NCBI GenBank assembly: GCA_012518435.1
Contig: JAAYSG010000024.1
Location: 1-53,647, forward strand
Direction: 5' to 3'
Length of the DNA stretch: 53,647 bases
Origin: Bacillota bacterium
GTDB lineage: Bacteria; Bacillota; DTU030
The notes below the pieces were generated by a model. The model saw only the letters and a program-made list of their open reading frames with translations, had not been told where the DNA came from and searched no databases. The position numbers and the translations under genes were made by a program. Below, piece after piece: positions 1-53,647 of this stretch (position 1 is the stretch's first letter; every line of letters begins with the position of its first letter).

Positions 1-28
1 AGATGCCATGTTCCCGCCGCTACAAAAC

Positions 29-57
29 TTGACATCACTGGTAACGTATATTAGAAT
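29..57 (+). promoter_or_regulatory. SigA-type promoter for rplM-rpsI
   Basis: TTGACA at 29-34, a 17-nt spacer, then TAGAAT at 52-57, about 150 nt upstream of rplM. Confidence 0.55.
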
Positions 58-63
58 TACCCT

Positions 64-205
64 GTGGGTTTAGGCTGTTTTTCCCTTCTTCCAAGCCCCG
101 GACGGGGGGAAGAGCACTGCCCATATAACAGTGTTTTAGGTGTATCGGGCAAATGGGCTCTACAATATTTTGCTTCTGAGAAAGGGCAGACAAGTTTTCT
201 AGAGG
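64..205 (+). promoter_or_regulatory. Possible L13 (rplM) ribosomal-protein leader / structured 5' UTR
   Basis: A ~140-nt untranslated leader lies between the promoter and rplM. It contains the hairpin CTTCC-aag-CCCC-ggac-GGGG-g-GGAAG (about 88-118). L13 leaders are known in low-GC Gram-positives. No covariance-model check was possible. Confidence 0.3.
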
Positions 206-215
206 AGGTATGAAG

Positions 216-647
216 GTGCGGACAACTTACATGGCTAAGCCCCGGGAAATTGAACGCAAGTGGTATATCCTTGATGCGGCGGGAAAGTCCTTGGGCAGGT
301 TGGCCACTGAAGCAGCACGAATTTTGCGTGGCAAGCATAAGCCTATTTTTACTCCCCATATAGATACAGGTGATCATGTCATTGTCATAAATGCAGGAAA
401 GGTTGTACTGACGGGACAAAAGCTGCAACAGAAGGAGTACATCCGCCATTCGGGCTATGTGGGGGGGCTCAAAAGGGTTAAGTACGAGAAAATAATGGCG
501 GAAAGGCCGGACTGGGCTGTGGAAAAGGCCATTAAGGGTATGTTACCCCACAATCGCTTGGGACGTGCCATGGCGAAAAAGCTACGGGTTTATGAGGGTT
601 CGGAACACAAACACCAGGCCCAAAACCCGGAAGTCTGGAACTTCTAG
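216..647 (+). CDS. rplM: 50S ribosomal protein L13
   Basis: The translation ([21 protein letters not shown]...[22 protein letters not shown]) is a typical L13. The GTG at 216 lies 7 nt after GAGGAGG (202-208) and gives the canonical MRTT N-terminus. The track's ATG at 210 is only 1 nt after the SD. Confidence 0.97.
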
Positions 648-666
648 AGGAAAGGAGGCAGTTTAG

Positions 667-1059
667 ATGGCCCAGATGCAGTATATTGGTACGGGACGGA
701 GAAAGACCTCAGTGGCCCGGGTAAGGCTAGTCGCCGGCAGCGGAAATATCCTGATCAATGGCCAGCCCTTGGAAGATTATTTCCCCACTCCGGTGCAACG
801 GACAATTGTTACCCAGCCCTTGGAGGTTACCAAGACTACTAATAAGTTTGATGTCCTGGTAAGGGTAGCCGGGGGCGGCATGTCCGGTCAGGCTGGTGCT
901 GTACGGCACGGTATTGCCCGAGCCTTGCTAAAGGCCGATGGGACCTTGCGTAGCGAACTACGTAAATATGGTTACTTAACTCGGGATCCCCGGATGAAGG
1001 AAAGAAAGAAATACGGTCTGAAAAAAGCCCGGCGGGCTCCCCAGTTTTCCAAGAGATAG
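667..1059 (+). CDS. rpsI: 30S ribosomal protein S9
   Basis: The translation ends in the canonical ...[12 protein letters not shown] and contains [20 protein letters not shown] lies upstream, and the gene directly follows rplM. Confidence 0.97.
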
Positions 1060-1067
1060 ATATTATG

Positions 1068-1100
1068 AACACCAAGTTTATACGGCTTGGTGTTTATTGC
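1068..1100 (+). terminator. Rho-independent terminator of rplM-rpsI
   Basis: A perfect 9-bp stem (AACACCAAG / CTTGGTGTT) is followed by a T-rich tract, 9 nt after the rpsI stop. Confidence 0.7.
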
Positions 1101-1282
1101 TATTTGTTGACAAAGGAGGTAAGGTATGGGGGAATGGACCTTATGCATGTTATAAAATACCAGGGGTATAAAATTAAGCTCTAACTCTATCTTGGGGGGA
1201 TAGGCCCATTATATCCGGTAAAATTGGCTAGAATTATGATAGGGGATAATGCCAGCGGTGGACCCAAGGAGGCAATGCTAAA

Positions 1283-1873
1283 TTGACTAATAGGGAACCC
1301 GTTATTTTATTAGAGGATATTGGTCTTGAATCCTGCCAGCAATGTGAACTCCACAAACACGGTTCCCGGGTTATCTGGGGCGAGGGTAATCCCTCTGCTC
1401 CGGTTTTCGTTATCCTTGATAATCCAGGTGCCAGGGAAGATAAGGAGGGTACGCCCTTTTTGTGTGGCACCAGGGAAACACTGCAGCGGGGGGCCTATGA
1501 GGCGGGGCTTGATTCGGAGTCCCTCTATGTTACATATATTCTCAAGTGCCGGCCTAGACGGGCCTATGACAAACCATCTGCAAGGGCCACTTGTATAAGC
1601 TATTTGTGGGGACAGTTGGAGGCTGTGCAGCCGGATATTATCATGTGTTTGGGAAATGTGGCCTGTCAAGCATTTTTCCAGGATCCCACCATTGAGGTGA
1701 AAAATATAAGGGAAAGGATCCATTATGTTGCGGATTATATGACGGTGGCCTCCTACCATCCCCTGGCGGTCCGAAGGCGGCCGGTACTGTATAGGGCCTT
1801 TTTGCAGGACTGGAAATTACTGGTTGACCAGCTGGAGCTTATAGGGCCCCGGCCACCTGGGCAGAGCCATTAA
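1283..1873 (+). CDS. Uracil-DNA glycosylase, family 4-like (Fe-S type)
   Basis: The motif CQQCELHKHGSRVIWGEGNPSAPVFVILDNPGAREDKEG matches the family-4 pattern C-x2-C...G-x-G...PG-x-x-ED. TTG start lies 10 nt after AAGGAGG. Motif A reads LDNPG, not the GE(A/G)PG I remember for the family. Confidence 0.75.
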   Translation: MTNREPVILLEDIGLESCQQCELHKHGSRVIWGEGNPSAPVFVILDNPGAREDKEGTPFLCGTRETLQRGAYEAGLDSESLYVTYILKCRPRRAYDKPSARATCISYLWGQLEAVQPDIIMCLGNVACQAFFQDPTIEVKNIRERIHYVADYMTVASYHPLAVRRRPVLYRAFLQDWKLLVDQLELIGPRPPGQSH

Positions 1874-1952
1874 TGATGGGGAACCCCCCGGTGTTAGGGC
1901 ATTGGAGGTACGAAAAAATATCGGGAAAATAAAAAAATGGGGGTGATGGTAT

Positions 1953-3254
1953 ATGGCGGCTTTGGACATGTCCTTTGTTGCCACGGGAGATAGCTTTATA
2001 ACCTGCCGTCTTCCCAGTCCCAAGGGTGATGGTTTCCATGGGGTGCACGCTATCATAAGGCAAGCAGATGTGCGTTTTACCAACTTGGAAGTAACGGTTC
2101 ATGATTTTGAAGGGCCCCCCTTTGCCTTTAGTGGTGGTACCTGGTCCATAGCCCCACCCGCTGTTTTGCAAGATATTGCAGCCTATGGCTTCAATTTGCT
2201 GAACATCGCCAATAATCATACCCTGGATTATTCCTACGGCGGGTTAGAAGCAACGGAAAGGTACCTAAAGGAGTATGATTTTGTTTATGCCGGAGCGGGT
2301 GCCAACATGGCCCGGGCCAGTGAGCCTAGGTATTTGAGTACCCCGGCGGGGAGGGTGGCATTAATTGCGGCAACATCTACATACTATGAAGCCTGGATAG
2401 CCGGTGAACAAAGGAATGATATTGCCGGAAGGCCAGGGGTGAACCCTTTAAGACACTCTGCCCTTCATATGATAACCGCCAAGCAGATGAAACATTTGCG
2501 GGAAATTGCCCGGGACACTGATATAAATGCCATGAATAATCTCAACTACCGGGAGGGCTTTGCTGTTCCTCCTCCAGCCCATCAGTTTCAATTTGGCAAA
2601 CACTTGTTTGCGGTGGGCGATAATGTGGGTAAGGTAACAAAACCCCATCCCAAAGATATGCAGAGGATTATTGCTGCTATTTCCCAGGCTCGGCGGCAGG
2701 CTGCTGAGGTTTTGGTCAGCATTCATTCCCATGAATTTAAGGGGGAGGACAAGAGCCAACCAGCGGATTTCCTAGTGGAATTTGCCCGGGAATGTATTGA
2801 TGCCGGTGCCAGTGCTGTTTTGGGCCATGGCCCTCATATCCTGCGGGCTGTGGAAATATATAGGGGGCGGCCGATATTTTATAGCCTGGGTAATTTTATC
2901 TTCCAGACGGATTTAGTATCCCATCTACCGGCGGATTTTTATGATAAGTATGACCTGGGCCCCCTCGCCAACACTGCAGATGCCTTTGATGCCCGGAGTA
3001 AAAATAATAGCATTGGCTTGGGTGTTAATCCCCATGTATGGGAATCTGTTTTAGCAAGTTGGAAAATGAAAGATGGGAAATTGGCGGAACTCTATTTCCA
3101 TCCAATTTCCCTGGGCTTCGGCCTTCCCAGACACCGGCGGGGATGGCCCGAATTAAGCAATGATACAGGGGTGTTGCAGCGTTTGGCACAATTAAGTGAA
3201 CCCTTTGGCACGGAAATTAAAATTGAGGCTAATGTGGGGAAGGTTGCCCTTTAA
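1953..3254 (+). CDS. CapA-family (PGA_cap, metallophosphatase-like) protein
   Basis: NIANNHTLDYSYGGLEATERYL and a later HSHEF...GHGPH...LGNFIF pattern are typical of CapA/poly-gamma-glutamate capsule-type proteins. No obvious signal peptide. Confidence 0.75.
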   Translation: MAALDMSFVATGDSFITCRLPSPKGDGFHGVHAIIRQADVRFTNLEVTVHDFEGPPFAFSGGTWSIAPPAVLQDIAAYGFNLLNIANNHTLDYSYGGLEATERYLKEYDFVYAGAGANMARASEPRYLSTPAGRVALIAATSTYYEAWIAGEQRNDIAGRPGVNPLRHSALHMITAKQMKHLREIARDTDINAMNNLNYREGFAVPPPAHQFQFGKHLFAVGDNVGKVTKPHPKDMQRIIAAISQARRQAAEVLVSIHSHEFKGEDKSQPADFLVEFARECIDAGASAVLGHGPHILRAVEIYRGRPIFYSLGNFIFQTDLVSHLPADFYDKYDLGPLANTADAFDARSKNNSIGLGVNPHVWESVLASWKMKDGKLAELYFHPISLGFGLPRHRRGWPELSNDTGVLQRLAQLSEPFGTEIKIEANVGKVAL

Positions 3255-3325
3255 TAACCCTGCCGGCCCTCCGCCGGGGGGGGGAGAAGGGTTTGGGCAA
3301 AGGGATGGGAATAGGAGGATTAACT

Positions 3326-3353
3326 AAAGGGCAGGCCTTGGGGCCTGCCCTTT
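3326..3353. terminator. Bidirectional terminator between convergent genes
   Basis: Perfect 12-bp inverted repeat AAAGGGCAGGCC-ttgg-GGCCTGCCCTTT, with the A/T tracts forming the outer pairs of the stem. It lies between the CapA gene (+) and the pyrC-like gene (-). Confidence 0.7.
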
Positions 3354-3382
3354 GGGGCGGGGAAAAGGCGGCAGTGGGGTCT

Positions 3383-4681
3383 TTAGTCTTTACAAGCCGC
3401 GACAATCTTGCCCTTTTCAAATACTAGGTTGCCGCCCACAATGGTGGCAACCACCTTCCCAGTCAATTGCCGTCCACCAAAGGGAGTATTTCTACTCTTG
3501 GAGAAAAATTTTTCCGGCTGGACTTCCCACTGGGCGGAGGGATCAAATATGGTAATGTCAGCATCTGCGCCAACGGCGAGGGTACCTTTATCTAAGCCCA
3601 TGATAGCTGCGGGTATCGAGGTAAGCTTGGCCAGGGCCTGGAGGGGTGTTAAGATTCCCGGCAGGACAAGTTCTGTCCATGTAAGACCAAGGGCCGTTTC
3701 CAAGCCGATTATGCCACAGGGGGCCTCTATCAGGCCGGTAGCCTTTTCTTCCGGGGTATGGGGGGCATGGTCAGTGGCAATAACATCCAGGGTCCCATCG
3801 GCTAATCCTTGGCAAACCGCGGCCACATGGGCCCTGGTTCTGAGGGGTGGATTCATTTTGGCATTGGCACCTTGGGTCAACAATGCCTCATCCGTGAGGG
3901 AGAAATGATGGGGGGTGGCCTCGGCAGTAACCTTAATTCCTTGGGCCTTGGCCGCCCTAATCATGGCGATGGACGTGGCGGAACTGACATGTTGAATATG
4001 CACGTGTTGTCCGGTTTGTTTTGCCAGTAAAATATCCCTGGCCACGTGGATATCTTCGGCTATGGTCGGCATGCCGCGTATGCCCAGGCCTTCGGCAACT
4101 TTGCCTTCATTTATTATGGTGTCACCCACCAGGGAAAGTTGTCCACAATGGGTGATGGCCGGAAGACCAAGTGCGCCGGCCTTTTCCATGGCCTGGCGCA
4201 TTAGGGCCGAGTCTTCTACCGGATTACCATCATCGGAATAGCCGACGACACCGGCTTCTTTGAGGGCAGCGAAGTCAGTGAGTTCTTGACCTGCCAAATC
4301 ACGGGTGACACTACCAACTGTATAGAGGTTTATTATGGCTTTACTGGCTGCACGGGCGTAAAATTCCTCCACAAGCTTGGGCGAATGGATGGCCGGCTTT
4401 GTGTTGGCCAAACAAACTGCACTGGTGAAACCGCCCGCGGCCGCGGCCCGGCTTCCGGAGGCCAGGTCCTCTTTATGGGTAAAGCCGGGATCACGAAAAT
4501 GAACATGGATATCAACAAAGCCGGGGGAAACAATGCAGTTGGCCGCAGAAATGACCTTTTCAGCAGCCTGAACGGGTAGGTTGGCACCAATGGCAGCAAT
4601 TTTACCGTCTCGGATCCGAATATCCAGCTTCCCTTGCCTACCACTTCCGGGATCCATTACTAGACCATTTTGGATTAACAT
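3383..4681 (-). CDS. pyrC: Cyclic amidohydrolase, dihydroorotase (PyrC type I)-like
   Basis: PyrC hallmarks: SPGFVDIHVHFRDPGFTHKEDLASGSRAAAAGGFT, MNPPLR and IATDHAPH. Start moved to M40 (MLIQNGLV..., ATG at 4681), which is preceded by GGAGGAAGAGGGAA. The longer track ORF would overlap the upstream gene. Confidence 0.85.
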   Translation of the reverse strand: MLIQNGLVMDPGSGRQGKLDIRIRDGKIAAIGANLPVQAAEKVISAANCIVSPGFVDIHVHFRDPGFTHKEDLASGSRAAAAGGFTSAVCLANTKPAIHSPKLVEEFYARAASKAIINLYTVGSVTRDLAGQELTDFAALKEAGVVGYSDDGNPVEDSALMRQAMEKAGALGLPAITHCGQLSLVGDTIINEGKVAEGLGIRGMPTIAEDIHVARDILLAKQTGQHVHIQHVSSATSIAMIRAAKAQGIKVTAEATPHHFSLTDEALLTQGANAKMNPPLRTRAHVAAVCQGLADGTLDVIATDHAPHTPEEKATGLIEAPCGIIGLETALGLTWTELVLPGILTPLQALAKLTSIPAAIMGLDKGTLAVGADADITIFDPSAQWEVQPEKFFSKSRNTPFGGRQLTGKVVATIVGGNLVFEKGKIVAACKD

Positions 4682-4700
4682 TTCCCTCTTCCTCCTTAAT

Positions 4701-5933
4701 TCATTTAGCCAGATCCAATATGGTGTGTAGTAACACCTCAGCCCCCAAAACAATGTCCTCCACCGTTGCTTCTTCCCGGGGATTATGACTGATACCATCC
4801 TTACAGGGGATAAAAATAAGCCCAGTGGGTGTGATTTTAGCCATATTCATGGCATCGTGGCCAGCGCCGCTGGGCATTAACCTATAGGGAAGGGATAACT
4901 TTTGACATGCTGCTTCAATGCTGGCAATTACCGTAGAATCAAGTTGAACCGGTTTGTCCGCCGACAGTTGTTGGGTTTTGGCGCTGACATGGCGCTGCTG
5001 GCAGATTTTTTGCAATTTATCATCAATTCCCGCCACCACCCTTTGGATGCTGGCAAAATCAATGCCCCGGACGTCCACACCCAGGCTAACCTGGCCGGGA
5101 ATAACATTCATGGCCCCGGGTTTTAGGGAGAGCATCCCCACAGTGGCTACACTTTTATGGACTGCCTCCCGCCTTCCATACTCCTCGACGGCTAAAATCA
5201 ACTCGGCAGCGGCGGTGAGGGCATCCCGCCTTAAGGCCATGGGGGTGGCGCCGGAATGGTCGGCCCTTCCTTCAATTGTAATTTGCCGCCGGGTGGGGGC
5301 GGCAATGGCGGTTACTACCCCAATTTTGGCCGCTTCTTCCTCCAGGACTCGCCCCTGTTCTATGTGTACTTCCAAAAAAGCCTTTAATTCCCCCGGCTGG
5401 CGAATGGCCGATTCTATTTCCGCCAGGTTGGCTCCACTCTCCTTTGCCGCATCCCTTAGGGTAATACCAGCTGCATCCCGTAGCTGAAGATATTGTTCTA
5501 TATTGGCCGAACCGGACATGACCTTGCTCCCCAGGGTGGCAACTCCAAACCGGCTTGATTCCTCGCCAACAAAGACAATTACTTCCAGGGGGTGCCGGGT
5601 AAGTGAGCCCATTTTCCGAATGGCCCTCATCGCCGCCAGGGCCGCAACTACGCCAACTACGCCGTCAAATTTTCCCCCCTGGGGTACGGAATCCAAGTGC
5701 GATCCGGTGGCTACCGCAGGGAGGGAATCATCTTGTCCCGGCCAACGGGCTATGAGGTTGCCCAAGGCATCCTTACGGATTTTTCCGCCAAGTTGGGCTA
5801 ACCAGCGGGCCACCAGACGGTGCAATTCAGCTTCCACGGAGCTAAAGGCCAGGCGAGTAACACCGCCCCCCGGCAGAGCACCAATGGGAGACAGGGCCTC
5901 CAAATCTTGGATTATAGGCTTCTTTTCAATCAC
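4701..5933 (-). CDS. M20-family N-carbamoyl-L-amino-acid / allantoate-type amidohydrolase (AmaB/HyuC/AllC family)
   Basis: GGVTRLAFS...GNLIARWPG...ATGSHLDSVPQGGKFDGVVGVV is typical of the family. The probable start is the GTG at 5933, preceded by GAAAGGAGGGGG. The track's TTG at 5996 has no SD. Confidence 0.85.
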   Translation of the reverse strand: MIEKKPIIQDLEALSPIGALPGGGVTRLAFSSVEAELHRLVARWLAQLGGKIRKDALGNLIARWPGQDDSLPAVATGSHLDSVPQGGKFDGVVGVVAALAAMRAIRKMGSLTRHPLEVIVFVGEESSRFGVATLGSKVMSGSANIEQYLQLRDAAGITLRDAAKESGANLAEIESAIRQPGELKAFLEVHIEQGRVLEEEAAKIGVVTAIAAPTRRQITIEGRADHSGATPMALRRDALTAAAELILAVEEYGRREAVHKSVATVGMLSLKPGAMNVIPGQVSLGVDVRGIDFASIQRVVAGIDDKLQKICQQRHVSAKTQQLSADKPVQLDSTVIASIEAACQKLSLPYRLMPSGAGHDAMNMAKITPTGLIFIPCKDGISHNPREEATVEDIVLGAEVLLHTILDLAK

Positions 5934-6087
5934 TTGCTCAATCCCCCTCCTTTCAGGTATTTCCCTATCTTCTGGTAAGGCTAATAAGTACTTCAACTTG
6001 GGGGGAAAGGATACATTTGTTTAGTTAGACAAAAACCGGCCATAATCATTGGTATATTCAACAGGAAGTCCGGCCACTTTGTTTATG

Positions 6088-7740
6088 TTATTCTTGGTCC
6101 AGCTTGGCAAAGGGATATAAACCGGCAATCTTCAGGGCCAGGTATATTTGGAAGCGGTGTTCCGTGGAGGTGAGATCGCGGGATAGGAGGTTGGCGGCCT
6201 TTTCCAGGCGGTAGCGTACGGTGTTGGGGTGGATAAAAAGGGCTTTGGCTGTATCGTTAATATCTTCATTGCAGGAAAAGTAAGTGGTTAAGGTTTCGAT
6301 AAAGTTTGCCCTTTGCTTTTTATCGTAATCCCGTAGGGGGCCTAAAATCTCATCCCGCAAGGAGATAAGCTCCTTTGTATCGGGGTGGGAACATAAAAGG
6401 CGGAAAACCCCCAATTTGTCGTAGCTGTATACCCGGCCGGGGCCATGGGCTTGGCGACCAAGGGTAATGGCCTTTGTGGCCTGGCTAAAACCCAGGCCGA
6501 TATTTTCCACACCTGTTTGGGGAAGTCCGATGCCGCCGGTAAAGTGCAGGGTGGGAAAGGCCCATTTTAGGTGGAGAAGGATATTTTGGGCTAATTTATG
6601 GGCCTGGAAGGCAATTTGTTCGCCAGATTGTTCCGGTGACCAGGTGGTTATGATGACCAGACTGTTGTTGCGCAGCCCTAGAATAAAGGGTATTTTTTTA
6701 TCGCGAAGCTGGTGGCTTAAATCCCGCTGTAGTTGCCCCTTGAGAAGCTGCATTTTTTCCTCGCTGATCTTTCTTTTCCCGACCCCTATGGTGAAGACGA
6801 TGGACAAGGAGGGCTGGGATAGGTCGAGACCCAGGTAGCGGCCCCGCTCCATCATGGCCTTCTCCGATTTGAAGTCTTGGGCTATCAGTTCTTCCACAAA
6901 GCTATTTATCTGTTGGCGCTCCAATACAGTCCGGTTATAGAGGCTTATTATTTCCATGCCCAAGAGGGGGATGGTATGATCTAGGATGGCCTGACCGGTG
7001 GGTGATAAACCTTGCTCCCTTTCAAAGTGTTCCATGGTTAAGAAGGCGTGGGTGGAAGTGTGGGCCATGATGGGGATTACCAGGCAGGGAATTTTTTCGC
7101 CCCGGCGGGTGCGCAGATGGAAAAAGGGTTGGTAGGTATTGCTGAGCCTTGAGATGGTTTCCTGGGACAGGGGGTCAAAGGGAGGGGCATCCTTGTTTGT
7201 GGTTAAAACTAGACCTGAGCCGGGACATTCCAGGGTAAGATCATGTTTTAGCAGGTGCTGCAATGTTGTTAGGGCGGCCTCCAGTCCTTGATCATTTAGA
7301 ATTACCTCCTGTAGCCAGCGGAAGGCCATGTCGGCTTGGCGCAGGACCCCGGCGGTATGGTCCAGCAGACACTCCATGAGGGGGTTGATAATATCGATGT
7401 AGGCAATGTCCCTGGGAAAGCCCAGTAAGGGGAAGGACAGCCTGTTGGCGGCATCGATCATCCCGGCGGGGAGGGTTTTTACATAACGGTCGGATTTTAT
7501 AGCTAGGGCGGCACAATCGAAGCGGGCCATATCTTCCACTAATTTAACCTGGGCTTGGGGGTTATCTTTAATGCAAAAGAGGCTGGTTATGACAAAATCG
7601 TTACCCTTTAACCACTGTAAAAGATCCGGGACCTCCATGATGGTGATATTCTTAATGAGACGGTCTAGGCCATCGTGTCCCGCCACTACCCTAGACCGGG
7701 TTAAAGGGGCTATGGTAAGGGCCTTTTTCACATCAAGCAT
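6088..7740 (-). CDS. PucR-family transcriptional regulator
   Basis: It has an N-terminal purine-catabolism-regulator-like domain and a C-terminal PucR HTH (AKALFIHPNTVRYRLEKA). It is divergent from the DUF2877-fdrA operon. Confidence 0.85.
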   Translation of the reverse strand: MLDVKKALTIAPLTRSRVVAGHDGLDRLIKNITIMEVPDLLQWLKGNDFVITSLFCIKDNPQAQVKLVEDMARFDCAALAIKSDRYVKTLPAGMIDAANRLSFPLLGFPRDIAYIDIINPLMECLLDHTAGVLRQADMAFRWLQEVILNDQGLEAALTTLQHLLKHDLTLECPGSGLVLTTNKDAPPFDPLSQETISRLSNTYQPFFHLRTRRGEKIPCLVIPIMAHTSTHAFLTMEHFEREQGLSPTGQAILDHTIPLLGMEIISLYNRTVLERQQINSFVEELIAQDFKSEKAMMERGRYLGLDLSQPSLSIVFTIGVGKRKISEEKMQLLKGQLQRDLSHQLRDKKIPFILGLRNNSLVIITTWSPEQSGEQIAFQAHKLAQNILLHLKWAFPTLHFTGGIGLPQTGVENIGLGFSQATKAITLGRQAHGPGRVYSYDKLGVFRLLCSHPDTKELISLRDEILGPLRDYDKKQRANFIETLTTYFSCNEDINDTAKALFIHPNTVRYRLEKAANLLSRDLTSTEHRFQIYLALKIAGLYPFAKLDQE

Positions 7741-7893
7741 TTTTATTCCTCCTCAGTGTTCCCGGGGGAAGGGGGTATTACTGTAATTGTACCCCATTAA
7801 TAATAATTTTGCAGGGGTCTTTGGGGGATTGTTTTTCCCAAGGGTCAATGGGGATTTTGCGGGGGCAAAATGGGAGGGGAAGGTCCATTGCTT

Positions 7894-7908
7894 TGGGCAA
7901 GTTGCCCA
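7894..7908. promoter_or_regulatory. Candidate operator palindrome in the divergent promoter region
   Basis: A perfect 15-bp palindrome, TGGGCAA-G-TTGCCCA, lies between the PucR gene (-) and the DUF2877 gene (+). Its left half plus flank (CTTTGGGCAAG) recurs at 18607-18617, upstream of the TRAP operon. Confidence 0.3.
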
Positions 7909-7993
7909 TTGGCCCGGCAAACTTTAGGTGCAGTAGTGCTAATGACCATCAAGGGCTGGGGATTTAAAATTTATATAGGAGGGATGACAGTCC

Positions 7994-8902
7994 ATGGATG
8001 CGGAAATTATTTCCTTTGGTTCGGGAATCGCCCGGGTGCTATCCCAGCCCGGCCTTAGGGGTAGGGTACACTCGGTATTTAAACACACGGTTAACCTAAA
8101 GATTGCAGATCGTCTGCTATCCCTCCAGCATTCAGTACTACCCAAAACCCCCTCTATGTTGTTAGTGGAGCCGGGGTTTGTTTTGGGAGATTTTCGCCTT
8201 GCTGTTGGTGACCGGGTTATGGTCAAGGAGGATAATATCGTCATCAAAGGCCATGGGTTCAAATTGGCTACTGCTCGCCGCTGGGAAGGGCAGTTGCCGG
8301 TTTATTTCACCGGGGAAGAAGAGGTAAATTTTCTTGGCAGGGAAGTGGCTAGGGCCCTGACCCTGCTTGATTTACCCCAGTTGGATTTTGGGCTCCCCGG
8401 TCATAGTGGCCAAGCAGTACCATGGCTGGAGGATCTGGTGGTGGCTGGGAATGGGGCGGGGGATGCGGCAATGATTTCGGCCCTGACCTCCCTAATTGGC
8501 TTGGGGCCAGGTTTGACACCCTCGGGGGATGATTTTTTACTTGGTTTTCTCAGCGTACTGTCCCTATTGGAAAAAGGGAACCGGCCCCGAAGTGCTTTTG
8601 CCACTGCCCTTCGCCGGAGGATAAGGGAAGGTATCCAAGATACCAGCCCCCTGAGCCGGGAATTTTTATTTTGTGCCTGTGGGGGAGAATATAGTGAACC
8701 CTTTCATGAATTATACAAGGCGGCTGGCCGCCGGGATGTGATGGGTCTTGTGCAGGCTGTCCTTTGCTTTACGCAAATAGGGCATACATCTGGGACTGCT
8801 GCCCTGGCGGGGCTCTTATACGGACTTGATTTTTGTGCGAAAGATACGGGGAGGTCTGGCGAAAATGATTATCCGCAATGTGGTGAGGAAGAACTTTTAT
8901 AA
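7994..8902 (+). CDS. DUF2877 protein (E. coli YlbF/AllH-like)
   Basis: LIGLGPGLTPSGDDFLLGFL matches the DUF2877 signature as I remember it. It sits directly upstream of fdrA, as in the fdrA-ylbE-ylbF gene set. GGAGGGA SD. Confidence 0.7.
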   Translation: MDAEIISFGSGIARVLSQPGLRGRVHSVFKHTVNLKIADRLLSLQHSVLPKTPSMLLVEPGFVLGDFRLAVGDRVMVKEDNIVIKGHGFKLATARRWEGQLPVYFTGEEEVNFLGREVARALTLLDLPQLDFGLPGHSGQAVPWLEDLVVAGNGAGDAAMISALTSLIGLGPGLTPSGDDFLLGFLSVLSLLEKGNRPRSAFATALRRRIREGIQDTSPLSREFLFCACGGEYSEPFHELYKAAGRRDVMGLVQAVLCFTQIGHTSGTAALAGLLYGLDFCAKDTGRSGENDYPQCGEEELL

Positions 8903-10427
8903 TGATTCTGTTTCCCTCATGCTTTTGTCCAGCAAGATAGGAAAGATGGCCGGGGTGAAGGAAGCCGCTGTTATGATGGCTACCGCCCACAACATAGAAA
9001 TAATGGAGCGTTCCGGTTTGTTACTTCCCGACTCTAAGGGGGCTAGCCCCAATGATATGCTCATTGCTGTTTTGGCGGAGGATGAAGAAAGTAGTGCGGC
9101 AGCCCTGGAGGCGGTGGATGAATATTTCGCTGGTGGTGGCCAAGGGGTACAGGCCGGGGATGAATTGGTGGCCAAAAGCCAGACCACTGCCTTGGGTATG
9201 CTCCCGGGGGCCAATTTATCTTTAATATCAGTCCCGGGGCCCTATGCAGCCGCCGAAGCAAAAAAAGCTCTAAATAACAAGCTGCATGTTTTCCTCTTTA
9301 GCGATAATGTAACCCTCCAGGAAGAGAAGGAGCTTAAGGATATCGCCGCGGCAAAAGGCTTGCTAATGATGGGCCCCGATTGTGGTACGGCAATTATAAA
9401 TGGTGTGGGTTTGGGTTTTGCCAACGCTGTCCCCAAGGGCCCCATAGGTTTGGTGGCGGCGGCGGGTACTGGCCTCCAGGAGGTTGCTTGTCTTATTACT
9501 GAACTAGGTGGTGGTATTTCCCAAGCCTTAGGTACAGGGGGTAGGGATATTAAAAATGCCATCGGTGGTACCACCATGCTCATGGGGCTAGCGGCCCTGG
9601 CAAGGGATCCGGCTACCAAGGTCATCGTCCTTGTTGCGAAACCACCGGAGGAAAATGTTCTGGGCAAATTAAATGTGGCCCTGCAATCCGTTAACAAACC
9701 CGTTGTCACCTGCTTTTTGGGGGCTAAGGGGGAGCTTGCCGGGGAAGGGGTCTATCCGGTGGGAAACTTGCAAGAGGCGGCCCTTAAGGCCGTTGAATTA
9801 TCAGCCCTAGGGGCAGATTCTGGTGCGGATTTTATTATATCCGCGTCCAATGTGAAGGAAATCGCTGCCGCGGAAGCAACCTGTCTTAGAACACCCCAAA
9901 GATATTTGCGGGGACTTTACTCGGGTGGAACCTTATGTTATGAGGCTCTTTTGTTGGTTAAACCCCACATCGGCAATGCCTATTCCAATGTTTCCCTAGA
10001 ACCCCACTTCCTTCTGGCTAGCCCAGATGAAAGTAAGGAGCACACCCTTCTTGATATGGGTGATGACTACTTTACCGCCGGCCGCCCTCACCCCATGATC
10101 GATCCCAGTTTAAGGGTGGAGCGGATTCGTAGGGAGGCTGCTGACCCGGAGACGGCGGTCATATTATTGGATCTGGTCCTGGGCCATGGCAGCCATAGGG
10201 ATCCCGCGGGAGCCTTGCTTCCTGCCATCCGGGAAGGCAAAAGAGAAGCCACGGCTGCTGGGCGCCATTTAAGTGTCGTGGCCTCGGTCTGTGGCACATC
10301 TTCCGATCCCCAGGGCCTGGTGGAACAGGAAGAAAAGTTGCGTACGGCTGGGGTAATTGTAATGCCCAGCAACGCCCAGGCTGTGGCAATGGCGGCGGCC
10401 ATTTTAACCAGTCATAACAAAATCTAG
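8865..10427 (+). CDS. fdrA: FdrA-family protein (succinyl-CoA-synthetase-alpha-like; AllF-like)
   Basis: The N-terminus MIIRNVVRKNFYNDSVSLMLLS parallels E. coli FdrA (MIHAFIKKGCFQDSVSLM...), and a GPDCGTAIINGVGLGFAN CoA-ligase-type motif is present. ATG at 8865 follows GGGGAGG and overlaps the DUF2877 gene by 38 nt. Confidence 0.85.
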   Translation: MIIRNVVRKNFYNDSVSLMLLSSKIGKMAGVKEAAVMMATAHNIEIMERSGLLLPDSKGASPNDMLIAVLAEDEESSAAALEAVDEYFAGGGQGVQAGDELVAKSQTTALGMLPGANLSLISVPGPYAAAEAKKALNNKLHVFLFSDNVTLQEEKELKDIAAAKGLLMMGPDCGTAIINGVGLGFANAVPKGPIGLVAAAGTGLQEVACLITELGGGISQALGTGGRDIKNAIGGTTMLMGLAALARDPATKVIVLVAKPPEENVLGKLNVALQSVNKPVVTCFLGAKGELAGEGVYPVGNLQEAALKAVELSALGADSGADFIISASNVKEIAAAEATCLRTPQRYLRGLYSGGTLCYEALLLVKPHIGNAYSNVSLEPHFLLASPDESKEHTLLDMGDDYFTAGRPHPMIDPSLRVERIRREAADPETAVILLDLVLGHGSHRDPAGALLPAIREGKREATAAGRHLSVVASVCGTSSDPQGLVEQEEKLRTAGVIVMPSNAQAVAMAAAILTSHNKI

Positions 10428-10442
10428 TGGGGGGTTGAAGGT

Positions 10443-10616
10443 ATGTCTTCACCTAATGAATTGTTTACCCAGCCCTTGGCAGTCATTAACATAGGCTTGC
10501 AAATTTTCGCCGAGGCCCTGCAAGTGCAGGGGGTGTCTTGCGTGCATGTGGACTGGCGCCCCCCCGCCGGTGGGGATGCCGATCTCATGGCCATCTTGGC
10601 CAGGTTGAATAGTTAA
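10443..10616 (+). CDS. Unannotated 57-aa ORF within the fdrA-DUF1116 operon
   Basis: It is below the ORF-track cutoff. The sequence is MSSPNELFTQPLAVINIGLQIFAEALQVQGVSCVHVDWRPPAGGDADLMAILARLNS. It starts 15 nt after the fdrA stop and ends 24 nt before the next start, with a G-rich SD 8 nt upstream. Confidence 0.5.
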   Translation: MSSPNELFTQPLAVINIGLQIFAEALQVQGVSCVHVDWRPPAGGDADLMAILARLNS

Positions 10617-10640
10617 ATAGGGGTAAGGAAGGTGTTGGAG

Positions 10641-11885
10641 ATGAAAAATATAATTGATAAGGCTAATCAGGAGGCTTATGAACGCATTGACAGTGCCCAG
10701 GTTTTCCTGACCGACATTAAATATGCCCGGGAAGTATTACCGACTTTAACCGAATATGTAATAGGACATGCCGGGCCCCCCATTGCCTGGCCCGATATGT
10801 GTGGGCCCATGCAGGGGGCAGTAATTGGGGCCATTAAGTACGAGGGCTGGGCTGATGGCGATGATGAAGCCATGTCTCTAATAGAATCGGGGCGGATCAG
10901 ATTTGTTTCCAACCACAGCATGGGTGCTGTGGGGCCCATGACAGGTATGATAACCATGTCTATGCCCTTGTATGAGGTTCTTAATGAAACATTTGGCAAC
11001 CGGGCCTATTGCACCTTTAATGAAGGTTTAGGGCGGGTAATGCGTTTTGGAGCCAATGATGGGGAAGTGGTGGCCCGTCTTCAGTGGCTGGAAAAGACCT
11101 TGGCCCCGGGGTTAAAGAAGGCCCTAATGCTTTCTGGCCCCATCAATCTCAAGGTTATAATTACCCAGGCCTTGGCCATGGGGGATGAAATGCACCAACG
11201 TAATATTGCCGCTTCCTTGTTGTTTGGCCGAGCCATTATGCCCTATTTAACGCAGGTGGACATGGGTTCAGAAGGGGCAAAAATTGTTCAGTTTATACTG
11301 GGTAATGAACAATTTTTCCTCAACCTGGCCATGGCGGCGGCCAAGGCAACTATGGATCCGGCCCATGGGATTAAAAATTCAACCCTGGTGACGGCCATGA
11401 GCCGCAATGGTACACAGTTTGGAATAAGGGTAAGCGGATTGGGTGATACCTGGTTTGAGGCCAAGCCGGAAATGCCCCAGGGGCTTTATTTCCCCGGGTT
11501 TGGTCCAGAGGATGCCAACCCGGATATGGGGGATAGTGCCATTTTGGAATGTATGGGTATCGGGGGTTTTGCCATGGGTTCGGCCCCGGCTGTGGTCCGT
11601 TTTCTGGGGGCTGGCACTGTGCAGGATGCCTTGGGCTATACACAGGAAATGGGGGAAATAACCGTTGGTAAAAGCAACAGTATTTTAATGCCGGCCTTAA
11701 ATTTTACCGGGGTACCCATGGGAATTGATATAAGAAAAGTGGTGGAGACGGGGATACAACCGGTTATTAATACTGGTATAGCCCATAAAAGAGCGGGACT
11801 GGGCCAGGTGGGTGCTGGAATTGTTAAGGCACCTCTAGATTGCTTTATAAAGAGTCTAGTTGCCTTCAACAAAACATTGAATTGA
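10641..11885 (+). CDS. DUF1116 protein (YlbE/AllG-like), paralog 1
   Basis: HAGPPIAWPDMCGPMQGAVIGA...GAVGPMTGMIT...NRAYCTFNEGLGRVMRFGA aligns with my recollection of E. coli YlbE. ATG at 10641 lies 7 nt after GGAAGGTG; the GTG at 10632 is an alternative. Confidence 0.85.
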   Translation: MKNIIDKANQEAYERIDSAQVFLTDIKYAREVLPTLTEYVIGHAGPPIAWPDMCGPMQGAVIGAIKYEGWADGDDEAMSLIESGRIRFVSNHSMGAVGPMTGMITMSMPLYEVLNETFGNRAYCTFNEGLGRVMRFGANDGEVVARLQWLEKTLAPGLKKALMLSGPINLKVIITQALAMGDEMHQRNIAASLLFGRAIMPYLTQVDMGSEGAKIVQFILGNEQFFLNLAMAAAKATMDPAHGIKNSTLVTAMSRNGTQFGIRVSGLGDTWFEAKPEMPQGLYFPGFGPEDANPDMGDSAILECMGIGGFAMGSAPAVVRFLGAGTVQDALGYTQEMGEITVGKSNSILMPALNFTGVPMGIDIRKVVETGIQPVINTGIAHKRAGLGQVGAGIVKAPLDCFIKSLVAFNKTLN

Positions 11886-11899
11886 GGGGGTGAAGGACC

Positions 11900-13153
11900 A
11901 TGAAGGCAAAGATTGCCGCAGCCAATGCCACTGCCCTAAAGAGGATGTTGGATTCGGATATTGCTTGGGTTGATGTTCAATCGGCCCATGAGGTAATACC
12001 GGGAATGGACAAGTACACCCTTTATCATGCGGGTCCCCCAATCACCTTCCGGGAAATGTGCCAACCCATGCAGGGGGCAATAATAGGTGCTTTAAAGTAT
12101 GAAGGGTTGGTGACAACCGCCAAGGAGGGGAGGGAACTGGCTGCTTCGGGGAAAATAAGGTTTTCCCCTTGCCATCATGTAAATGCCGTTGGCCCCATGA
12201 CCGGTATTATTTCCTACAGTATGCCCCTCTTGATCATTGAAAACCGAACCTTTGGAAATTTTGCCTACAGCACCATCAATGAAGGTGGTGGTGATGTACT
12301 GCGCTTTGGGGCCTTTTCTGACAAGGCTGTCCGAAGACTAAAGTGGATGGAGGAAGTACTATCGCCGGCCCTAAAGGCCGTTGTCCGGGAGTTGGGGGGC
12401 CTCAACCTCAAGGTTCTTATGGCCCAGGCCCTACAGATGGGCGATGAACTCCATATGCGCAACCAGGCGGCCTCAACCCTTTTTTTAAAAATTCTTTTGC
12501 CCCCCTTGGTTAAGGTTGGGGGTGCCAGGGCCCAACTGGAGGAAATAATCGCCTTTTTAACCACTGACAATGAACAGTTCTTTCTTAATTTCGCCATGGC
12601 CGCCCACAAGGCCATGGCAGATTCTGCCCACGGTGTAGATTATTCTACCTTGGTTACTGCCATAGCCAGAAATGGTGTCGATGTGGGTATCAGGGTAAGT
12701 GGTCTGGGAGACCAGTGGTTTACCGATGCGGCACCACCGGTGAAAGGGCTATATTTTTCCGGCTTTTCCCCCAAGGATGCCAATCCGGACTTGGGTGATA
12801 GTGCCATTATGGAAACCTGTGGTCTAGGGGGGTTTGCCATGGCTGCTGCCCCAGCCATAGTGCGATTTTTGGGGGCGGGAACTTATAGAGATGCCCTTGG
12901 GTATACCCAGGATATGTACGAAATAACCCTTGGTGAAAACGGGCATTATACCATGCCTACCCTGGATTTTCGTGGTACCCCCTTGGGGATAGATATTCGC
13001 AAGGTAGTGGAGACGGGTATTACCCCCGCAATAAATACCGCCATTGCCAGTAGGGAGGCGGGGGTCGGCATGATCGGAGCTGGGGTCGCCAAGGCACCAC
13101 TGTCCATGTTTGTCAAAGCCCTGGTGGCCATGGCTGACAAGTTGGGATTATAG
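11900..13153 (+). CDS. DUF1116 protein (YlbE/AllG-like), paralog 2
   Basis: The track ORF has the same length as that of paralog 1 and is roughly half identical by eye. It retains SPCHHVNAVGPM, as in E. coli YlbE (IPCHHVNAVGPM). GAGGGGGTGAAGG SD. Confidence 0.85.
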   Translation: MKAKIAAANATALKRMLDSDIAWVDVQSAHEVIPGMDKYTLYHAGPPITFREMCQPMQGAIIGALKYEGLVTTAKEGRELAASGKIRFSPCHHVNAVGPMTGIISYSMPLLIIENRTFGNFAYSTINEGGGDVLRFGAFSDKAVRRLKWMEEVLSPALKAVVRELGGLNLKVLMAQALQMGDELHMRNQAASTLFLKILLPPLVKVGGARAQLEEIIAFLTTDNEQFFLNFAMAAHKAMADSAHGVDYSTLVTAIARNGVDVGIRVSGLGDQWFTDAAPPVKGLYFSGFSPKDANPDLGDSAIMETCGLGGFAMAAAPAIVRFLGAGTYRDALGYTQDMYEITLGENGHYTMPTLDFRGTPLGIDIRKVVETGITPAINTAIASREAGVGMIGAGVAKAPLSMFVKALVAMADKLGL

Positions 13154-13194
13154 GTGCCGGGAAAAACAAAGAAAAAAAGGAGGTTTTCCTTGCT

Positions 13195-14292
13195 ATGATG
13201 GATGTAGGTGTTTACCGCCTTCCCATGGCGGGTCCGGATGATGTATCTGAATTGGCTGCCCTCATCGAGGCTGGGGAAGTGAACCCCCATGAGATATGTG
13301 CAATTATTGCCCAAACTGAAGGGGATGGCTATGCTAGGGGATATAGTGCCCTATCCTTTCAATTGTTGTTGGCGGAAAAACTGGCGATGACCAGGGAGGA
13401 AGTATGGGATCGGATCCCCATGTTGATGATTGGCCTTACGGGGGGACTAATGAGCCCCCACTATACCGTGTTTACCCGGAGGGAAATTGATGCTCCGGCG
13501 GCCGCCGAAAAGCGTCTTTCCATTGGCATCAAGGACACCCGTGTTCTTTTGCCGGAAGAATATGGGACTGTGGTCCAGGTTAAGGAGGTGGCCAAGGCGG
13601 TGCGGGCAGCAATGGCCGAGGCCGGGATTAGTTCGCCGGCGGATGTGCACTGTGTGGAGGTAAAATGCCCCAATCTGACGGCCAAGAGGATTGCGGATGC
13701 GGAAGGCCGGGGCCAGAAGGTAGTGAGTACCAACTTGGCTGAAGCTGGGTCCAAGTCCAAGGGGGCATCTGCCCTGGGTGTAGCCCTGGCCCTGGGTGAG
13801 ATAAGGGAAGGGGATCTAAGCAATGAGGCCATCTGCAATAACTGGGGCCTGTATTCCAAGGTAGCGTCTACTTCTGCAGGCAATGAACAGGTTGCCTGTC
13901 GTGTCGTACTTTTGGGTAATTCCCTTAGGGCGGTGAGCAAATTCAAAATCGGCAGTGGTATTATGCAAGACACCTTGGATATTGCCGGGGCCAAGGATGC
14001 CTTCCGGGCCGCCGGGATAAATATTGCGGCTGGGATTTCCCCTAAGGATAGGGAACGCATAGCCACGGTATTTATCAATGCCGGGGCCGATGCCACTGGC
14101 TACATTCGGGGGCGTCGTACCACCATGAAAAGTGATTTTCTAGCCGCCTATGCCGGTATCTTTGCCAAGGCTGTTATCAACGCCATTGTGGGCTCACTTA
14201 TTGGTGATACCATGATTCTGGCATCGGCTGGTTTTGAACACCAGGGGCCGCTGGGGGCAAATTTAATAGCCGCCATTGCAAAGGTGGACTAG
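13195..14292 (+). CDS. Ring-opening amidohydrolase family protein (cyanuric acid hydrolase AtzD/TrzD / barbiturase family)
   Basis: Collinear with AtzD as I remember it: V(Y/F)R(L/I)P...TEG(D/N)G...SPH(Y/H)TVF...VKCP...GASALGVALALGE...FEHQGP. AGGAGG SD. Confidence 0.8.
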   Translation: MMDVGVYRLPMAGPDDVSELAALIEAGEVNPHEICAIIAQTEGDGYARGYSALSFQLLLAEKLAMTREEVWDRIPMLMIGLTGGLMSPHYTVFTRREIDAPAAAEKRLSIGIKDTRVLLPEEYGTVVQVKEVAKAVRAAMAEAGISSPADVHCVEVKCPNLTAKRIADAEGRGQKVVSTNLAEAGSKSKGASALGVALALGEIREGDLSNEAICNNWGLYSKVASTSAGNEQVACRVVLLGNSLRAVSKFKIGSGIMQDTLDIAGAKDAFRAAGINIAAGISPKDRERIATVFINAGADATGYIRGRRTTMKSDFLAAYAGIFAKAVINAIVGSLIGDTMILASAGFEHQGPLGANLIAAIAKVD

Positions 14293-14296
14293 GAAG

Positions 14297-15478
14297 ATGT
14301 TGGATATATTACTTAAAGGGGTTAATATAAAGGGAAATATATTGGATGTGGGTATTGCCCAGGGGGAATTTGTCCTTCTTGAGCCCCACATTGGGGTTTC
14401 GGCCCAAAGGGAGTTGGACTGTCGGGGGTGGCTGGCAGTACCTGGCCTGGTCGATTGTCATTTGCATTTGGATAAAAGCCTCCTCATGGAGAGGGCCCAT
14501 TATGTGGATGTCAGTGGGCCAGAGAAGGGGGCCCTCACCCGGGCCGAAAAAGCCACCTTTACAGAGGCCGATATAAGGGCCCGGGCTGAAAAGGTAATAA
14601 AGGCGGGTTTTGCCGCCGGCAATCTGCTTATTCGCACCAGTGTGGATGTGGATCCCTTGGTTGGTACCACCGGGGTGAAGGCGCTTTTGGCCCTGAAGGA
14701 AAAATATGCTGGCCTGGTGAATATTCAGGTGGCGGCCTTTGCCCAGGAGGGATTTGAAAAATATCCTGCCAGCGTAGACCTCCTCCGACAGGCTCTGGAT
14801 ATGGGGGCAGATCTGGTCGGTGGTCATACCATAGTTGATACCGATGGCCGCCGCCATATTGATACTATTTTAAATTTAGCTCGGGAATATGGGGTGGAAG
14901 CAGAATTCCATTTGGATGAATCGGGGAAGAGGGAACATTATTTACTGCCTTATGTTACCCAAAGGATGAAGGAAATGGGCCTCAAAGGGCGTGTTACGGG
15001 AATACATTGCTGTACCCTAAGTGCCCTTACCCCTGAGGAGAGAAAAGAAGCGCTGGATTTTATGGTGAAAGGCTCCCTAAAGGTTATAAGTGCACCAACG
15101 GCCATTTCAACTCGAAATATTGCGCCTGTAAAGGAATTGTTGGCGGCAGGTCTCTTGGTGGGCATTGGATCTGACAATGTCGCTGACTTTTTTAACCCCA
15201 TTGGTAGTGGAGATATTAAGCAGGCTGCGCTACTTTTGGCCTATGTGCAGCGTTTCTTTACTTTTGAATTGGTTGGTCAGCTATGGGACATGCTCACATA
15301 CCGGGGGGCAGCCCTGCTGGGATATTCGGGGTATGACATTGCCCTTGGGCAAAGGGCTGATATTACGTTGTTTGAAGCCTTAAATCCACGGGATGTTTTG
15401 GCAAGGCAGGCTTCACCCGCGCTGATAATACGGGGAGGCCAGATCCACTATAGAAAAAATGGAGACCAATGGTGGTGA
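14297..15478 (+). CDS. Amidohydrolase, AtzC / cytosine-deaminase (CodA)-like
   Basis: The motifs GLVDCHLHLDKS (HxH metal motif), IQVAAFAQEGF, DLVGG, GRVTGIHC and GSDN are collinear with AtzC/CodA. ATG at 14297 (MLDILLKG) follows AAGGTGGA. The track start at 14276 overlaps the previous gene. Confidence 0.8.
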   Translation: MLDILLKGVNIKGNILDVGIAQGEFVLLEPHIGVSAQRELDCRGWLAVPGLVDCHLHLDKSLLMERAHYVDVSGPEKGALTRAEKATFTEADIRARAEKVIKAGFAAGNLLIRTSVDVDPLVGTTGVKALLALKEKYAGLVNIQVAAFAQEGFEKYPASVDLLRQALDMGADLVGGHTIVDTDGRRHIDTILNLAREYGVEAEFHLDESGKREHYLLPYVTQRMKEMGLKGRVTGIHCCTLSALTPEERKEALDFMVKGSLKVISAPTAISTRNIAPVKELLAAGLLVGIGSDNVADFFNPIGSGDIKQAALLLAYVQRFFTFELVGQLWDMLTYRGAALLGYSGYDIALGQRADITLFEALNPRDVLARQASPALIIRGGQIHYRKNGDQWW

Positions 15479-15507
15479 AGGTCTGGCAAATTGCGGTAGG
15501 AAATAAT

Positions 15508-15539
15508 GGCTGTTGATGTCCGTCAACAGCCTGTTTTTA
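15508..15539 (+). terminator. Rho-independent terminator after the amidohydrolase operon
   Basis: A perfect 9-bp stem (GGCTGTTGA / TCAACAGCC) is followed by TGTTTTTA. Confidence 0.65.
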
Positions 15540-15579
15540 TGATATACTGGAAAAGATTCCACTGGAAAGGAGGCTGACC

Positions 15580-16797
15580 ATGGGTATGGCAACCCATAAT
15601 ACACGACGACAGTCAAAGGAAAGAGGAGTTATGTCAATAGCGGCCCTCCTATCTTTGGGTGCCCTTTTTATGTACGCGGATCGAACAGTTTTGTACCCTA
15701 TGCTGGAGGTGATCGCCGCCGAGTTTAATTTGAGTGGCACGGCCACGGGGTTCATTACCAGCACTTATTTTCTCCTTTATGTTATCGTGCAGGTTCCAGC
15801 CGGACTCTTGGGCGATACCCTTGGCTTAAAAAAGGTTTTACTGGTCTTTTATTTCCTGGGTGGGGGGGCTCTATTTCTTTTGGGTCTTCTTGCCCAGAAC
15901 TATTTATTTCTTATTGTGTTGGTAGGCTTACATGGTATAGGCATGGGGGCCTATTACCCTACTTCTTATGGCATAAACATTGGTACAGTACCTAAGGAGC
16001 AGCGGGGATTGGCTTCGGCCGTTATAAATTCGGGAATGTCCATCGGGACTGCCTTGGGACTAGTCTTGGCAGGGCCCATATATCTTAAAACCGGGAATTG
16101 GCGGTGGCCCTTCCTCCTTTTGGCCCTGCCAACCATGCTCATTCCCCTTTTGTTCCAGCGCTACTTACCGGACCGGCAGGAGGCTAGCCCCAAGGCGGGG
16201 GGCGGAGACCAGACGGTGGATTTAAAGAGGATATTGAGGGATAAGGATCTTTGGGCCCTAAACCTATCGGCTTTTTGTGCAGGGTATGGTTTTTGGGTTG
16301 CCCTTACTTGGGGGCCAAGTTTTTTTGCCACTGAACGCTCCCTGGGTCTAACCAAGGCAGGCATATTTACGGCCATACCAGCTTTGGCGGCTATCCCAGC
16401 AGCTCTATTTGTTGGCCGCCTTTCCGATAGGGTAGGGCGGCGCCGGCTAGCCCTTATCCTTTATCCACTCCAGGCCATTACAATTTTTGCCTTGGCCTAT
16501 GTAACTTCTGTGCCTGTCTTGATAGCCACGTTAATTTTGTATGGTGTTATCGGGCGTACTGTTTCCGATACGGTTATAATATCTTGGTTCGGTGATCATG
16601 TGGCGGAAAAAAGCCCGGCTGCCCTGGGGGCTGCCGTGGGAGTGTTCAACCTGGTGGGTATGTCAGCTGCGGTAATTGCCCCTTTGATCAGCGGAATGGT
16701 TAAGGATATGACCGGAAGCCTGGCCGGTGCCTTTTATTTGGGTGCTTTAATTGTCCTGGCGGGGATGATCTGTACTTGGATCACTTCGGAGACTTAA
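15580..16797 (+). CDS. MFS transporter
   Basis: About 12 predicted hydrophobic helices, a typical MFS loop (GRLSDRVGRRR) and a GGAAAGGAGG SD. Confidence 0.85.
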   Translation: MGMATHNTRRQSKERGVMSIAALLSLGALFMYADRTVLYPMLEVIAAEFNLSGTATGFITSTYFLLYVIVQVPAGLLGDTLGLKKVLLVFYFLGGGALFLLGLLAQNYLFLIVLVGLHGIGMGAYYPTSYGINIGTVPKEQRGLASAVINSGMSIGTALGLVLAGPIYLKTGNWRWPFLLLALPTMLIPLLFQRYLPDRQEASPKAGGGDQTVDLKRILRDKDLWALNLSAFCAGYGFWVALTWGPSFFATERSLGLTKAGIFTAIPALAAIPAALFVGRLSDRVGRRRLALILYPLQAITIFALAYVTSVPVLIATLILYGVIGRTVSDTVIISWFGDHVAEKSPAALGAAVGVFNLVGMSAAVIAPLISGMVKDMTGSLAGAFYLGALIVLAGMICTWITSET

Positions 16798-16834
16798 AAC
16801 CATATTTCTTTTCCTTGGGATGGAGGGACAAATT

Positions 16835-18577
16835 ATGCGCAACCTAACCGTAAAGGACTTCCTATCCCTCAAACCAGCTGCCGAAATACGTTTGGTTGCT
16901 GGGGCAAAGGGCCAGGAAAGGGTCATCACCAGTGTCAATATTATGGACAACCCCGATACGGCCAGATGGTTATCGGAAGGGGAATTACTCTTGACCACCG
17001 GTTTTGTCTTTGTGGATGATCCAGCCTTACAGGCTAACCTAATCCAACAATTGGCCCAACGGCGCTGTGCTGGTTTGGGTCTTAAAATTAAGAGGTATTT
17101 TGAAACCATCCCCCAGCAAATGATAGACCAGGCGGAGGCCTGCGATTTCCCTTTGCTGGAATTGCCCTTTGAGTACTCCTTATCGCAGATTAGCTTTGCT
17201 GTGTATCAGGAAATTCTAAACCGCCAGGCGGCTCTCTTGAGTAAATCCAGGGATATACACAACTGCCTTACCAGGGTCAGCCTCGCCGGCGGGTCTCTGG
17301 AGGAAATCGTCCAAACCCTGGTGGAACTAATTGGTAATCCGGTATTGGTGTTGGATAGCCAATGGCGCTTGTTGGCATCTGGGGATTTGCCCAAAAATGA
17401 ACCATCGTTAGAGGAGTGTTTGCCCCTTATAAAGGGGCAACGTCTGTTTTCTGAGGAGTTTATTAGTGATATCCCCCAAGAAGCCGGCTCCTGGGAAAGA
17501 TCCATCAAAAGACAGTACCCCTGCCAAAGATTTGATGTTGCCTGCCGTATAAAGCCTGTTGCAGCTACGGGTAACATATATGGCTATATTGTGGTTTGGG
17601 AGAGTGTTAGGAAGTTGACCCAGCTTGATTATGTGGCAGTGGAGCACGCTGCGACGATAATAGCCCTGGAGCGCCTGAAGGAGCAGGCTATCGCGGAAAC
17701 CAAGCATCGCCTACGCCGTGATTTTTTCGATGATTTGCTGGCGGGTAAAATTGAATCGGTAAATGCCATTAGGACCTTGGGTGAAATACACGGCCTTTGC
17801 ACAGATAAACCCTATTGCTGTCTGGTCATAGAGCTCTATCCCGGGCAAAGGACCCAATCATCCGGATCATGGGCCATGGATACCTATTATCCTAAGGAGG
17901 GGATGGTAAGCACCCCTTCCTTGGAAAAGGTTATTAGCTGGCGGGTAGAAAGGGAACTGAGTAGGGCGGGTAATGGTGCGGTGGTTATAGTCCGCACCAA
18001 TAGGATAATTGTCTTTCTGCCCCTTTCCTCCCAGGCGGATAGAAGGACAATTAGGGATAATAGCAAGGATTTGGCTGGCAGTTTGTCTCGGGATATTAGG
18101 GAGGATCATCCTTGGGTAAGGTTTTCCATTGGTATCGGTCGGCCCTGCCCCAGCATATTGGACCTAAAGCAGAGCTTTATGGAAGCCTTGGAGGCCATCA
18201 AAATGAGCAGAAAGGTCGCCGCCACCCATCCCATAGCCCATTTTGATGATTTTCTTATCTATCACCTTTTGGATTCCGGGGGGAATGCTGGGGAATTGGA
18301 AAATTTCTTTCAGAACACCGTGGGCAAATTGGTTTCCTTTGATGAGGAAAACAATACCGATCTGGTCAAAACCTTGGAAGCCTTCTTTGCCAGCCGGGGC
18401 AATATTAGTAGCGCTGCCAAAGAACTTTTTATCCATCGCAACACCATGATGTATCGCCTGGATAGGATCAAGTTGATCCTGGGGGTGGATTTGGCCGATC
18501 CGGAACAACTATTGGAGTTAAACCTGGGTCTTAAAATCATGAACTTATTGCTAGTGAAAAAAATGGATTCCCAATAA
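16835..18577 (+). CDS. PucR-family transcriptional regulator (second copy)
   Basis: The C-terminal HTH reads AKELFIHRNTMMYRLDRI. The N-terminus MRNLTVKDFLSLKPAAEIRLVAG is typical. ATG at 16835 follows GGAGGGA, which lies inside the longer track ORF. Confidence 0.85.
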   Translation: MRNLTVKDFLSLKPAAEIRLVAGAKGQERVITSVNIMDNPDTARWLSEGELLLTTGFVFVDDPALQANLIQQLAQRRCAGLGLKIKRYFETIPQQMIDQAEACDFPLLELPFEYSLSQISFAVYQEILNRQAALLSKSRDIHNCLTRVSLAGGSLEEIVQTLVELIGNPVLVLDSQWRLLASGDLPKNEPSLEECLPLIKGQRLFSEEFISDIPQEAGSWERSIKRQYPCQRFDVACRIKPVAATGNIYGYIVVWESVRKLTQLDYVAVEHAATIIALERLKEQAIAETKHRLRRDFFDDLLAGKIESVNAIRTLGEIHGLCTDKPYCCLVIELYPGQRTQSSGSWAMDTYYPKEGMVSTPSLEKVISWRVERELSRAGNGAVVIVRTNRIIVFLPLSSQADRRTIRDNSKDLAGSLSRDIREDHPWVRFSIGIGRPCPSILDLKQSFMEALEAIKMSRKVAATHPIAHFDDFLIYHLLDSGGNAGELENFFQNTVGKLVSFDEENNTDLVKTLEAFFASRGNISSAAKELFIHRNTMMYRLDRIKLILGVDLADPEQLLELNLGLKIMNLLLVKKMDSQ

Positions 18578-18934
18578 GGCATTACCCAAAAGAACAATGA
18601 AAGGGACTTTGGGCAAGGCATATTGTGAAATATGGAGCAAAATATTGGGAATGTTGCACCACTGCACCCCTAATTTTTAGGCAGGATGCCCATGACGGGA
18701 GCTGCCTTGGTGCGATATTCTTCTAGGTAAGAAGGCCTCTGGACGGGTATTTGTATAGAAATACAATTAGGGCGCCAATGCTTTGTAGCAAATAACAGAA
18801 GAAAAGGGCCATGTTTGATAGAATTATAACTATATGCTAAATGCTAACAATTGCAAGAAAGGAGGGAGGGTAGCCAACCAATTCCATTCATTGTTGGGGT
18901 GGACAATAACTAAAACTTAAAGGGGGTTTATTAC

Positions 18935-19984
18935 GTGAAAAAGGACCAGGTTTGGAAAAAAATATTCGCGGTATTACTAATTGTTTCCCTCTTGGCCCTG
19001 GCGGGCTGTGGTAATGGCGGCGAAGCAGTCGATGAAGATGGTTCTACCGATGTGGAGGAAACTATTAATATTATTGTCAGCCACAACCACCCGGAGGATT
19101 CACCGGAACACATCGGAATGGCAGCATTCAAGGATTTGGTGGAAGAGAAGACAGATGGCAGGGTGCATGTTGATATATATACAAACCTGTCCCTGGGCAG
19201 TATGCGGGAACAAGCTGAGGCAACCCAAGGTGGAACAATCCAAATCACACAACAGCCAACTGCAGTTCTCAGCACCTTTGTATCGGCCTATGAGCTGGTG
19301 GACTTTCCCTTCTTATGGCCGGATGCCGATACGGCCTTTGAAGTATTGGATGGAAAAGTAGGTGCTGAAATAAGTGCTGCGGCGGAAAAAGAAGGTTTTG
19401 TAAACTTGGGCTGGATGCTGGCGGGATTCAAAAAATTCACTGCCGACAAGCCCATTCGCACAGCCGCTGACTTGAAGGGAATGCAGATTCGGGTTATGCC
19501 TGCCCCCCTTCTTAACGCCCAAATGGAAGCCTGGGATGCCAAACCCACACCCATTGAATTTGGGGAACTGTACAATGCCTTGCAGCAGCGTGTTGTAAAT
19601 GGCCAAGAAAACCCGATTAAGACCATCTACCTAAGCCGTTATTTTGAGGTGCAGGATTACCTTACCCTAAGTGATCATGGTCTCTTGGCCTATGCAATTG
19701 TGGCCAATAAAGACTGGTTTGAAGCTTTGCCCGAGGACATTCAGGCTGCCATTAGGGAGGCAACCCTGGAGTCTTGCGTAATTGAACGGGAAGCCCTGGC
19801 TGCCGTGGAAAACGAGATGCTGGAGGAGATGGAAGAATACGGGATGGAAATTATCACACCTACCCCGGAAGCCATTGCGGAATTCCGGGAGTTGGTGTTA
19901 CCGGTGCATGAGGAATTTGCAGACCGTGTGGGTAGATCCCTACTGGAAACCACCTATGCGGAAATTGAAGCGGCAACCAAATAG
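18935..19984 (+). CDS. dctP: TRAP transporter substrate-binding protein (DctP family), lipoprotein
   Basis: It has DctP-family sequence and a signal peptide with a lipobox (LLALAGC). GTG start lies 9 nt after AAGGGGG. Confidence 0.9.
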   Translation: MKKDQVWKKIFAVLLIVSLLALAGCGNGGEAVDEDGSTDVEETINIIVSHNHPEDSPEHIGMAAFKDLVEEKTDGRVHVDIYTNLSLGSMREQAEATQGGTIQITQQPTAVLSTFVSAYELVDFPFLWPDADTAFEVLDGKVGAEISAAAEKEGFVNLGWMLAGFKKFTADKPIRTAADLKGMQIRVMPAPLLNAQMEAWDAKPTPIEFGELYNALQQRVVNGQENPIKTIYLSRYFEVQDYLTLSDHGLLAYAIVANKDWFEALPEDIQAAIREATLESCVIEREALAAVENEMLEEMEEYGMEIITPTPEAIAEFRELVLPVHEEFADRVGRSLLETTYAEIEAATK

Positions 19985-20065
19985 TTATTTGCCAAGCCAG
20001 GCACCCAATGTTACCGGGGTGGCCTGGCTTGGCCTAAAATATAAAAAAGGATGTGGAGGACAACA

Positions 20066-20575
20066 GTGAGAAAGTGCCTGAAATTACTCCACCAAATTCA
20101 AGAAATCTTCTGTACCTACGGATTGTTGTTTGTGACGGCAACCTTGTTCCTAAATGTTGTCTTGCGATATGTTTTCCGTTCGGGATTACATTGGTCAGAT
20201 GAGGTTATTCGCTATGTAATGATCTGGATATCCTTTATTGGTATTACCTTTGGCATAAGGCAGGATAAGTTGATGGCGGTGGATTTGATCCTAAACTATG
20301 TGGGCCCTGGACTGGAAAGGTTTATAAGGCTAGTAAATAATATATTGGGTTTACTTTTTAGTGTACTAATCCTTTACTACGGGAAGATGGCAGTTTCCGC
20401 CATGGCCAGGTCCACCCAGGTTAGCCCTGCCCTCGAAGCGCCTATGTATATTTTTTATTTGGTAATCCCCCTCTCGGGAGCACTAATGACACTGGAATTT
20501 ATTTTTGCCTGTGCCCGCACCATAACAGGCAAAGGATTAGAAAAATCTGGGCTGGAAGAAAGGGGTGAAGCCTAG
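20066..20575 (+). CDS. dctQ: TRAP transporter small permease (DctQ family)
   Basis: It has four hydrophobic helices and sits between dctP and dctM. The GTG at 20066 lies 6 nt after GGAGGA; the track ATG at 20051 lies inside the SD. Confidence 0.8.
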   Translation: MRKCLKLLHQIQEIFCTYGLLFVTATLFLNVVLRYVFRSGLHWSDEVIRYVMIWISFIGITFGIRQDKLMAVDLILNYVGPGLERFIRLVNNILGLLFSVLILYYGKMAVSAMARSTQVSPALEAPMYIFYLVIPLSGALMTLEFIFACARTITGKGLEKSGLEERGEA

Positions 20576-21858
20576 TGGTACCAATACTATTTGGCAGTTT
20601 GACTATTATGCTCTTGGGGGCTACTCCCATCTTTCTAGCCTTGGGACTTTCGACACTCTTGGCCCTTGTGCTGGCCTCGCCGTTGGAACCAACCATCGTG
20701 GTTCAACGCTTATTTGGCGGCATTGATAAGTTTGCTTTGATGTCAATGCCTTTTTTTGTCCTGGCGGCTAACATTATGAGTGCGGGGGGCATTGCAGATA
20801 GAATTTTGCGCTGGGTACGACTTTTTGCCGGCAGACTGCGGGGGGGAGATGCCTTTACTACAGAATTGGCCTGTATGTTCTTTGGTGCCCTCTCTGGTTC
20901 TAGCCCTGCTACAGTGGCTGGTATAGGTGGGATGATGTACCCAGTGTTGAGGGAAAACAATTATGGGGAAGACTTTTCCCTGGGTCTGGTGGCTGCCAGT
21001 GGTTCGGTGGCCCTTATAATTCCTCCCAGCATTACCCTTATTGTATACGGCGCGGCCACCGGTACCTCTGTGGGGGCCTTGTTTATAGGTGGAATTGGTG
21101 CCGGTATCATGTATGGGCTGGTTTTTTTGGCCTATTGTTACTATTATGCTGTTAAGAATAAGCTCCCCCGGGGCCCCAAACCCTCATTCCGGGAAATTGT
21201 TGCGGTAACAAAGGAGGCCATTTGGGCCTTGGGAGTTCCTATAATTATTTTAGGTGGTATTTATGCCGGGGTGTTTACACCTACTGAGGCAGCGGGAGTG
21301 TCGGTGGTTTATGCCATTTTTGTCAGCATGTTCATCTATAAGGAATTAACTTGGAAGCAACTTTTGGATATCTGTAAGAGCTCGGCCAAGACCATTGGGG
21401 AAATAATGGTCTTGGTGGCTTGTGCTGCTACCTTTGGTTGGCTTCTTACCATTGGGCAAATTCCCCAAAAGGTAGCCACAAGCATGCTGCAGTACAGCTC
21501 TTCACCGGGAATTTTTCTTTTAATGGTCAATATTATCCTTCTCATTGCCGGCATGTTTATTGAGGGGACTGCGGCCATTACAATTCTAGTTCCCATCTTG
21601 TACCCCCTGTCTGTGCAGATGGGCATTAACCCGGTTCATTTGGGGGTATTGATCATCAGCAACCTATCGGTGGGGATGTTTACACCACCCTTTGGCTTGA
21701 ACCTTTTTGTTGGCAGTCAGGTCTGTGATGCCTCTGTTGTCAGTGTAATTCGGGGGGTAATGCCCTTTATACTTATCAGCCTAATTGCCTTGGCCATAAT
21801 AACCTATTTCCCGGGTATAACCCTATTTTTGCCCCGGATGGTCTATGGTGGTGTTTAA
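20575..21858 (+). CDS. dctM: TRAP transporter large permease (DctM family)
   Basis: It is a polytopic DctM-type sequence. Its GTG start overlaps the dctQ TAG stop by 1 nt (taGTG), which suggests translational coupling. Confidence 0.9.
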   Translation: MVPILFGSLTIMLLGATPIFLALGLSTLLALVLASPLEPTIVVQRLFGGIDKFALMSMPFFVLAANIMSAGGIADRILRWVRLFAGRLRGGDAFTTELACMFFGALSGSSPATVAGIGGMMYPVLRENNYGEDFSLGLVAASGSVALIIPPSITLIVYGAATGTSVGALFIGGIGAGIMYGLVFLAYCYYYAVKNKLPRGPKPSFREIVAVTKEAIWALGVPIIILGGIYAGVFTPTEAAGVSVVYAIFVSMFIYKELTWKQLLDICKSSAKTIGEIMVLVACAATFGWLLTIGQIPQKVATSMLQYSSSPGIFLLMVNIILLIAGMFIEGTAAITILVPILYPLSVQMGINPVHLGVLIISNLSVGMFTPPFGLNLFVGSQVCDASVVSVIRGVMPFILISLIALAIITYFPGITLFLPRMVYGGV

Positions 21859-21966
21859 ATGGGGTTCTGAGTTTCCATCACCTGGCGTAACCCGGGCAAT
21901 TATAAAAATAGGTGCCCTGAGCAGAATTAATGGTTTCTGGAGAAAGGTGATAAAGGGGGAAAGCAC

Positions 21967-22818
21967 GTGCTAAGGGAAAATGCAGGAAAATTACAGGTGG
22001 CGAGCATAGTAAAAAATGAACCTTTGGCCCATGATGTGTACCACATAACCCTCAGCGCACCCAAATTGGCCGCCGATGCACGACCTGGCCAGTTTGTGAT
22101 GGTTAAGGTGGCACCGGGCTTGGAACCTGCTCTGAGGCGTCCCTTTAGCCTCCACCGGTTTGATGGGGAGGCAGGGCAAGTGGAGTTTATCTATCAGGTT
22201 GTGGGCAGGGGTACTGACATTTTAACCAATAGGGTGGCAGGTGAGGAAATAGAGTTGTTTGGTCCATTGGGGAATGGCTTTTGCCTAGAAAAGGGGAGCC
22301 GTATTGGTCTTGTGGGTGGTGGGATGGGAATAGCCCCCCTTTTGGCTGCAGCAGAGGAAATATCCCGCTTGGGAAGGGAAGTTGTGACTTTTTTAGGCGC
22401 TAAAACGGGGGATTATCTACTGACTACCAAGGATTTTGCTGCACTGGGTCCTTTATATTTAACCACTGATGATGGGAGTGCCGGGGACAAGGCCCTGGTA
22501 ACCAAGCCCTTGCTAGACTATCTAGAAAATAAAAAGTTGGACCTTATTTTGGCTTGTGGCCCTACTCCCATGCTAAGGGCCCTATCTAAACTGGCCAATG
22601 AGGGGGGAATTCCCACCCAGTTATCCCTTGAAGAGCGCATGGGTTGTGGTACTGGGGTATGTTTGGGCTGTGCCACTGCCATTAGGGCCGATACACCGGA
22701 GGGCTATACTTACAAACGGGTATGTCATGACGGGCCGGTCTTCTGGGCTCGGGACGTATTGTTCTCAGTGCCTGATAAAATAACAGCAAAGGGGGGTTGT
22801 GACCATGGGCAAGGCTAG
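21967..22818 (+). CDS. pyrK: Dihydroorotate dehydrogenase (class 1B) electron-transfer subunit-like, FAD / 2Fe-2S
   Basis: PGQFVMVKV...RRPFSL (FAD-binding), the GGGMGIAPL NAD motif, and C-terminal CGTGVCLGC...C cluster cysteines. Confidence 0.85.
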   Translation: MLRENAGKLQVASIVKNEPLAHDVYHITLSAPKLAADARPGQFVMVKVAPGLEPALRRPFSLHRFDGEAGQVEFIYQVVGRGTDILTNRVAGEEIELFGPLGNGFCLEKGSRIGLVGGGMGIAPLLAAAEEISRLGREVVTFLGAKTGDYLLTTKDFAALGPLYLTTDDGSAGDKALVTKPLLDYLENKKLDLILACGPTPMLRALSKLANEGGIPTQLSLEERMGCGTGVCLGCATAIRADTPEGYTYKRVCHDGPVFWARDVLFSVPDKITAKGGCDHGQG

Positions 22819-23734
22819 GCTAGGGGTCCAATTTGGTCCCCTAAAATTAAAAAATCCCATCCTAACCATGTCCGGTACCTTTGGTTTTGGCCAAGAGCTT
22901 GGGGAATATTACGATTTGAGTGTTTTGGGCGGAATTATAGTTAAGGCCGTGACGGCGAAACCCCGAATTGGTAATCCGCCCCCCCGCATTGCCGAAACGG
23001 CGGGGGGGATATTAAACGCCATTGGCATCCAAAACCCCGGTGTGGATGCAGCCATAGCAGAGGAGCTGCCTCCCTTACAGGGTTTACGCAAGGAGGGGAC
23101 CCTTGTAATTGGGAGTGTATCGGGGCATAGCTTTGAGGATTATAACATTACCACCAAAAAACTGTCCGACTCGGGCCTTGTGGATGCCATTGAGCTAAAT
23201 ATTTCTTGCCCTAACCTCAAGGGCGGGGGCTTGACCTTTGGCACGGATCCGGCTACTGTTAAAAAGGTTGTAGCTGGAGTTCGCCCCCTTTGTGATGTGC
23301 CCTTGATAGTAAAGCTCAGTCCCAATGTGACTGATATTGTGGAAATTGCCCGCAGTGCCGGTGCCGGTGGGGCCGATATGCTATCCCTTATAAATACCTT
23401 GACGGGTATGGCAATTGACGCGGTGACCAGACGCCCAATACTGGGTAATGTTACCGGTGGCCTGTCCGGACCGGCGGTTAAACCTGTTGCCCTGAGGATG
23501 GTCCACGAGGTCTCTCAAGCGGTGGACTTGCCCATCCTGGGTATTGGCGGTGTTATTTCCGGTGTTGATGTGGTGGAATATCTTTTGGCGGGTGCCACTG
23601 CCGTTGGAGTAGGCACTGCTAATATACTTGATCCCTTGGCTGCACCCAGAATTGTGGGGGAGTTAGAAGAATTTCTCCTTAGGGAAAAAATAGAATCGGT
23701 GGAGGAATTAATTGGTGGCCTGCTTCTTCCTTAA
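22805..23734 (+). CDS. pyrD: Dihydroorotate dehydrogenase class 1B catalytic subunit-like (PyrD / dihydropyrimidine-dehydrogenase PreA-like)
   Basis: LKNPILTMSGTFGFG, NAIGIQNPG, ELNISCPN and GGLSGPAVKPVALR motifs. ATG at 22805 lies 8 nt after AAGGGGGG and overlaps the pyrK-like gene end. Confidence 0.85.
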   Translation: MGKARLGVQFGPLKLKNPILTMSGTFGFGQELGEYYDLSVLGGIIVKAVTAKPRIGNPPPRIAETAGGILNAIGIQNPGVDAAIAEELPPLQGLRKEGTLVIGSVSGHSFEDYNITTKKLSDSGLVDAIELNISCPNLKGGGLTFGTDPATVKKVVAGVRPLCDVPLIVKLSPNVTDIVEIARSAGAGGADMLSLINTLTGMAIDAVTRRPILGNVTGGLSGPAVKPVALRMVHEVSQAVDLPILGIGGVISGVDVVEYLLAGATAVGVGTANILDPLAAPRIVGELEEFLLREKIESVEELIGGLLLP

Positions 23735-23783
23735 TTGCTTCTTCAGGTTTGCCTTGCCATCTCAAGTATACTAGAAAATATAA

Positions 23784-23825
23784 AAAGGGCCCTTGCCGAT
23801 CAAAGGGGATTGGTAGGGGCCCTTT
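23784..23825. terminator. Hairpin / probable terminator after the pyrD-like gene
   Basis: A 9-bp outer stem (AAAGGGCCC ... GGGCCCTTT) has an inner CCGATC/GATTGG extension. The A/T tracts form the outer pairs of the stem. Confidence 0.5.
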
Positions 23826-24138
23826 GTCTGGGAAGTTATTGGCAACCATGGTGTGAAAGTTGGATGTTGAATTTTGCCCTACTGGTTTTCTTCTTTTTTT
23901 CCTTTGTTCAACCTGCCCAGGGTCTGATCTCTTTTTCGGGCACGGTGCCGATGACACCTTTGCCCCCTTGCCTTAAGCTGAAGGGGGAATGAAAATAGGG
24001 GCCCATTACCATTTTATGCCCATGAAATTAGAGTATGGGAGCTGGGATCCCCATGGTGCTAAAGGGCTCTACTTGACAAATCATCCCCCATAAGGGCTAT
24101 TTTTCCTTATGGTTGGGTGCTGGAGTGGAGGGATGGAT

Positions 24139-25086
24139 ATGGAGAAAAAGCCCCTTTTAGTGGTGGCTGTTGGTGGAAATGCGATTATTAGGGAAAAGCA
24201 AAGGGGGACCCAGTGGGAACAATTGGCCAATATTGAAGTTTGTTGTGAGGGCCTTATTGAATTGCTGGCCATGGGCTACCGGCTTGTCATAACCCATGGC
24301 AATGGGCCTCAGGTGGGCAATAACCTCCTGCGTGGTAAATGCGCCCACCACGTTCTTCCCCCCATGATGCTTGATGTCTATGGTGCGGAGACCCAGGGTC
24401 AGCTGGGTTACATGCTCCAGAGGGTGTTAAATAATAAACTGGGGGAAAGGGGGATATCTGCCAAGGTGGTAACGCTCATTACCCAAGTGCTGGTTGATGG
24501 GCAGGATCCGGCCTTTAAAAATCCCAGCAAACCAATTGGGCCCTTTTATACCAGGGAAGAATTTGAAAATATGAGTGAAGGGGAAAAAGCCAATTACGTG
24601 GAGGATAGTGGGAGGGGTTATCGGCGGGTAGTCCCATCACCAAAACCGCACAGGGTTGTTGAGTATCAAACCATTAGGGAGTTGGTAGAAGGCGGTAAAA
24701 TTGTGATTGCTGTGGGCGGGGGAGGTATTCCGGTTGTAAAGGGGCAGGATGGGAAGTATTATGGGGTTGAGGCAGTGATAGATAAGGATCTGGCGGCGGC
24801 GGTGCTGGCCAGGGAAATAGGGGCTGATTACCTTTTAATACTGACCAATGTGGAAGGAGTAGCAATAAATTTTGGCAAAGACAATATGACCTACATTGCC
24901 AAGATGTCCACCACCGAGGCCAGGCAATATATGAAGGAGGGGCATTTTCCCCCCGGTAGCATGGGGCCTAAACTTGAGGCTGCGATAGATTTTGTCGAAT
25001 TTAATGGGGGTAAGGCCTTTATAACCTCTCTGGAGAAGGCGGGGCTGGCATTGGCGGGAAAGAGTGGAACTATAGTATATAAATAG
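24139..25086 (+). CDS. arcC: Carbamate kinase
   Basis: PLLVVAVGGNAI..., VITHGNGPQVGN and AVGGGGIPVV are classic carbamate kinase motifs. ATG at 24139 lies 7 nt after GGAGG. Confidence 0.9.
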   Translation: MEKKPLLVVAVGGNAIIREKQRGTQWEQLANIEVCCEGLIELLAMGYRLVITHGNGPQVGNNLLRGKCAHHVLPPMMLDVYGAETQGQLGYMLQRVLNNKLGERGISAKVVTLITQVLVDGQDPAFKNPSKPIGPFYTREEFENMSEGEKANYVEDSGRGYRRVVPSPKPHRVVEYQTIRELVEGGKIVIAVGGGGIPVVKGQDGKYYGVEAVIDKDLAAAVLAREIGADYLLILTNVEGVAINFGKDNMTYIAKMSTTEARQYMKEGHFPPGSMGPKLEAAIDFVEFNGGKAFITSLEKAGLALAGKSGTIVYK

Positions 25087-25130
25087 GCCCTTGTAAAATG
25101 GGGTTAACAAGGTACAGGGTTCAAAAGGTG

Positions 25131-25165
25131 ATGTACCTCTTTTATAGTGGAGGTACATTTTTATT
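25131..25165 (+). terminator. Rho-independent terminator after carbamate kinase
   Basis: A perfect 9-bp stem (ATGTACCTC / GAGGTACAT) is followed by TTTTTATTT. Confidence 0.75.
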
Positions 25166-25266
25166 TCCCTTATTAGCAATAATAAGTAGGAGAAATATTT
25201 TTAGAATTTATATCCCTTTTTGTCGCCCTTATTATCTCCAGCCCAAATTTAAAAGGAGAGGTGTTT

Positions 25267-26736
25267 ATGCAGGTGAAATGGATGAGAGGCTTGGCTTGTT
25301 TACTCTTTTGTATCCTTTTGTCAGTTTGCCTAGGTGCTTGTTCTTGCCGTCCACAGCCTAAGGAGGAAAAATCCGATGTGGATAAGGTTTTGACAACTGA
25401 TGTGCTGGTTGTGGGGGCGGGAGGAACCGGCTTGGCTGCGGCTGCAGTGGCCAGTAACAATGGTGCCGATGTTATTATCTTGGAAAAATTGGCCTTTGTG
25501 GGGGGATCGACTATGTTGTCGGGTGGTGGCATTTCTGCCCCAAATACAAAATTCCAAAGGGCAGAGGGCATTGAGGATTCTAAGGAATCTTGGATGGAAC
25601 TCTGGAAGGAGCGCCAGGCCACAAGTAACCCGGAGGGGATGTATCCCGACTATGAGTTTGTGGGCCTGTTTATGGATGAGGCTGTTATAACCACGGAGTG
25701 GCTGGCGGACGAAATAGGACTAAAATATGCCAGTATAGAGGGTTTTGGCTTGGACCCGGTACGGCGGATTCATTTTCCGGAAAATGGTGGCCGGGGTATA
25801 GTTCAAAGGCTGGAGGAATATGTGCGGGGAAAGGGGGTTGAAATTCTTACTGAAACCCCGGCCAAAAAGTTGGTTATTGACAATAAGGGTGGTGTGACGG
25901 GGGTAATTGCCGAGGGGAAGGATGGGGAGGTTGCCATTGAGGCAAAAAAGGTAATATTGGCCACCGGTGGTTTTGCCAGAAATGAGGGCCTTTTGGAAAG
26001 GTTTGTACCGGAGGCGGCGGGGACAGCGGAATTGACCATGGCGGGGGCTGGGAGTACCGGGGAAGGAATCTTGATGGCGGAGGATATTGATGCCGAACCC
26101 TATGAAGAACCTTGGATTATGGGTGTTGGCATTGCTACGAAAATTAAGGATACGGCCATGTTGGGCATGGATTGGAGCAAACTCTATGTCAATGGTGAGG
26201 GGGAGCGCTTTGCCAATGAGCAGATGCATTATGCCATTGCAACGAATAAGTTTTTAGAAGAAGATGTGGTCTACATTGTGCTGGATTCCAAAGAGGCCAA
26301 TGCGGATGTCATCGCGGCCCTGACCGAGGCAATGCCCTCGGCTGAGGTGGTTGTAGGTGATACCTTTGCGGAATTGGCGGAAGGGATGGATGTGCCAGTT
26401 GATATCTTTACCGCTACTATGGAGGAGTATAATGAAGGGGCTCGGACGGGGAATGATGCCCTGGGTAAGGAGGCGGAGTACGTAATTGCCGTGGATGAGT
26501 CCCCCTACTACGCGGTAAGGGCCTATCCCCAGACCATGGGAACCTTTGGGGGGGTAAAAACCGATGAAAATTTTCGCGTTTTGCGCAAGGATGGCTCCGT
26601 TATCGACAACCTCTATGCCGGCGGTGAATGTGCTAACAAAGTAATTTTTAATCGAGTGTATATGTCGGGTAGTTCGGTGCAGTTTGCCTTAACCAGCGGC
26701 CGCCTGGCCGGGGAACATGCAGCCCAGAATTTATAG
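25267..26736 (+). CDS. Secreted lipoprotein FAD-dependent oxidoreductase (fumarate/urocanate-reductase-like flavoprotein)
   Basis: A signal peptide with lipobox (LLSVCLGAC) is followed by the dinucleotide fold VLVVGAGGTGLAAAAVASNNGADVIILEK...GGSTMLSGGG. The C-terminal GLYAGGE motif is typical of FAD_binding_2 reductases. ATG at 25267 follows AAGGAGAGG. Confidence 0.8.
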   Translation: MQVKWMRGLACLLFCILLSVCLGACSCRPQPKEEKSDVDKVLTTDVLVVGAGGTGLAAAAVASNNGADVIILEKLAFVGGSTMLSGGGISAPNTKFQRAEGIEDSKESWMELWKERQATSNPEGMYPDYEFVGLFMDEAVITTEWLADEIGLKYASIEGFGLDPVRRIHFPENGGRGIVQRLEEYVRGKGVEILTETPAKKLVIDNKGGVTGVIAEGKDGEVAIEAKKVILATGGFARNEGLLERFVPEAAGTAELTMAGAGSTGEGILMAEDIDAEPYEEPWIMGVGIATKIKDTAMLGMDWSKLYVNGEGERFANEQMHYAIATNKFLEEDVVYIVLDSKEANADVIAALTEAMPSAEVVVGDTFAELAEGMDVPVDIFTATMEEYNEGARTGNDALGKEAEYVIAVDESPYYAVRAYPQTMGTFGGVKTDENFRVLRKDGSVIDNLYAGGECANKVIFNRVYMSGSSVQFALTSGRLAGEHAAQNL

Positions 26737-26825
26737 TGGGGTGTATTGTCGCCGGCACTATGGATGGTGGGATATTTATTGGGCCCTACGGGCCGGTAGG
26801 TGAGAAATTGGGGGCCATTGGAGCT

Positions 26826-26860
26826 GGGGCGGGGTCAAGGTACCCCGCCTTATTTCTGTT
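26826..26860 (+). terminator. Rho-independent terminator after the flavoprotein gene
   Basis: Stem GGCGGGG / CCCCGCC with an 8-nt loop, followed by TTATTTCTGTTT. Confidence 0.6.
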
Positions 26861-27006
26861 TAAAGGGCGGGAATAATATCTCTTCCTGTGATATAATTGA
26901 TAAAGTGATTTTTGGCCAACTGGTACAGAGAGAATATTGCCCACTAATACTAATGATCTAAACTGGGGCAAGTTAAATTTTGCTTATAAAGGGGTTATTA
27001 TGACGC

Positions 27007-28398
27007 ATGGCGGCTTTGGCAGAACTATTTTCACCTAAGGATATGACTGTAGGTCCACCCTGGAAACGAATTGTGGAATTTTCCCTTCCTCTTTTGCTTG
27101 GAAACATTGCCCAACAGCTTTACAATACTGTCGATTCCATTGTTATTGGTAGGTATGTGGGGGATAATGCTTTAGCCGCCGTTGGCAGTGCCTTACCTGT
27201 GCTGCACTTCCTTCTTGTTTTGTTTGTTGCGGTGGCCACTGGGGCGGGGATAATGGTTTCCCAGTATTTTGGTGCCAAGGATCGGGCTCGGCTTTCTCGC
27301 TCCATTGGGGCCTGTGTAACCTTGACGGCGATTGCATCCACAATACTTATGTTAATAGGGCCCGTGGTCATACGTCCCATGCTAATTCTTATCAACACAC
27401 CAGATACAATAATAGATTGGTGTGCCGACTACTTGTTGATCCTTATGCTTGGTAATTGGGGCTTTTCTTATTTTAATATTTTTTCCGGGATATTGCGGGG
27501 GCTGGGGGATTCCCTGTCCGCCCTGATATTTTTACTTATTTCCACGGCCCTCAACATAGTATTGGACATTTGGTTTGTGGCCGGTTTGAATTTGGGTGTT
27601 CCGGGTGTTGCCCTGGCCACCGTCATTGCCCAGCTACTTTCGGCTGTTCTCTGTGCCCTTAAGCTTGGCAAAATGCAGGCTATATTTGATTTTAACCTTA
27701 ATATGTTAAAACCACGGAAAAAATATCTTCTCCAGCTCCTCCGGTTGGGATTGCCTTCGGGTTTGACCCAGGTAATCTTTTCCTTGGCCATGGTAACTGT
27801 CCAGTCCCTAACGAATACCTTTGGAGAGATGATTATTGCCTGCAATGTTATTGTAATGCGGGTGGATGGGTTTGCCATGATGCCTAACTTTAGCTTTGGT
27901 ATGACCATGACCACCTATGCTGGGCAAAATGTGGGGGCGAAAAGGATCGACCGGGTAGAATTGGGGACAAGGCAGGGTTTGGCAATAGCCGTGGGAGTTT
28001 CAACGGTTATTACCATGATTATCTTGCTCTTTGGTCGGCATCTTATGAATATTTTTACCGGAACGGTGGCCCTGGTTGATTTGAGTATGCGCATGATGCG
28101 TATCCTGGCCGCAGGATACATCGCCATGGCTGTGACACAGGTGCTAGCGGGGGTTATGCGTGGGGCAGGGGACACTGTGACCCCCATGTGGCTTTCCTTG
28201 ATAACGACCATATTTTTGCGGGTCCCCATTGCCTACGGGCTTGCTCACCTCACCAGGAGTCCACAATTTCCCCGGGGAAGACCGGAATCAATTTTTGTTT
28301 CCCTTTTAATGGCCTGGGTATTGGGTGCGGTGGTTACCTATGTATTTTATCGGCGGGGCAAGTGGAAGGAAAAGGCCCTTTTAAAGGATGTGCAGTAA
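27007..28398 (+). CDS. MATE-family efflux transporter
   Basis: Twelve-helix polytopic protein with an N-terminus typical of MATE/NorM-like proteins (PWKRIVEFSLPLLLGNIAQQLYNTVDSIVIGRYVG). Confidence 0.85.
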   Translation: MAALAELFSPKDMTVGPPWKRIVEFSLPLLLGNIAQQLYNTVDSIVIGRYVGDNALAAVGSALPVLHFLLVLFVAVATGAGIMVSQYFGAKDRARLSRSIGACVTLTAIASTILMLIGPVVIRPMLILINTPDTIIDWCADYLLILMLGNWGFSYFNIFSGILRGLGDSLSALIFLLISTALNIVLDIWFVAGLNLGVPGVALATVIAQLLSAVLCALKLGKMQAIFDFNLNMLKPRKKYLLQLLRLGLPSGLTQVIFSLAMVTVQSLTNTFGEMIIACNVIVMRVDGFAMMPNFSFGMTMTTYAGQNVGAKRIDRVELGTRQGLAIAVGVSTVITMIILLFGRHLMNIFTGTVALVDLSMRMMRILAAGYIAMAVTQVLAGVMRGAGDTVTPMWLSLITTIFLRVPIAYGLAHLTRSPQFPRGRPESIFVSLLMAWVLGAVVTYVFYRRGKWKEKALLKDVQ

Positions 28399-28710
28399 CA
28401 GAATCCCCTTGGCGTGCTATGTTTTCCTCAATACTTTTGGTTGGCTTGGCCCCGGGGTGGGGTTCTAGGTTAAGGGGAATATGGCTAATCTAATGCATGG
28501 TAAAGGGGTAAGGGTGGAAGGGTGTGAGCCCCATGGGCCAGCGGTTAAATGTTATTTTAAATTGTGTAATGGGTTCATTTCTTGGTGTATTTCTAGGTCA
28601 TTGCACATATAAATACCTTGATTATGTAAAGCACCCGGCCTTATAATTATCCCAATTGGGGAAAAGGTGCACAGCGCTGGGACAAAAGATGGGTACTGCC
28701 AGGACAAATG

Positions 28711-28732
28711 GGGGGGCGGTATCCCCGCCCCC
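28711..28732 (-). terminator. Possible terminator downstream of the PPC-domain gene
   Basis: GC-rich hairpin GGGGGCGG-tatcc-CCGCCCCC just beyond the minus-strand stop. The U-tract is weak. Confidence 0.35.
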
Positions 28733-28754
28733 GAAGGTATCTTGCTCAGGGTCT

Positions 28755-29174
28755 TCAAAATTCAAGGAGGTTCAACCCCACTTCGGCACAAAACTTGCGG
28801 TCAACCTGACCCTCCATGGTGTCAATAATAATTTCCCCCGTTGCACTGATGACAGCCTTGTTCAAATGGCCTCCCACGGCCCTTAGGCTACTGTCGGCAA
28901 GGGTAATGTGGAGGTGCAAATAAACCTCTCCATCTTGGCTAGAAATATTGCCCACCAGACTAGTAATTTCCATATCCCCCGTAATTTCCCGGGAGTGGTA
29001 TTTCTTCTTTGCCGTTTCAAAGAGGCCAATGACAGCCCTGTCAACTGCCCCAATTCCCGTTACGCTGCCCAGCCGGATATTGTTTTCTTGGCAGAATTTC
29101 CCAATGGATTCCAGTATCTCATCACCCTTGTCCAATCGCAATACATACTTGCTACCAAATTTTCGATAATCCAT
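28755..29174 (-). CDS. PPC (DUF296) domain DNA-binding protein
   Basis: MDYRKFGSKYVLRLDKGDEILESI...LGSVTGIGAV...GEVYLHLHITLAD is typical of PPC/DUF296. ATG at 29174 follows GGAAGGAGAAGGG. Confidence 0.8.
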   Translation of the reverse strand: MDYRKFGSKYVLRLDKGDEILESIGKFCQENNIRLGSVTGIGAVDRAVIGLFETAKKKYHSREITGDMEITSLVGNISSQDGEVYLHLHITLADSSLRAVGGHLNKAVISATGEIIIDTMEGQVDRKFCAEVGLNLLEF

Positions 29175-29390
29175 AACCCTTCTCCTTCCAAAGTTTTTTG
29201 CTGGCATAGTTTATACTATACCACCGGCTACAACTTCCCCTATTAGTATAGCATTTATTTCCTTGGCGGTGGATTCCAAATTGGTATCCACATTTTTGTT
29301 TCTAATTAGCAGGGGAAAATAATATGCATAAAGCAGTACCCCATTTTGTTCATCTGTCCACGGGAAGTTACCCGGGAAGGGGGGAGGCTC

Positions 29391-30125
29391 ATGGATTTGT
29401 TGGGGGAAAGGCGGGCCGGGGCTGTAAGGGCGACTGCAGCAATTCTTCTGTTATTCTTTGCTTGCGGCTTTCTATTATACAGTTTTAACATCCTTTCTGG
29501 CCGGAGGGAAATGGCTGCCCTGTCCACCACCATGGGACAGCGGATTATTGTGCTTGATCCGGGGCACGGCGGAGTTGATGGGGGGGCCAAGGGGCCTGGC
29601 GGGATAAAGGAAGAGACTGTGGTCCTAGGTGTGGCTAAATATTTGGCCAAGTACCTGGAACAGGCTGGTGCTAAGGTCTTCCTTACGCGGGAAAAGGATA
29701 TTGAACTTGCCGCAAGCAATGTGGAAGACTTGGATGCTCGCCTGGATTTGGCCCGGGATGTGGCCGCCGACATTTTTATCAGTATCCATGCCAACAGTTT
29801 TCCCAGTCCCTACGAATTTGGTGCCCAAACCTTCTATTGCCACAATCATCCGGGAAGCAAATTTCTGGCGGAAAACATTCAGGATTCCCTTGTGGCCGGC
29901 ATTGATGTTCTGGGTTACAATTATCGAAAGGTACAGGAGGCGGAATACTATGTTTTACGCAATTTGGCTATACCCGCCAACCTAATTGAGGTTGGGTTCT
30001 TGTCTAATCCCCGGGAGGAATCCCTCTTGAGCCAGTCTGCCTATCAGAAGAGGTTGGCCTATTGTATTTTTGTTGGTGTGGTGCGCTATTTTTCCCAGGA
30101 TACCGCAATAGATGGGCCCCAATAG
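29391..30125 (+). CDS. cwlD: N-acetylmuramoyl-L-alanine amidase CwlD (germination-specific)
   Basis: An N-terminal membrane anchor is followed by IVLDPGHGGVDGGAKG...VFLTREKD...ADIFISIHANSF. This is CwlD-like in size and architecture. Start at M16 follows GGGGGGAGG. Confidence 0.8.
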   Translation: MDLLGERRAGAVRATAAILLLFFACGFLLYSFNILSGRREMAALSTTMGQRIIVLDPGHGGVDGGAKGPGGIKEETVVLGVAKYLAKYLEQAGAKVFLTREKDIELAASNVEDLDARLDLARDVAADIFISIHANSFPSPYEFGAQTFYCHNHPGSKFLAENIQDSLVAGIDVLGYNYRKVQEAEYYVLRNLAIPANLIEVGFLSNPREESLLSQSAYQKRLAYCIFVGVVRYFSQDTAIDGPQ

Positions 30126-30346
30126 AAGAGGAGATAAGGGAGATTATATAGAAGTTATTGAATAGCTAGTTGTCGGGGGAAAGACTCTGTACGGCGGGGG
30201 CAAGCATTAGTTTCACGCTCATTTGGGTATCATAGGAAGGATAATTTTGCTCTGGGGGGAATTGCGGGGGTGTAAATTGGGCCCTTGGAAATAGGGCCGG
30301 GTATTTTAACTGGGGAGGTTGCTTTTTGTTAGGGAGGAGGAGTGAG

Positions 30347-31708
30347 ATGGGTGTTGTTTCGGCTGCCATAGTCCCCCACCCGGCTATTATAATACCGGAG
30401 GTTGGGGGAAGGGAGATTTCAAGGGTGATGGCAACAAGGAAGGCCATGCAGACCCTATCCCGGCGGCTTAAGGAAGCCGAGCCGGAGACCATTGTTATCA
30501 TCACCCCCCATGGTGCTGTCTTTCGTGATGCGGTGCCTCTACTAAAGGAGCCCAAACTTCGGGGAAGTTTCGCCCCCTTTGGCGTTCCCCAGATCAGCTA
30601 TACCGGGGAAAATGATCTGGAACTGGTAGAGGAGATTACCTCCACCTGTAATAAATTGGCCATACCCACTGTGGAAATAAGCGGTGGTCTTCTGGGACGT
30701 CTGGGGCTGAGGTCGGAGTTGGATCACGGTGTTTTGGTCCCTCTCCACTACTTTCGGGAGGAGGGGATTAATACCCCTCTAGTTGTTATTGGTATGGCCC
30801 TCTTGCCTAACCCGGTCTTATATGAGTTTGGGCAGGCGGTGGCTAGGGCTGCTGCCAGGCGGGGGAGGCGGGTGGCGGTTGTGGCCAGCGGGGATCTTTC
30901 CCACCGCCTTACTCCCGCTGCTCCGGCGGGTTATGATAGTGGGGGAAGAGTTTTCGATGAAAAAATTGTTGCCGCCGTAAAGGAGTGGAACCCAAAGGAG
31001 ATTATGGATTTAGAACCAGACCTGGTAGAAAGGGCCGGTGAGTGTGGTTGGCGTCCGATTATTATGATGAGTGGTAGTCTAAAGGGTTTGCCCGTCGAGG
31101 GTGAGGTGTTGTCTTACCAAGGGCCCTTTGGTGTGGGATATCTGGTGGCTTCCCTAAAAATAGGGGAAGGGGGACAGGGGACCACCTTGTCAACCGATGT
31201 GGCAAACCCATATGTGGAAGTGGCCCGGAGGAGCCTGGAAACATATGTACGGGATGGAAAGCAATTTATCCTCCCCCAATCCCTTTCCCCCGGGTTGAAG
31301 CGGCGGGCCGGAGCCTTTGTTACCCTAAAAAAGGATGGCAGGCTACGGGGTTGTATTGGCACCGTGGAAGCGACCAAAAGCACCTTGGCGGCGGAAATTG
31401 CTGCCAATGCCCTTGCCGCCGGTCTCCGGGATCCCCGTTTTCCCCCTGTGGAGAAGGGGGAACTTTCCCAGCTCACCTATTCCGTAGATGTCATGGGGCC
31501 CCCGGAAGCCGTTGCCAGCCAAGGGGAATTGGATCCACAGCGGTATGGGGTTATTGTACGGGCTGGGGGCCGCACCGGCCTACTCCTTCCCAACCTAGAG
31601 GGGGTGGAAACGGCTACCCAGCAGGTGGAGATTGCCCGGCAAAAAGCTGGCATTGATCTCCATGAGAAAATGAAATTGTACCGCTTTGAGGTGGAAAGGC
31701 ACTACTAG
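30347..31708 (+). CDS. Fusion protein: class III extradiol-dioxygenase (LigB/Memo-like) domain + AMMECR1 domain (AmmeMemoRadiSam system protein A-type)
   Basis: The N-terminal ~270 aa (IVPHPAIIIPEVGG..., SGDLSHRL) is LigB-like. The C-terminus carries the AMMECR1 signature GAFVTLKKDGRLRGCIGT. ATG at 30347 follows GGGAGGAGGAG. Confidence 0.75.
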   Translation: MGVVSAAIVPHPAIIIPEVGGREISRVMATRKAMQTLSRRLKEAEPETIVIITPHGAVFRDAVPLLKEPKLRGSFAPFGVPQISYTGENDLELVEEITSTCNKLAIPTVEISGGLLGRLGLRSELDHGVLVPLHYFREEGINTPLVVIGMALLPNPVLYEFGQAVARAAARRGRRVAVVASGDLSHRLTPAAPAGYDSGGRVFDEKIVAAVKEWNPKEIMDLEPDLVERAGECGWRPIIMMSGSLKGLPVEGEVLSYQGPFGVGYLVASLKIGEGGQGTTLSTDVANPYVEVARRSLETYVRDGKQFILPQSLSPGLKRRAGAFVTLKKDGRLRGCIGTVEATKSTLAAEIAANALAAGLRDPRFPPVEKGELSQLTYSVDVMGPPEAVASQGELDPQRYGVIVRAGGRTGLLLPNLEGVETATQQVEIARQKAGIDLHEKMKLYRFEVERHY

Positions 31709-31777
31709 GGGAGGCCTATGTGGCGCTCCTTGGCAAAAATTTGGTAAGGATACATACCAGCTAAGGGTGGTGTTGCC

Positions 31778-32770
31778 GTGCAAAGGGTCCATTTTTACGA
31801 AGAACTCCCCCAGCAAAGGGTGCGCTGTGGCATTTGCCCCCACCGCTGCCAAATTGCTGTGGGTGAATATGGCATTTGCCGGGTAAGAAAAAATAGCGGT
31901 GGCCTCCTTTTGGCCACCAATTATGCCCGCTGTGTTGCCTCGGGCCTGGATCCCATAGAAAAAAAGCCCCTTTACCACTTTTACCCGGGATCCACAATTC
32001 TTTCCTTTGGCGCCCTGGGTTGTAATTTGAGCTGTGATTTTTGCCAGAATTGGCAGATAGCCCAGGCCCAGGCTCCCACCCATGAGTTAAAACCGGAGAG
32101 GGCGGTGCAATTGGCCCTTGGGGCCGGAAAGGATTGCATAGGTATTGCCTATACCTATTCGGAGCCCTTGATGTGGTATGAGTATATTAGGGATACGGCT
32201 CCCCTGGCCCGGGAAAAGGGTTTAAAGAATGTGGTCGTCAGCAATGGCTATATTAATCCCCAGCCCTTGGCGGCCCTTCTCCCCTTCATTGATGCCTTTA
32301 ACATTGATATCAAGGCATTTCGCCCGGAATATTACAGGAGGCTCTGTGGGGCAAAAATAGAACCGGTTTTGGCTACTGTACGGGCCTGTGTAGAGGCTGG
32401 CTGCCATGTGGAGGTGACCACCCTTCTGGTCACCGGCCTCAATGATTCTGAAGGGGAAATCCGGGAACTTGTGGATTGGATTTATTCCCTAGACCCCTTG
32501 CTTCCCCTTCACTTCAGCCGCTACTTCCCCAGCTACAAGCTGGACCTGCCCCCCACCCCCCTAAAAACCCTGGAGCGGGCCTATGAAATAGCCCGGGAAA
32601 AATTGTCCCATGTATATTTGGGGAATATCGGGGATTCCGTGGGCAGCACCAGTTATTGCCCCCGGTGCGGCAATACAGTGGTGGTAAGGGATGGATATGA
32701 GATAGAAATAAAGGGGCTGGTTGGGGGCAAGTGTAGGAAGTGTGGGGAGCAGGTGATGAAGCATGCCTGA
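31778..32770 (+). CDS. AmmeMemoRadiSam-system radical SAM enzyme
   Basis: The N-terminal CxxCxxxC...C motif (RCGICPHRCQIAVGEYGIC) plus the radical SAM motif CNLSCDFCQNW resembles a PflA-like activase. It lies adjacent to the AMMECR1 fusion gene. Confidence 0.85.
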   Translation: MQRVHFYEELPQQRVRCGICPHRCQIAVGEYGICRVRKNSGGLLLATNYARCVASGLDPIEKKPLYHFYPGSTILSFGALGCNLSCDFCQNWQIAQAQAPTHELKPERAVQLALGAGKDCIGIAYTYSEPLMWYEYIRDTAPLAREKGLKNVVVSNGYINPQPLAALLPFIDAFNIDIKAFRPEYYRRLCGAKIEPVLATVRACVEAGCHVEVTTLLVTGLNDSEGEIRELVDWIYSLDPLLPLHFSRYFPSYKLDLPPTPLKTLERAYEIAREKLSHVYLGNIGDSVGSTSYCPRCGNTVVVRDGYEIEIKGLVGGKCRKCGEQVMKHA

Positions 32771-32773
32771 CTA

Positions 32774-33502
32774 ATGGTGGGGGAGGGGTACCCAATGATG
32801 ACAAAACGCCTCATGGTGCGGGGCCTAACTCTTGCCCTAACACTTAACTTGCTAATTGTTCTTTTATTGTGCAATATTGAGGCAGTTGCCTTTGATGTGG
32901 AGCACTATCGGGGCCAGTTTGCCCACCTAGATCGGCCCGGGGCTACCGGGATGAGCCAGGAGGAGCTGGTTCGGGTAACTGGGGAAATATGGTCTTACCT
33001 GCGGGGCCAGCGCGGAAACTTGCAGCTGACGGCCCTTGTGGATGGGCAGCGGCTGCCGGTCTTTGACCAGCGAGAGCAGGACCATATGGTGGATGTCCGG
33101 GTGCTTTTTCAAAGGGGATATTTTCTTCGCAATGTGGGATTAGTTTTGTTGCCCATATTGCTCATCACCGCTGTCTTGTTGAATAATAATCACCGGTTGG
33201 ATAGGGGTTTGGCCCTTATTCTCAACAGGGCTGGGATGGGGAGCCTTTTTATTTTACTGGCTGTGGGGATACTGGTGTATTATTCCTTTGACTCGTGGTT
33301 TGATAGATTTCATCTGCTCTTCTTTCCCAATGATCTCTGGCAGCTGGACCCCAGCCGGCACAATCTTATTAAGATGTTTCCCCTGGATTTCTTTTTCAAT
33401 ACCACCATTAAATTTGTCGGCCGCAGCCTATTACAATTGGCAATAATCACCGCCGGCAGTGGTTGGTATCTGGTCTGGAAAAGGGGGAAAGGCTCAAGAT
33501 GA
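32774..33502 (+). CDS. Integral membrane protein, TIGR01906/DUF1461-type
   Basis: It has an N-terminal TM helix, then an extracytoplasmic segment (...QREQDHMVDVRVLF...), then 3-4 further TM helices. The start codon is uncertain (several in-frame Met). Confidence 0.6.
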   Translation: MVGEGYPMMTKRLMVRGLTLALTLNLLIVLLLCNIEAVAFDVEHYRGQFAHLDRPGATGMSQEELVRVTGEIWSYLRGQRGNLQLTALVDGQRLPVFDQREQDHMVDVRVLFQRGYFLRNVGLVLLPILLITAVLLNNNHRLDRGLALILNRAGMGSLFILLAVGILVYYSFDSWFDRFHLLFFPNDLWQLDPSRHNLIKMFPLDFFFNTTIKFVGRSLLQLAIITAGSGWYLVWKRGKGSR

Positions 33503-33870
33503 CCTGTGCGCCGGCCCAGGTTGGATCCTTTACCGGCCTGATCGATCTTCCGAGGCGAAAAGACCGGGTGGGAACCCAAGCTGACCTTGGCTCGACCACC
33601 AGAAATACCTGAGGAGCCGAAGCTGCCGTTCTGACAACCTTTGGCCCCTAGCCATTCCTGGGATACTGGCCTGCGGCACTTCGGGTGGTCTTAGCTCGAC
33701 CCTCGGCCATCCCCGCCACATCCCCGGGGGAACCTGGCGGGAACAGATGGGGATCTTCCCTCCGGCCGCGGGGGCCCTGGCCCTCCATGCGACCTTTGGC
33801 CGACTCCGGTGGGGCGCGTAAGCCCGCCGTAGTCTTGGCTCAGCCATCAGGAGCCTTTCCTATGATGGTA
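33503..33870. other. GC-rich, repeat-containing, structure-like non-coding region (candidate unclassified ncRNA)
   Basis: There is no credible ORF; only Arg/Pro-rich spurious frames occur. The GC content is visibly higher than in the flanking DNA. It contains many short hairpins, such as CCCGCCA...TGGCGGG at 33712-33741, and a recurring GACCTTGGCTCGACC-like module in 5 copies. The strand is undetermined. Confidence 0.35.
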
Positions 33871-34009
33871 TCTTGTCCCTAAAGTGGCAGGATTATACCC
33901 ACTAATGTATTTGCCCTTCTTCGGGCATGTGTGGCACTGTGTTTTTGCATAAAAGTATTCCTTGCGGGGTATTGTAATGGTGAATAAACCCGTAAAGGAG
34001 GTTGAGCCC

Positions 34010-34141
34010 ATGCCGGAAGAACAGCCACCCGCATACAGACAGGCCAGGGAGCGGAATTTAAAGTTGGAGAAGGATAAAAAGAAAAAGGATGCTCGTAAGT
34101 GGGCCAAGGATACAGCAGCGGATAATATCCAAGCCCCTTGA
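34010..34141 (+). CDS. Small 43-aa Lys-rich hypothetical protein
   Basis: It is below the track cutoff. The sequence is MPEEQPPAYRQARERNLKLEKDKKKKDARKWAKDTAADNIQAP. AAAGGAGG lies 8 nt upstream, and a strong terminator follows ~70 nt downstream. Confidence 0.4.
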   Translation: MPEEQPPAYRQARERNLKLEKDKKKKDARKWAKDTAADNIQAP

Positions 34142-34209
34142 TGCCGTTGAATTATCGGGATATGGGGCAATACACCTAATTTAGAGGGAAAAGGGGTTAT
34201 AGAGGGTCT

Positions 34210-34241
34210 GTGTCCCCGGGATGGGGGCACTTTTTATTTTT
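34210..34241 (+). terminator. Rho-independent terminator
   Basis: An 8-bp stem (GTGTCCCC / GGGGGCAC, one G-U pair) is followed by TTTTTATTTTT. It lies inside the 5' end of the track's long recD2 ORF, which argues for a later recD2 start. Confidence 0.65.
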
Positions 34242-34362
34242 CCCAGCGGAAGGAAAAATAGTGGAAGCTGGTCTGGGTGGTATTTATGGGCTAATGGGAG
34301 GAAATTGCCCACCCGCTGGGGAATCAACAAATAGTGCGTTTTTCGGGGGAGGGCTTGGCGGT

Positions 34363-36585
34363 ATGCCGGATGATTACAAGGAACTTGGGCGGGAAGAGGT
34401 TTCGGGAGAGGTACAAAGAATATACTTTCGCAATGAAGCTACCCTTTACACGATAGCCGGTGTGGATGCAAAGGAGGGCCGTCTAACGGTGCTGGGTTAC
34501 TTTCCCCAGCTGCTACCGGGACAGCGCTACAGTTTTGTGGGCCGCTGGACGGTGCACCCCAAGTATGGTGAACAGTTCCGGGCTCAGAGCTGTCAAGAGA
34601 TTCTTCCCACCACCAAGGAAGGGATAAGGGCCTACTTGGGCGGTGGCCTCATCCCCGGTGTGGGGGAAAAGCTGGCAGCCCGCCTAGTGGAGCACTTTGG
34701 GGAAGCAACCTTGGACATTATTGGGCAAGAGCCGGAACGCCTGACCGAGGTACCGGGTATAGGGAAAAAGATAGCCGCCAAGATTAGGGCAGCGGTGGAA
34801 GAAAATAGGGAATTGGAAAGGGTAATGGTTTTTTTACAGGGTCATGGTATCACACCAAATTTGTCCCTAAAAATTTATCGCCAGTATGGTGACCAAGCCC
34901 TTGATGTGGTGCGGGAGAACCCCTACAGCCTAACGGAAGATATTTTTGGGGTTGGTTTTGCAACGGCGGATAGAATTGCCCGGCACATGGGTGTGTTTCT
35001 CCACGACCCCTTCCGCCTTCAGGCTGGGCTGAGGCATGTCCTCACCAATGCCTGCTACCAAAAGGGGCATTGCTATCTGCCGGAAAAGGAATTGTTGCTG
35101 GCTGCTGTAAAATTGCTAAATTCCCCCGATATTGAGGAACCCATAGAGGAAGAAGAGGTAATGGCGGCCCTGGACACCCTTTTGGGGGAAGGCGAATTTT
35201 TGCGGGAAGATGGGCGTATTTACCTACCGGCCCTTTTCAACTCGGAAATAGGATTGGCCGGGCGCTTGAGGCAGTTGGCCCAGCGAAAATATGATATTGA
35301 TGAGGCCAAGGTACAGTGGGCCATAGGGGAAGTGGAAAAGGAACTCGATTTCACCCTGGCCCCCCAGCAGATTGAGGTAATTTACCAATCGCTACAAAAT
35401 GGAGTTTTGGTAGTGACCGGGGGGCCGGGTACAGGTAAATCCACCATTGTGGCCGGTATCATCCATGCCCTCCTTTCCCTGGATGGGGAGGCGGAGATAC
35501 TTTTGGCGGCACCCACCGGGCGGGCTGCCAAGCGCCTCAGTGAATTGACAGGGATGGAGGCCAAGACCATCCACCGTCTATTGGGCTTCCGCTGGGAGGA
35601 GGGCCGGGGGGAATTTAGTGTAGGGCTAGCAAACCCCCTTGAGGGCCAGTTGCTGGTTGTGGATGAGTTTTCCATGGTGGATCTTCCCTTGGCCCACCAC
35701 CTTTTCCAGGCGGTTCCAGCCGGGATGCGGGTAGTTTTGGTGGGTGATGTGGATCAACTTCCCAGTGTAGGTCCCGGAAGGGTTCTCCACGATATTATAA
35801 CGGCGGAAACCATTCCCACGGTACGTCTTGGCCATATTTTCCGCCAGGCGGAGGCTTCCCGGATTGTCACCAATGCCCACCGGATTAACCGGGGGCAGAT
35901 GATTGACAGCAGCCGGAACCAGGGGGATTTTCTTTTTTTGCCCCAGGAGGAGCCCGAGGCGGCCTTGGAGGGGATACGGCTTATAATTCGGCGGATTCTC
36001 CAATCCCTCCCCCTTGAGGAAGTGCAGGTTATCTCACCCATGCACAATCATATTTTGGGGGTTGAGAACCTAAACAGGGTTTTGCAGGCCGAACTTAATC
36101 CCCCCGGCCCTACAAAAAGAGAATACCAAGTGGGAAAAACCACCTTCCGCCAGGGGGACAAGGTAATGGCAGTGAAGAATAATTACGACAAGGGGGTTTT
36201 CAACGGTAATTTGGGGCTTATTACAAATATCCTTTTGGCCCGGGAGGTGGAGGAATTAAAGGAGGATACCCTCACAGTGGAATTCGACGGGGAGCTGGTT
36301 TGCTATGGACGTTCGGAATTGGATGAACTTACCTTGGCCTACGCCGTTACTGTCCATAAGTCCCAGGGCTCTGAGTTCGACTTTTGCCTCTTCCCCCTCA
36401 GCACCCAGCATTGGTACATGCTGCAACGAAACCTCTTTTATACTGCCGTGACCAGGGGTAAGAAAATGGTGGTTCTCATTGGCAGTAAAAGGGCCCTGAG
36501 GCGGGCCATACGAAATGACAGTATACAACATCGTTACACCTACCTGGGGGAAAGGCTCAAGGGCCAGGTGGAAGATGGGATTTAA
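34363..36585 (+). CDS. recD2: ATP-dependent RecD-like DNA helicase (RecD2 / RecD-TraA family)
   Basis: Walker A motif VVTGGPGTGKST, plus LLVVDEFSMVD, VLVGDVDQLPSVGPG and YAVTVHKSQGSEF. ATG at 34363 (MPDDYKEL...) follows GGGGGAGGG and the upstream terminator. Confidence 0.9.
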   Translation: MPDDYKELGREEVSGEVQRIYFRNEATLYTIAGVDAKEGRLTVLGYFPQLLPGQRYSFVGRWTVHPKYGEQFRAQSCQEILPTTKEGIRAYLGGGLIPGVGEKLAARLVEHFGEATLDIIGQEPERLTEVPGIGKKIAAKIRAAVEENRELERVMVFLQGHGITPNLSLKIYRQYGDQALDVVRENPYSLTEDIFGVGFATADRIARHMGVFLHDPFRLQAGLRHVLTNACYQKGHCYLPEKELLLAAVKLLNSPDIEEPIEEEEVMAALDTLLGEGEFLREDGRIYLPALFNSEIGLAGRLRQLAQRKYDIDEAKVQWAIGEVEKELDFTLAPQQIEVIYQSLQNGVLVVTGGPGTGKSTIVAGIIHALLSLDGEAEILLAAPTGRAAKRLSELTGMEAKTIHRLLGFRWEEGRGEFSVGLANPLEGQLLVVDEFSMVDLPLAHHLFQAVPAGMRVVLVGDVDQLPSVGPGRVLHDIITAETIPTVRLGHIFRQAEASRIVTNAHRINRGQMIDSSRNQGDFLFLPQEEPEAALEGIRLIIRRILQSLPLEEVQVISPMHNHILGVENLNRVLQAELNPPGPTKREYQVGKTTFRQGDKVMAVKNNYDKGVFNGNLGLITNILLAREVEELKEDTLTVEFDGELVCYGRSELDELTLAYAVTVHKSQGSEFDFCLFPLSTQHWYMLQRNLFYTAVTRGKKMVVLIGSKRALRRAIRNDSIQHRYTYLGERLKGQVEDGI

Positions 36586-36597
36586 CCCCATTTTATG

Positions 36598-37575
36598 TCA
36601 TCCCATAACCTGGGCAAATACCCGGGCAAAGTTTTCCCCCAGGATCTTTTTAATATCTTCATCCGTATAACCCCGGGCTACCAAGCCCCGGCTGATATTA
36701 GGCAATTGGGAGACATCCTCCAGACCGGTGGGAGTAGCGGCGATCCCATCGTAGTCCGAGCCCAAACCGACACAATCTATACCGGCCAGATGGACAATAT
36801 AGTCAATATGATTTAAAACAGCATTGAGGTCCCCCGCCGGTCCTAAAAAATGGGGGGCGAAGTTAATCCCCATTACCCCACCCTGGGCGGATAAGGCCCT
36901 GATCTGGTCATCGCTTAGGTTGCGGGGATGATCATGTACCCCCCGGGCATTGGAATGGGAAGCAATTACCGGCTGGCTAGAGTATTCCAACACATCCCAA
37001 AACCCCGCTGGGGAAAGGTGGGAGACATCCACAACCATTCCCAGGTTGTTCATCTGTGCCACCGTTTCTATACCCATTTTGGTAAGACCACCCCCGGTTC
37101 TGGCCTCACCCACCCCATCGGCCAACTCATTGCGGTGATTCCAGGTCAATCCCAGGGCCCGAACTCCTAGACGATACAGGCAGGGCAATATTTCCGGTGC
37201 CCCCTCTAGGACCTCCCCTCCCTCGATGCTCAGGAGGGCAGCAAGCTTGCCCCGAGCAACGATTTCTTTAATTTCCTTGCTGGTGGTTGCCAATTCCATA
37301 TCATCTCTATTTTTGCTGGCCTCCCCATAAAAGGCACTTAGAAACTCCAGGGTCCGCCGCAGGTAGGGTGCTGAGTCAATGTAAATGGCAAAGATCTGGA
37401 CCTTTACCCCTCCCTCCCGTAGGCGGGGGAGATCCAAGTGGCCCCTGCTCGTCCTTTCTCCAAGGCTGCGCTTTCCCGCTGTGATATCCAAAAGTGTATC
37501 ACAATGACTGTCCCAAACTAGAGCTTCCTTGTGGAGCCGAGTGGCCCGTTCCTCTTCAATGGCTGAAAGCTTCAT
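36598..37575 (-). CDS. Membrane dipeptidase (peptidase M19 family)
   Basis: VWDSHCDTL..., ALGLTWNHRNELADG, VVDVSHLS and SHSNARGV...HPRNLSD are M19 hallmarks. It converges on recD2 with a 12-nt gap. Confidence 0.9.
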   Translation of the reverse strand: MKLSAIEEERATRLHKEALVWDSHCDTLLDITAGKRSLGERTSRGHLDLPRLREGGVKVQIFAIYIDSAPYLRRTLEFLSAFYGEASKNRDDMELATTSKEIKEIVARGKLAALLSIEGGEVLEGAPEILPCLYRLGVRALGLTWNHRNELADGVGEARTGGGLTKMGIETVAQMNNLGMVVDVSHLSPAGFWDVLEYSSQPVIASHSNARGVHDHPRNLSDDQIRALSAQGGVMGINFAPHFLGPAGDLNAVLNHIDYIVHLAGIDCVGLGSDYDGIAATPTGLEDVSQLPNISRGLVARGYTDEDIKKILGENFARVFAQVMG

Positions 37576-38033
37576 TTTTATACCCCCAGTTTATTAACCA
37601 ATATATCATCCAATTAGACCATTTTCTCTCAAAAGGCCCTCCATATTATTATTTTTTGTATCTTGTATGGGAATTGATTGTTATTAAAAAGGAATTTATA
37701 TTATTGGTGGAGAATAAGAAAGGAAACAACTTAAGGGAGTGAAGAAGTTTGCACTGATACCCTTATATTTATATTCTTCAAAGGCCATCATTTACCTGGG
37801 AAGAATGTTTAATATTTTACATTTCCTTCCCAATACATTTCAATGCCCGTCTTTGCGCCCTGGGAACCTTTACCGATAAGTTGGGTTATATCGGTAGTGG
37901 TTCTTTGGCGTTTAAGAAGGCGGCAAGGATCTAGCACTGGCGGCCCGGTATAGTGGGGAGGGCCATCGGGCTAGAGGTTATTTAAACCCATTAATATTAT
38001 TATTACCATGTGGGAAAAAAGGGGGAGCACTTT

Positions 38034-38786
38034 TTGGTAATTATCAAAACTGTGGGAAAGTCAATTGACATTCTAGATTGTTTCTCTTTGGAGAACCCTG
38101 AATTGGGGGTTGGGGAAATAAGTGAATTAACAGGGTATACTGCAAGTTCAGTTTCAAGAATTTTAGCTACACTGCGGGCCAAGGGCTGTGTAGAAAAATC
38201 CCCTGATACGGGTCGGTATCAATTGGGAAGCAAAATACTTGGTTGGAGTCAGATCATTTACAAACAACTGGAAGTAAAGCAAGTGGCTCTGGAAATTATG
38301 CAGGAATTGCGGGATCAATGCGGGGAAGAAGTAGCACTGTATATAATGCGGGGTGACGACCGTTATTGTATTGAACGGGTAGAAAGTAAATTCGGTGTTG
38401 CCAAAACAAGTGCAACGGGGGTTGCCTTGCCTTTGCACTGCGGTGCGGCAGGCAAGGTATTGTTGGCCTACCTTCCCAAAAGTACCCGTGATGAACTTTT
38501 AAAGAAACCGTTGGAAAGTTACACCCCATTTACAATTACCGATAGGGAGGCATTGGAAAAGGATATAGAGGACATTAAAAGGGATGGCTGTGCTTACAGC
38601 CTAAGTGAAAGGGAAATAGGCGCATATTCCATAGTAGCCCCTGTTTTCAACGCACATGGGCAAGTTGTGGCTAGTTTGGCAATATCCGGACCCCAGTTCC
38701 GCCTATCCCAGGAACAAAAGGAGGTATACCTCCAATTGGTAAAGAAGGCGGCACTAAAAATATCCCACAAAATGGGTTATGGTTAA
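38034..38786 (+). CDS. IclR-family transcriptional regulator
   Basis: N-terminal wHTH (KSIDILDCFS...LGVGEISELTGYTASSVSRILATL) plus a C-terminal IclR effector domain. TTG at 38034 lies 6 nt after GGGGGAG; the GTG at 38010 is an alternative. Confidence 0.8.
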   Translation: MVIIKTVGKSIDILDCFSLENPELGVGEISELTGYTASSVSRILATLRAKGCVEKSPDTGRYQLGSKILGWSQIIYKQLEVKQVALEIMQELRDQCGEEVALYIMRGDDRYCIERVESKFGVAKTSATGVALPLHCGAAGKVLLAYLPKSTRDELLKKPLESYTPFTITDREALEKDIEDIKRDGCAYSLSEREIGAYSIVAPVFNAHGQVVASLAISGPQFRLSQEQKEVYLQLVKKAALKISHKMGYG

Positions 38787-39082
38787 AATAGGGCCCAAGC
38801 TAATTCTCCCTTTGCCTGAATTGGGGAAATATTAATCGCAATTGGGGGTGCAATATTTGCAAAGCGGACTGGTGCCAGTGTTTAGATAAAGGACATGGGG
38901 CCCCACATTGGCCCTGGCCACTTGCCCACCATTGGCTCCAATAGCAATGGAGCTCCTCAGGAATGCATCGGAAAAATTAACAATAGTTACACATCACATT
39001 TAAGCACGACATTTACATAGAGCCGGCGGCTGTCCCGGTAACACTTCCATCCACACATACCACATTCCAAAGGCGTATAATG

Positions 39083-39125
39083 CCCCAAATCCCGATAAAC
39101 GTGGGATTTGGGCTTTATTATTTTC
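39083..39125 (+). terminator. Orphan terminator-like hairpin in gene-free DNA
   Basis: A perfect 10-bp stem (CCCAAATCCC / GGGATTTGGG) is followed by CTTTATTATTTT. A TATAAT hexamer lies immediately upstream (39075-39080). No ORF is attached. Confidence 0.45.
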
Positions 39126-39613
39126 CCAATAACTCTGTAATAGCCACCCCGCCTTGAATAATAATTTGCCTTTCCGGTAGCTTATAACCCGTAAGTTGCT
39201 GGAGGACCAGACCGGAGGTTGTGTGGGGAAATAGGGTAAAATTAAATTGGAAACAAGGCAACTGAGGCAGGAACTTGGCTAGACTTGAAGAAGGTATATT
39301 ATGAAATACGACATATTATTGCGTTATATGAAATTGGATGATTATGACCCCGCAAAAATATATTTACAATCTATTGCAGGCCAATCCAACACTCTCCAAA
39401 ACCATCCCCCGGGATCGCCTATGATGATGTATTAGGCCCATTAAGGCAATAGGTATTGTGCAAATGCCCCGAATGCGGCAACTCAGTTTATCTAGTGTGG
39501 CTTGGCGCCACATGGTTTGTATTTTTATTGGGGTCTTGGCCACGGCAGGATGGGTCTACTTTAAAATTTGCTTTTTGCATTGTAAAAAGCCTGAGTGGAG
39601 GTGATGAACGGTT

Positions 39614-40888
39614 ATGGAAAGGATAAAAATCCCCTATCACAATGGTTTTCAGGAAGTGGAGATCCCAAGAAAGAATATAGCCGCTTTCCTCAAACCCAAG
39701 GCGGGTGATTGTTTACCCCAATTGACGGAAAGTGATATTGTGGCAAGGGCCCTGGATAATCCGGTGGGGAGCGAAGGGTTGGAAAAATTGGTAGTGGGAA
39801 AAGAAAACATGGTAATTATAACAAGCGATCACACTAGGCCTATGCCCAGCAAAGTAACCATGCCCATACTTTTGGGAAGGATCAGACGGGCAAACCCGGA
39901 TATTGCCATTACTATACTAGTTGCCACTGGCTACCACAGATCGCCCACAAGGGAAGAAATAACCACCAGGTTTGGTAGCGATATTGTGGAGAATGAAAAA
40001 ATAGTAATTCACGACTGTAAGGATTCGGATTCCATGGTGCATGTGGGGGTGCTGCCCTCGGGGGGAGATTTGCTTCTGAACAAGGTGGCCCTTGATACGG
40101 AACTATTGATAGCGGAGGGATTTATTGAGCCCCACTTCTTTGCCGGCTTTTCCGGAGGAAGAAAGAGCGTCTTACCGGGCATAGCCTCGGAAGAAACAGT
40201 AATGGCTAATCATTGTGCGGAATTTATAGCCAATGAAAATGCCCGAACGGGAGTACTGGATAATAATCCAATCCATAGGGATATGCTTTATGCTGCACAA
40301 CGGGCCGGCCTATCCTTTATCTTAAATGTAGTTCTGGATGGCAAGAAAAGGATCATCAATGCCTTTGCCGGGGATAGCGAAAGGGCCCACGCGAAGGGAT
40401 GCAATTATGTCATGGAATTGTCGCAGGTAAATCCAGTGAAGGCGGATATAGTTATATCATCCAACGGGGGCTATCCCTTAGATCAAAATGTTTATCAGGC
40501 GGTAAAAGGCATAACATCCGCTGAGGCCACATGTAAGAAGGATGGCGTTATAATAATGGTTGCAGGTTGTTGTGATGGTCATGGGGGGCAATCCTTTTAT
40601 GACAATTTAAAAAAAGCACAATCCCCCCAGGTATTACTTGATGAGATCAGAAAAGTGCCCAGCAAAGAAACCCAGCCGGATCAATGGCAGTTTCAAATCT
40701 TGGCAAGGGTTTTAAAAAAGCACCCTGTAATTTTTGTTACTGATATGTGTGATCCCCAATTGATTAGGGACATGAAAATGGATCATGCCCATACCTTGGA
40801 GGAGGCAGTACAAAAGGCATTCAGAATAAAAGGGAAGGAAGCAAAGATTACAGTTATACCCGATGGCGTTGCGGTGATAGTAAACTAA
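39614..40888 (+). CDS. larA: LarA-family nickel-pincer-dependent 2-hydroxyacid racemase/epimerase (DUF2088)
   Basis: ITSDHTRP and GFIEPHFFAGFSGGRKSVLPG, the latter with the Lys/His that tether the cofactor in LarA. The length is typical at ~424 aa. GGAGGTGA SD. Confidence 0.8.
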   Translation: MERIKIPYHNGFQEVEIPRKNIAAFLKPKAGDCLPQLTESDIVARALDNPVGSEGLEKLVVGKENMVIITSDHTRPMPSKVTMPILLGRIRRANPDIAITILVATGYHRSPTREEITTRFGSDIVENEKIVIHDCKDSDSMVHVGVLPSGGDLLLNKVALDTELLIAEGFIEPHFFAGFSGGRKSVLPGIASEETVMANHCAEFIANENARTGVLDNNPIHRDMLYAAQRAGLSFILNVVLDGKKRIINAFAGDSERAHAKGCNYVMELSQVNPVKADIVISSNGGYPLDQNVYQAVKGITSAEATCKKDGVIIMVAGCCDGHGGQSFYDNLKKAQSPQVLLDEIRKVPSKETQPDQWQFQILARVLKKHPVIFVTDMCDPQLIRDMKMDHAHTLEEAVQKAFRIKGKEAKITVIPDGVAVIVN

Positions 40889-41140
40889 ATCGCAATGGCG
40901 CTCTTTTAACTGGCGCCTAAGGCGCCCACCCACTGGAAAGGGCATTGCCGCCTGGCCCAGGTAGGTGCTGTGGGTTTTATTTTTACCTTTGCCGGTGGGT
41001 CTTTGTGTCTTTGGCTGGGTCTAGGGGATACAAAAACTTTGGCAATGAATTAATTCTTCTATTTACAGCTAAAGATGTAAAAAGGTAAGATAATGGTTTA
41101 AAATTACACAATAACTTCGTCCCTGAGGAGGATGATGTAG

Positions 41141-42463
41141 ATGCAGGGCCGTGATAGCTTCAAGTCTACCATAGAAAAAATCCCCATTGTTGATACCCAT
41201 GAACACGTTGTCTCCCTGGCGGAGGTCCGTAGCAGGCCATTAAATGTGTTTTCAGTTTTTGCCAACTCCTATGCCCGTCTCGATTTTATTTCGGCCGGTA
41301 TGCCTGCCCAGGCCTGGGAAGGTGTGGATGAACCAGACTACATCTGGCCCATATTTAGGGAATACCAACCCTTTGTTCGCCACACAAGTTTCTATAGGAA
41401 TATGATCAAGGCCCTACAGGATTTATTTGGTCTTGAAGAGGATGAAATTACGGAAAAGAACCAGCGGGAATTGTCCTACAGCATCACAAAGGCATACAAG
41501 CGGCAAGATTGGTACGATTATGTCTTACGGGAAAGGGCAAAGATGGCCGTGGGTTTACTTGATACATTTTGGAGTGTGGAGAAGTTTACCTTCGACCCGG
41601 CGCTTTTTAAACCGGTTCTGCGCTGTAATCCCTTTATTTGGGGTCCTGCCTACGAATTACCCTATGTAAGTGGAAAAACTAACCATACGAAGGTTGAAAT
41701 AGTGGCAAAGGAATTTGGTCTGGCAATCAATTCCTTGGAAGACTATCTAAAACTAATAAGTTCTGTAATTAAACGCTACAAGGAGGCCGGCGCACCCAAT
41801 ATTAAAATATGTACGGCCTATCAACGGACCTTAAAATTTCATCCGGTTTCAAGGAAACGGGCCCTGCAATTATACAACCGGGTGGGGGATCTAACACCCG
41901 AAGAAAGGCTGGAACTGCAGGATTTTATTGCCCACTATATTATTGAGGCTGCCATTGCAGAAGACCTACCCATTCAGATTCATACAGGCATTCTGGCCCG
42001 TAATAGGGCCACCCTGTCGGATAGCAGTCCGGAACATTTAAATAGCCTCTTTCTTCGCTATCCGGAAGCCCGTTTTGTAATCCTGCATTTTGGCTTTCCC
42101 TATACCCAGCAGGCCATTTCTTTAGCCAAGATGTTTCCCAACGTTTATATAGATCTGGTTTGGCTGCCGCTCTTGTCTCCGGTTGCAGCCAAGGAAACCC
42201 TAAATGTTTGCCTTGATCTTGTGCCAACTAATAAGATTATGTGTGGCGGGGATGCATATCGGGCCGAAGAGGCTTATGCCTCCCTTTCGCTGCTCCGAGA
42301 TACAGTGGCGGATGTTTTATATGAGCGTGTGGAAAGGGGAATATTAAATAGCGGGGAAGCCTTGCAAATAGCGCAAAGAATTTTCTTTGAGAACGCTATT
42401 AAATTCTTCTCCCTACCCCTTGAAGGTGGATGTGCAGACATGCTTCGGGATTATAAGGTGTAG
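41141..42463 (+). CDS. Metal-dependent TIM-barrel amidohydrolase-superfamily protein (amidohydrolase-2 / uronate-isomerase-like)
   Basis: N-terminal IPIVDTHEHV metal motif, internal IQIHTG, and C-terminal GGDAYR. GAGGAGGA SD. Substrate unknown. Confidence 0.65.
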   Translation: MQGRDSFKSTIEKIPIVDTHEHVVSLAEVRSRPLNVFSVFANSYARLDFISAGMPAQAWEGVDEPDYIWPIFREYQPFVRHTSFYRNMIKALQDLFGLEEDEITEKNQRELSYSITKAYKRQDWYDYVLRERAKMAVGLLDTFWSVEKFTFDPALFKPVLRCNPFIWGPAYELPYVSGKTNHTKVEIVAKEFGLAINSLEDYLKLISSVIKRYKEAGAPNIKICTAYQRTLKFHPVSRKRALQLYNRVGDLTPEERLELQDFIAHYIIEAAIAEDLPIQIHTGILARNRATLSDSSPEHLNSLFLRYPEARFVILHFGFPYTQQAISLAKMFPNVYIDLVWLPLLSPVAAKETLNVCLDLVPTNKIMCGGDAYRAEEAYASLSLLRDTVADVLYERVERGILNSGEALQIAQRIFFENAIKFFSLPLEGGCADMLRDYKV

Positions 42464-42558
42464 TTTATTGTATAGGGGTACAGGCAAAGTCTTGGGGTCT
42501 AGCTGTGGTAGACTTTACCATTGCCCAGTTCCATAACTTGTTTTATTATAACTGTAGT

Positions 42559-42628
42559 GGGGCACCCTCCCTTGGTAATTATTACTTTTACATAATAATT
42601 CCACAGGGAAAGGGGTGCCCCCTTTTTA
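42559..42628 (+). terminator. Long imperfect hairpin terminator
   Basis: An outer 9-bp stem (GGGGCACCC / GGGTGCCCC) encloses further pairing (TCCCT.../...AGGGA and GGTAATTATTA/TAATAATTCC). CTTTTTAT follows. Confidence 0.6.
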
Positions 42629-43456
42629 TGGAATTATTTGTTAAGCAATTGCCACCATGGCTTTGGGGTTAATGGATGGACACTACTCCCATTAAGATAG
42701 GGCTGAAGATTCTTTAAAAAGTTACTTTTAGCATTGGGGATAAATAAATTAAACCTGAGAAGGAGTTTGAAATTAATTGTCGAATATACATTACGTAAAC
42801 ACATAATGAAAAACTAATTGCGCTATGTGCATTAACATTAAAGATGATTGCAGATAAAATGTATGGCATATTTATGAAATGGGGACGAGGCAAAATGTAA
42901 TTAGGCTCATTAGGTGTCGCAAACTTACATCACATTGTTGATATTAAAATCCCCAAAGAACAACCTTGCCAGGCCATGCTCCATGGGCAATTTTCTTTAT
43001 ACATCGCAGTTTTTTGAGGAATTTGACCAAATAAGTAGCATATATCATTATATCCCCCATAAAGTGGTACATTGGGATATTAAGGAATAATATCGCCATT
43101 GGGCCCATGGAAGAAAACATTGCTTTGTATTATAAGACCACCCTTGTCGGCAAACAATTGTTGTATACCATGTTACTTTGGCCAAAGGTTTATATTTTTT
43201 TGCCATATTGCTTTTAACCGTTGCCCGTATCCCTTTGCTGGGGGTTCGCTGGCAGGGGAAGACCTCCTACAAATGGCTAACAATTGCACATATTGCAATG
43301 ACCCGTAGCCCATTGTGCTAATCACTTTGCACCAAGATGGGTTCAAAATGAAACATAGGGCCTGGAGAGAATTAAACTGTTTACATTTTGGGGGGTTCAT
43401 ACCTGGGGGGGCGGCACATTGGCTAAGATAGCAAAACACATTAGGGAGGGATGCAT

Positions 43457-44530
43457 ATGGTGGTAAGTAATCTGTTACCAATAATTGAAGCAGTGGGCAC
43501 ACCTTATGAAATTGGCTACACCCATGGTTCCGCCGCAAAAAAACAGATTGAGAATTGTATCGACACCTACAGTGCAATGTTTAAAGATTATGCGGGCATG
43601 GACTGGGAGACAGCAACACAAATTGTCTCCAGATATGAAGAGGCTGTTAGGGAATATGATGAGGAATCTTGGGAGGAAATTGAGGGTATAGCTGCAGGTG
43701 CTGGCCTCAAACCTTGGGATATTCTTGCCCTCAATGCCAGGAGCGAGATTGTACTCACCGGTCAGTTTATAGAGGGTTGCACCTCGTTGGCATTAACCCC
43801 GGAAGCAACTTGTAATGGCAATACACTCCTGGCCCAGAACTGGGACTGGAAGGCATCGCAGCGGGATGCCCTCATTTTGCTAAAGATGCGGCAAAAGAAC
43901 AAACCATCCATCGCAATGGTAACGGAAGCCGGTGTTATTGGCAAAATCGGGTTGAATTCCGCTGGTTTAGGTGTCTGCCTTAATGCCCTGGCTACTGAGG
44001 AACCCCCGGAGGGGGTGCCACTTCACATTATACTAAGGGGAATATTAAATTCAGAAATTATAAGTGATGCCATAGAAGCCGTTGGCAGGACTAAGATCGC
44101 CTGCGCAGCAAACTTTCTCATAGCCCATGCCAATGGCGAAGCAGTTGATATTGAGGCTGCCCCCACCGATTTTGATGTGATGTACCCGGAAGATGGCATT
44201 ATTGTCCATTCCAATCATTTTATTAGTCCCAGGCTTACTAACCAAAAGGATTATGGCAAGAGAATTATTCCCGATTCATTCATCAGGCTGGGTAGGATGA
44301 CTAAGAATATAAAAAGGAAAAAGATCCTAGGTATTAAGGATATACAGGAACTATTGCAGGATCATGTTGAATACCCCGATTCAATTTGCCGGCATGAGGA
44401 TCTTTCGGAAGAACCCGGTCAAAGGAAAGCAACTGTGTTCTCCATAATCATGGATCTGGAACGGCGGGAACTACACATTGCACCGGGTGCACCCTGTAAT
44501 ACGGCTTTTCAATTGCATACAATGTTCTAA
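43457..44530 (+). CDS. Peptidase C45 family (acyl-CoA:6-APA acyltransferase-like Ntn hydrolase)
   Basis: A pro-region is followed by FIEGCTSLAL (candidate Ntn nucleophile Cys) and LLAQNWDW. ATG at 43457 lies 6 nt after GGGAGGG; the track ATG at 43451 abuts the SD. Confidence 0.7.
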   Translation: MVVSNLLPIIEAVGTPYEIGYTHGSAAKKQIENCIDTYSAMFKDYAGMDWETATQIVSRYEEAVREYDEESWEEIEGIAAGAGLKPWDILALNARSEIVLTGQFIEGCTSLALTPEATCNGNTLLAQNWDWKASQRDALILLKMRQKNKPSIAMVTEAGVIGKIGLNSAGLGVCLNALATEEPPEGVPLHIILRGILNSEIISDAIEAVGRTKIACAANFLIAHANGEAVDIEAAPTDFDVMYPEDGIIVHSNHFISPRLTNQKDYGKRIIPDSFIRLGRMTKNIKRKKILGIKDIQELLQDHVEYPDSICRHEDLSEEPGQRKATVFSIIMDLERRELHIAPGAPCNTAFQLHTMF

Positions 44531-44743
44531 TTGCCGGCATGTTGAGTGTTTACCATTGGAAAATTGCTGAAATACCGTTGGGTAGGGCGGTCTTCTGGTC
44601 CCGTCGCCCGCCCCGGGGTATATGACAAATATAAATGGGGGGTGATATAAGGCGAAGCAGACAATATTCGGGAGGACGGATGAAGGAACAATGTGAAACA
44701 TGTAACTAATCTAGTAAGTAAATTGAAATGGGGGTAAGGTTAA

Positions 44744-45772
44744 ATGTCAAGGAAAAGTAAACTCTTGTGGCTCAGTGTGATTGTCTGCATGTTGTTAGTG
44801 GCAGTGGCTGGGTGTGGCTCCCAAGAGGCGGCCAACGGAGAAGGGGAAGATGGAGAAGAAAAGGTATTAGTGCTTCGCGCTGGCCACGTTGTAGCAGAAG
44901 AAACGGTATCACACAAGGGATATCTCAAATGGGCTGAGCTAATCGAAGAAAGATCCGGTGGAAAGATGAAAATGGAAGTATATCCGAACTCCCAACTGGG
45001 TGGCAACAGGGAAATGCTGGAATCTGTACAAGCTGGATCCCTTGATATTGTACAACCATCCCTGGCTTTCCTTGGTGGTTTTACCGACAAAACCAAGCTC
45101 TTGGACTTACCTTATCTATTCGATGATGAAAAAGATGCTGAGGCAATTCTAGACGGTGAAGTTGGGCAGGAAATTCTTGGCTCCCTAGAGGACCAGGGCA
45201 TGAAGGGTCTGTGCTGGTGGTTCCAGGGCTGGCGCCATACAACAGCCAATAAGGAGATTCGTTCCCCGGAAGACCTGAAAGGTGTTAAGATCCGCGTAAT
45301 GGAAAATGCTATGCATATCGATCATTTCAAGACCCTTGGCGCAAACCCGATTCCAATGGCCTTTTCCGAAGTGTTGACAGGTTTGCAGCAGGGTGTAATC
45401 GATGCCCAGGAAAACCCCTATGGCAACATTCGCCAGAGCGGCTTTTATCGGGTGAACAAATATATCATCGAAACCAAGCACCTCTACGATCCGATTCCGG
45501 TTATTATGTCCAAGATCACCTGGGACAAGCTAACCGAAGAACAGCGTGAAATTATAATGGAAACCGTTCTGGAAGCCCAAGCATACCAAAGGGAACTAGT
45601 ACAACAAATGGACCAGGATGACCGGGATGCTATTATGGCGGAAGGGAAAAATGAAATAATTGAACTGACACTTGAAGAACGGTTAAAGTTTAGGGAAGCT
45701 GCAATGCCCGTTTACGAAAAATACGAGGATGAAATTGGTAAGGATCTGATTGATAAGGCCCTGGGTAACTAA
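44744..45772 (+). CDS. dctP: TRAP transporter substrate-binding protein (DctP family), lipoprotein
   Basis: It has DctP-family sequence and a lipobox (LLVAVAGC). GGGGGTAAGG SD. Confidence 0.9.
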   Translation: MSRKSKLLWLSVIVCMLLVAVAGCGSQEAANGEGEDGEEKVLVLRAGHVVAEETVSHKGYLKWAELIEERSGGKMKMEVYPNSQLGGNREMLESVQAGSLDIVQPSLAFLGGFTDKTKLLDLPYLFDDEKDAEAILDGEVGQEILGSLEDQGMKGLCWWFQGWRHTTANKEIRSPEDLKGVKIRVMENAMHIDHFKTLGANPIPMAFSEVLTGLQQGVIDAQENPYGNIRQSGFYRVNKYIIETKHLYDPIPVIMSKITWDKLTEEQREIIMETVLEAQAYQRELVQQMDQDDRDAIMAEGKNEIIELTLEERLKFREAAMPVYEKYEDEIGKDLIDKALGN

Positions 45773-45807
45773 GTAAGGTAAATTACTGCTTAGATTAGAT
45801 TGCCAAT

Positions 45808-45840
45808 AATCTGGGGGGGGAGAAGACCTCCCCCCAGATT
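45808..45840 (+). promoter_or_regulatory. Intercistronic stem-loop between dctP and dctQ
   Basis: An 11-bp perfect stem (AATCTGGGGGG / CCCCCCAGATT) with an 11-nt loop and no U-tract. It lies 36 nt after the dctP stop. Confidence 0.5.
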
Positions 45841-46091
45841 ATCACCCTAGGAACCGTTTACTCCAAGCCAATAATGGGGTCCGGTCTAAAGCAGCATAAC
45901 AAAGAATTTCCGCCACTTAGCGATTATTTCGTCCCTTAGATGCTGCACCCCAGGCTTGTTGTAAAATTACTTCCCTAACAGCTCCCAATCCTTTTACTAA
46001 GTTGTGGCAATATCATATTCCTTGGCAAGACGATGAGAAAGATTATAAGTCCATTGTCGCTAGCTTACAGCGTGTGATGGGAGGATTATGC

Positions 46092-46586
46092 ATGAAAACT
46101 CGTTTCATTGATATTTTGGATAATCTAGAGGCGGATATCATTGCGATTTGTATCTTTGTGACCTTACCGGTCCTGGCGGTACAAGTTGTTGCCCGTTATG
46201 TTTTTAGTTACAGTTTTTCTTGGGCCGAACAAGTGGCAAGGATAGGTTTTGTCTGGATCTGTATGGCAGGTATTAGCCTAGCGGCTAAAAAACAGATGCA
46301 CTTGAAGGTGGAAATGGCAACTGAGTATTTACCCAGAAGTATTGCAAAATATATCGAGCTGTTCTCTGACATTTTCACCATTGTCTTTTGCCTTTTTCTT
46401 TCCTATAAAATTGCGGGAATAGTATTCATGCAGTTTACCAAGTGGCAAACATTCCCTTCCATGACCTGGTTACCGGTTTGGGTGATGTATATACCAGGTG
46501 TTTTAGGGACCCTAGGCGTCGCGATTCGTACTTTTATCGTTCGAATTTGCCCTTTACTAAAACACAATGGCAGTATTAAGGAGTGA
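46092..46586 (+). CDS. dctQ: TRAP transporter small permease (DctQ family)
   Basis: It has four hydrophobic helices. ATG at 46092 (MKTRFIDILDN...) lies 7 nt after GGGAGG; the track's TTG at 46002 lacks an SD. Confidence 0.8.
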   Translation: MKTRFIDILDNLEADIIAICIFVTLPVLAVQVVARYVFSYSFSWAEQVARIGFVWICMAGISLAAKKQMHLKVEMATEYLPRSIAKYIELFSDIFTIVFCLFLSYKIAGIVFMQFTKWQTFPSMTWLPVWVMYIPGVLGTLGVAIRTFIVRICPLLKHNGSIKE

Positions 46587-46591
46587 TCTAG

Positions 46592-47881
46592 TTGGCAGGT
46601 GTACTTTTCGGGTTGCTATTCTTGCTTATGTTTCTTAGTGTACCAATTGCCGTGGCCCTAGCCTTTGCCTCTACTGTTGCCGCTATAATTTTTTATCCAG
46701 ATTATAACATGGTGCATTTGGTCGCCCAGGCCACCGTTACAGCCGCAGATTCCTTTCCATTAATGGCAATACCATTCTTTATGCTGGTCGGCACCTTAAT
46801 GGAGAAAAGTGGGCTGGCTAAAAAAGTTATAGACGTCGGGGAGGCAATTATGGGCCCTGCTCCGGGTGGCCTTGGTAACGCCTTGATAGTTGCCTGTATG
46901 ATTTTTGCCGCTATTTCTGGTTCGGGTCCTGCGGTGGTGGCTGCCCTAGGCACAACTATGATTCCATCCATGGTGGAAAGGGGTTATTCAAGTGCCTATG
47001 CTGGTAGTCTTACCGCCGCCGGCGCAACAATTGGCCCCGTCATTCCCCCCAGTATCCCCATGATTGTTTTCGGTGTGACCTCTGGGGTGTCCACAGTAGC
47101 AATGTTTTCCGGCGGGATTGCGCCGGGGATATTGATGGGTGGGGGCTTAATAGCCGTTAATATGTTCATCAGTAAAAAACGAGGCTATCTGGGTAAACCC
47201 AGGGGAGGCGGCCTGGGCTGGGTTATGAAACAGATCTGGTTATCCCGCTGGGCCTTAGCACTGCCGATAATTATCCTGGGTGGTATCTACGGTGGAATTT
47301 TTACTCCAACTGAAGCGGCGGTTATCGGAGCCGTCTATGCATTATTTAACGGTGTATTTATTGAAAAAACCCTTACCCTGTCGGGCATTAAAGATGCCTT
47401 TGTAGAAGCTGGGCTATTAACCTGTACGGGAATGTTTGTTGTGGGTTCTGCAACAACCTTTGGTCGTCTCTTAACTTTGGAGAGGATTCCCCAACAAATT
47501 GCTGAGATGATGTTGGGAATAACCAACTCTCCTGCCGGGATTATGTTCATGATCATGGGCTTTCTTATTGTTACCGGATGCTTTATTGACACAATATCCA
47601 ACGTTATACTCTTTACGCCCCTCTTCCTACCCGTTGTGACATCCCTTGGTTACCACCCTGTCTTTTTCGGGGTTCTCATGACCATGAACCTTTGCGTGGG
47701 TATGATTACACCCCCCGTTGGTGTGAATCTTTATGTAGCACAGGGTATATCCAGGGCATCTTTAGACACCCTAATAAAAGAATCAATCCCTCTCTTGGCT
47801 ACCTTATTCGTCGTTATCGGTATAGTAGTCCTTTTCCCGGAAATAGTGCTCTTTCTACCAAGATTACTTGGCACCCTATAA
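46592..47881 (+). CDS. dctM: TRAP transporter large permease (DctM family)
   Basis: It is a polytopic DctM sequence, paralogous to the ORF at 20575-21858. TTG start lies 8 nt after AAGGAG. Confidence 0.9.
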   Translation: MAGVLFGLLFLLMFLSVPIAVALAFASTVAAIIFYPDYNMVHLVAQATVTAADSFPLMAIPFFMLVGTLMEKSGLAKKVIDVGEAIMGPAPGGLGNALIVACMIFAAISGSGPAVVAALGTTMIPSMVERGYSSAYAGSLTAAGATIGPVIPPSIPMIVFGVTSGVSTVAMFSGGIAPGILMGGGLIAVNMFISKKRGYLGKPRGGGLGWVMKQIWLSRWALALPIIILGGIYGGIFTPTEAAVIGAVYALFNGVFIEKTLTLSGIKDAFVEAGLLTCTGMFVVGSATTFGRLLTLERIPQQIAEMMLGITNSPAGIMFMIMGFLIVTGCFIDTISNVILFTPLFLPVVTSLGYHPVFFGVLMTMNLCVGMITPPVGVNLYVAQGISRASLDTLIKESIPLLATLFVVIGIVVLFPEIVLFLPRLLGTL

Positions 47882-48114
47882 TCCCATGAGAGGAACTGCG
47901 AGACTACCGAAAGGGTACAATGTCTTAGTTGGGAAATAAGATAATTTCGGTGGTCTCCAGCCATACTTAGACTACAGTCAAAACTATGGTATATGTTAAC
48001 TGCACCCCTTTCCTTTGGCTGAAGGGAGAGGCTAGGCCTGGATATTGTGCGGAACCTTCGTTGGACCACGATGATATGTGTTGTGTGTACCACAACTAAG
48101 GAGGTAGGAAAAGA

Positions 48115-49293
48115 ATGCGTAACTATGAAGATTATGAGGTAATAAGGCTTGCCAAGGAACTGGTAGCCATCGAGAGTACGAACGTGGGAAAGTTTGAAAA
48201 GGAGATCGGAAATTTTATCGCAGAGTGGTTGGAAAGGGAAACGGGGCTGCCCGTAATAAAGGATGAATTTGCTCCTGAACGTTTTAATGTGGTATGTGTG
48301 CTCCCGGGCAAAGTAGAAGATCCGGCCTTTGTCAGTATGCACCATATGGATGTTGTACCGGCTGGAACTGGCTGGGAAACGGATCCCTTCCAGGCCACTA
48401 TAGTTGGGAACAAAATGTATGGTCGAGGCACTGCTGATATGAAGTCGGGCCTTGCGGTGGCAATGATTACCTTCCGGGATATGGTAAAACTGGCACAATC
48501 GGGCAAGGAACCCAAGCGCTCCCTTGTTTTTATTGCCACAGGTGATGAGGAAGGCGATGCCATGATGGGTGCCATGAAGGCTCTGGAGAGTGGTTATGTT
48601 ACGGGCAATAGTTTTGTATTGGATCATGAGCCAACCAACAACAACATTTATGTGGCCCATAAGGGTAAAACCTGGTTCAAGATCACAGCCATTGGGGCCT
48701 CTGCCCACGGATCATTTCCTTGGGTGGGAGTGGATGCCATTAGCGGCATGGCAGAGATAGTAAGAAATATCCGCAACAGGGTGAACGAACTACCCTGTGA
48801 AGATGAGTCCTTTGGCCGTAGTTCAGTCTGTTTTGGTACCATTAATGGTGGCTTGAACACGAATATGGTGGCGGAGAGCTGTACCGTAACCCTAGATATG
48901 CGTTTCCCTCCTAATCTAACAAATGAGGATACCATAAAATTAGTGGAAGAGGCCTGTGCAGATGCCTGTAAAGTAGTCGAAGGCCTAAAAACATCCATTG
49001 AAGTTGTAGCACAAAGGCCTTGCGTTAAACAGGACAATTCCTCCGTTTTGCTGGCAAAACTCCAGGAAATTATCGAGGAGGTAACGGGCAAAAGGGCTGA
49101 AACACCTGTTTTCACCGGCTATACCGATACTGGGGTAGTAGCGGCCGAAACAGGCAACATAAACAGTATGTCCTACGGAATAGTCGGTGATAAGTATCAC
49201 GAAGCGAACGAATGGGTGGACTTGGATTCTGTCCTGCGGCTTTACGAAATATCCAGGAAAATCCAGGAAGAAATGGTCTTTAATTTCGAATAA
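48115..49293 (+). CDS. M20-family metallopeptidase (ArgE/DapE-like)
   Basis: SMHHMDVVP, YGRGTADMKSGLA and ATGDEEG metal/catalytic motifs. AAGGAGG SD. Confidence 0.85.
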   Translation: MRNYEDYEVIRLAKELVAIESTNVGKFEKEIGNFIAEWLERETGLPVIKDEFAPERFNVVCVLPGKVEDPAFVSMHHMDVVPAGTGWETDPFQATIVGNKMYGRGTADMKSGLAVAMITFRDMVKLAQSGKEPKRSLVFIATGDEEGDAMMGAMKALESGYVTGNSFVLDHEPTNNNIYVAHKGKTWFKITAIGASAHGSFPWVGVDAISGMAEIVRNIRNRVNELPCEDESFGRSSVCFGTINGGLNTNMVAESCTVTLDMRFPPNLTNEDTIKLVEEACADACKVVEGLKTSIEVVAQRPCVKQDNSSVLLAKLQEIIEEVTGKRAETPVFTGYTDTGVVAAETGNINSMSYGIVGDKYHEANEWVDLDSVLRLYEISRKIQEEMVFNFE

Positions 49294-49503
49294 CCCCTTG
49301 CAGTAACCCAGAACCATTAGGGTGCAGTTAATAACCACAAGGCGGGCCTGAAAGACAACCTACGCGAAACTCATTTTCGGGCCCGTCACAATAAACTTTA
49401 TTTTAGGTATCCACGGGGCCAGTGCCGATTTACCACCTGTACCCATGGCCCCAAAAATATACGCCCGGGTATCAACAAGATCTTTGCAAAGGGATGGTGC
49501 TGT

Positions 49504-50472
49504 TTGGTCGCGCATAAAGTGGTGATAACCGATAACATATTTCCCAATCTTGAAATGGAAAGAAGGAGACTATCTGCCGTAGGTGCGGAATTAATAGAGG
49601 CTGATCCGCAGGCGGATATGCTTACACAAGTAAAGGATGCCGATGTTATCATAAATGTGTATTACAAAATCACAGCGGATCTCATAGAAAACCTGGAAAA
49701 ATGCCGCCTGATCATTAGAAATGGCATTGGTTTCGACACCATTGATGTTGCAACCGCATCGAAAAAGGGAATTATGGTAGCAAATGTGCCTACTTACTGC
49801 CAGGATGAGGTAGCCACCCATACGGCGACTTTGATCCTGGCATGTTCACGTAAAATAACCTATTTGAACCATAAGGTAAAGGCGGGCAGCTGGGATTACA
49901 AGTTGGCAGAACCCATCAACGCACCCCGGGTTAGTACGGTGGGTCTGGTGGGCTTTGGTCGGATAGCCCAGACAGTTCGGGCCAAGATTAAATGTTTTGG
50001 CTTTAGGGTAATATCCTTCGACCCCTATGTGAGCCAAGAACAGGCTGACAAACATGATATCACCATGGTGGATATGGACACATTGATCAGGGAATCTGAC
50101 TACATATCAATCCACTGCCCGCTAACGGATGCGACAAGGCATAGCTTTAACTATGAAACATTTAAACAAATGAAACCCACCGCCTTTTTAATCAATACCT
50201 CCCGTGGTGCCGTGGTGAAGGAAAAGGAGCTTGTGCGAGCCCTTGAGGAGGGCCTAATCGCTGGGGCCGCTTTGGATGTTCTAGAAACGGATGGAATTGA
50301 CCTAAACAACCCTCTCTGCCATATGGACAATGTGATCATTACACCCCATGCTGCATGGTATAGTGAACAATCCATCATCCAAAGGCGGGAGGATACCATG
50401 GAAAGTGTTATTAGAGTGCTGCGGGGCGGGGAACCTGTATCCTTTATTAACAAGGATGCCCTCAAGGGTTAG
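49504..50472 (+). CDS. D-isomer-specific 2-hydroxyacid dehydrogenase (NAD-binding)
   Basis: The GLVGFGRIAQ Rossmann motif, INTSRGAVV and ITPHAAW (catalytic His region). The start is uncertain (TTG 49504 or GTG 49519) and no strong SD is present. Confidence 0.8.
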   Translation: MVAHKVVITDNIFPNLEMERRRLSAVGAELIEADPQADMLTQVKDADVIINVYYKITADLIENLEKCRLIIRNGIGFDTIDVATASKKGIMVANVPTYCQDEVATHTATLILACSRKITYLNHKVKAGSWDYKLAEPINAPRVSTVGLVGFGRIAQTVRAKIKCFGFRVISFDPYVSQEQADKHDITMVDMDTLIRESDYISIHCPLTDATRHSFNYETFKQMKPTAFLINTSRGAVVKEKELVRALEEGLIAGAALDVLETDGIDLNNPLCHMDNVIITPHAAWYSEQSIIQRREDTMESVIRVLRGGEPVSFINKDALKG

Positions 50473-50538
50473 AGGGGCTTTGCTTAAGTCAAGGCAATAA
50501 GGGGGATGGTATTAACCAGGGCAAAGGGGGATGGACAG

Positions 50539-51690
50539 ATGGTATCTGAGGTTGTGGATCTTACACAGGCATTGATTAGAATACCCAGTGAAAACCCAAG
50601 GGGTAGCGAAAAGGAAATAGCTACTTTTGTCGCAGATTGGTTCAGATCTATACCCGGTGTTGGGGTTAAGGTATATGAGGTTAAACCGGGTCGCCCCAAT
50701 GTTGTGGCAACATTAAAGGGAGGGGGCAAGGGGCAGCTTGTTTACCTGGGGCATATGGATACTGTACCCGTTGGCCAGGGGTGGACCCAGGATCCCTTTG
50801 GTGGTGAAATAATAGATAACAGGATATACGGTCGGGGCTCGGTAGACATGAAGGGCGGCTTGGCGGCGATAATGATTGCCCTAAAGAGAATAGCTAATTT
50901 GGGAAGCTCCCATAAGAAGGATTTCGTTGTCTGTGCGACTGTAGATGAGGAGGGCCCCGATATGTTGGGGGCTTTGGACCTAATCGAGCGGAAACTAGTT
51001 AGGCAGGATGCAACCCTTGTTGCTACAGAACCAACGGGATTAAAATTGGCAGTTGCCCATAAAGGTGTAGTATGGTATGGGATTGAAATCTATGGTAAAA
51101 ATGCCCATGCCGGCAATCCCCATGTCGGTGTGGATGCCATCATGGCCATGGGACAAGTAATTACCGCCATAAAAAACACCATACATGCCCTGGAATACGA
51201 AAGCAAATATTTGGGCAAAACCTCCATTGCCTTCGGCAAGATCCAGGGCGGAGAAAAAACCAATGTTGTTTCCGATTACGTGCGCTGTGAAGTGGATATC
51301 CGCATTGTTAAGCCCATGACAATAGCTAACCTTACTGAATTGCTTCATAAAACTGTTGCCCATAGTATTCGGGGTACTGGGGCTACCTTTAAGATAAGTC
51401 ACATCAATATTGACAGACCCCCGGTCGAGGCTCCAATCGATTCTTCCTTTGTGAAAACCATTAGGGAATCATACCGGGAAGTAAGTAAAACAGACTTGGA
51501 ACTTTTCGGTTTCCCGGCCTATACAGATGCTTCTATTATTAGCGCCCGGATGGATAACCCCAACTGCTATTTATTTGGACCCGGAGCACTTACCATGGCC
51601 CACGTGGTGGATGAGTGTGTGGCCGTGAGTGACCTTGAGAAGGCGGCAGACGTGTTGACAACAACCGCTAGAGAATATTTGAACTCATAG
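50539..51690 (+). CDS. M20-family metallopeptidase (ArgE/DapE-like), second paralog
   Basis: LGHMDTVP, YGRGSVDMKGGLA and TVDEEG. ATG at 50539 (MVSEVVDLTQALIRIPS) follows AAGGGGGA; the track ATG at 50506 abuts its SD. Confidence 0.85.
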   Translation: MVSEVVDLTQALIRIPSENPRGSEKEIATFVADWFRSIPGVGVKVYEVKPGRPNVVATLKGGGKGQLVYLGHMDTVPVGQGWTQDPFGGEIIDNRIYGRGSVDMKGGLAAIMIALKRIANLGSSHKKDFVVCATVDEEGPDMLGALDLIERKLVRQDATLVATEPTGLKLAVAHKGVVWYGIEIYGKNAHAGNPHVGVDAIMAMGQVITAIKNTIHALEYESKYLGKTSIAFGKIQGGEKTNVVSDYVRCEVDIRIVKPMTIANLTELLHKTVAHSIRGTGATFKISHINIDRPPVEAPIDSSFVKTIRESYREVSKTDLELFGFPAYTDASIISARMDNPNCYLFGPGALTMAHVVDECVAVSDLEKAADVLTTTAREYLNS

Positions 51691-51759
51691 GTGTTGGTGG
51701 GGGGAACCGGAAGTGGGGCCTTGGGGGGAGAGTAAACAATTGGAAAGGAGTTTTGGGAA

Positions 51760-52980
51760 ATGTTGGAGAGCAAGATAATGTCTACTGCCAGTGCCATGTA
51801 CAATGATATGCTTGACTTTGCCCAAAGACTGGTGCAGACCCCAAGCATCACAGCCCAAGAAAAGGATGCCGCTGATTTAGTTTTAGCAGAGATGCGCAAG
51901 TTGGGTTATGATGAAGTCTTTCGCGACAAGGGCGGCAATGTTGTGGGGATTATTCGCGGCAGCGGTGGCGGGGAACATATTATGTTTAACTTCCACCTTG
52001 ATCACGTCTCCCCCGGTAATCTAGAAGAGTGGGAATATCCGCCTTATGATGGCGTGATAGCCGATGGCTATCTACATGGTAGGGGGGCAAGTGATACCAA
52101 GGGAGCCACGGCGGTCCAAGTATACGCAGCTGCCTGTATTAAAAAGGCCGGCGTTGCAACCAAGGGGGACATTATTGTAACCGGGGTTATCGATGAGGAA
52201 CCCGGTGATATGTGGGGAATGCAGTTGCTGGCCAAGGATGTCCTGCAGGATTACCCGGGGAAAATTGCCTTGGGGGTTTTGGCCGAAGCCACCGGGCTTG
52301 ATATTTATTTAGGCCACCGGGGACGTGTGGAAATTGAATTGAGCACCCTGGGCCAGATAGGACATAGTAGTGCGCCATGGCGGGCTACCAATGCTGTGTA
52401 TAAGATGAATCCCATTGTCCGTGCCCTGGAGAAAATGGCAGACAAGCTACCCGCCGATGATTTTCTGGGTAAGTCCAGTATCAGCGTGACAAATATTGAA
52501 TGTTCCCCGGGTTGGGGTAGTATTGTTCCCGACAAGTGCACAATATTTATCGATAGGCGCTTTTTGCCATCTGAAAACAAGGAAACAATATTGGCCGAAA
52601 TTGAAGGCATAATTGCGAAATGTGCACGGGAAACCGAGCTCCGTGCAACTTACGAGATTAGGAAATTAGCCCATACAAGCTACACTGGCATTGAAGAAAC
52701 TGTAGATCTTTATAAGCCGGCATACTTGGTGCCCAAAGATGATGTAAATGTTCTTAAGACTGTGGAGGCATTGAAGAAAGTGGGGCAAAATCCCGGTTTC
52801 GGCCGCTGGGATTTCGGAACCGATGGCCCCTGGACAACTTTAGAGTTGGGCATCCCAACCATTGGTTATTCACCGGCGGAAGAAGAATACGCCCACACCA
52901 CGGAGGATAGAATATCATTGGATTTGATGGAAAAGGGACTTATCGGTTCCATTGCCATTGCGCTGGAGATAACTAATTAG
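51760..52980 (+). CDS. M20-family metallopeptidase, YgeY-like
   Basis: It is collinear with E. coli YgeY as I remember it: DMLDFAQRLVQTPS..., HGRGASDTKG, GHRGRVEIEL...GHSSAPW...NAVYKM, DFLGKSS...DRRF. GGAAAGGAG SD. Confidence 0.8.
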   Translation: MLESKIMSTASAMYNDMLDFAQRLVQTPSITAQEKDAADLVLAEMRKLGYDEVFRDKGGNVVGIIRGSGGGEHIMFNFHLDHVSPGNLEEWEYPPYDGVIADGYLHGRGASDTKGATAVQVYAAACIKKAGVATKGDIIVTGVIDEEPGDMWGMQLLAKDVLQDYPGKIALGVLAEATGLDIYLGHRGRVEIELSTLGQIGHSSAPWRATNAVYKMNPIVRALEKMADKLPADDFLGKSSISVTNIECSPGWGSIVPDKCTIFIDRRFLPSENKETILAEIEGIIAKCARETELRATYEIRKLAHTSYTGIEETVDLYKPAYLVPKDDVNVLKTVEALKKVGQNPGFGRWDFGTDGPWTTLELGIPTIGYSPAEEEYAHTTEDRISLDLMEKGLIGSIAIALEITN

Positions 52981-53097
52981 TCACGAAACTCAAGGGATAT
53001 CCATTCCCTTTCCTGTATAGTACCATAAATTTTAACTTCTCCATGCAGATGTGATTGGTTGGTGCAATTCCCAGTAATAGTAACTTGGGGAAGAGGT

Positions 53098-53124
53098 AGG
53101 GGGGAATTTCCCCCCTAATTTATT
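53098..53124. terminator. Probable terminator after the M20 cluster
   Basis: AGGGGGG-AATTT-CCCCCCT hairpin followed by AATTTATT. Confidence 0.5.
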
Positions 53125-53519
53125 CTGGGCTCTTTCAATTTTAAATTTGTAAGGAGAGAAATGAATAACCCTATGTATTTGCATATTAGGGGGGCCACTG
53201 GCGGAAAATAAAATAAAGAAGGTTGTTTACAGCGATTAATAAAATAGATGCAAAAATAAGCAGGACTTTTGGCCATTATGTAGAATAGGGTTATAGGTAT
53301 GCATGATGAGCAAAAGTATTGCATATAATGCAATTAATTCAATGGCCCCTTGTTTTTGCCTCCATGAGTTTATATTCTGGTACTTATATTATAAAAAGCC
53401 CAGACCGTTTGCTGGCATATCTGTAAAAGCTTGCGAGGGTTGTAAAATTGGTCATATTCCCTCAGATAGTAAAGGAACTGTGGACTAAATATTTTAGGAA
53501 TTGAAGGGAGGGGTGAGTT

Positions 53520-53647
53520 GTGTACAGTGTTCAGGAAAGTGGGCAGCAAATTGTCTATAGGGATGATACAGAAGGTCAGGTTATCACCTTACCAAGGGAA
53601 AATTTTGCCGAATTAATAACCATCGAAGATCCGGCCATGGCCCAGAT
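53520..53647 (+). CDS. Hypothetical protein, 5' fragment (runs off the window)
   Basis: GTG lies 6 nt after GGGAGGGG and the frame stays open to the window end (VYSVQESGQQIVYRDDTEGQVITLPRENFAELITIEDPAMAQ). No family recognised. Confidence 0.3.
   Translation, partial: MYSVQESGQQIVYRDDTEGQVITLPRENFAELITIEDPAMAQ

Follow-up and report, generated by a model that had tools for sequence, protein, structure and literature searches.

A divergent AtzD/barbiturase-family amidohydrolase is encoded with AllFGH-like genes in a candidate operon for cyclic ureide catabolism

Introduction

Oxamate carbamoyltransferase AllFGH and its partner kinase AllK belong to the anaerobic allantoin pathway of Escherichia coli (PMC11326118, PMC9843812). 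The complex cleaves the N-acylurea oxalurate with phosphate, giving carbamoyl phosphate and, through the kinase, ATP; in the accessible part of the report, kinetics are described only for oxalurate and oxamate (PMC11326118). The yahE-yahF-yahG-yahI-yahJ cluster of the same species encodes, in turn, DUF2877, FdrA-like, DUF1116, carbamate-kinase-like and CodA/AtzC-superfamily amidohydrolase proteins; we found no literature on its function.

Ring-opening amidohydrolases of the Toblerone fold include the cyanuric acid hydrolases (CAHs) AtzD, TrzD and that of Moorella thermoacetica, as well as the barbiturase of the Rhodococcus oxidative pyrimidine pathway. Aerobic CAH pathways (BiuH or AtzE, then AtzF) hydrolyse biuret and allophanate. 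Barbiturase forms an N-acylurea, ureidomalonate, that has one CH2 more than oxalurate and is hydrolysed by ureidomalonase.

In comammox Nitrospira and ammonia-oxidising archaea, allFGHK adjoins biuH/trtA (PMC12625717). The authors of that work found no atzD, took the gene sets as separate oxalurate and biuret pathways, and did not propose a link to ring opening or ATP yield. A preliminary description of the present DNA had put forward a pathway joining a ring-opening amidohydrolase to AllFGH, aware of no earlier description, and our search of the accessible literature likewise yielded none.

Results

Operon structure and gene content

Within the window, by which we mean the whole 53,647-nt stretch of DNA analysed, positions 7994-15478 form one tight plus-strand operon of seven genes with intergenic gaps of -38 to +41 nt. 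A sigma-70-like promoter match precedes it (7942..7970, plus strand; 9/12 matches in a consensus scan, weak taken alone) and a terminator-like hairpin follows (15508..15531, plus strand; a 10-bp stem, then a T-rich tail), so that its limits agree with those of the preliminary description. All the genes claimed there (DUF2877, FdrA, a 57-aa ORF, two DUF1116, AtzD-type and AtzC/CodA-like) were found where it placed them.

The first gene (7994..8902, plus strand) encodes an AllH-like subunit (DUF2877; PF11392, 83.6 bits), 25% identical to E. coli YahE over 289 aa and 30% to AllH over 115 aa. An AllF/FdrA-like subunit follows (8865..10427, plus strand; NCBIfam PRK06091, 502 bits with a cutoff of 433; Pfam Ligase_CoA); its ORF is open from 8826, with a likely ATG at 8865 (MIIRNVV...), and the protein is 43% identical to YahF and 38% to AllF. 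Separated from it by an in-frame TAG is a 57-aa ORF (10443..10616, plus strand) with its own ribosome-binding site, which matches positions 508-555 of the FdrA model. It is a real gene, and ORFs of 56-57 aa hold the same position in the relatives L001, L088 and L091. Judged by the identity of its product to the AllF C-terminus (48%) and to the YahG N-terminus (41%), the window ORF encodes as a separate protein the module with which E. coli AllF ends and YahG begins. Two AllG-like paralogs (DUF1116, PF06545) come next, at 10632..11885 (295 bits) and 11900..13153 (296 bits), both on the plus strand. They are 55% identical to each other and fall into the orthologous groups G1 and G2, respectively, across Firmicutes loci. 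AllG is represented by two orthogroups in window-type clusters and by a single tail-fused protein in those of the CAH type.

The last two genes, which overlap by 17 nt, encode a ring-opening amidohydrolase of the AtzD/TrzD/barbiturase (Toblerone-fold) family (13195..14292, plus strand; PF09663 Amido_AtzD_TrzD, 417 bits) and an AtzC-like/CodA-like metal-dependent deaminase (14276..15478, plus strand), which among solved structures matches AtzC best (187 bits).

Divergent from the operon, a PucR-family regulator (6088..7740, minus strand; Pfam PucR, GGDEF_2 and HTH_30) heads a unit that also contains a carbamoylase-like M20 gene (4701-5996, minus strand; allantoate-amidohydrolase/carbamoylase subfamily) and a dihydroorotase-like gene (3383-4798, minus strand). 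Downstream, all on the plus strand, lie an MFS transporter (15580..16797; PF07690, 196 bits), kept in the same position in L001 and L004, a second PucR-family regulator with the same three Pfam domains (16820..18577) and a TRAP transporter of the carboxylate uptake type (DctP/DctQ/DctM by Pfam, 18935..21858). The carbamate kinase that had been proposed downstream is confirmed at 24109..25086 (plus strand), scoring 383.5 bits against the TIGR00746 arcC equivalog (cutoff 358), for which this function is well established. It stands 9 kb from the operon in a separate transcription unit. Among relatives, a carbamate kinase gene lies within or beside the cluster in L001, L005, L018, L086, L088, L093, L094, L097 and others, and inside the operon in Natronincola and others. 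Most Firmicutes relatives have a PucR gene beside the cluster, and TRAP or TAXI-TRAP and LctP-family permeases recur among them.

The window thus has the same FdrA, DUF1116 and DUF2877 families and partner kinase as E. coli AllFGH-AllK. It differs in that AllG occurs as two paralogs, the 57-aa module is free instead of fused to AllF, a ring-opening amidohydrolase and a deaminase are encoded alongside, and there is no allD/allC context. Its identity to the E. coli set (38-48%) is no higher than to the Yah paralogs. The claim of an AllFGH-type complex therefore holds for the families involved and not for clear orthology, the proteins being at least as close to YahEFG. The yah cluster shares the architecture of the window but lacks a ring-opening amidohydrolase, and its YahG bears at the N-terminus the module that is free-standing here. 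AllF/G of CAH-linked clusters score slightly higher against YahF/G than against AllF/G.

Active sites of the amidohydrolase and the deaminase

The window amidohydrolase matches the Moorella CAH 6bum (E = 9e-98) and barbiturase 5hwe (E = 6e-57), and scores 359.3 against the NCBIfam CAH equivalog, whose cutoff is 360. Its signature is Q40/R52/I83/K161/K193/S231/N299/R/S347. One of the three Ser-Lys dyads is left, that of domain B, and Arg52 is also kept; both are shared with AtzD, TrzD and the Moorella enzyme, and they occupy the proposed catalytic core of CAHs (PMC4051656, PMC6557486). Compared with CAHs, the enzyme is missing the dyad of domain A, the Lys of domain C and the Arg of domain B, and the C-terminal motif SGGxExQGPxGGGP (PMC9118981) is changed to SAGFEHQGPLGANL. 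Gln, Ile, Lys and Asn replace Lys40, Ser83, Arg193 and Lys299 in all 118 scored members of its clade. Barbiturase carries Gln at the Arg188 position (PMC4051656), where the window clade has Lys.

Assignment as a cyanuric acid hydrolase or as a barbiturase failed on the defining signatures of both. By these residues, the enzyme represents a divergent Toblerone-fold subfamily that is neither a canonical CAH nor a barbiturase. The earlier label of a cyanurate/barbiturate-type enzyme is thus right as to the AtzD/TrzD/barbiturase family and unsupported as to the substrate. Cyanurate is an unlikely substrate; the candidate is probably an asymmetric ring, which would suit the asymmetric active site as barbiturate would. 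Candidates are barbiturate-like triones, or 2,4-dioxo-1,3,5-triazines such as 5-azauracil and oxonate. The window has no uracil dehydrogenase gene, in contrast to the oxidative pyrimidine pathway.

In the AtzC-like deaminase, His219 is replaced by Asp with an adjoining Glu (H-x-D-E), an arrangement that we take to resemble CodA, and Trp309 by Phe. The metal ligands, His249 and the AtzC substrate-binding residues Lys65, Gln160 and Asn304 are kept; in AtzC, these residues bind a 2,4-dioxo-azine ring (PMC4577212). YahJ is 27% identical to the window deaminase and has Ser, not Asn, at AtzC position 304.

Linkage across genomes

The preliminary description had called for the ring-opening amidohydrolase family to co-occur with FdrA/DUF1116/DUF2877 and carbamate kinase, and the linkage proved strong. 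AllF/AllG are adjacent to the window-type amidohydrolase in 21/21 Firmicutes-type loci having the upstream flank, 14 of them with both on the same strand at a spacing of at most 150 nt. They are also present in 19/23 proteobacterial-type loci, mostly in divergent orientation and 160-620 nt apart, so the linkage survives rearrangement. It is seen in different phyla and with varying gene order, far beyond chance, and is an adjacency of gene to gene beyond mere membership of a shared island. The coupling is not obligatory, since AllFGH is missing from 24 cyanobacterial and 6 Bacillales loci of the clade, 30 in all. In its place the Bacillales loci, which come from aerobic relatives, carry genes for a BiuH-like isochorismatase and an AtzE-related amidase, which look like a hydrolytic alternative. 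Together with the lack of a downstream hydrolase gene in most CAH-type clusters, described below, this is what one would expect if a single acylurea product could be either phosphorolysed by an AllFGH-type complex or hydrolysed. Few proteobacterial-type loci have the AtzC-like gene, which marks deamination as an accessory step rather than a core one.

The same linkage extends to the clade of the biochemically characterised Moorella-type CAH. Canonical CAHs with the complete K-R-S signature in all three domains have AllH-AllF-AllG next to them in 7/7 contexts examined, the order being transporters-CAH-AllH-AllF-AllG, usually with carbamate kinase and typically with two transporters and PucR. 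Examples come from Zhaonella, Moorella sp. Hama-1, Alkaliphilus, Senegalia, Bacillus FJAT-18017 and an Acholeplasmataceae MAG; the Moorella and Zhaonella enzymes are 86-94% identical to the characterised one (Zhaonella 94%). E. coli drafts carry the set as a cassette between Tn3 and IS1 elements. Most of the seven contexts, including this IS-flanked cassette, have no further enzyme gene beside the cluster. Three CAH clusters have an additional amidohydrolase or isochorismatase gene; in L097 the isochorismatase gene lies inside the CAH-AllHFG operon, comparable to the co-location of AllFGHK with biuret/triuret (acylurea) enzymes in comammox and archaeal loci (PMC12625717). No mention of the AllHFG setting of Moorella-type CAHs was found in the searchable literature.

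Discussion

Gene identities, operon structure, active-site signatures and cross-phylum linkage are direct observations, and from them we infer the catalytic steps and the substrate as follows. The operon of this anaerobe may encode, as one self-sufficient module, the breakdown of a urea-containing N-heterocycle (a cyclic ureide). The AtzC-like deaminase would turn an amino-substituted ring into its oxo form, an AtzC-like step ahead of ring opening that mirrors the order atzC, atzD. Family chemistry suggests that the Toblerone-fold amidohydrolase would then hydrolyse the ring, leaving an open N-acylurea akin to carboxybiuret, ureidomalonate or oxalurate. By homology to E. coli AllFGH, AllF, the 57-aa module, AllG1, AllG2 and AllH would phosphorolyse this N-acylurea, its terminal carbamoyl group ending up in carbamoyl phosphate and the remainder as an amide; this candidate phosphorolytic complex stands where aerobic CAH and barbiturase pathways use hydrolysis. 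Carbamate kinase would finally convert carbamoyl phosphate and ADP to ATP, NH3 and CO2, with the PucR-type regulators and the MFS/TRAP transporters rounding out the system. We consider this route, from cyclic ureide through a ring-opened N-acylurea and phosphorolysis to ATP, the best reading of the operon, with a probability of about 0.6. What had been proposed as ring opening with ATP-yielding phosphorolysis is thereby retained in its linkage, conserved up to the Moorella-type CAH clade, with barbiturate as a putative substrate at most and cyanurate as an unlikely one.

It is rather unlikely that AllF/G/H is here an ordinary oxamate carbamoyltransferase for oxalurate derived from allantoin or allantoate, with the AtzD- and AtzC-like genes on an unrelated nucleobase branch under shared PucR regulation. 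PucR regulators are indeed everywhere, the upstream M20 gene would fit, and in L091 the genes for AllC (696 bits), (S)-ureidoglycine aminohydrolase (339 bits) and AllD (602 bits) lie directly downstream of the cluster. However, allC/allD are nearby in only 1 of ~45 AllFG-linked loci, and the window has neither allD nor a ureidoglycine aminohydrolase gene. Gene-to-gene adjacency also argues against separate branches, as does the absence of another enzyme gene from most canonical CAH clusters and the E. coli cassette, the three exceptions notwithstanding; moreover, L019 and L026 have, besides the AtzD-linked set, an additional AllF/AllG pair clustering with E. coli AllG. An unlikely variant has oxalurate itself as the ring-opened product and the complex as a true oxamate carbamoyltransferase. 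On chemical reasoning, parabanate could be opened directly to oxalurate, or ring opening and decarboxylation of oxonate (5-azaorotate) could yield N-carbamoyl-oxamidine, from which the AtzC-like enzyme, acting as an amidine hydrolase, would make oxalurate. This would account for the carboxylate-type transporters (TRAP, TAXI-TRAP, LctP) and for an active site in which one of three carbonyl-binding sites is lost, as well as for the close coupling of the AtzD-like and AtzC-like genes and for allC/allD lying near the cluster in L091. However, the AtzD/TrzD/barbiturase family has been described only on six-membered rings. Oxalurate is the only AllFGH substrate demonstrated in the accessible part of the E. 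coli report (PMC11326118), and oxidised guanine or urate is a source of parabanate and oxalurate (PMC12623156); yet oxonate and parabanate lack support as significant natural substrates, window AllF/G resemble YahF/G at least as much as E. coli AllF/G, and the canonical CAH clusters, with carboxybiuret/biuret as product, would be left unexplained.

That the window enzyme is a plain CAH, and the operon degrades cyanuric acid or ammelide, is quite improbable. Its equivalog score falls just below the cutoff, NCBI and JGI label close relatives 'cyanuric acid amidohydrolase', and an AtzC-like step before an AtzD-like one parallels ammelide to cyanurate to ring opening. Against this stand the altered C-terminal motif and the four replacements throughout the clade, when in a true CAH S79A or S333A lowers activity ~10^8-fold (PMC4051656). 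We give very little credence to FdrA/DUF1116/DUF2877 acting elsewhere than on the ring-opened product, for instance as an ATP- or CoA-dependent ligase or carboxylase before ring opening. FdrA does have succinyl-CoA-synthetase-like domains and the Yah paralogs are uncharacterised, but the sole characterised member, as far as the accessible part of its report goes, is a carbamoyltransferase (PMC11326118), and carbamate kinase is a recurrent partner. In addition, Moorella CAH is an established hydrolase, with no cofactor-dependent activation described in its structural paper (PMC6557486).

The same pairing of a ring-opening amidohydrolase with AllFGH is found in many bacteria, including around the well-studied CAH of Moorella.

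Organisation of the operon

The operon occupies positions 7994-15478 of the plus strand. Its genes encode AllH (DUF2877; 7994-8902, PF11392 in a profile search), AllF (FdrA; an ORF from 8826 with a likely ATG start at 8865, PRK06091/PF00549), a 57-aa ORF (10443-10616, matching the FdrA model), two AllG paralogs of the DUF1116 family (10632-11885 and 11900-13153, PF06545), an AtzD/TrzD-family ring-opening amidohydrolase (13195-14292, PF09663/TIGR02714) and a further amidohydrolase whose closest solved structure is AtzC (14276-15478). The two AllG proteins are 55% identical. Intergenic distances vary from -38 to +41 nt, and a promoter-like site (7942-7970) and a terminator-like hairpin (15508-15531) enclose exactly the interval delimited in the preliminary description. 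AllH, AllF and AllG, the three families of the E. coli oxamate carbamoyltransferase, are thus all encoded in a single operon. A partner catabolic carbamate kinase, above the arcC equivalog cutoff, lies downstream on the same strand (24109-25086). The gene list proposed earlier for the operon and the kinase was recovered in full by ORF listing and profile searches.

The 57-aa ORF aligns with the final 48 positions of the FdrA model. Upstream of it, an in-frame TAG ends AllF and is followed by a separate ribosome-binding site and ATG; the split is kept in relatives, with the module free-standing in the window, in the Natronincola locus L001 and in loci L088 and L091. These features, on which we rejected selenocysteine insertion and read-through at the stop, indicate a natural split, and the ORF is genuine rather than noise. 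Elsewhere, the module occurs in fused form: E. coli AllF carries it C-terminally and YahG N-terminally, and in clusters of cyanuric acid hydrolase (CAH) it forms the N-terminus of an AllG of ~470 aa. Judged by these alignments, it is a mobile module, and its variable state (free, AllF-fused or AllG-fused) points to a possible role as a bridge between AllF and AllG within the complex.

Several other units surround the operon. A divergent minus-strand unit (3383-7740) encodes PucR, an M20 protein of the carbamoylase/allantoate-amidohydrolase subfamily and a dihydroorotase-like protein; downstream of the operon, 18935-23734 (plus strand) carries TRAP genes and PyrK/PyrD of the DHOD-B type. Taken together, these two gene groups resemble a pathway for reductive orotate breakdown of the Clostridium oroticum type, located in the same island; in L004, the locus of the closest relative, the genes for the M20 and dihydroorotase-like proteins adjoin the operon as well. 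Directly after the carbamate kinase, 25261-26736 encodes a soluble flavocytochrome-c/fumarate-reductase-like FAD protein, with a terminator-like hairpin at 26825-26852; it may be an enoate/fumarate reductase acting as electron sink. At 30326-32770, genes for a LigB(Memo-like)-AMMECR1 fusion and then for a radical SAM protein form the AmmeMemoRadiSam gene pair, which has no relation to the ring-opening genes. A second, unrelated catabolic island (38010-52980) comprises an IclR regulator, a LarA-like protein of the lactate racemase family, an Amidohydro_2 protein, an AAT-family acyltransferase/hydrolase, a second TRAP system, three M20 peptidases and a D-2-hydroxyacid dehydrogenase.

Active site of the ring-opening amidohydrolase

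The ring hydrolase matches its family over the full length (PF09663, 417 bits over 6-362; TIGR02714, 336 bits against a cutoff of 153) and has seven relatives in the PDB. In the numbering of the characterised CAH of Moorella thermoacetica, used throughout unless stated, it possesses the Ser-Lys dyad of domain B (Ser231/Lys161), which is invariant in the family, as well as Arg52. Its clade conserves Lys161 and Arg52 in 119/120 members each, and Ser or Thr at position 231 in all 120.

CAH requires three Ser-Lys dyads and three arginines that make a three-fold symmetric site (PMC6557486, PMC9118981; also PMC4051656). At this site, the window protein and all 118 scored members of its clade carry four changes: Lys40 to Gln, Ser83 to Ile, Arg193 to Lys and Lys299 to Asn. 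The nine-position signature of the clade (118 scored) is Q-R-I-K-K-S/T-N-R-S, against K-R-S-K-R-S-K-R-S in 120/120 Moorella-type homologs. The C-terminal motif of CAH, S-G-G-x-E-x-Q-G-P-x-G-G-G-P (PMC9118981), reads S-A-G-F-E-H-Q-G-P-L-G-A-N-L in the window protein, which also scores marginally under the cutoff of the CAH equivalog model NF052395 of NCBIfam (359.3 against 360 bits). Barbiturase has a glutamine at the position of Arg188 of Azorhizobium CAH (PMC4051656); the window clade has a lysine there in 120/120 members. These signatures mark the window hydrolase as neither a CAH nor a barbiturase. Of its earlier characterisation as "cyanurate/barbiturate-type", family membership stands (PF09663, TIGR02714 and the dyad) and the two specific signatures do not.

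The same study mentions a "Bacillus subgroup" with Lys at the Arg188 position, of function not known (PMC4051656), which is probably the window clade; the literature that we searched reports no function for it. For the entire family, the domain-B dyad and Arg52 are the proposed catalytic core (PMC6557486, PMC4051656). Since only this core is left in the window hydrolase, it is probably an active ring-opening amidase working on an asymmetric substrate. Plain cyanurate hydrolysis is what the databases imply, as NCBI and JGI label members of the clade, P0007 included, "cyanuric acid amidohydrolase"; the active-site residues of the window enzyme make it unlikely. The names are likely an over-annotation, probably a systematic one around the equivalog cutoff, and leave a large clade named for an activity whose required residues it does not have. 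The AtzD/TrzD/barbiturase family is known to open six-membered rings only, and for that reason creatinine/N-methylhydantoin and allantoin are kept as no more than remote substrate candidates.

Gene clusters of canonical cyanuric acid hydrolases

As a control, the M. thermoacetica CAH sequence served as query and the gene contexts of its close homologs were read. In 7/7 distinct contexts, the CAH gene adjoins AllH-AllF-AllG: Zhaonella formicivorans (94% identical to the Moorella enzyme), Moorella sp. Hama-1, Alkaliphilus crotonatoxidans, Senegalia massiliensis, Bacillus sp. FJAT-18017, an Acholeplasmataceae MAG (where an isochorismatase is also inside the operon) and a widely sampled Bacillota bacterium. 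They hold one AllG, of ~470 aa, to which the 57-aa module is fused, and usually also encode a carbamate kinase, a PucR regulator, a permease of the xanthine/uracil family and a polytopic membrane protein of 411-435 aa. The last, devoid of Pfam matches, was considered as a missing enzyme and rejected: its polytopic, hydrophobic sequence and weak DcuC-like match point to a transporter. As most minimal clusters have no further catabolic enzyme, the ring hydrolase, the AllHFG complex and the carbamate kinase appear sufficient.

Draft assemblies of E. coli contain the same seven-gene set (L094, 8706-18069, and also L095; GCA_051840185.1 and GCA_032658605.1), flanked by a Tn3-family transposase and IS1, next to a dfr gene and in the order transporter-CAH-permease-AllH-AllF-AllG-carbamate kinase-LysR. 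This cassette acts as a mobile unit. Drafts are its only known source; complete E. coli genomes and PLSDB plasmids gave no megablast match.

In locus L097, a gene at 11866-12729 inside a canonical CAH-AllH-AllF-AllG-carbamate kinase operon belongs, by an assignment at family level, to the isochorismatases, which include BiuH and TrtA. The position of the gene suggests that the complex may act on allophanate produced by biuret hydrolysis, and it echoes the allFGHK-biuH neighbourhoods reported in nitrifiers.

Linkage of the window-type hydrolase with AllF and AllG

A pattern-based scan, limited to a single genome for each species, gave 80 loci with relatives of the window's amidohydrolase, and these were searched with the window's proteins together with L001. 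AllF/AllG are present in 21/28 loci of the Firmicutes/Mollicutes type, in 14 on the same strand and within 150 nt. Each of the seven exceptions has less than 600 nt of upstream sequence, so that the proportion is effectively 21/21. Among Proteobacteria-type loci (one Flavobacteriaceae included) AllF/AllG occur in 19/23, mostly divergent and 160-620 nt apart; as this arrangement differs from that in Firmicutes, the linkage has survived rearrangement. Carbamate kinase is found within 10 kb in many loci and inside the operon in relatives such as Natronincola ferrireducens. The co-occurrence on which the preliminary description had made its proposal depend is thus conserved.

AllF/AllG are found in 0/6 Bacillales loci and in 0/24 cyanobacterial ones. 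The Bacillales loci retain the AtzD-like, AtzC-like and PucR genes, and have in addition an NMT1-type ABC transporter, a BiuH-like isochorismatase and an AtzE-related amidase, the last two being a hydrolytic toolkit for biuret-type acylureas. Such an alternation between a hydrolytic set and the AllFGH/kinase set is the pattern expected if both act on the ring-opened product.

Cyanobacterial loci (L030, L032, L050, L077 and others) often contain two AtzD-like paralogs and no AllFGH; their neighbours are a GntR regulator, an HbpS/GlcG-like protein, a PyrE-like phosphoribosyltransferase, an EamA exporter and NMT1-type binding proteins. In L027 and L034, the AtzD-like gene ends what is, by gene sizes and order, an apparent pyrimidine biosynthesis operon, with the profiled genes dihydroorotase-like and PyrE-like. 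Three neighbour clusters without Pfam matches were set aside: the representative of cluster 14 lies antisense to the AtzD-like gene, which it overlaps in a high-GC locus, and is a shadow ORF, and clusters 21 and 29 are presumed to be the same.

The carbamoyltransferase-like complex

Window AllF shares 38% identity with E. coli AllF and 43% with YahF; for AllG1 and AllG2, the values are 47-48% with E. coli AllG and 45-47% with YahG. By this measure, the subunits are about equally distant from AllFGH and YahEFG. In a neighbour-joining tree, the G1 and G2 groups of Firmicutes separate from E. coli AllG, which groups with the extra pair of L019 and L026, two loci with an additional AllF/AllG pair. 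Window-type clusters of Firmicutes have two AllG orthogroups and CAH-type clusters one tail-fused AllG; matches of the CAH-linked AllF/G to YahF/G score slightly above those to AllF/G. The complex therefore diversifies together with the ring hydrolase, which argues for a functional partnership of the two and for specificities other than oxalurate.

The main rival explanation is that AllFGH here simply processes oxalurate derived from allantoin. One locus speaks for it: in L091, bona fide allC, (S)-ureidoglycine aminohydrolase and allD genes (17201-20341) lie immediately downstream of a window-type cluster composed of AllF-56aa-AllG-AtzD-like-AtzC-like, with neither AllH nor a second AllG within 10 kb. 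However, profile searches found none of these three genes in the 53.6-kb window, and oxalurate-producing genes were seen in none of the other loci mapped. They are also missing from the minimal and mobile CAH cassettes, and some genomes keep a separate AllF/AllG pair of the E. coli type. The window set agrees with an oxamate carbamoyltransferase in its three families and its kinase partner, and differs from it in lacking a context of oxalurate-producing genes. A variant where the ring-opened product is oxalurate itself reconciles both views for the window type.

The AtzC-like deaminase

Among 31 cluster-linked homologs, the mononuclear metal ligands His60, His62 and His217 and the catalytic His249 (AtzC numbering) are present in all, and the metal ligand Asp303 in 30, with Asn in one. 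The window deaminase has all five, which places it within the AtzC/CodA branch of the amidohydrolase superfamily (subtype III deaminases); its identity to AtzC is about one third, as estimated by eye. AtzC binds its substrate through Lys65, Gln160, Asn304, His219 and Trp309, the first three hydrogen-bonding the 2,4-dioxo ring of ammelide (PMC4577212). These three are kept in 31/31 cluster-linked homologs. His219 is replaced by Asp with Glu next to it, and Trp309 by Phe; the resulting H-x-D-E is the pattern of CodA. Such residues fit an enzyme that hydrolytically strips a dioxo-azine-like compound of an amino or amidine group, whether the ring is still closed or already open. The rarity of the gene in proteobacterial loci makes this an accessory feeder step.

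Proposed pathway and its implications

Our joint reading, to which we give a probability of roughly 0.4, is that a Toblerone-fold hydrolase, an AllFGH/YahEFG-type carbamoyltransferase and carbamate kinase make up a widespread, horizontally mobile module, by which anaerobes would conserve energy from cyclic ureides through substrate-level phosphorylation. It would exist in a minimal CAH form and, in the window, in a second version whose substrate has shifted to an asymmetric ring. Gene identities excepted, we infer all its steps. After substrate uptake and optional deamination by the AtzC-like enzyme, hydrolytic ring opening would give an N-acylurea; the AllF/57-aa/AllG1/AllG2/AllH complex would move the terminal carbamoyl group to phosphate, and carbamate kinase would produce ATP.

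In the minimal form (transporters, CAH, AllH-AllF-AllG and carbamate kinase), cyanurate would be opened to carboxybiuret, carboxybiuret split into carbamoyl phosphate and allophanate, and allophanate into carbamoyl phosphate and carbamate. Cyanuric acid would end as 3 CO2 and 3 NH3; the yield would be at most two ATP, and no biuret or allophanate hydrolase would be needed. Candidates for the substrate of the window version are barbiturate-like triones, which would go via ureidomalonate to malonamate, or 2,4-dioxo-1,3,5-triazines. By our own chemical reasoning, oxonate would give N-carbamoyl-oxamidine and then, by an amidine hydrolase, oxalurate; 5-azauracil would lead to formylurea, which would fit the formamidase-family (FmdA-like) genes of 16 loci. 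Transporters are of the carboxylate type with the window version (TRAP, TAXI-TRAP, LctP) and nucleobase permeases with the CAH version. Natural sources of cyanurate, parabanate and oxalurate are oxidised guanine and urate (PMC12623156), in line with the PucR regulators. A search of the window and 15 related loci with Rfam at gathering thresholds, for a riboswitch naming the substrate, returned only one tRNA.

The allantoin pathway already features the component families and the logic of phosphorolysis to ATP (PMC11326118, PMC9843812). Their coupling to ring-opening amidohydrolases, of which the preliminary description knew no published case, is likewise not described in the searchable literature on AllFGH, yah, barbiturase, acylurea and cyanuric acid. 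The nearest precedent, from 2025, places allFGHK beside biuH/trtA in nitrifiers and interprets them as two separate pathways (PMC12625717).

Despite a structural study and development for pool water, the accessible literature offers no pathway context for the CAH of anaerobes such as Moorella; the module would give this orphan enzyme a physiological role. Published catabolic routes for these ring products are, to our knowledge, all hydrolytic, and the module, if real, would add an ATP-yielding phosphorolytic route to the catabolism of N-heterocycles. Cyanuric acid disappears readily under anoxic conditions according to older reports, which such a route may help to explain. It would also extend the newly assigned AllFGH class beyond oxalurate and suggest a function, as a testable hypothesis, for the uncharacterised yahEFGIJ genes of E. 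coli.
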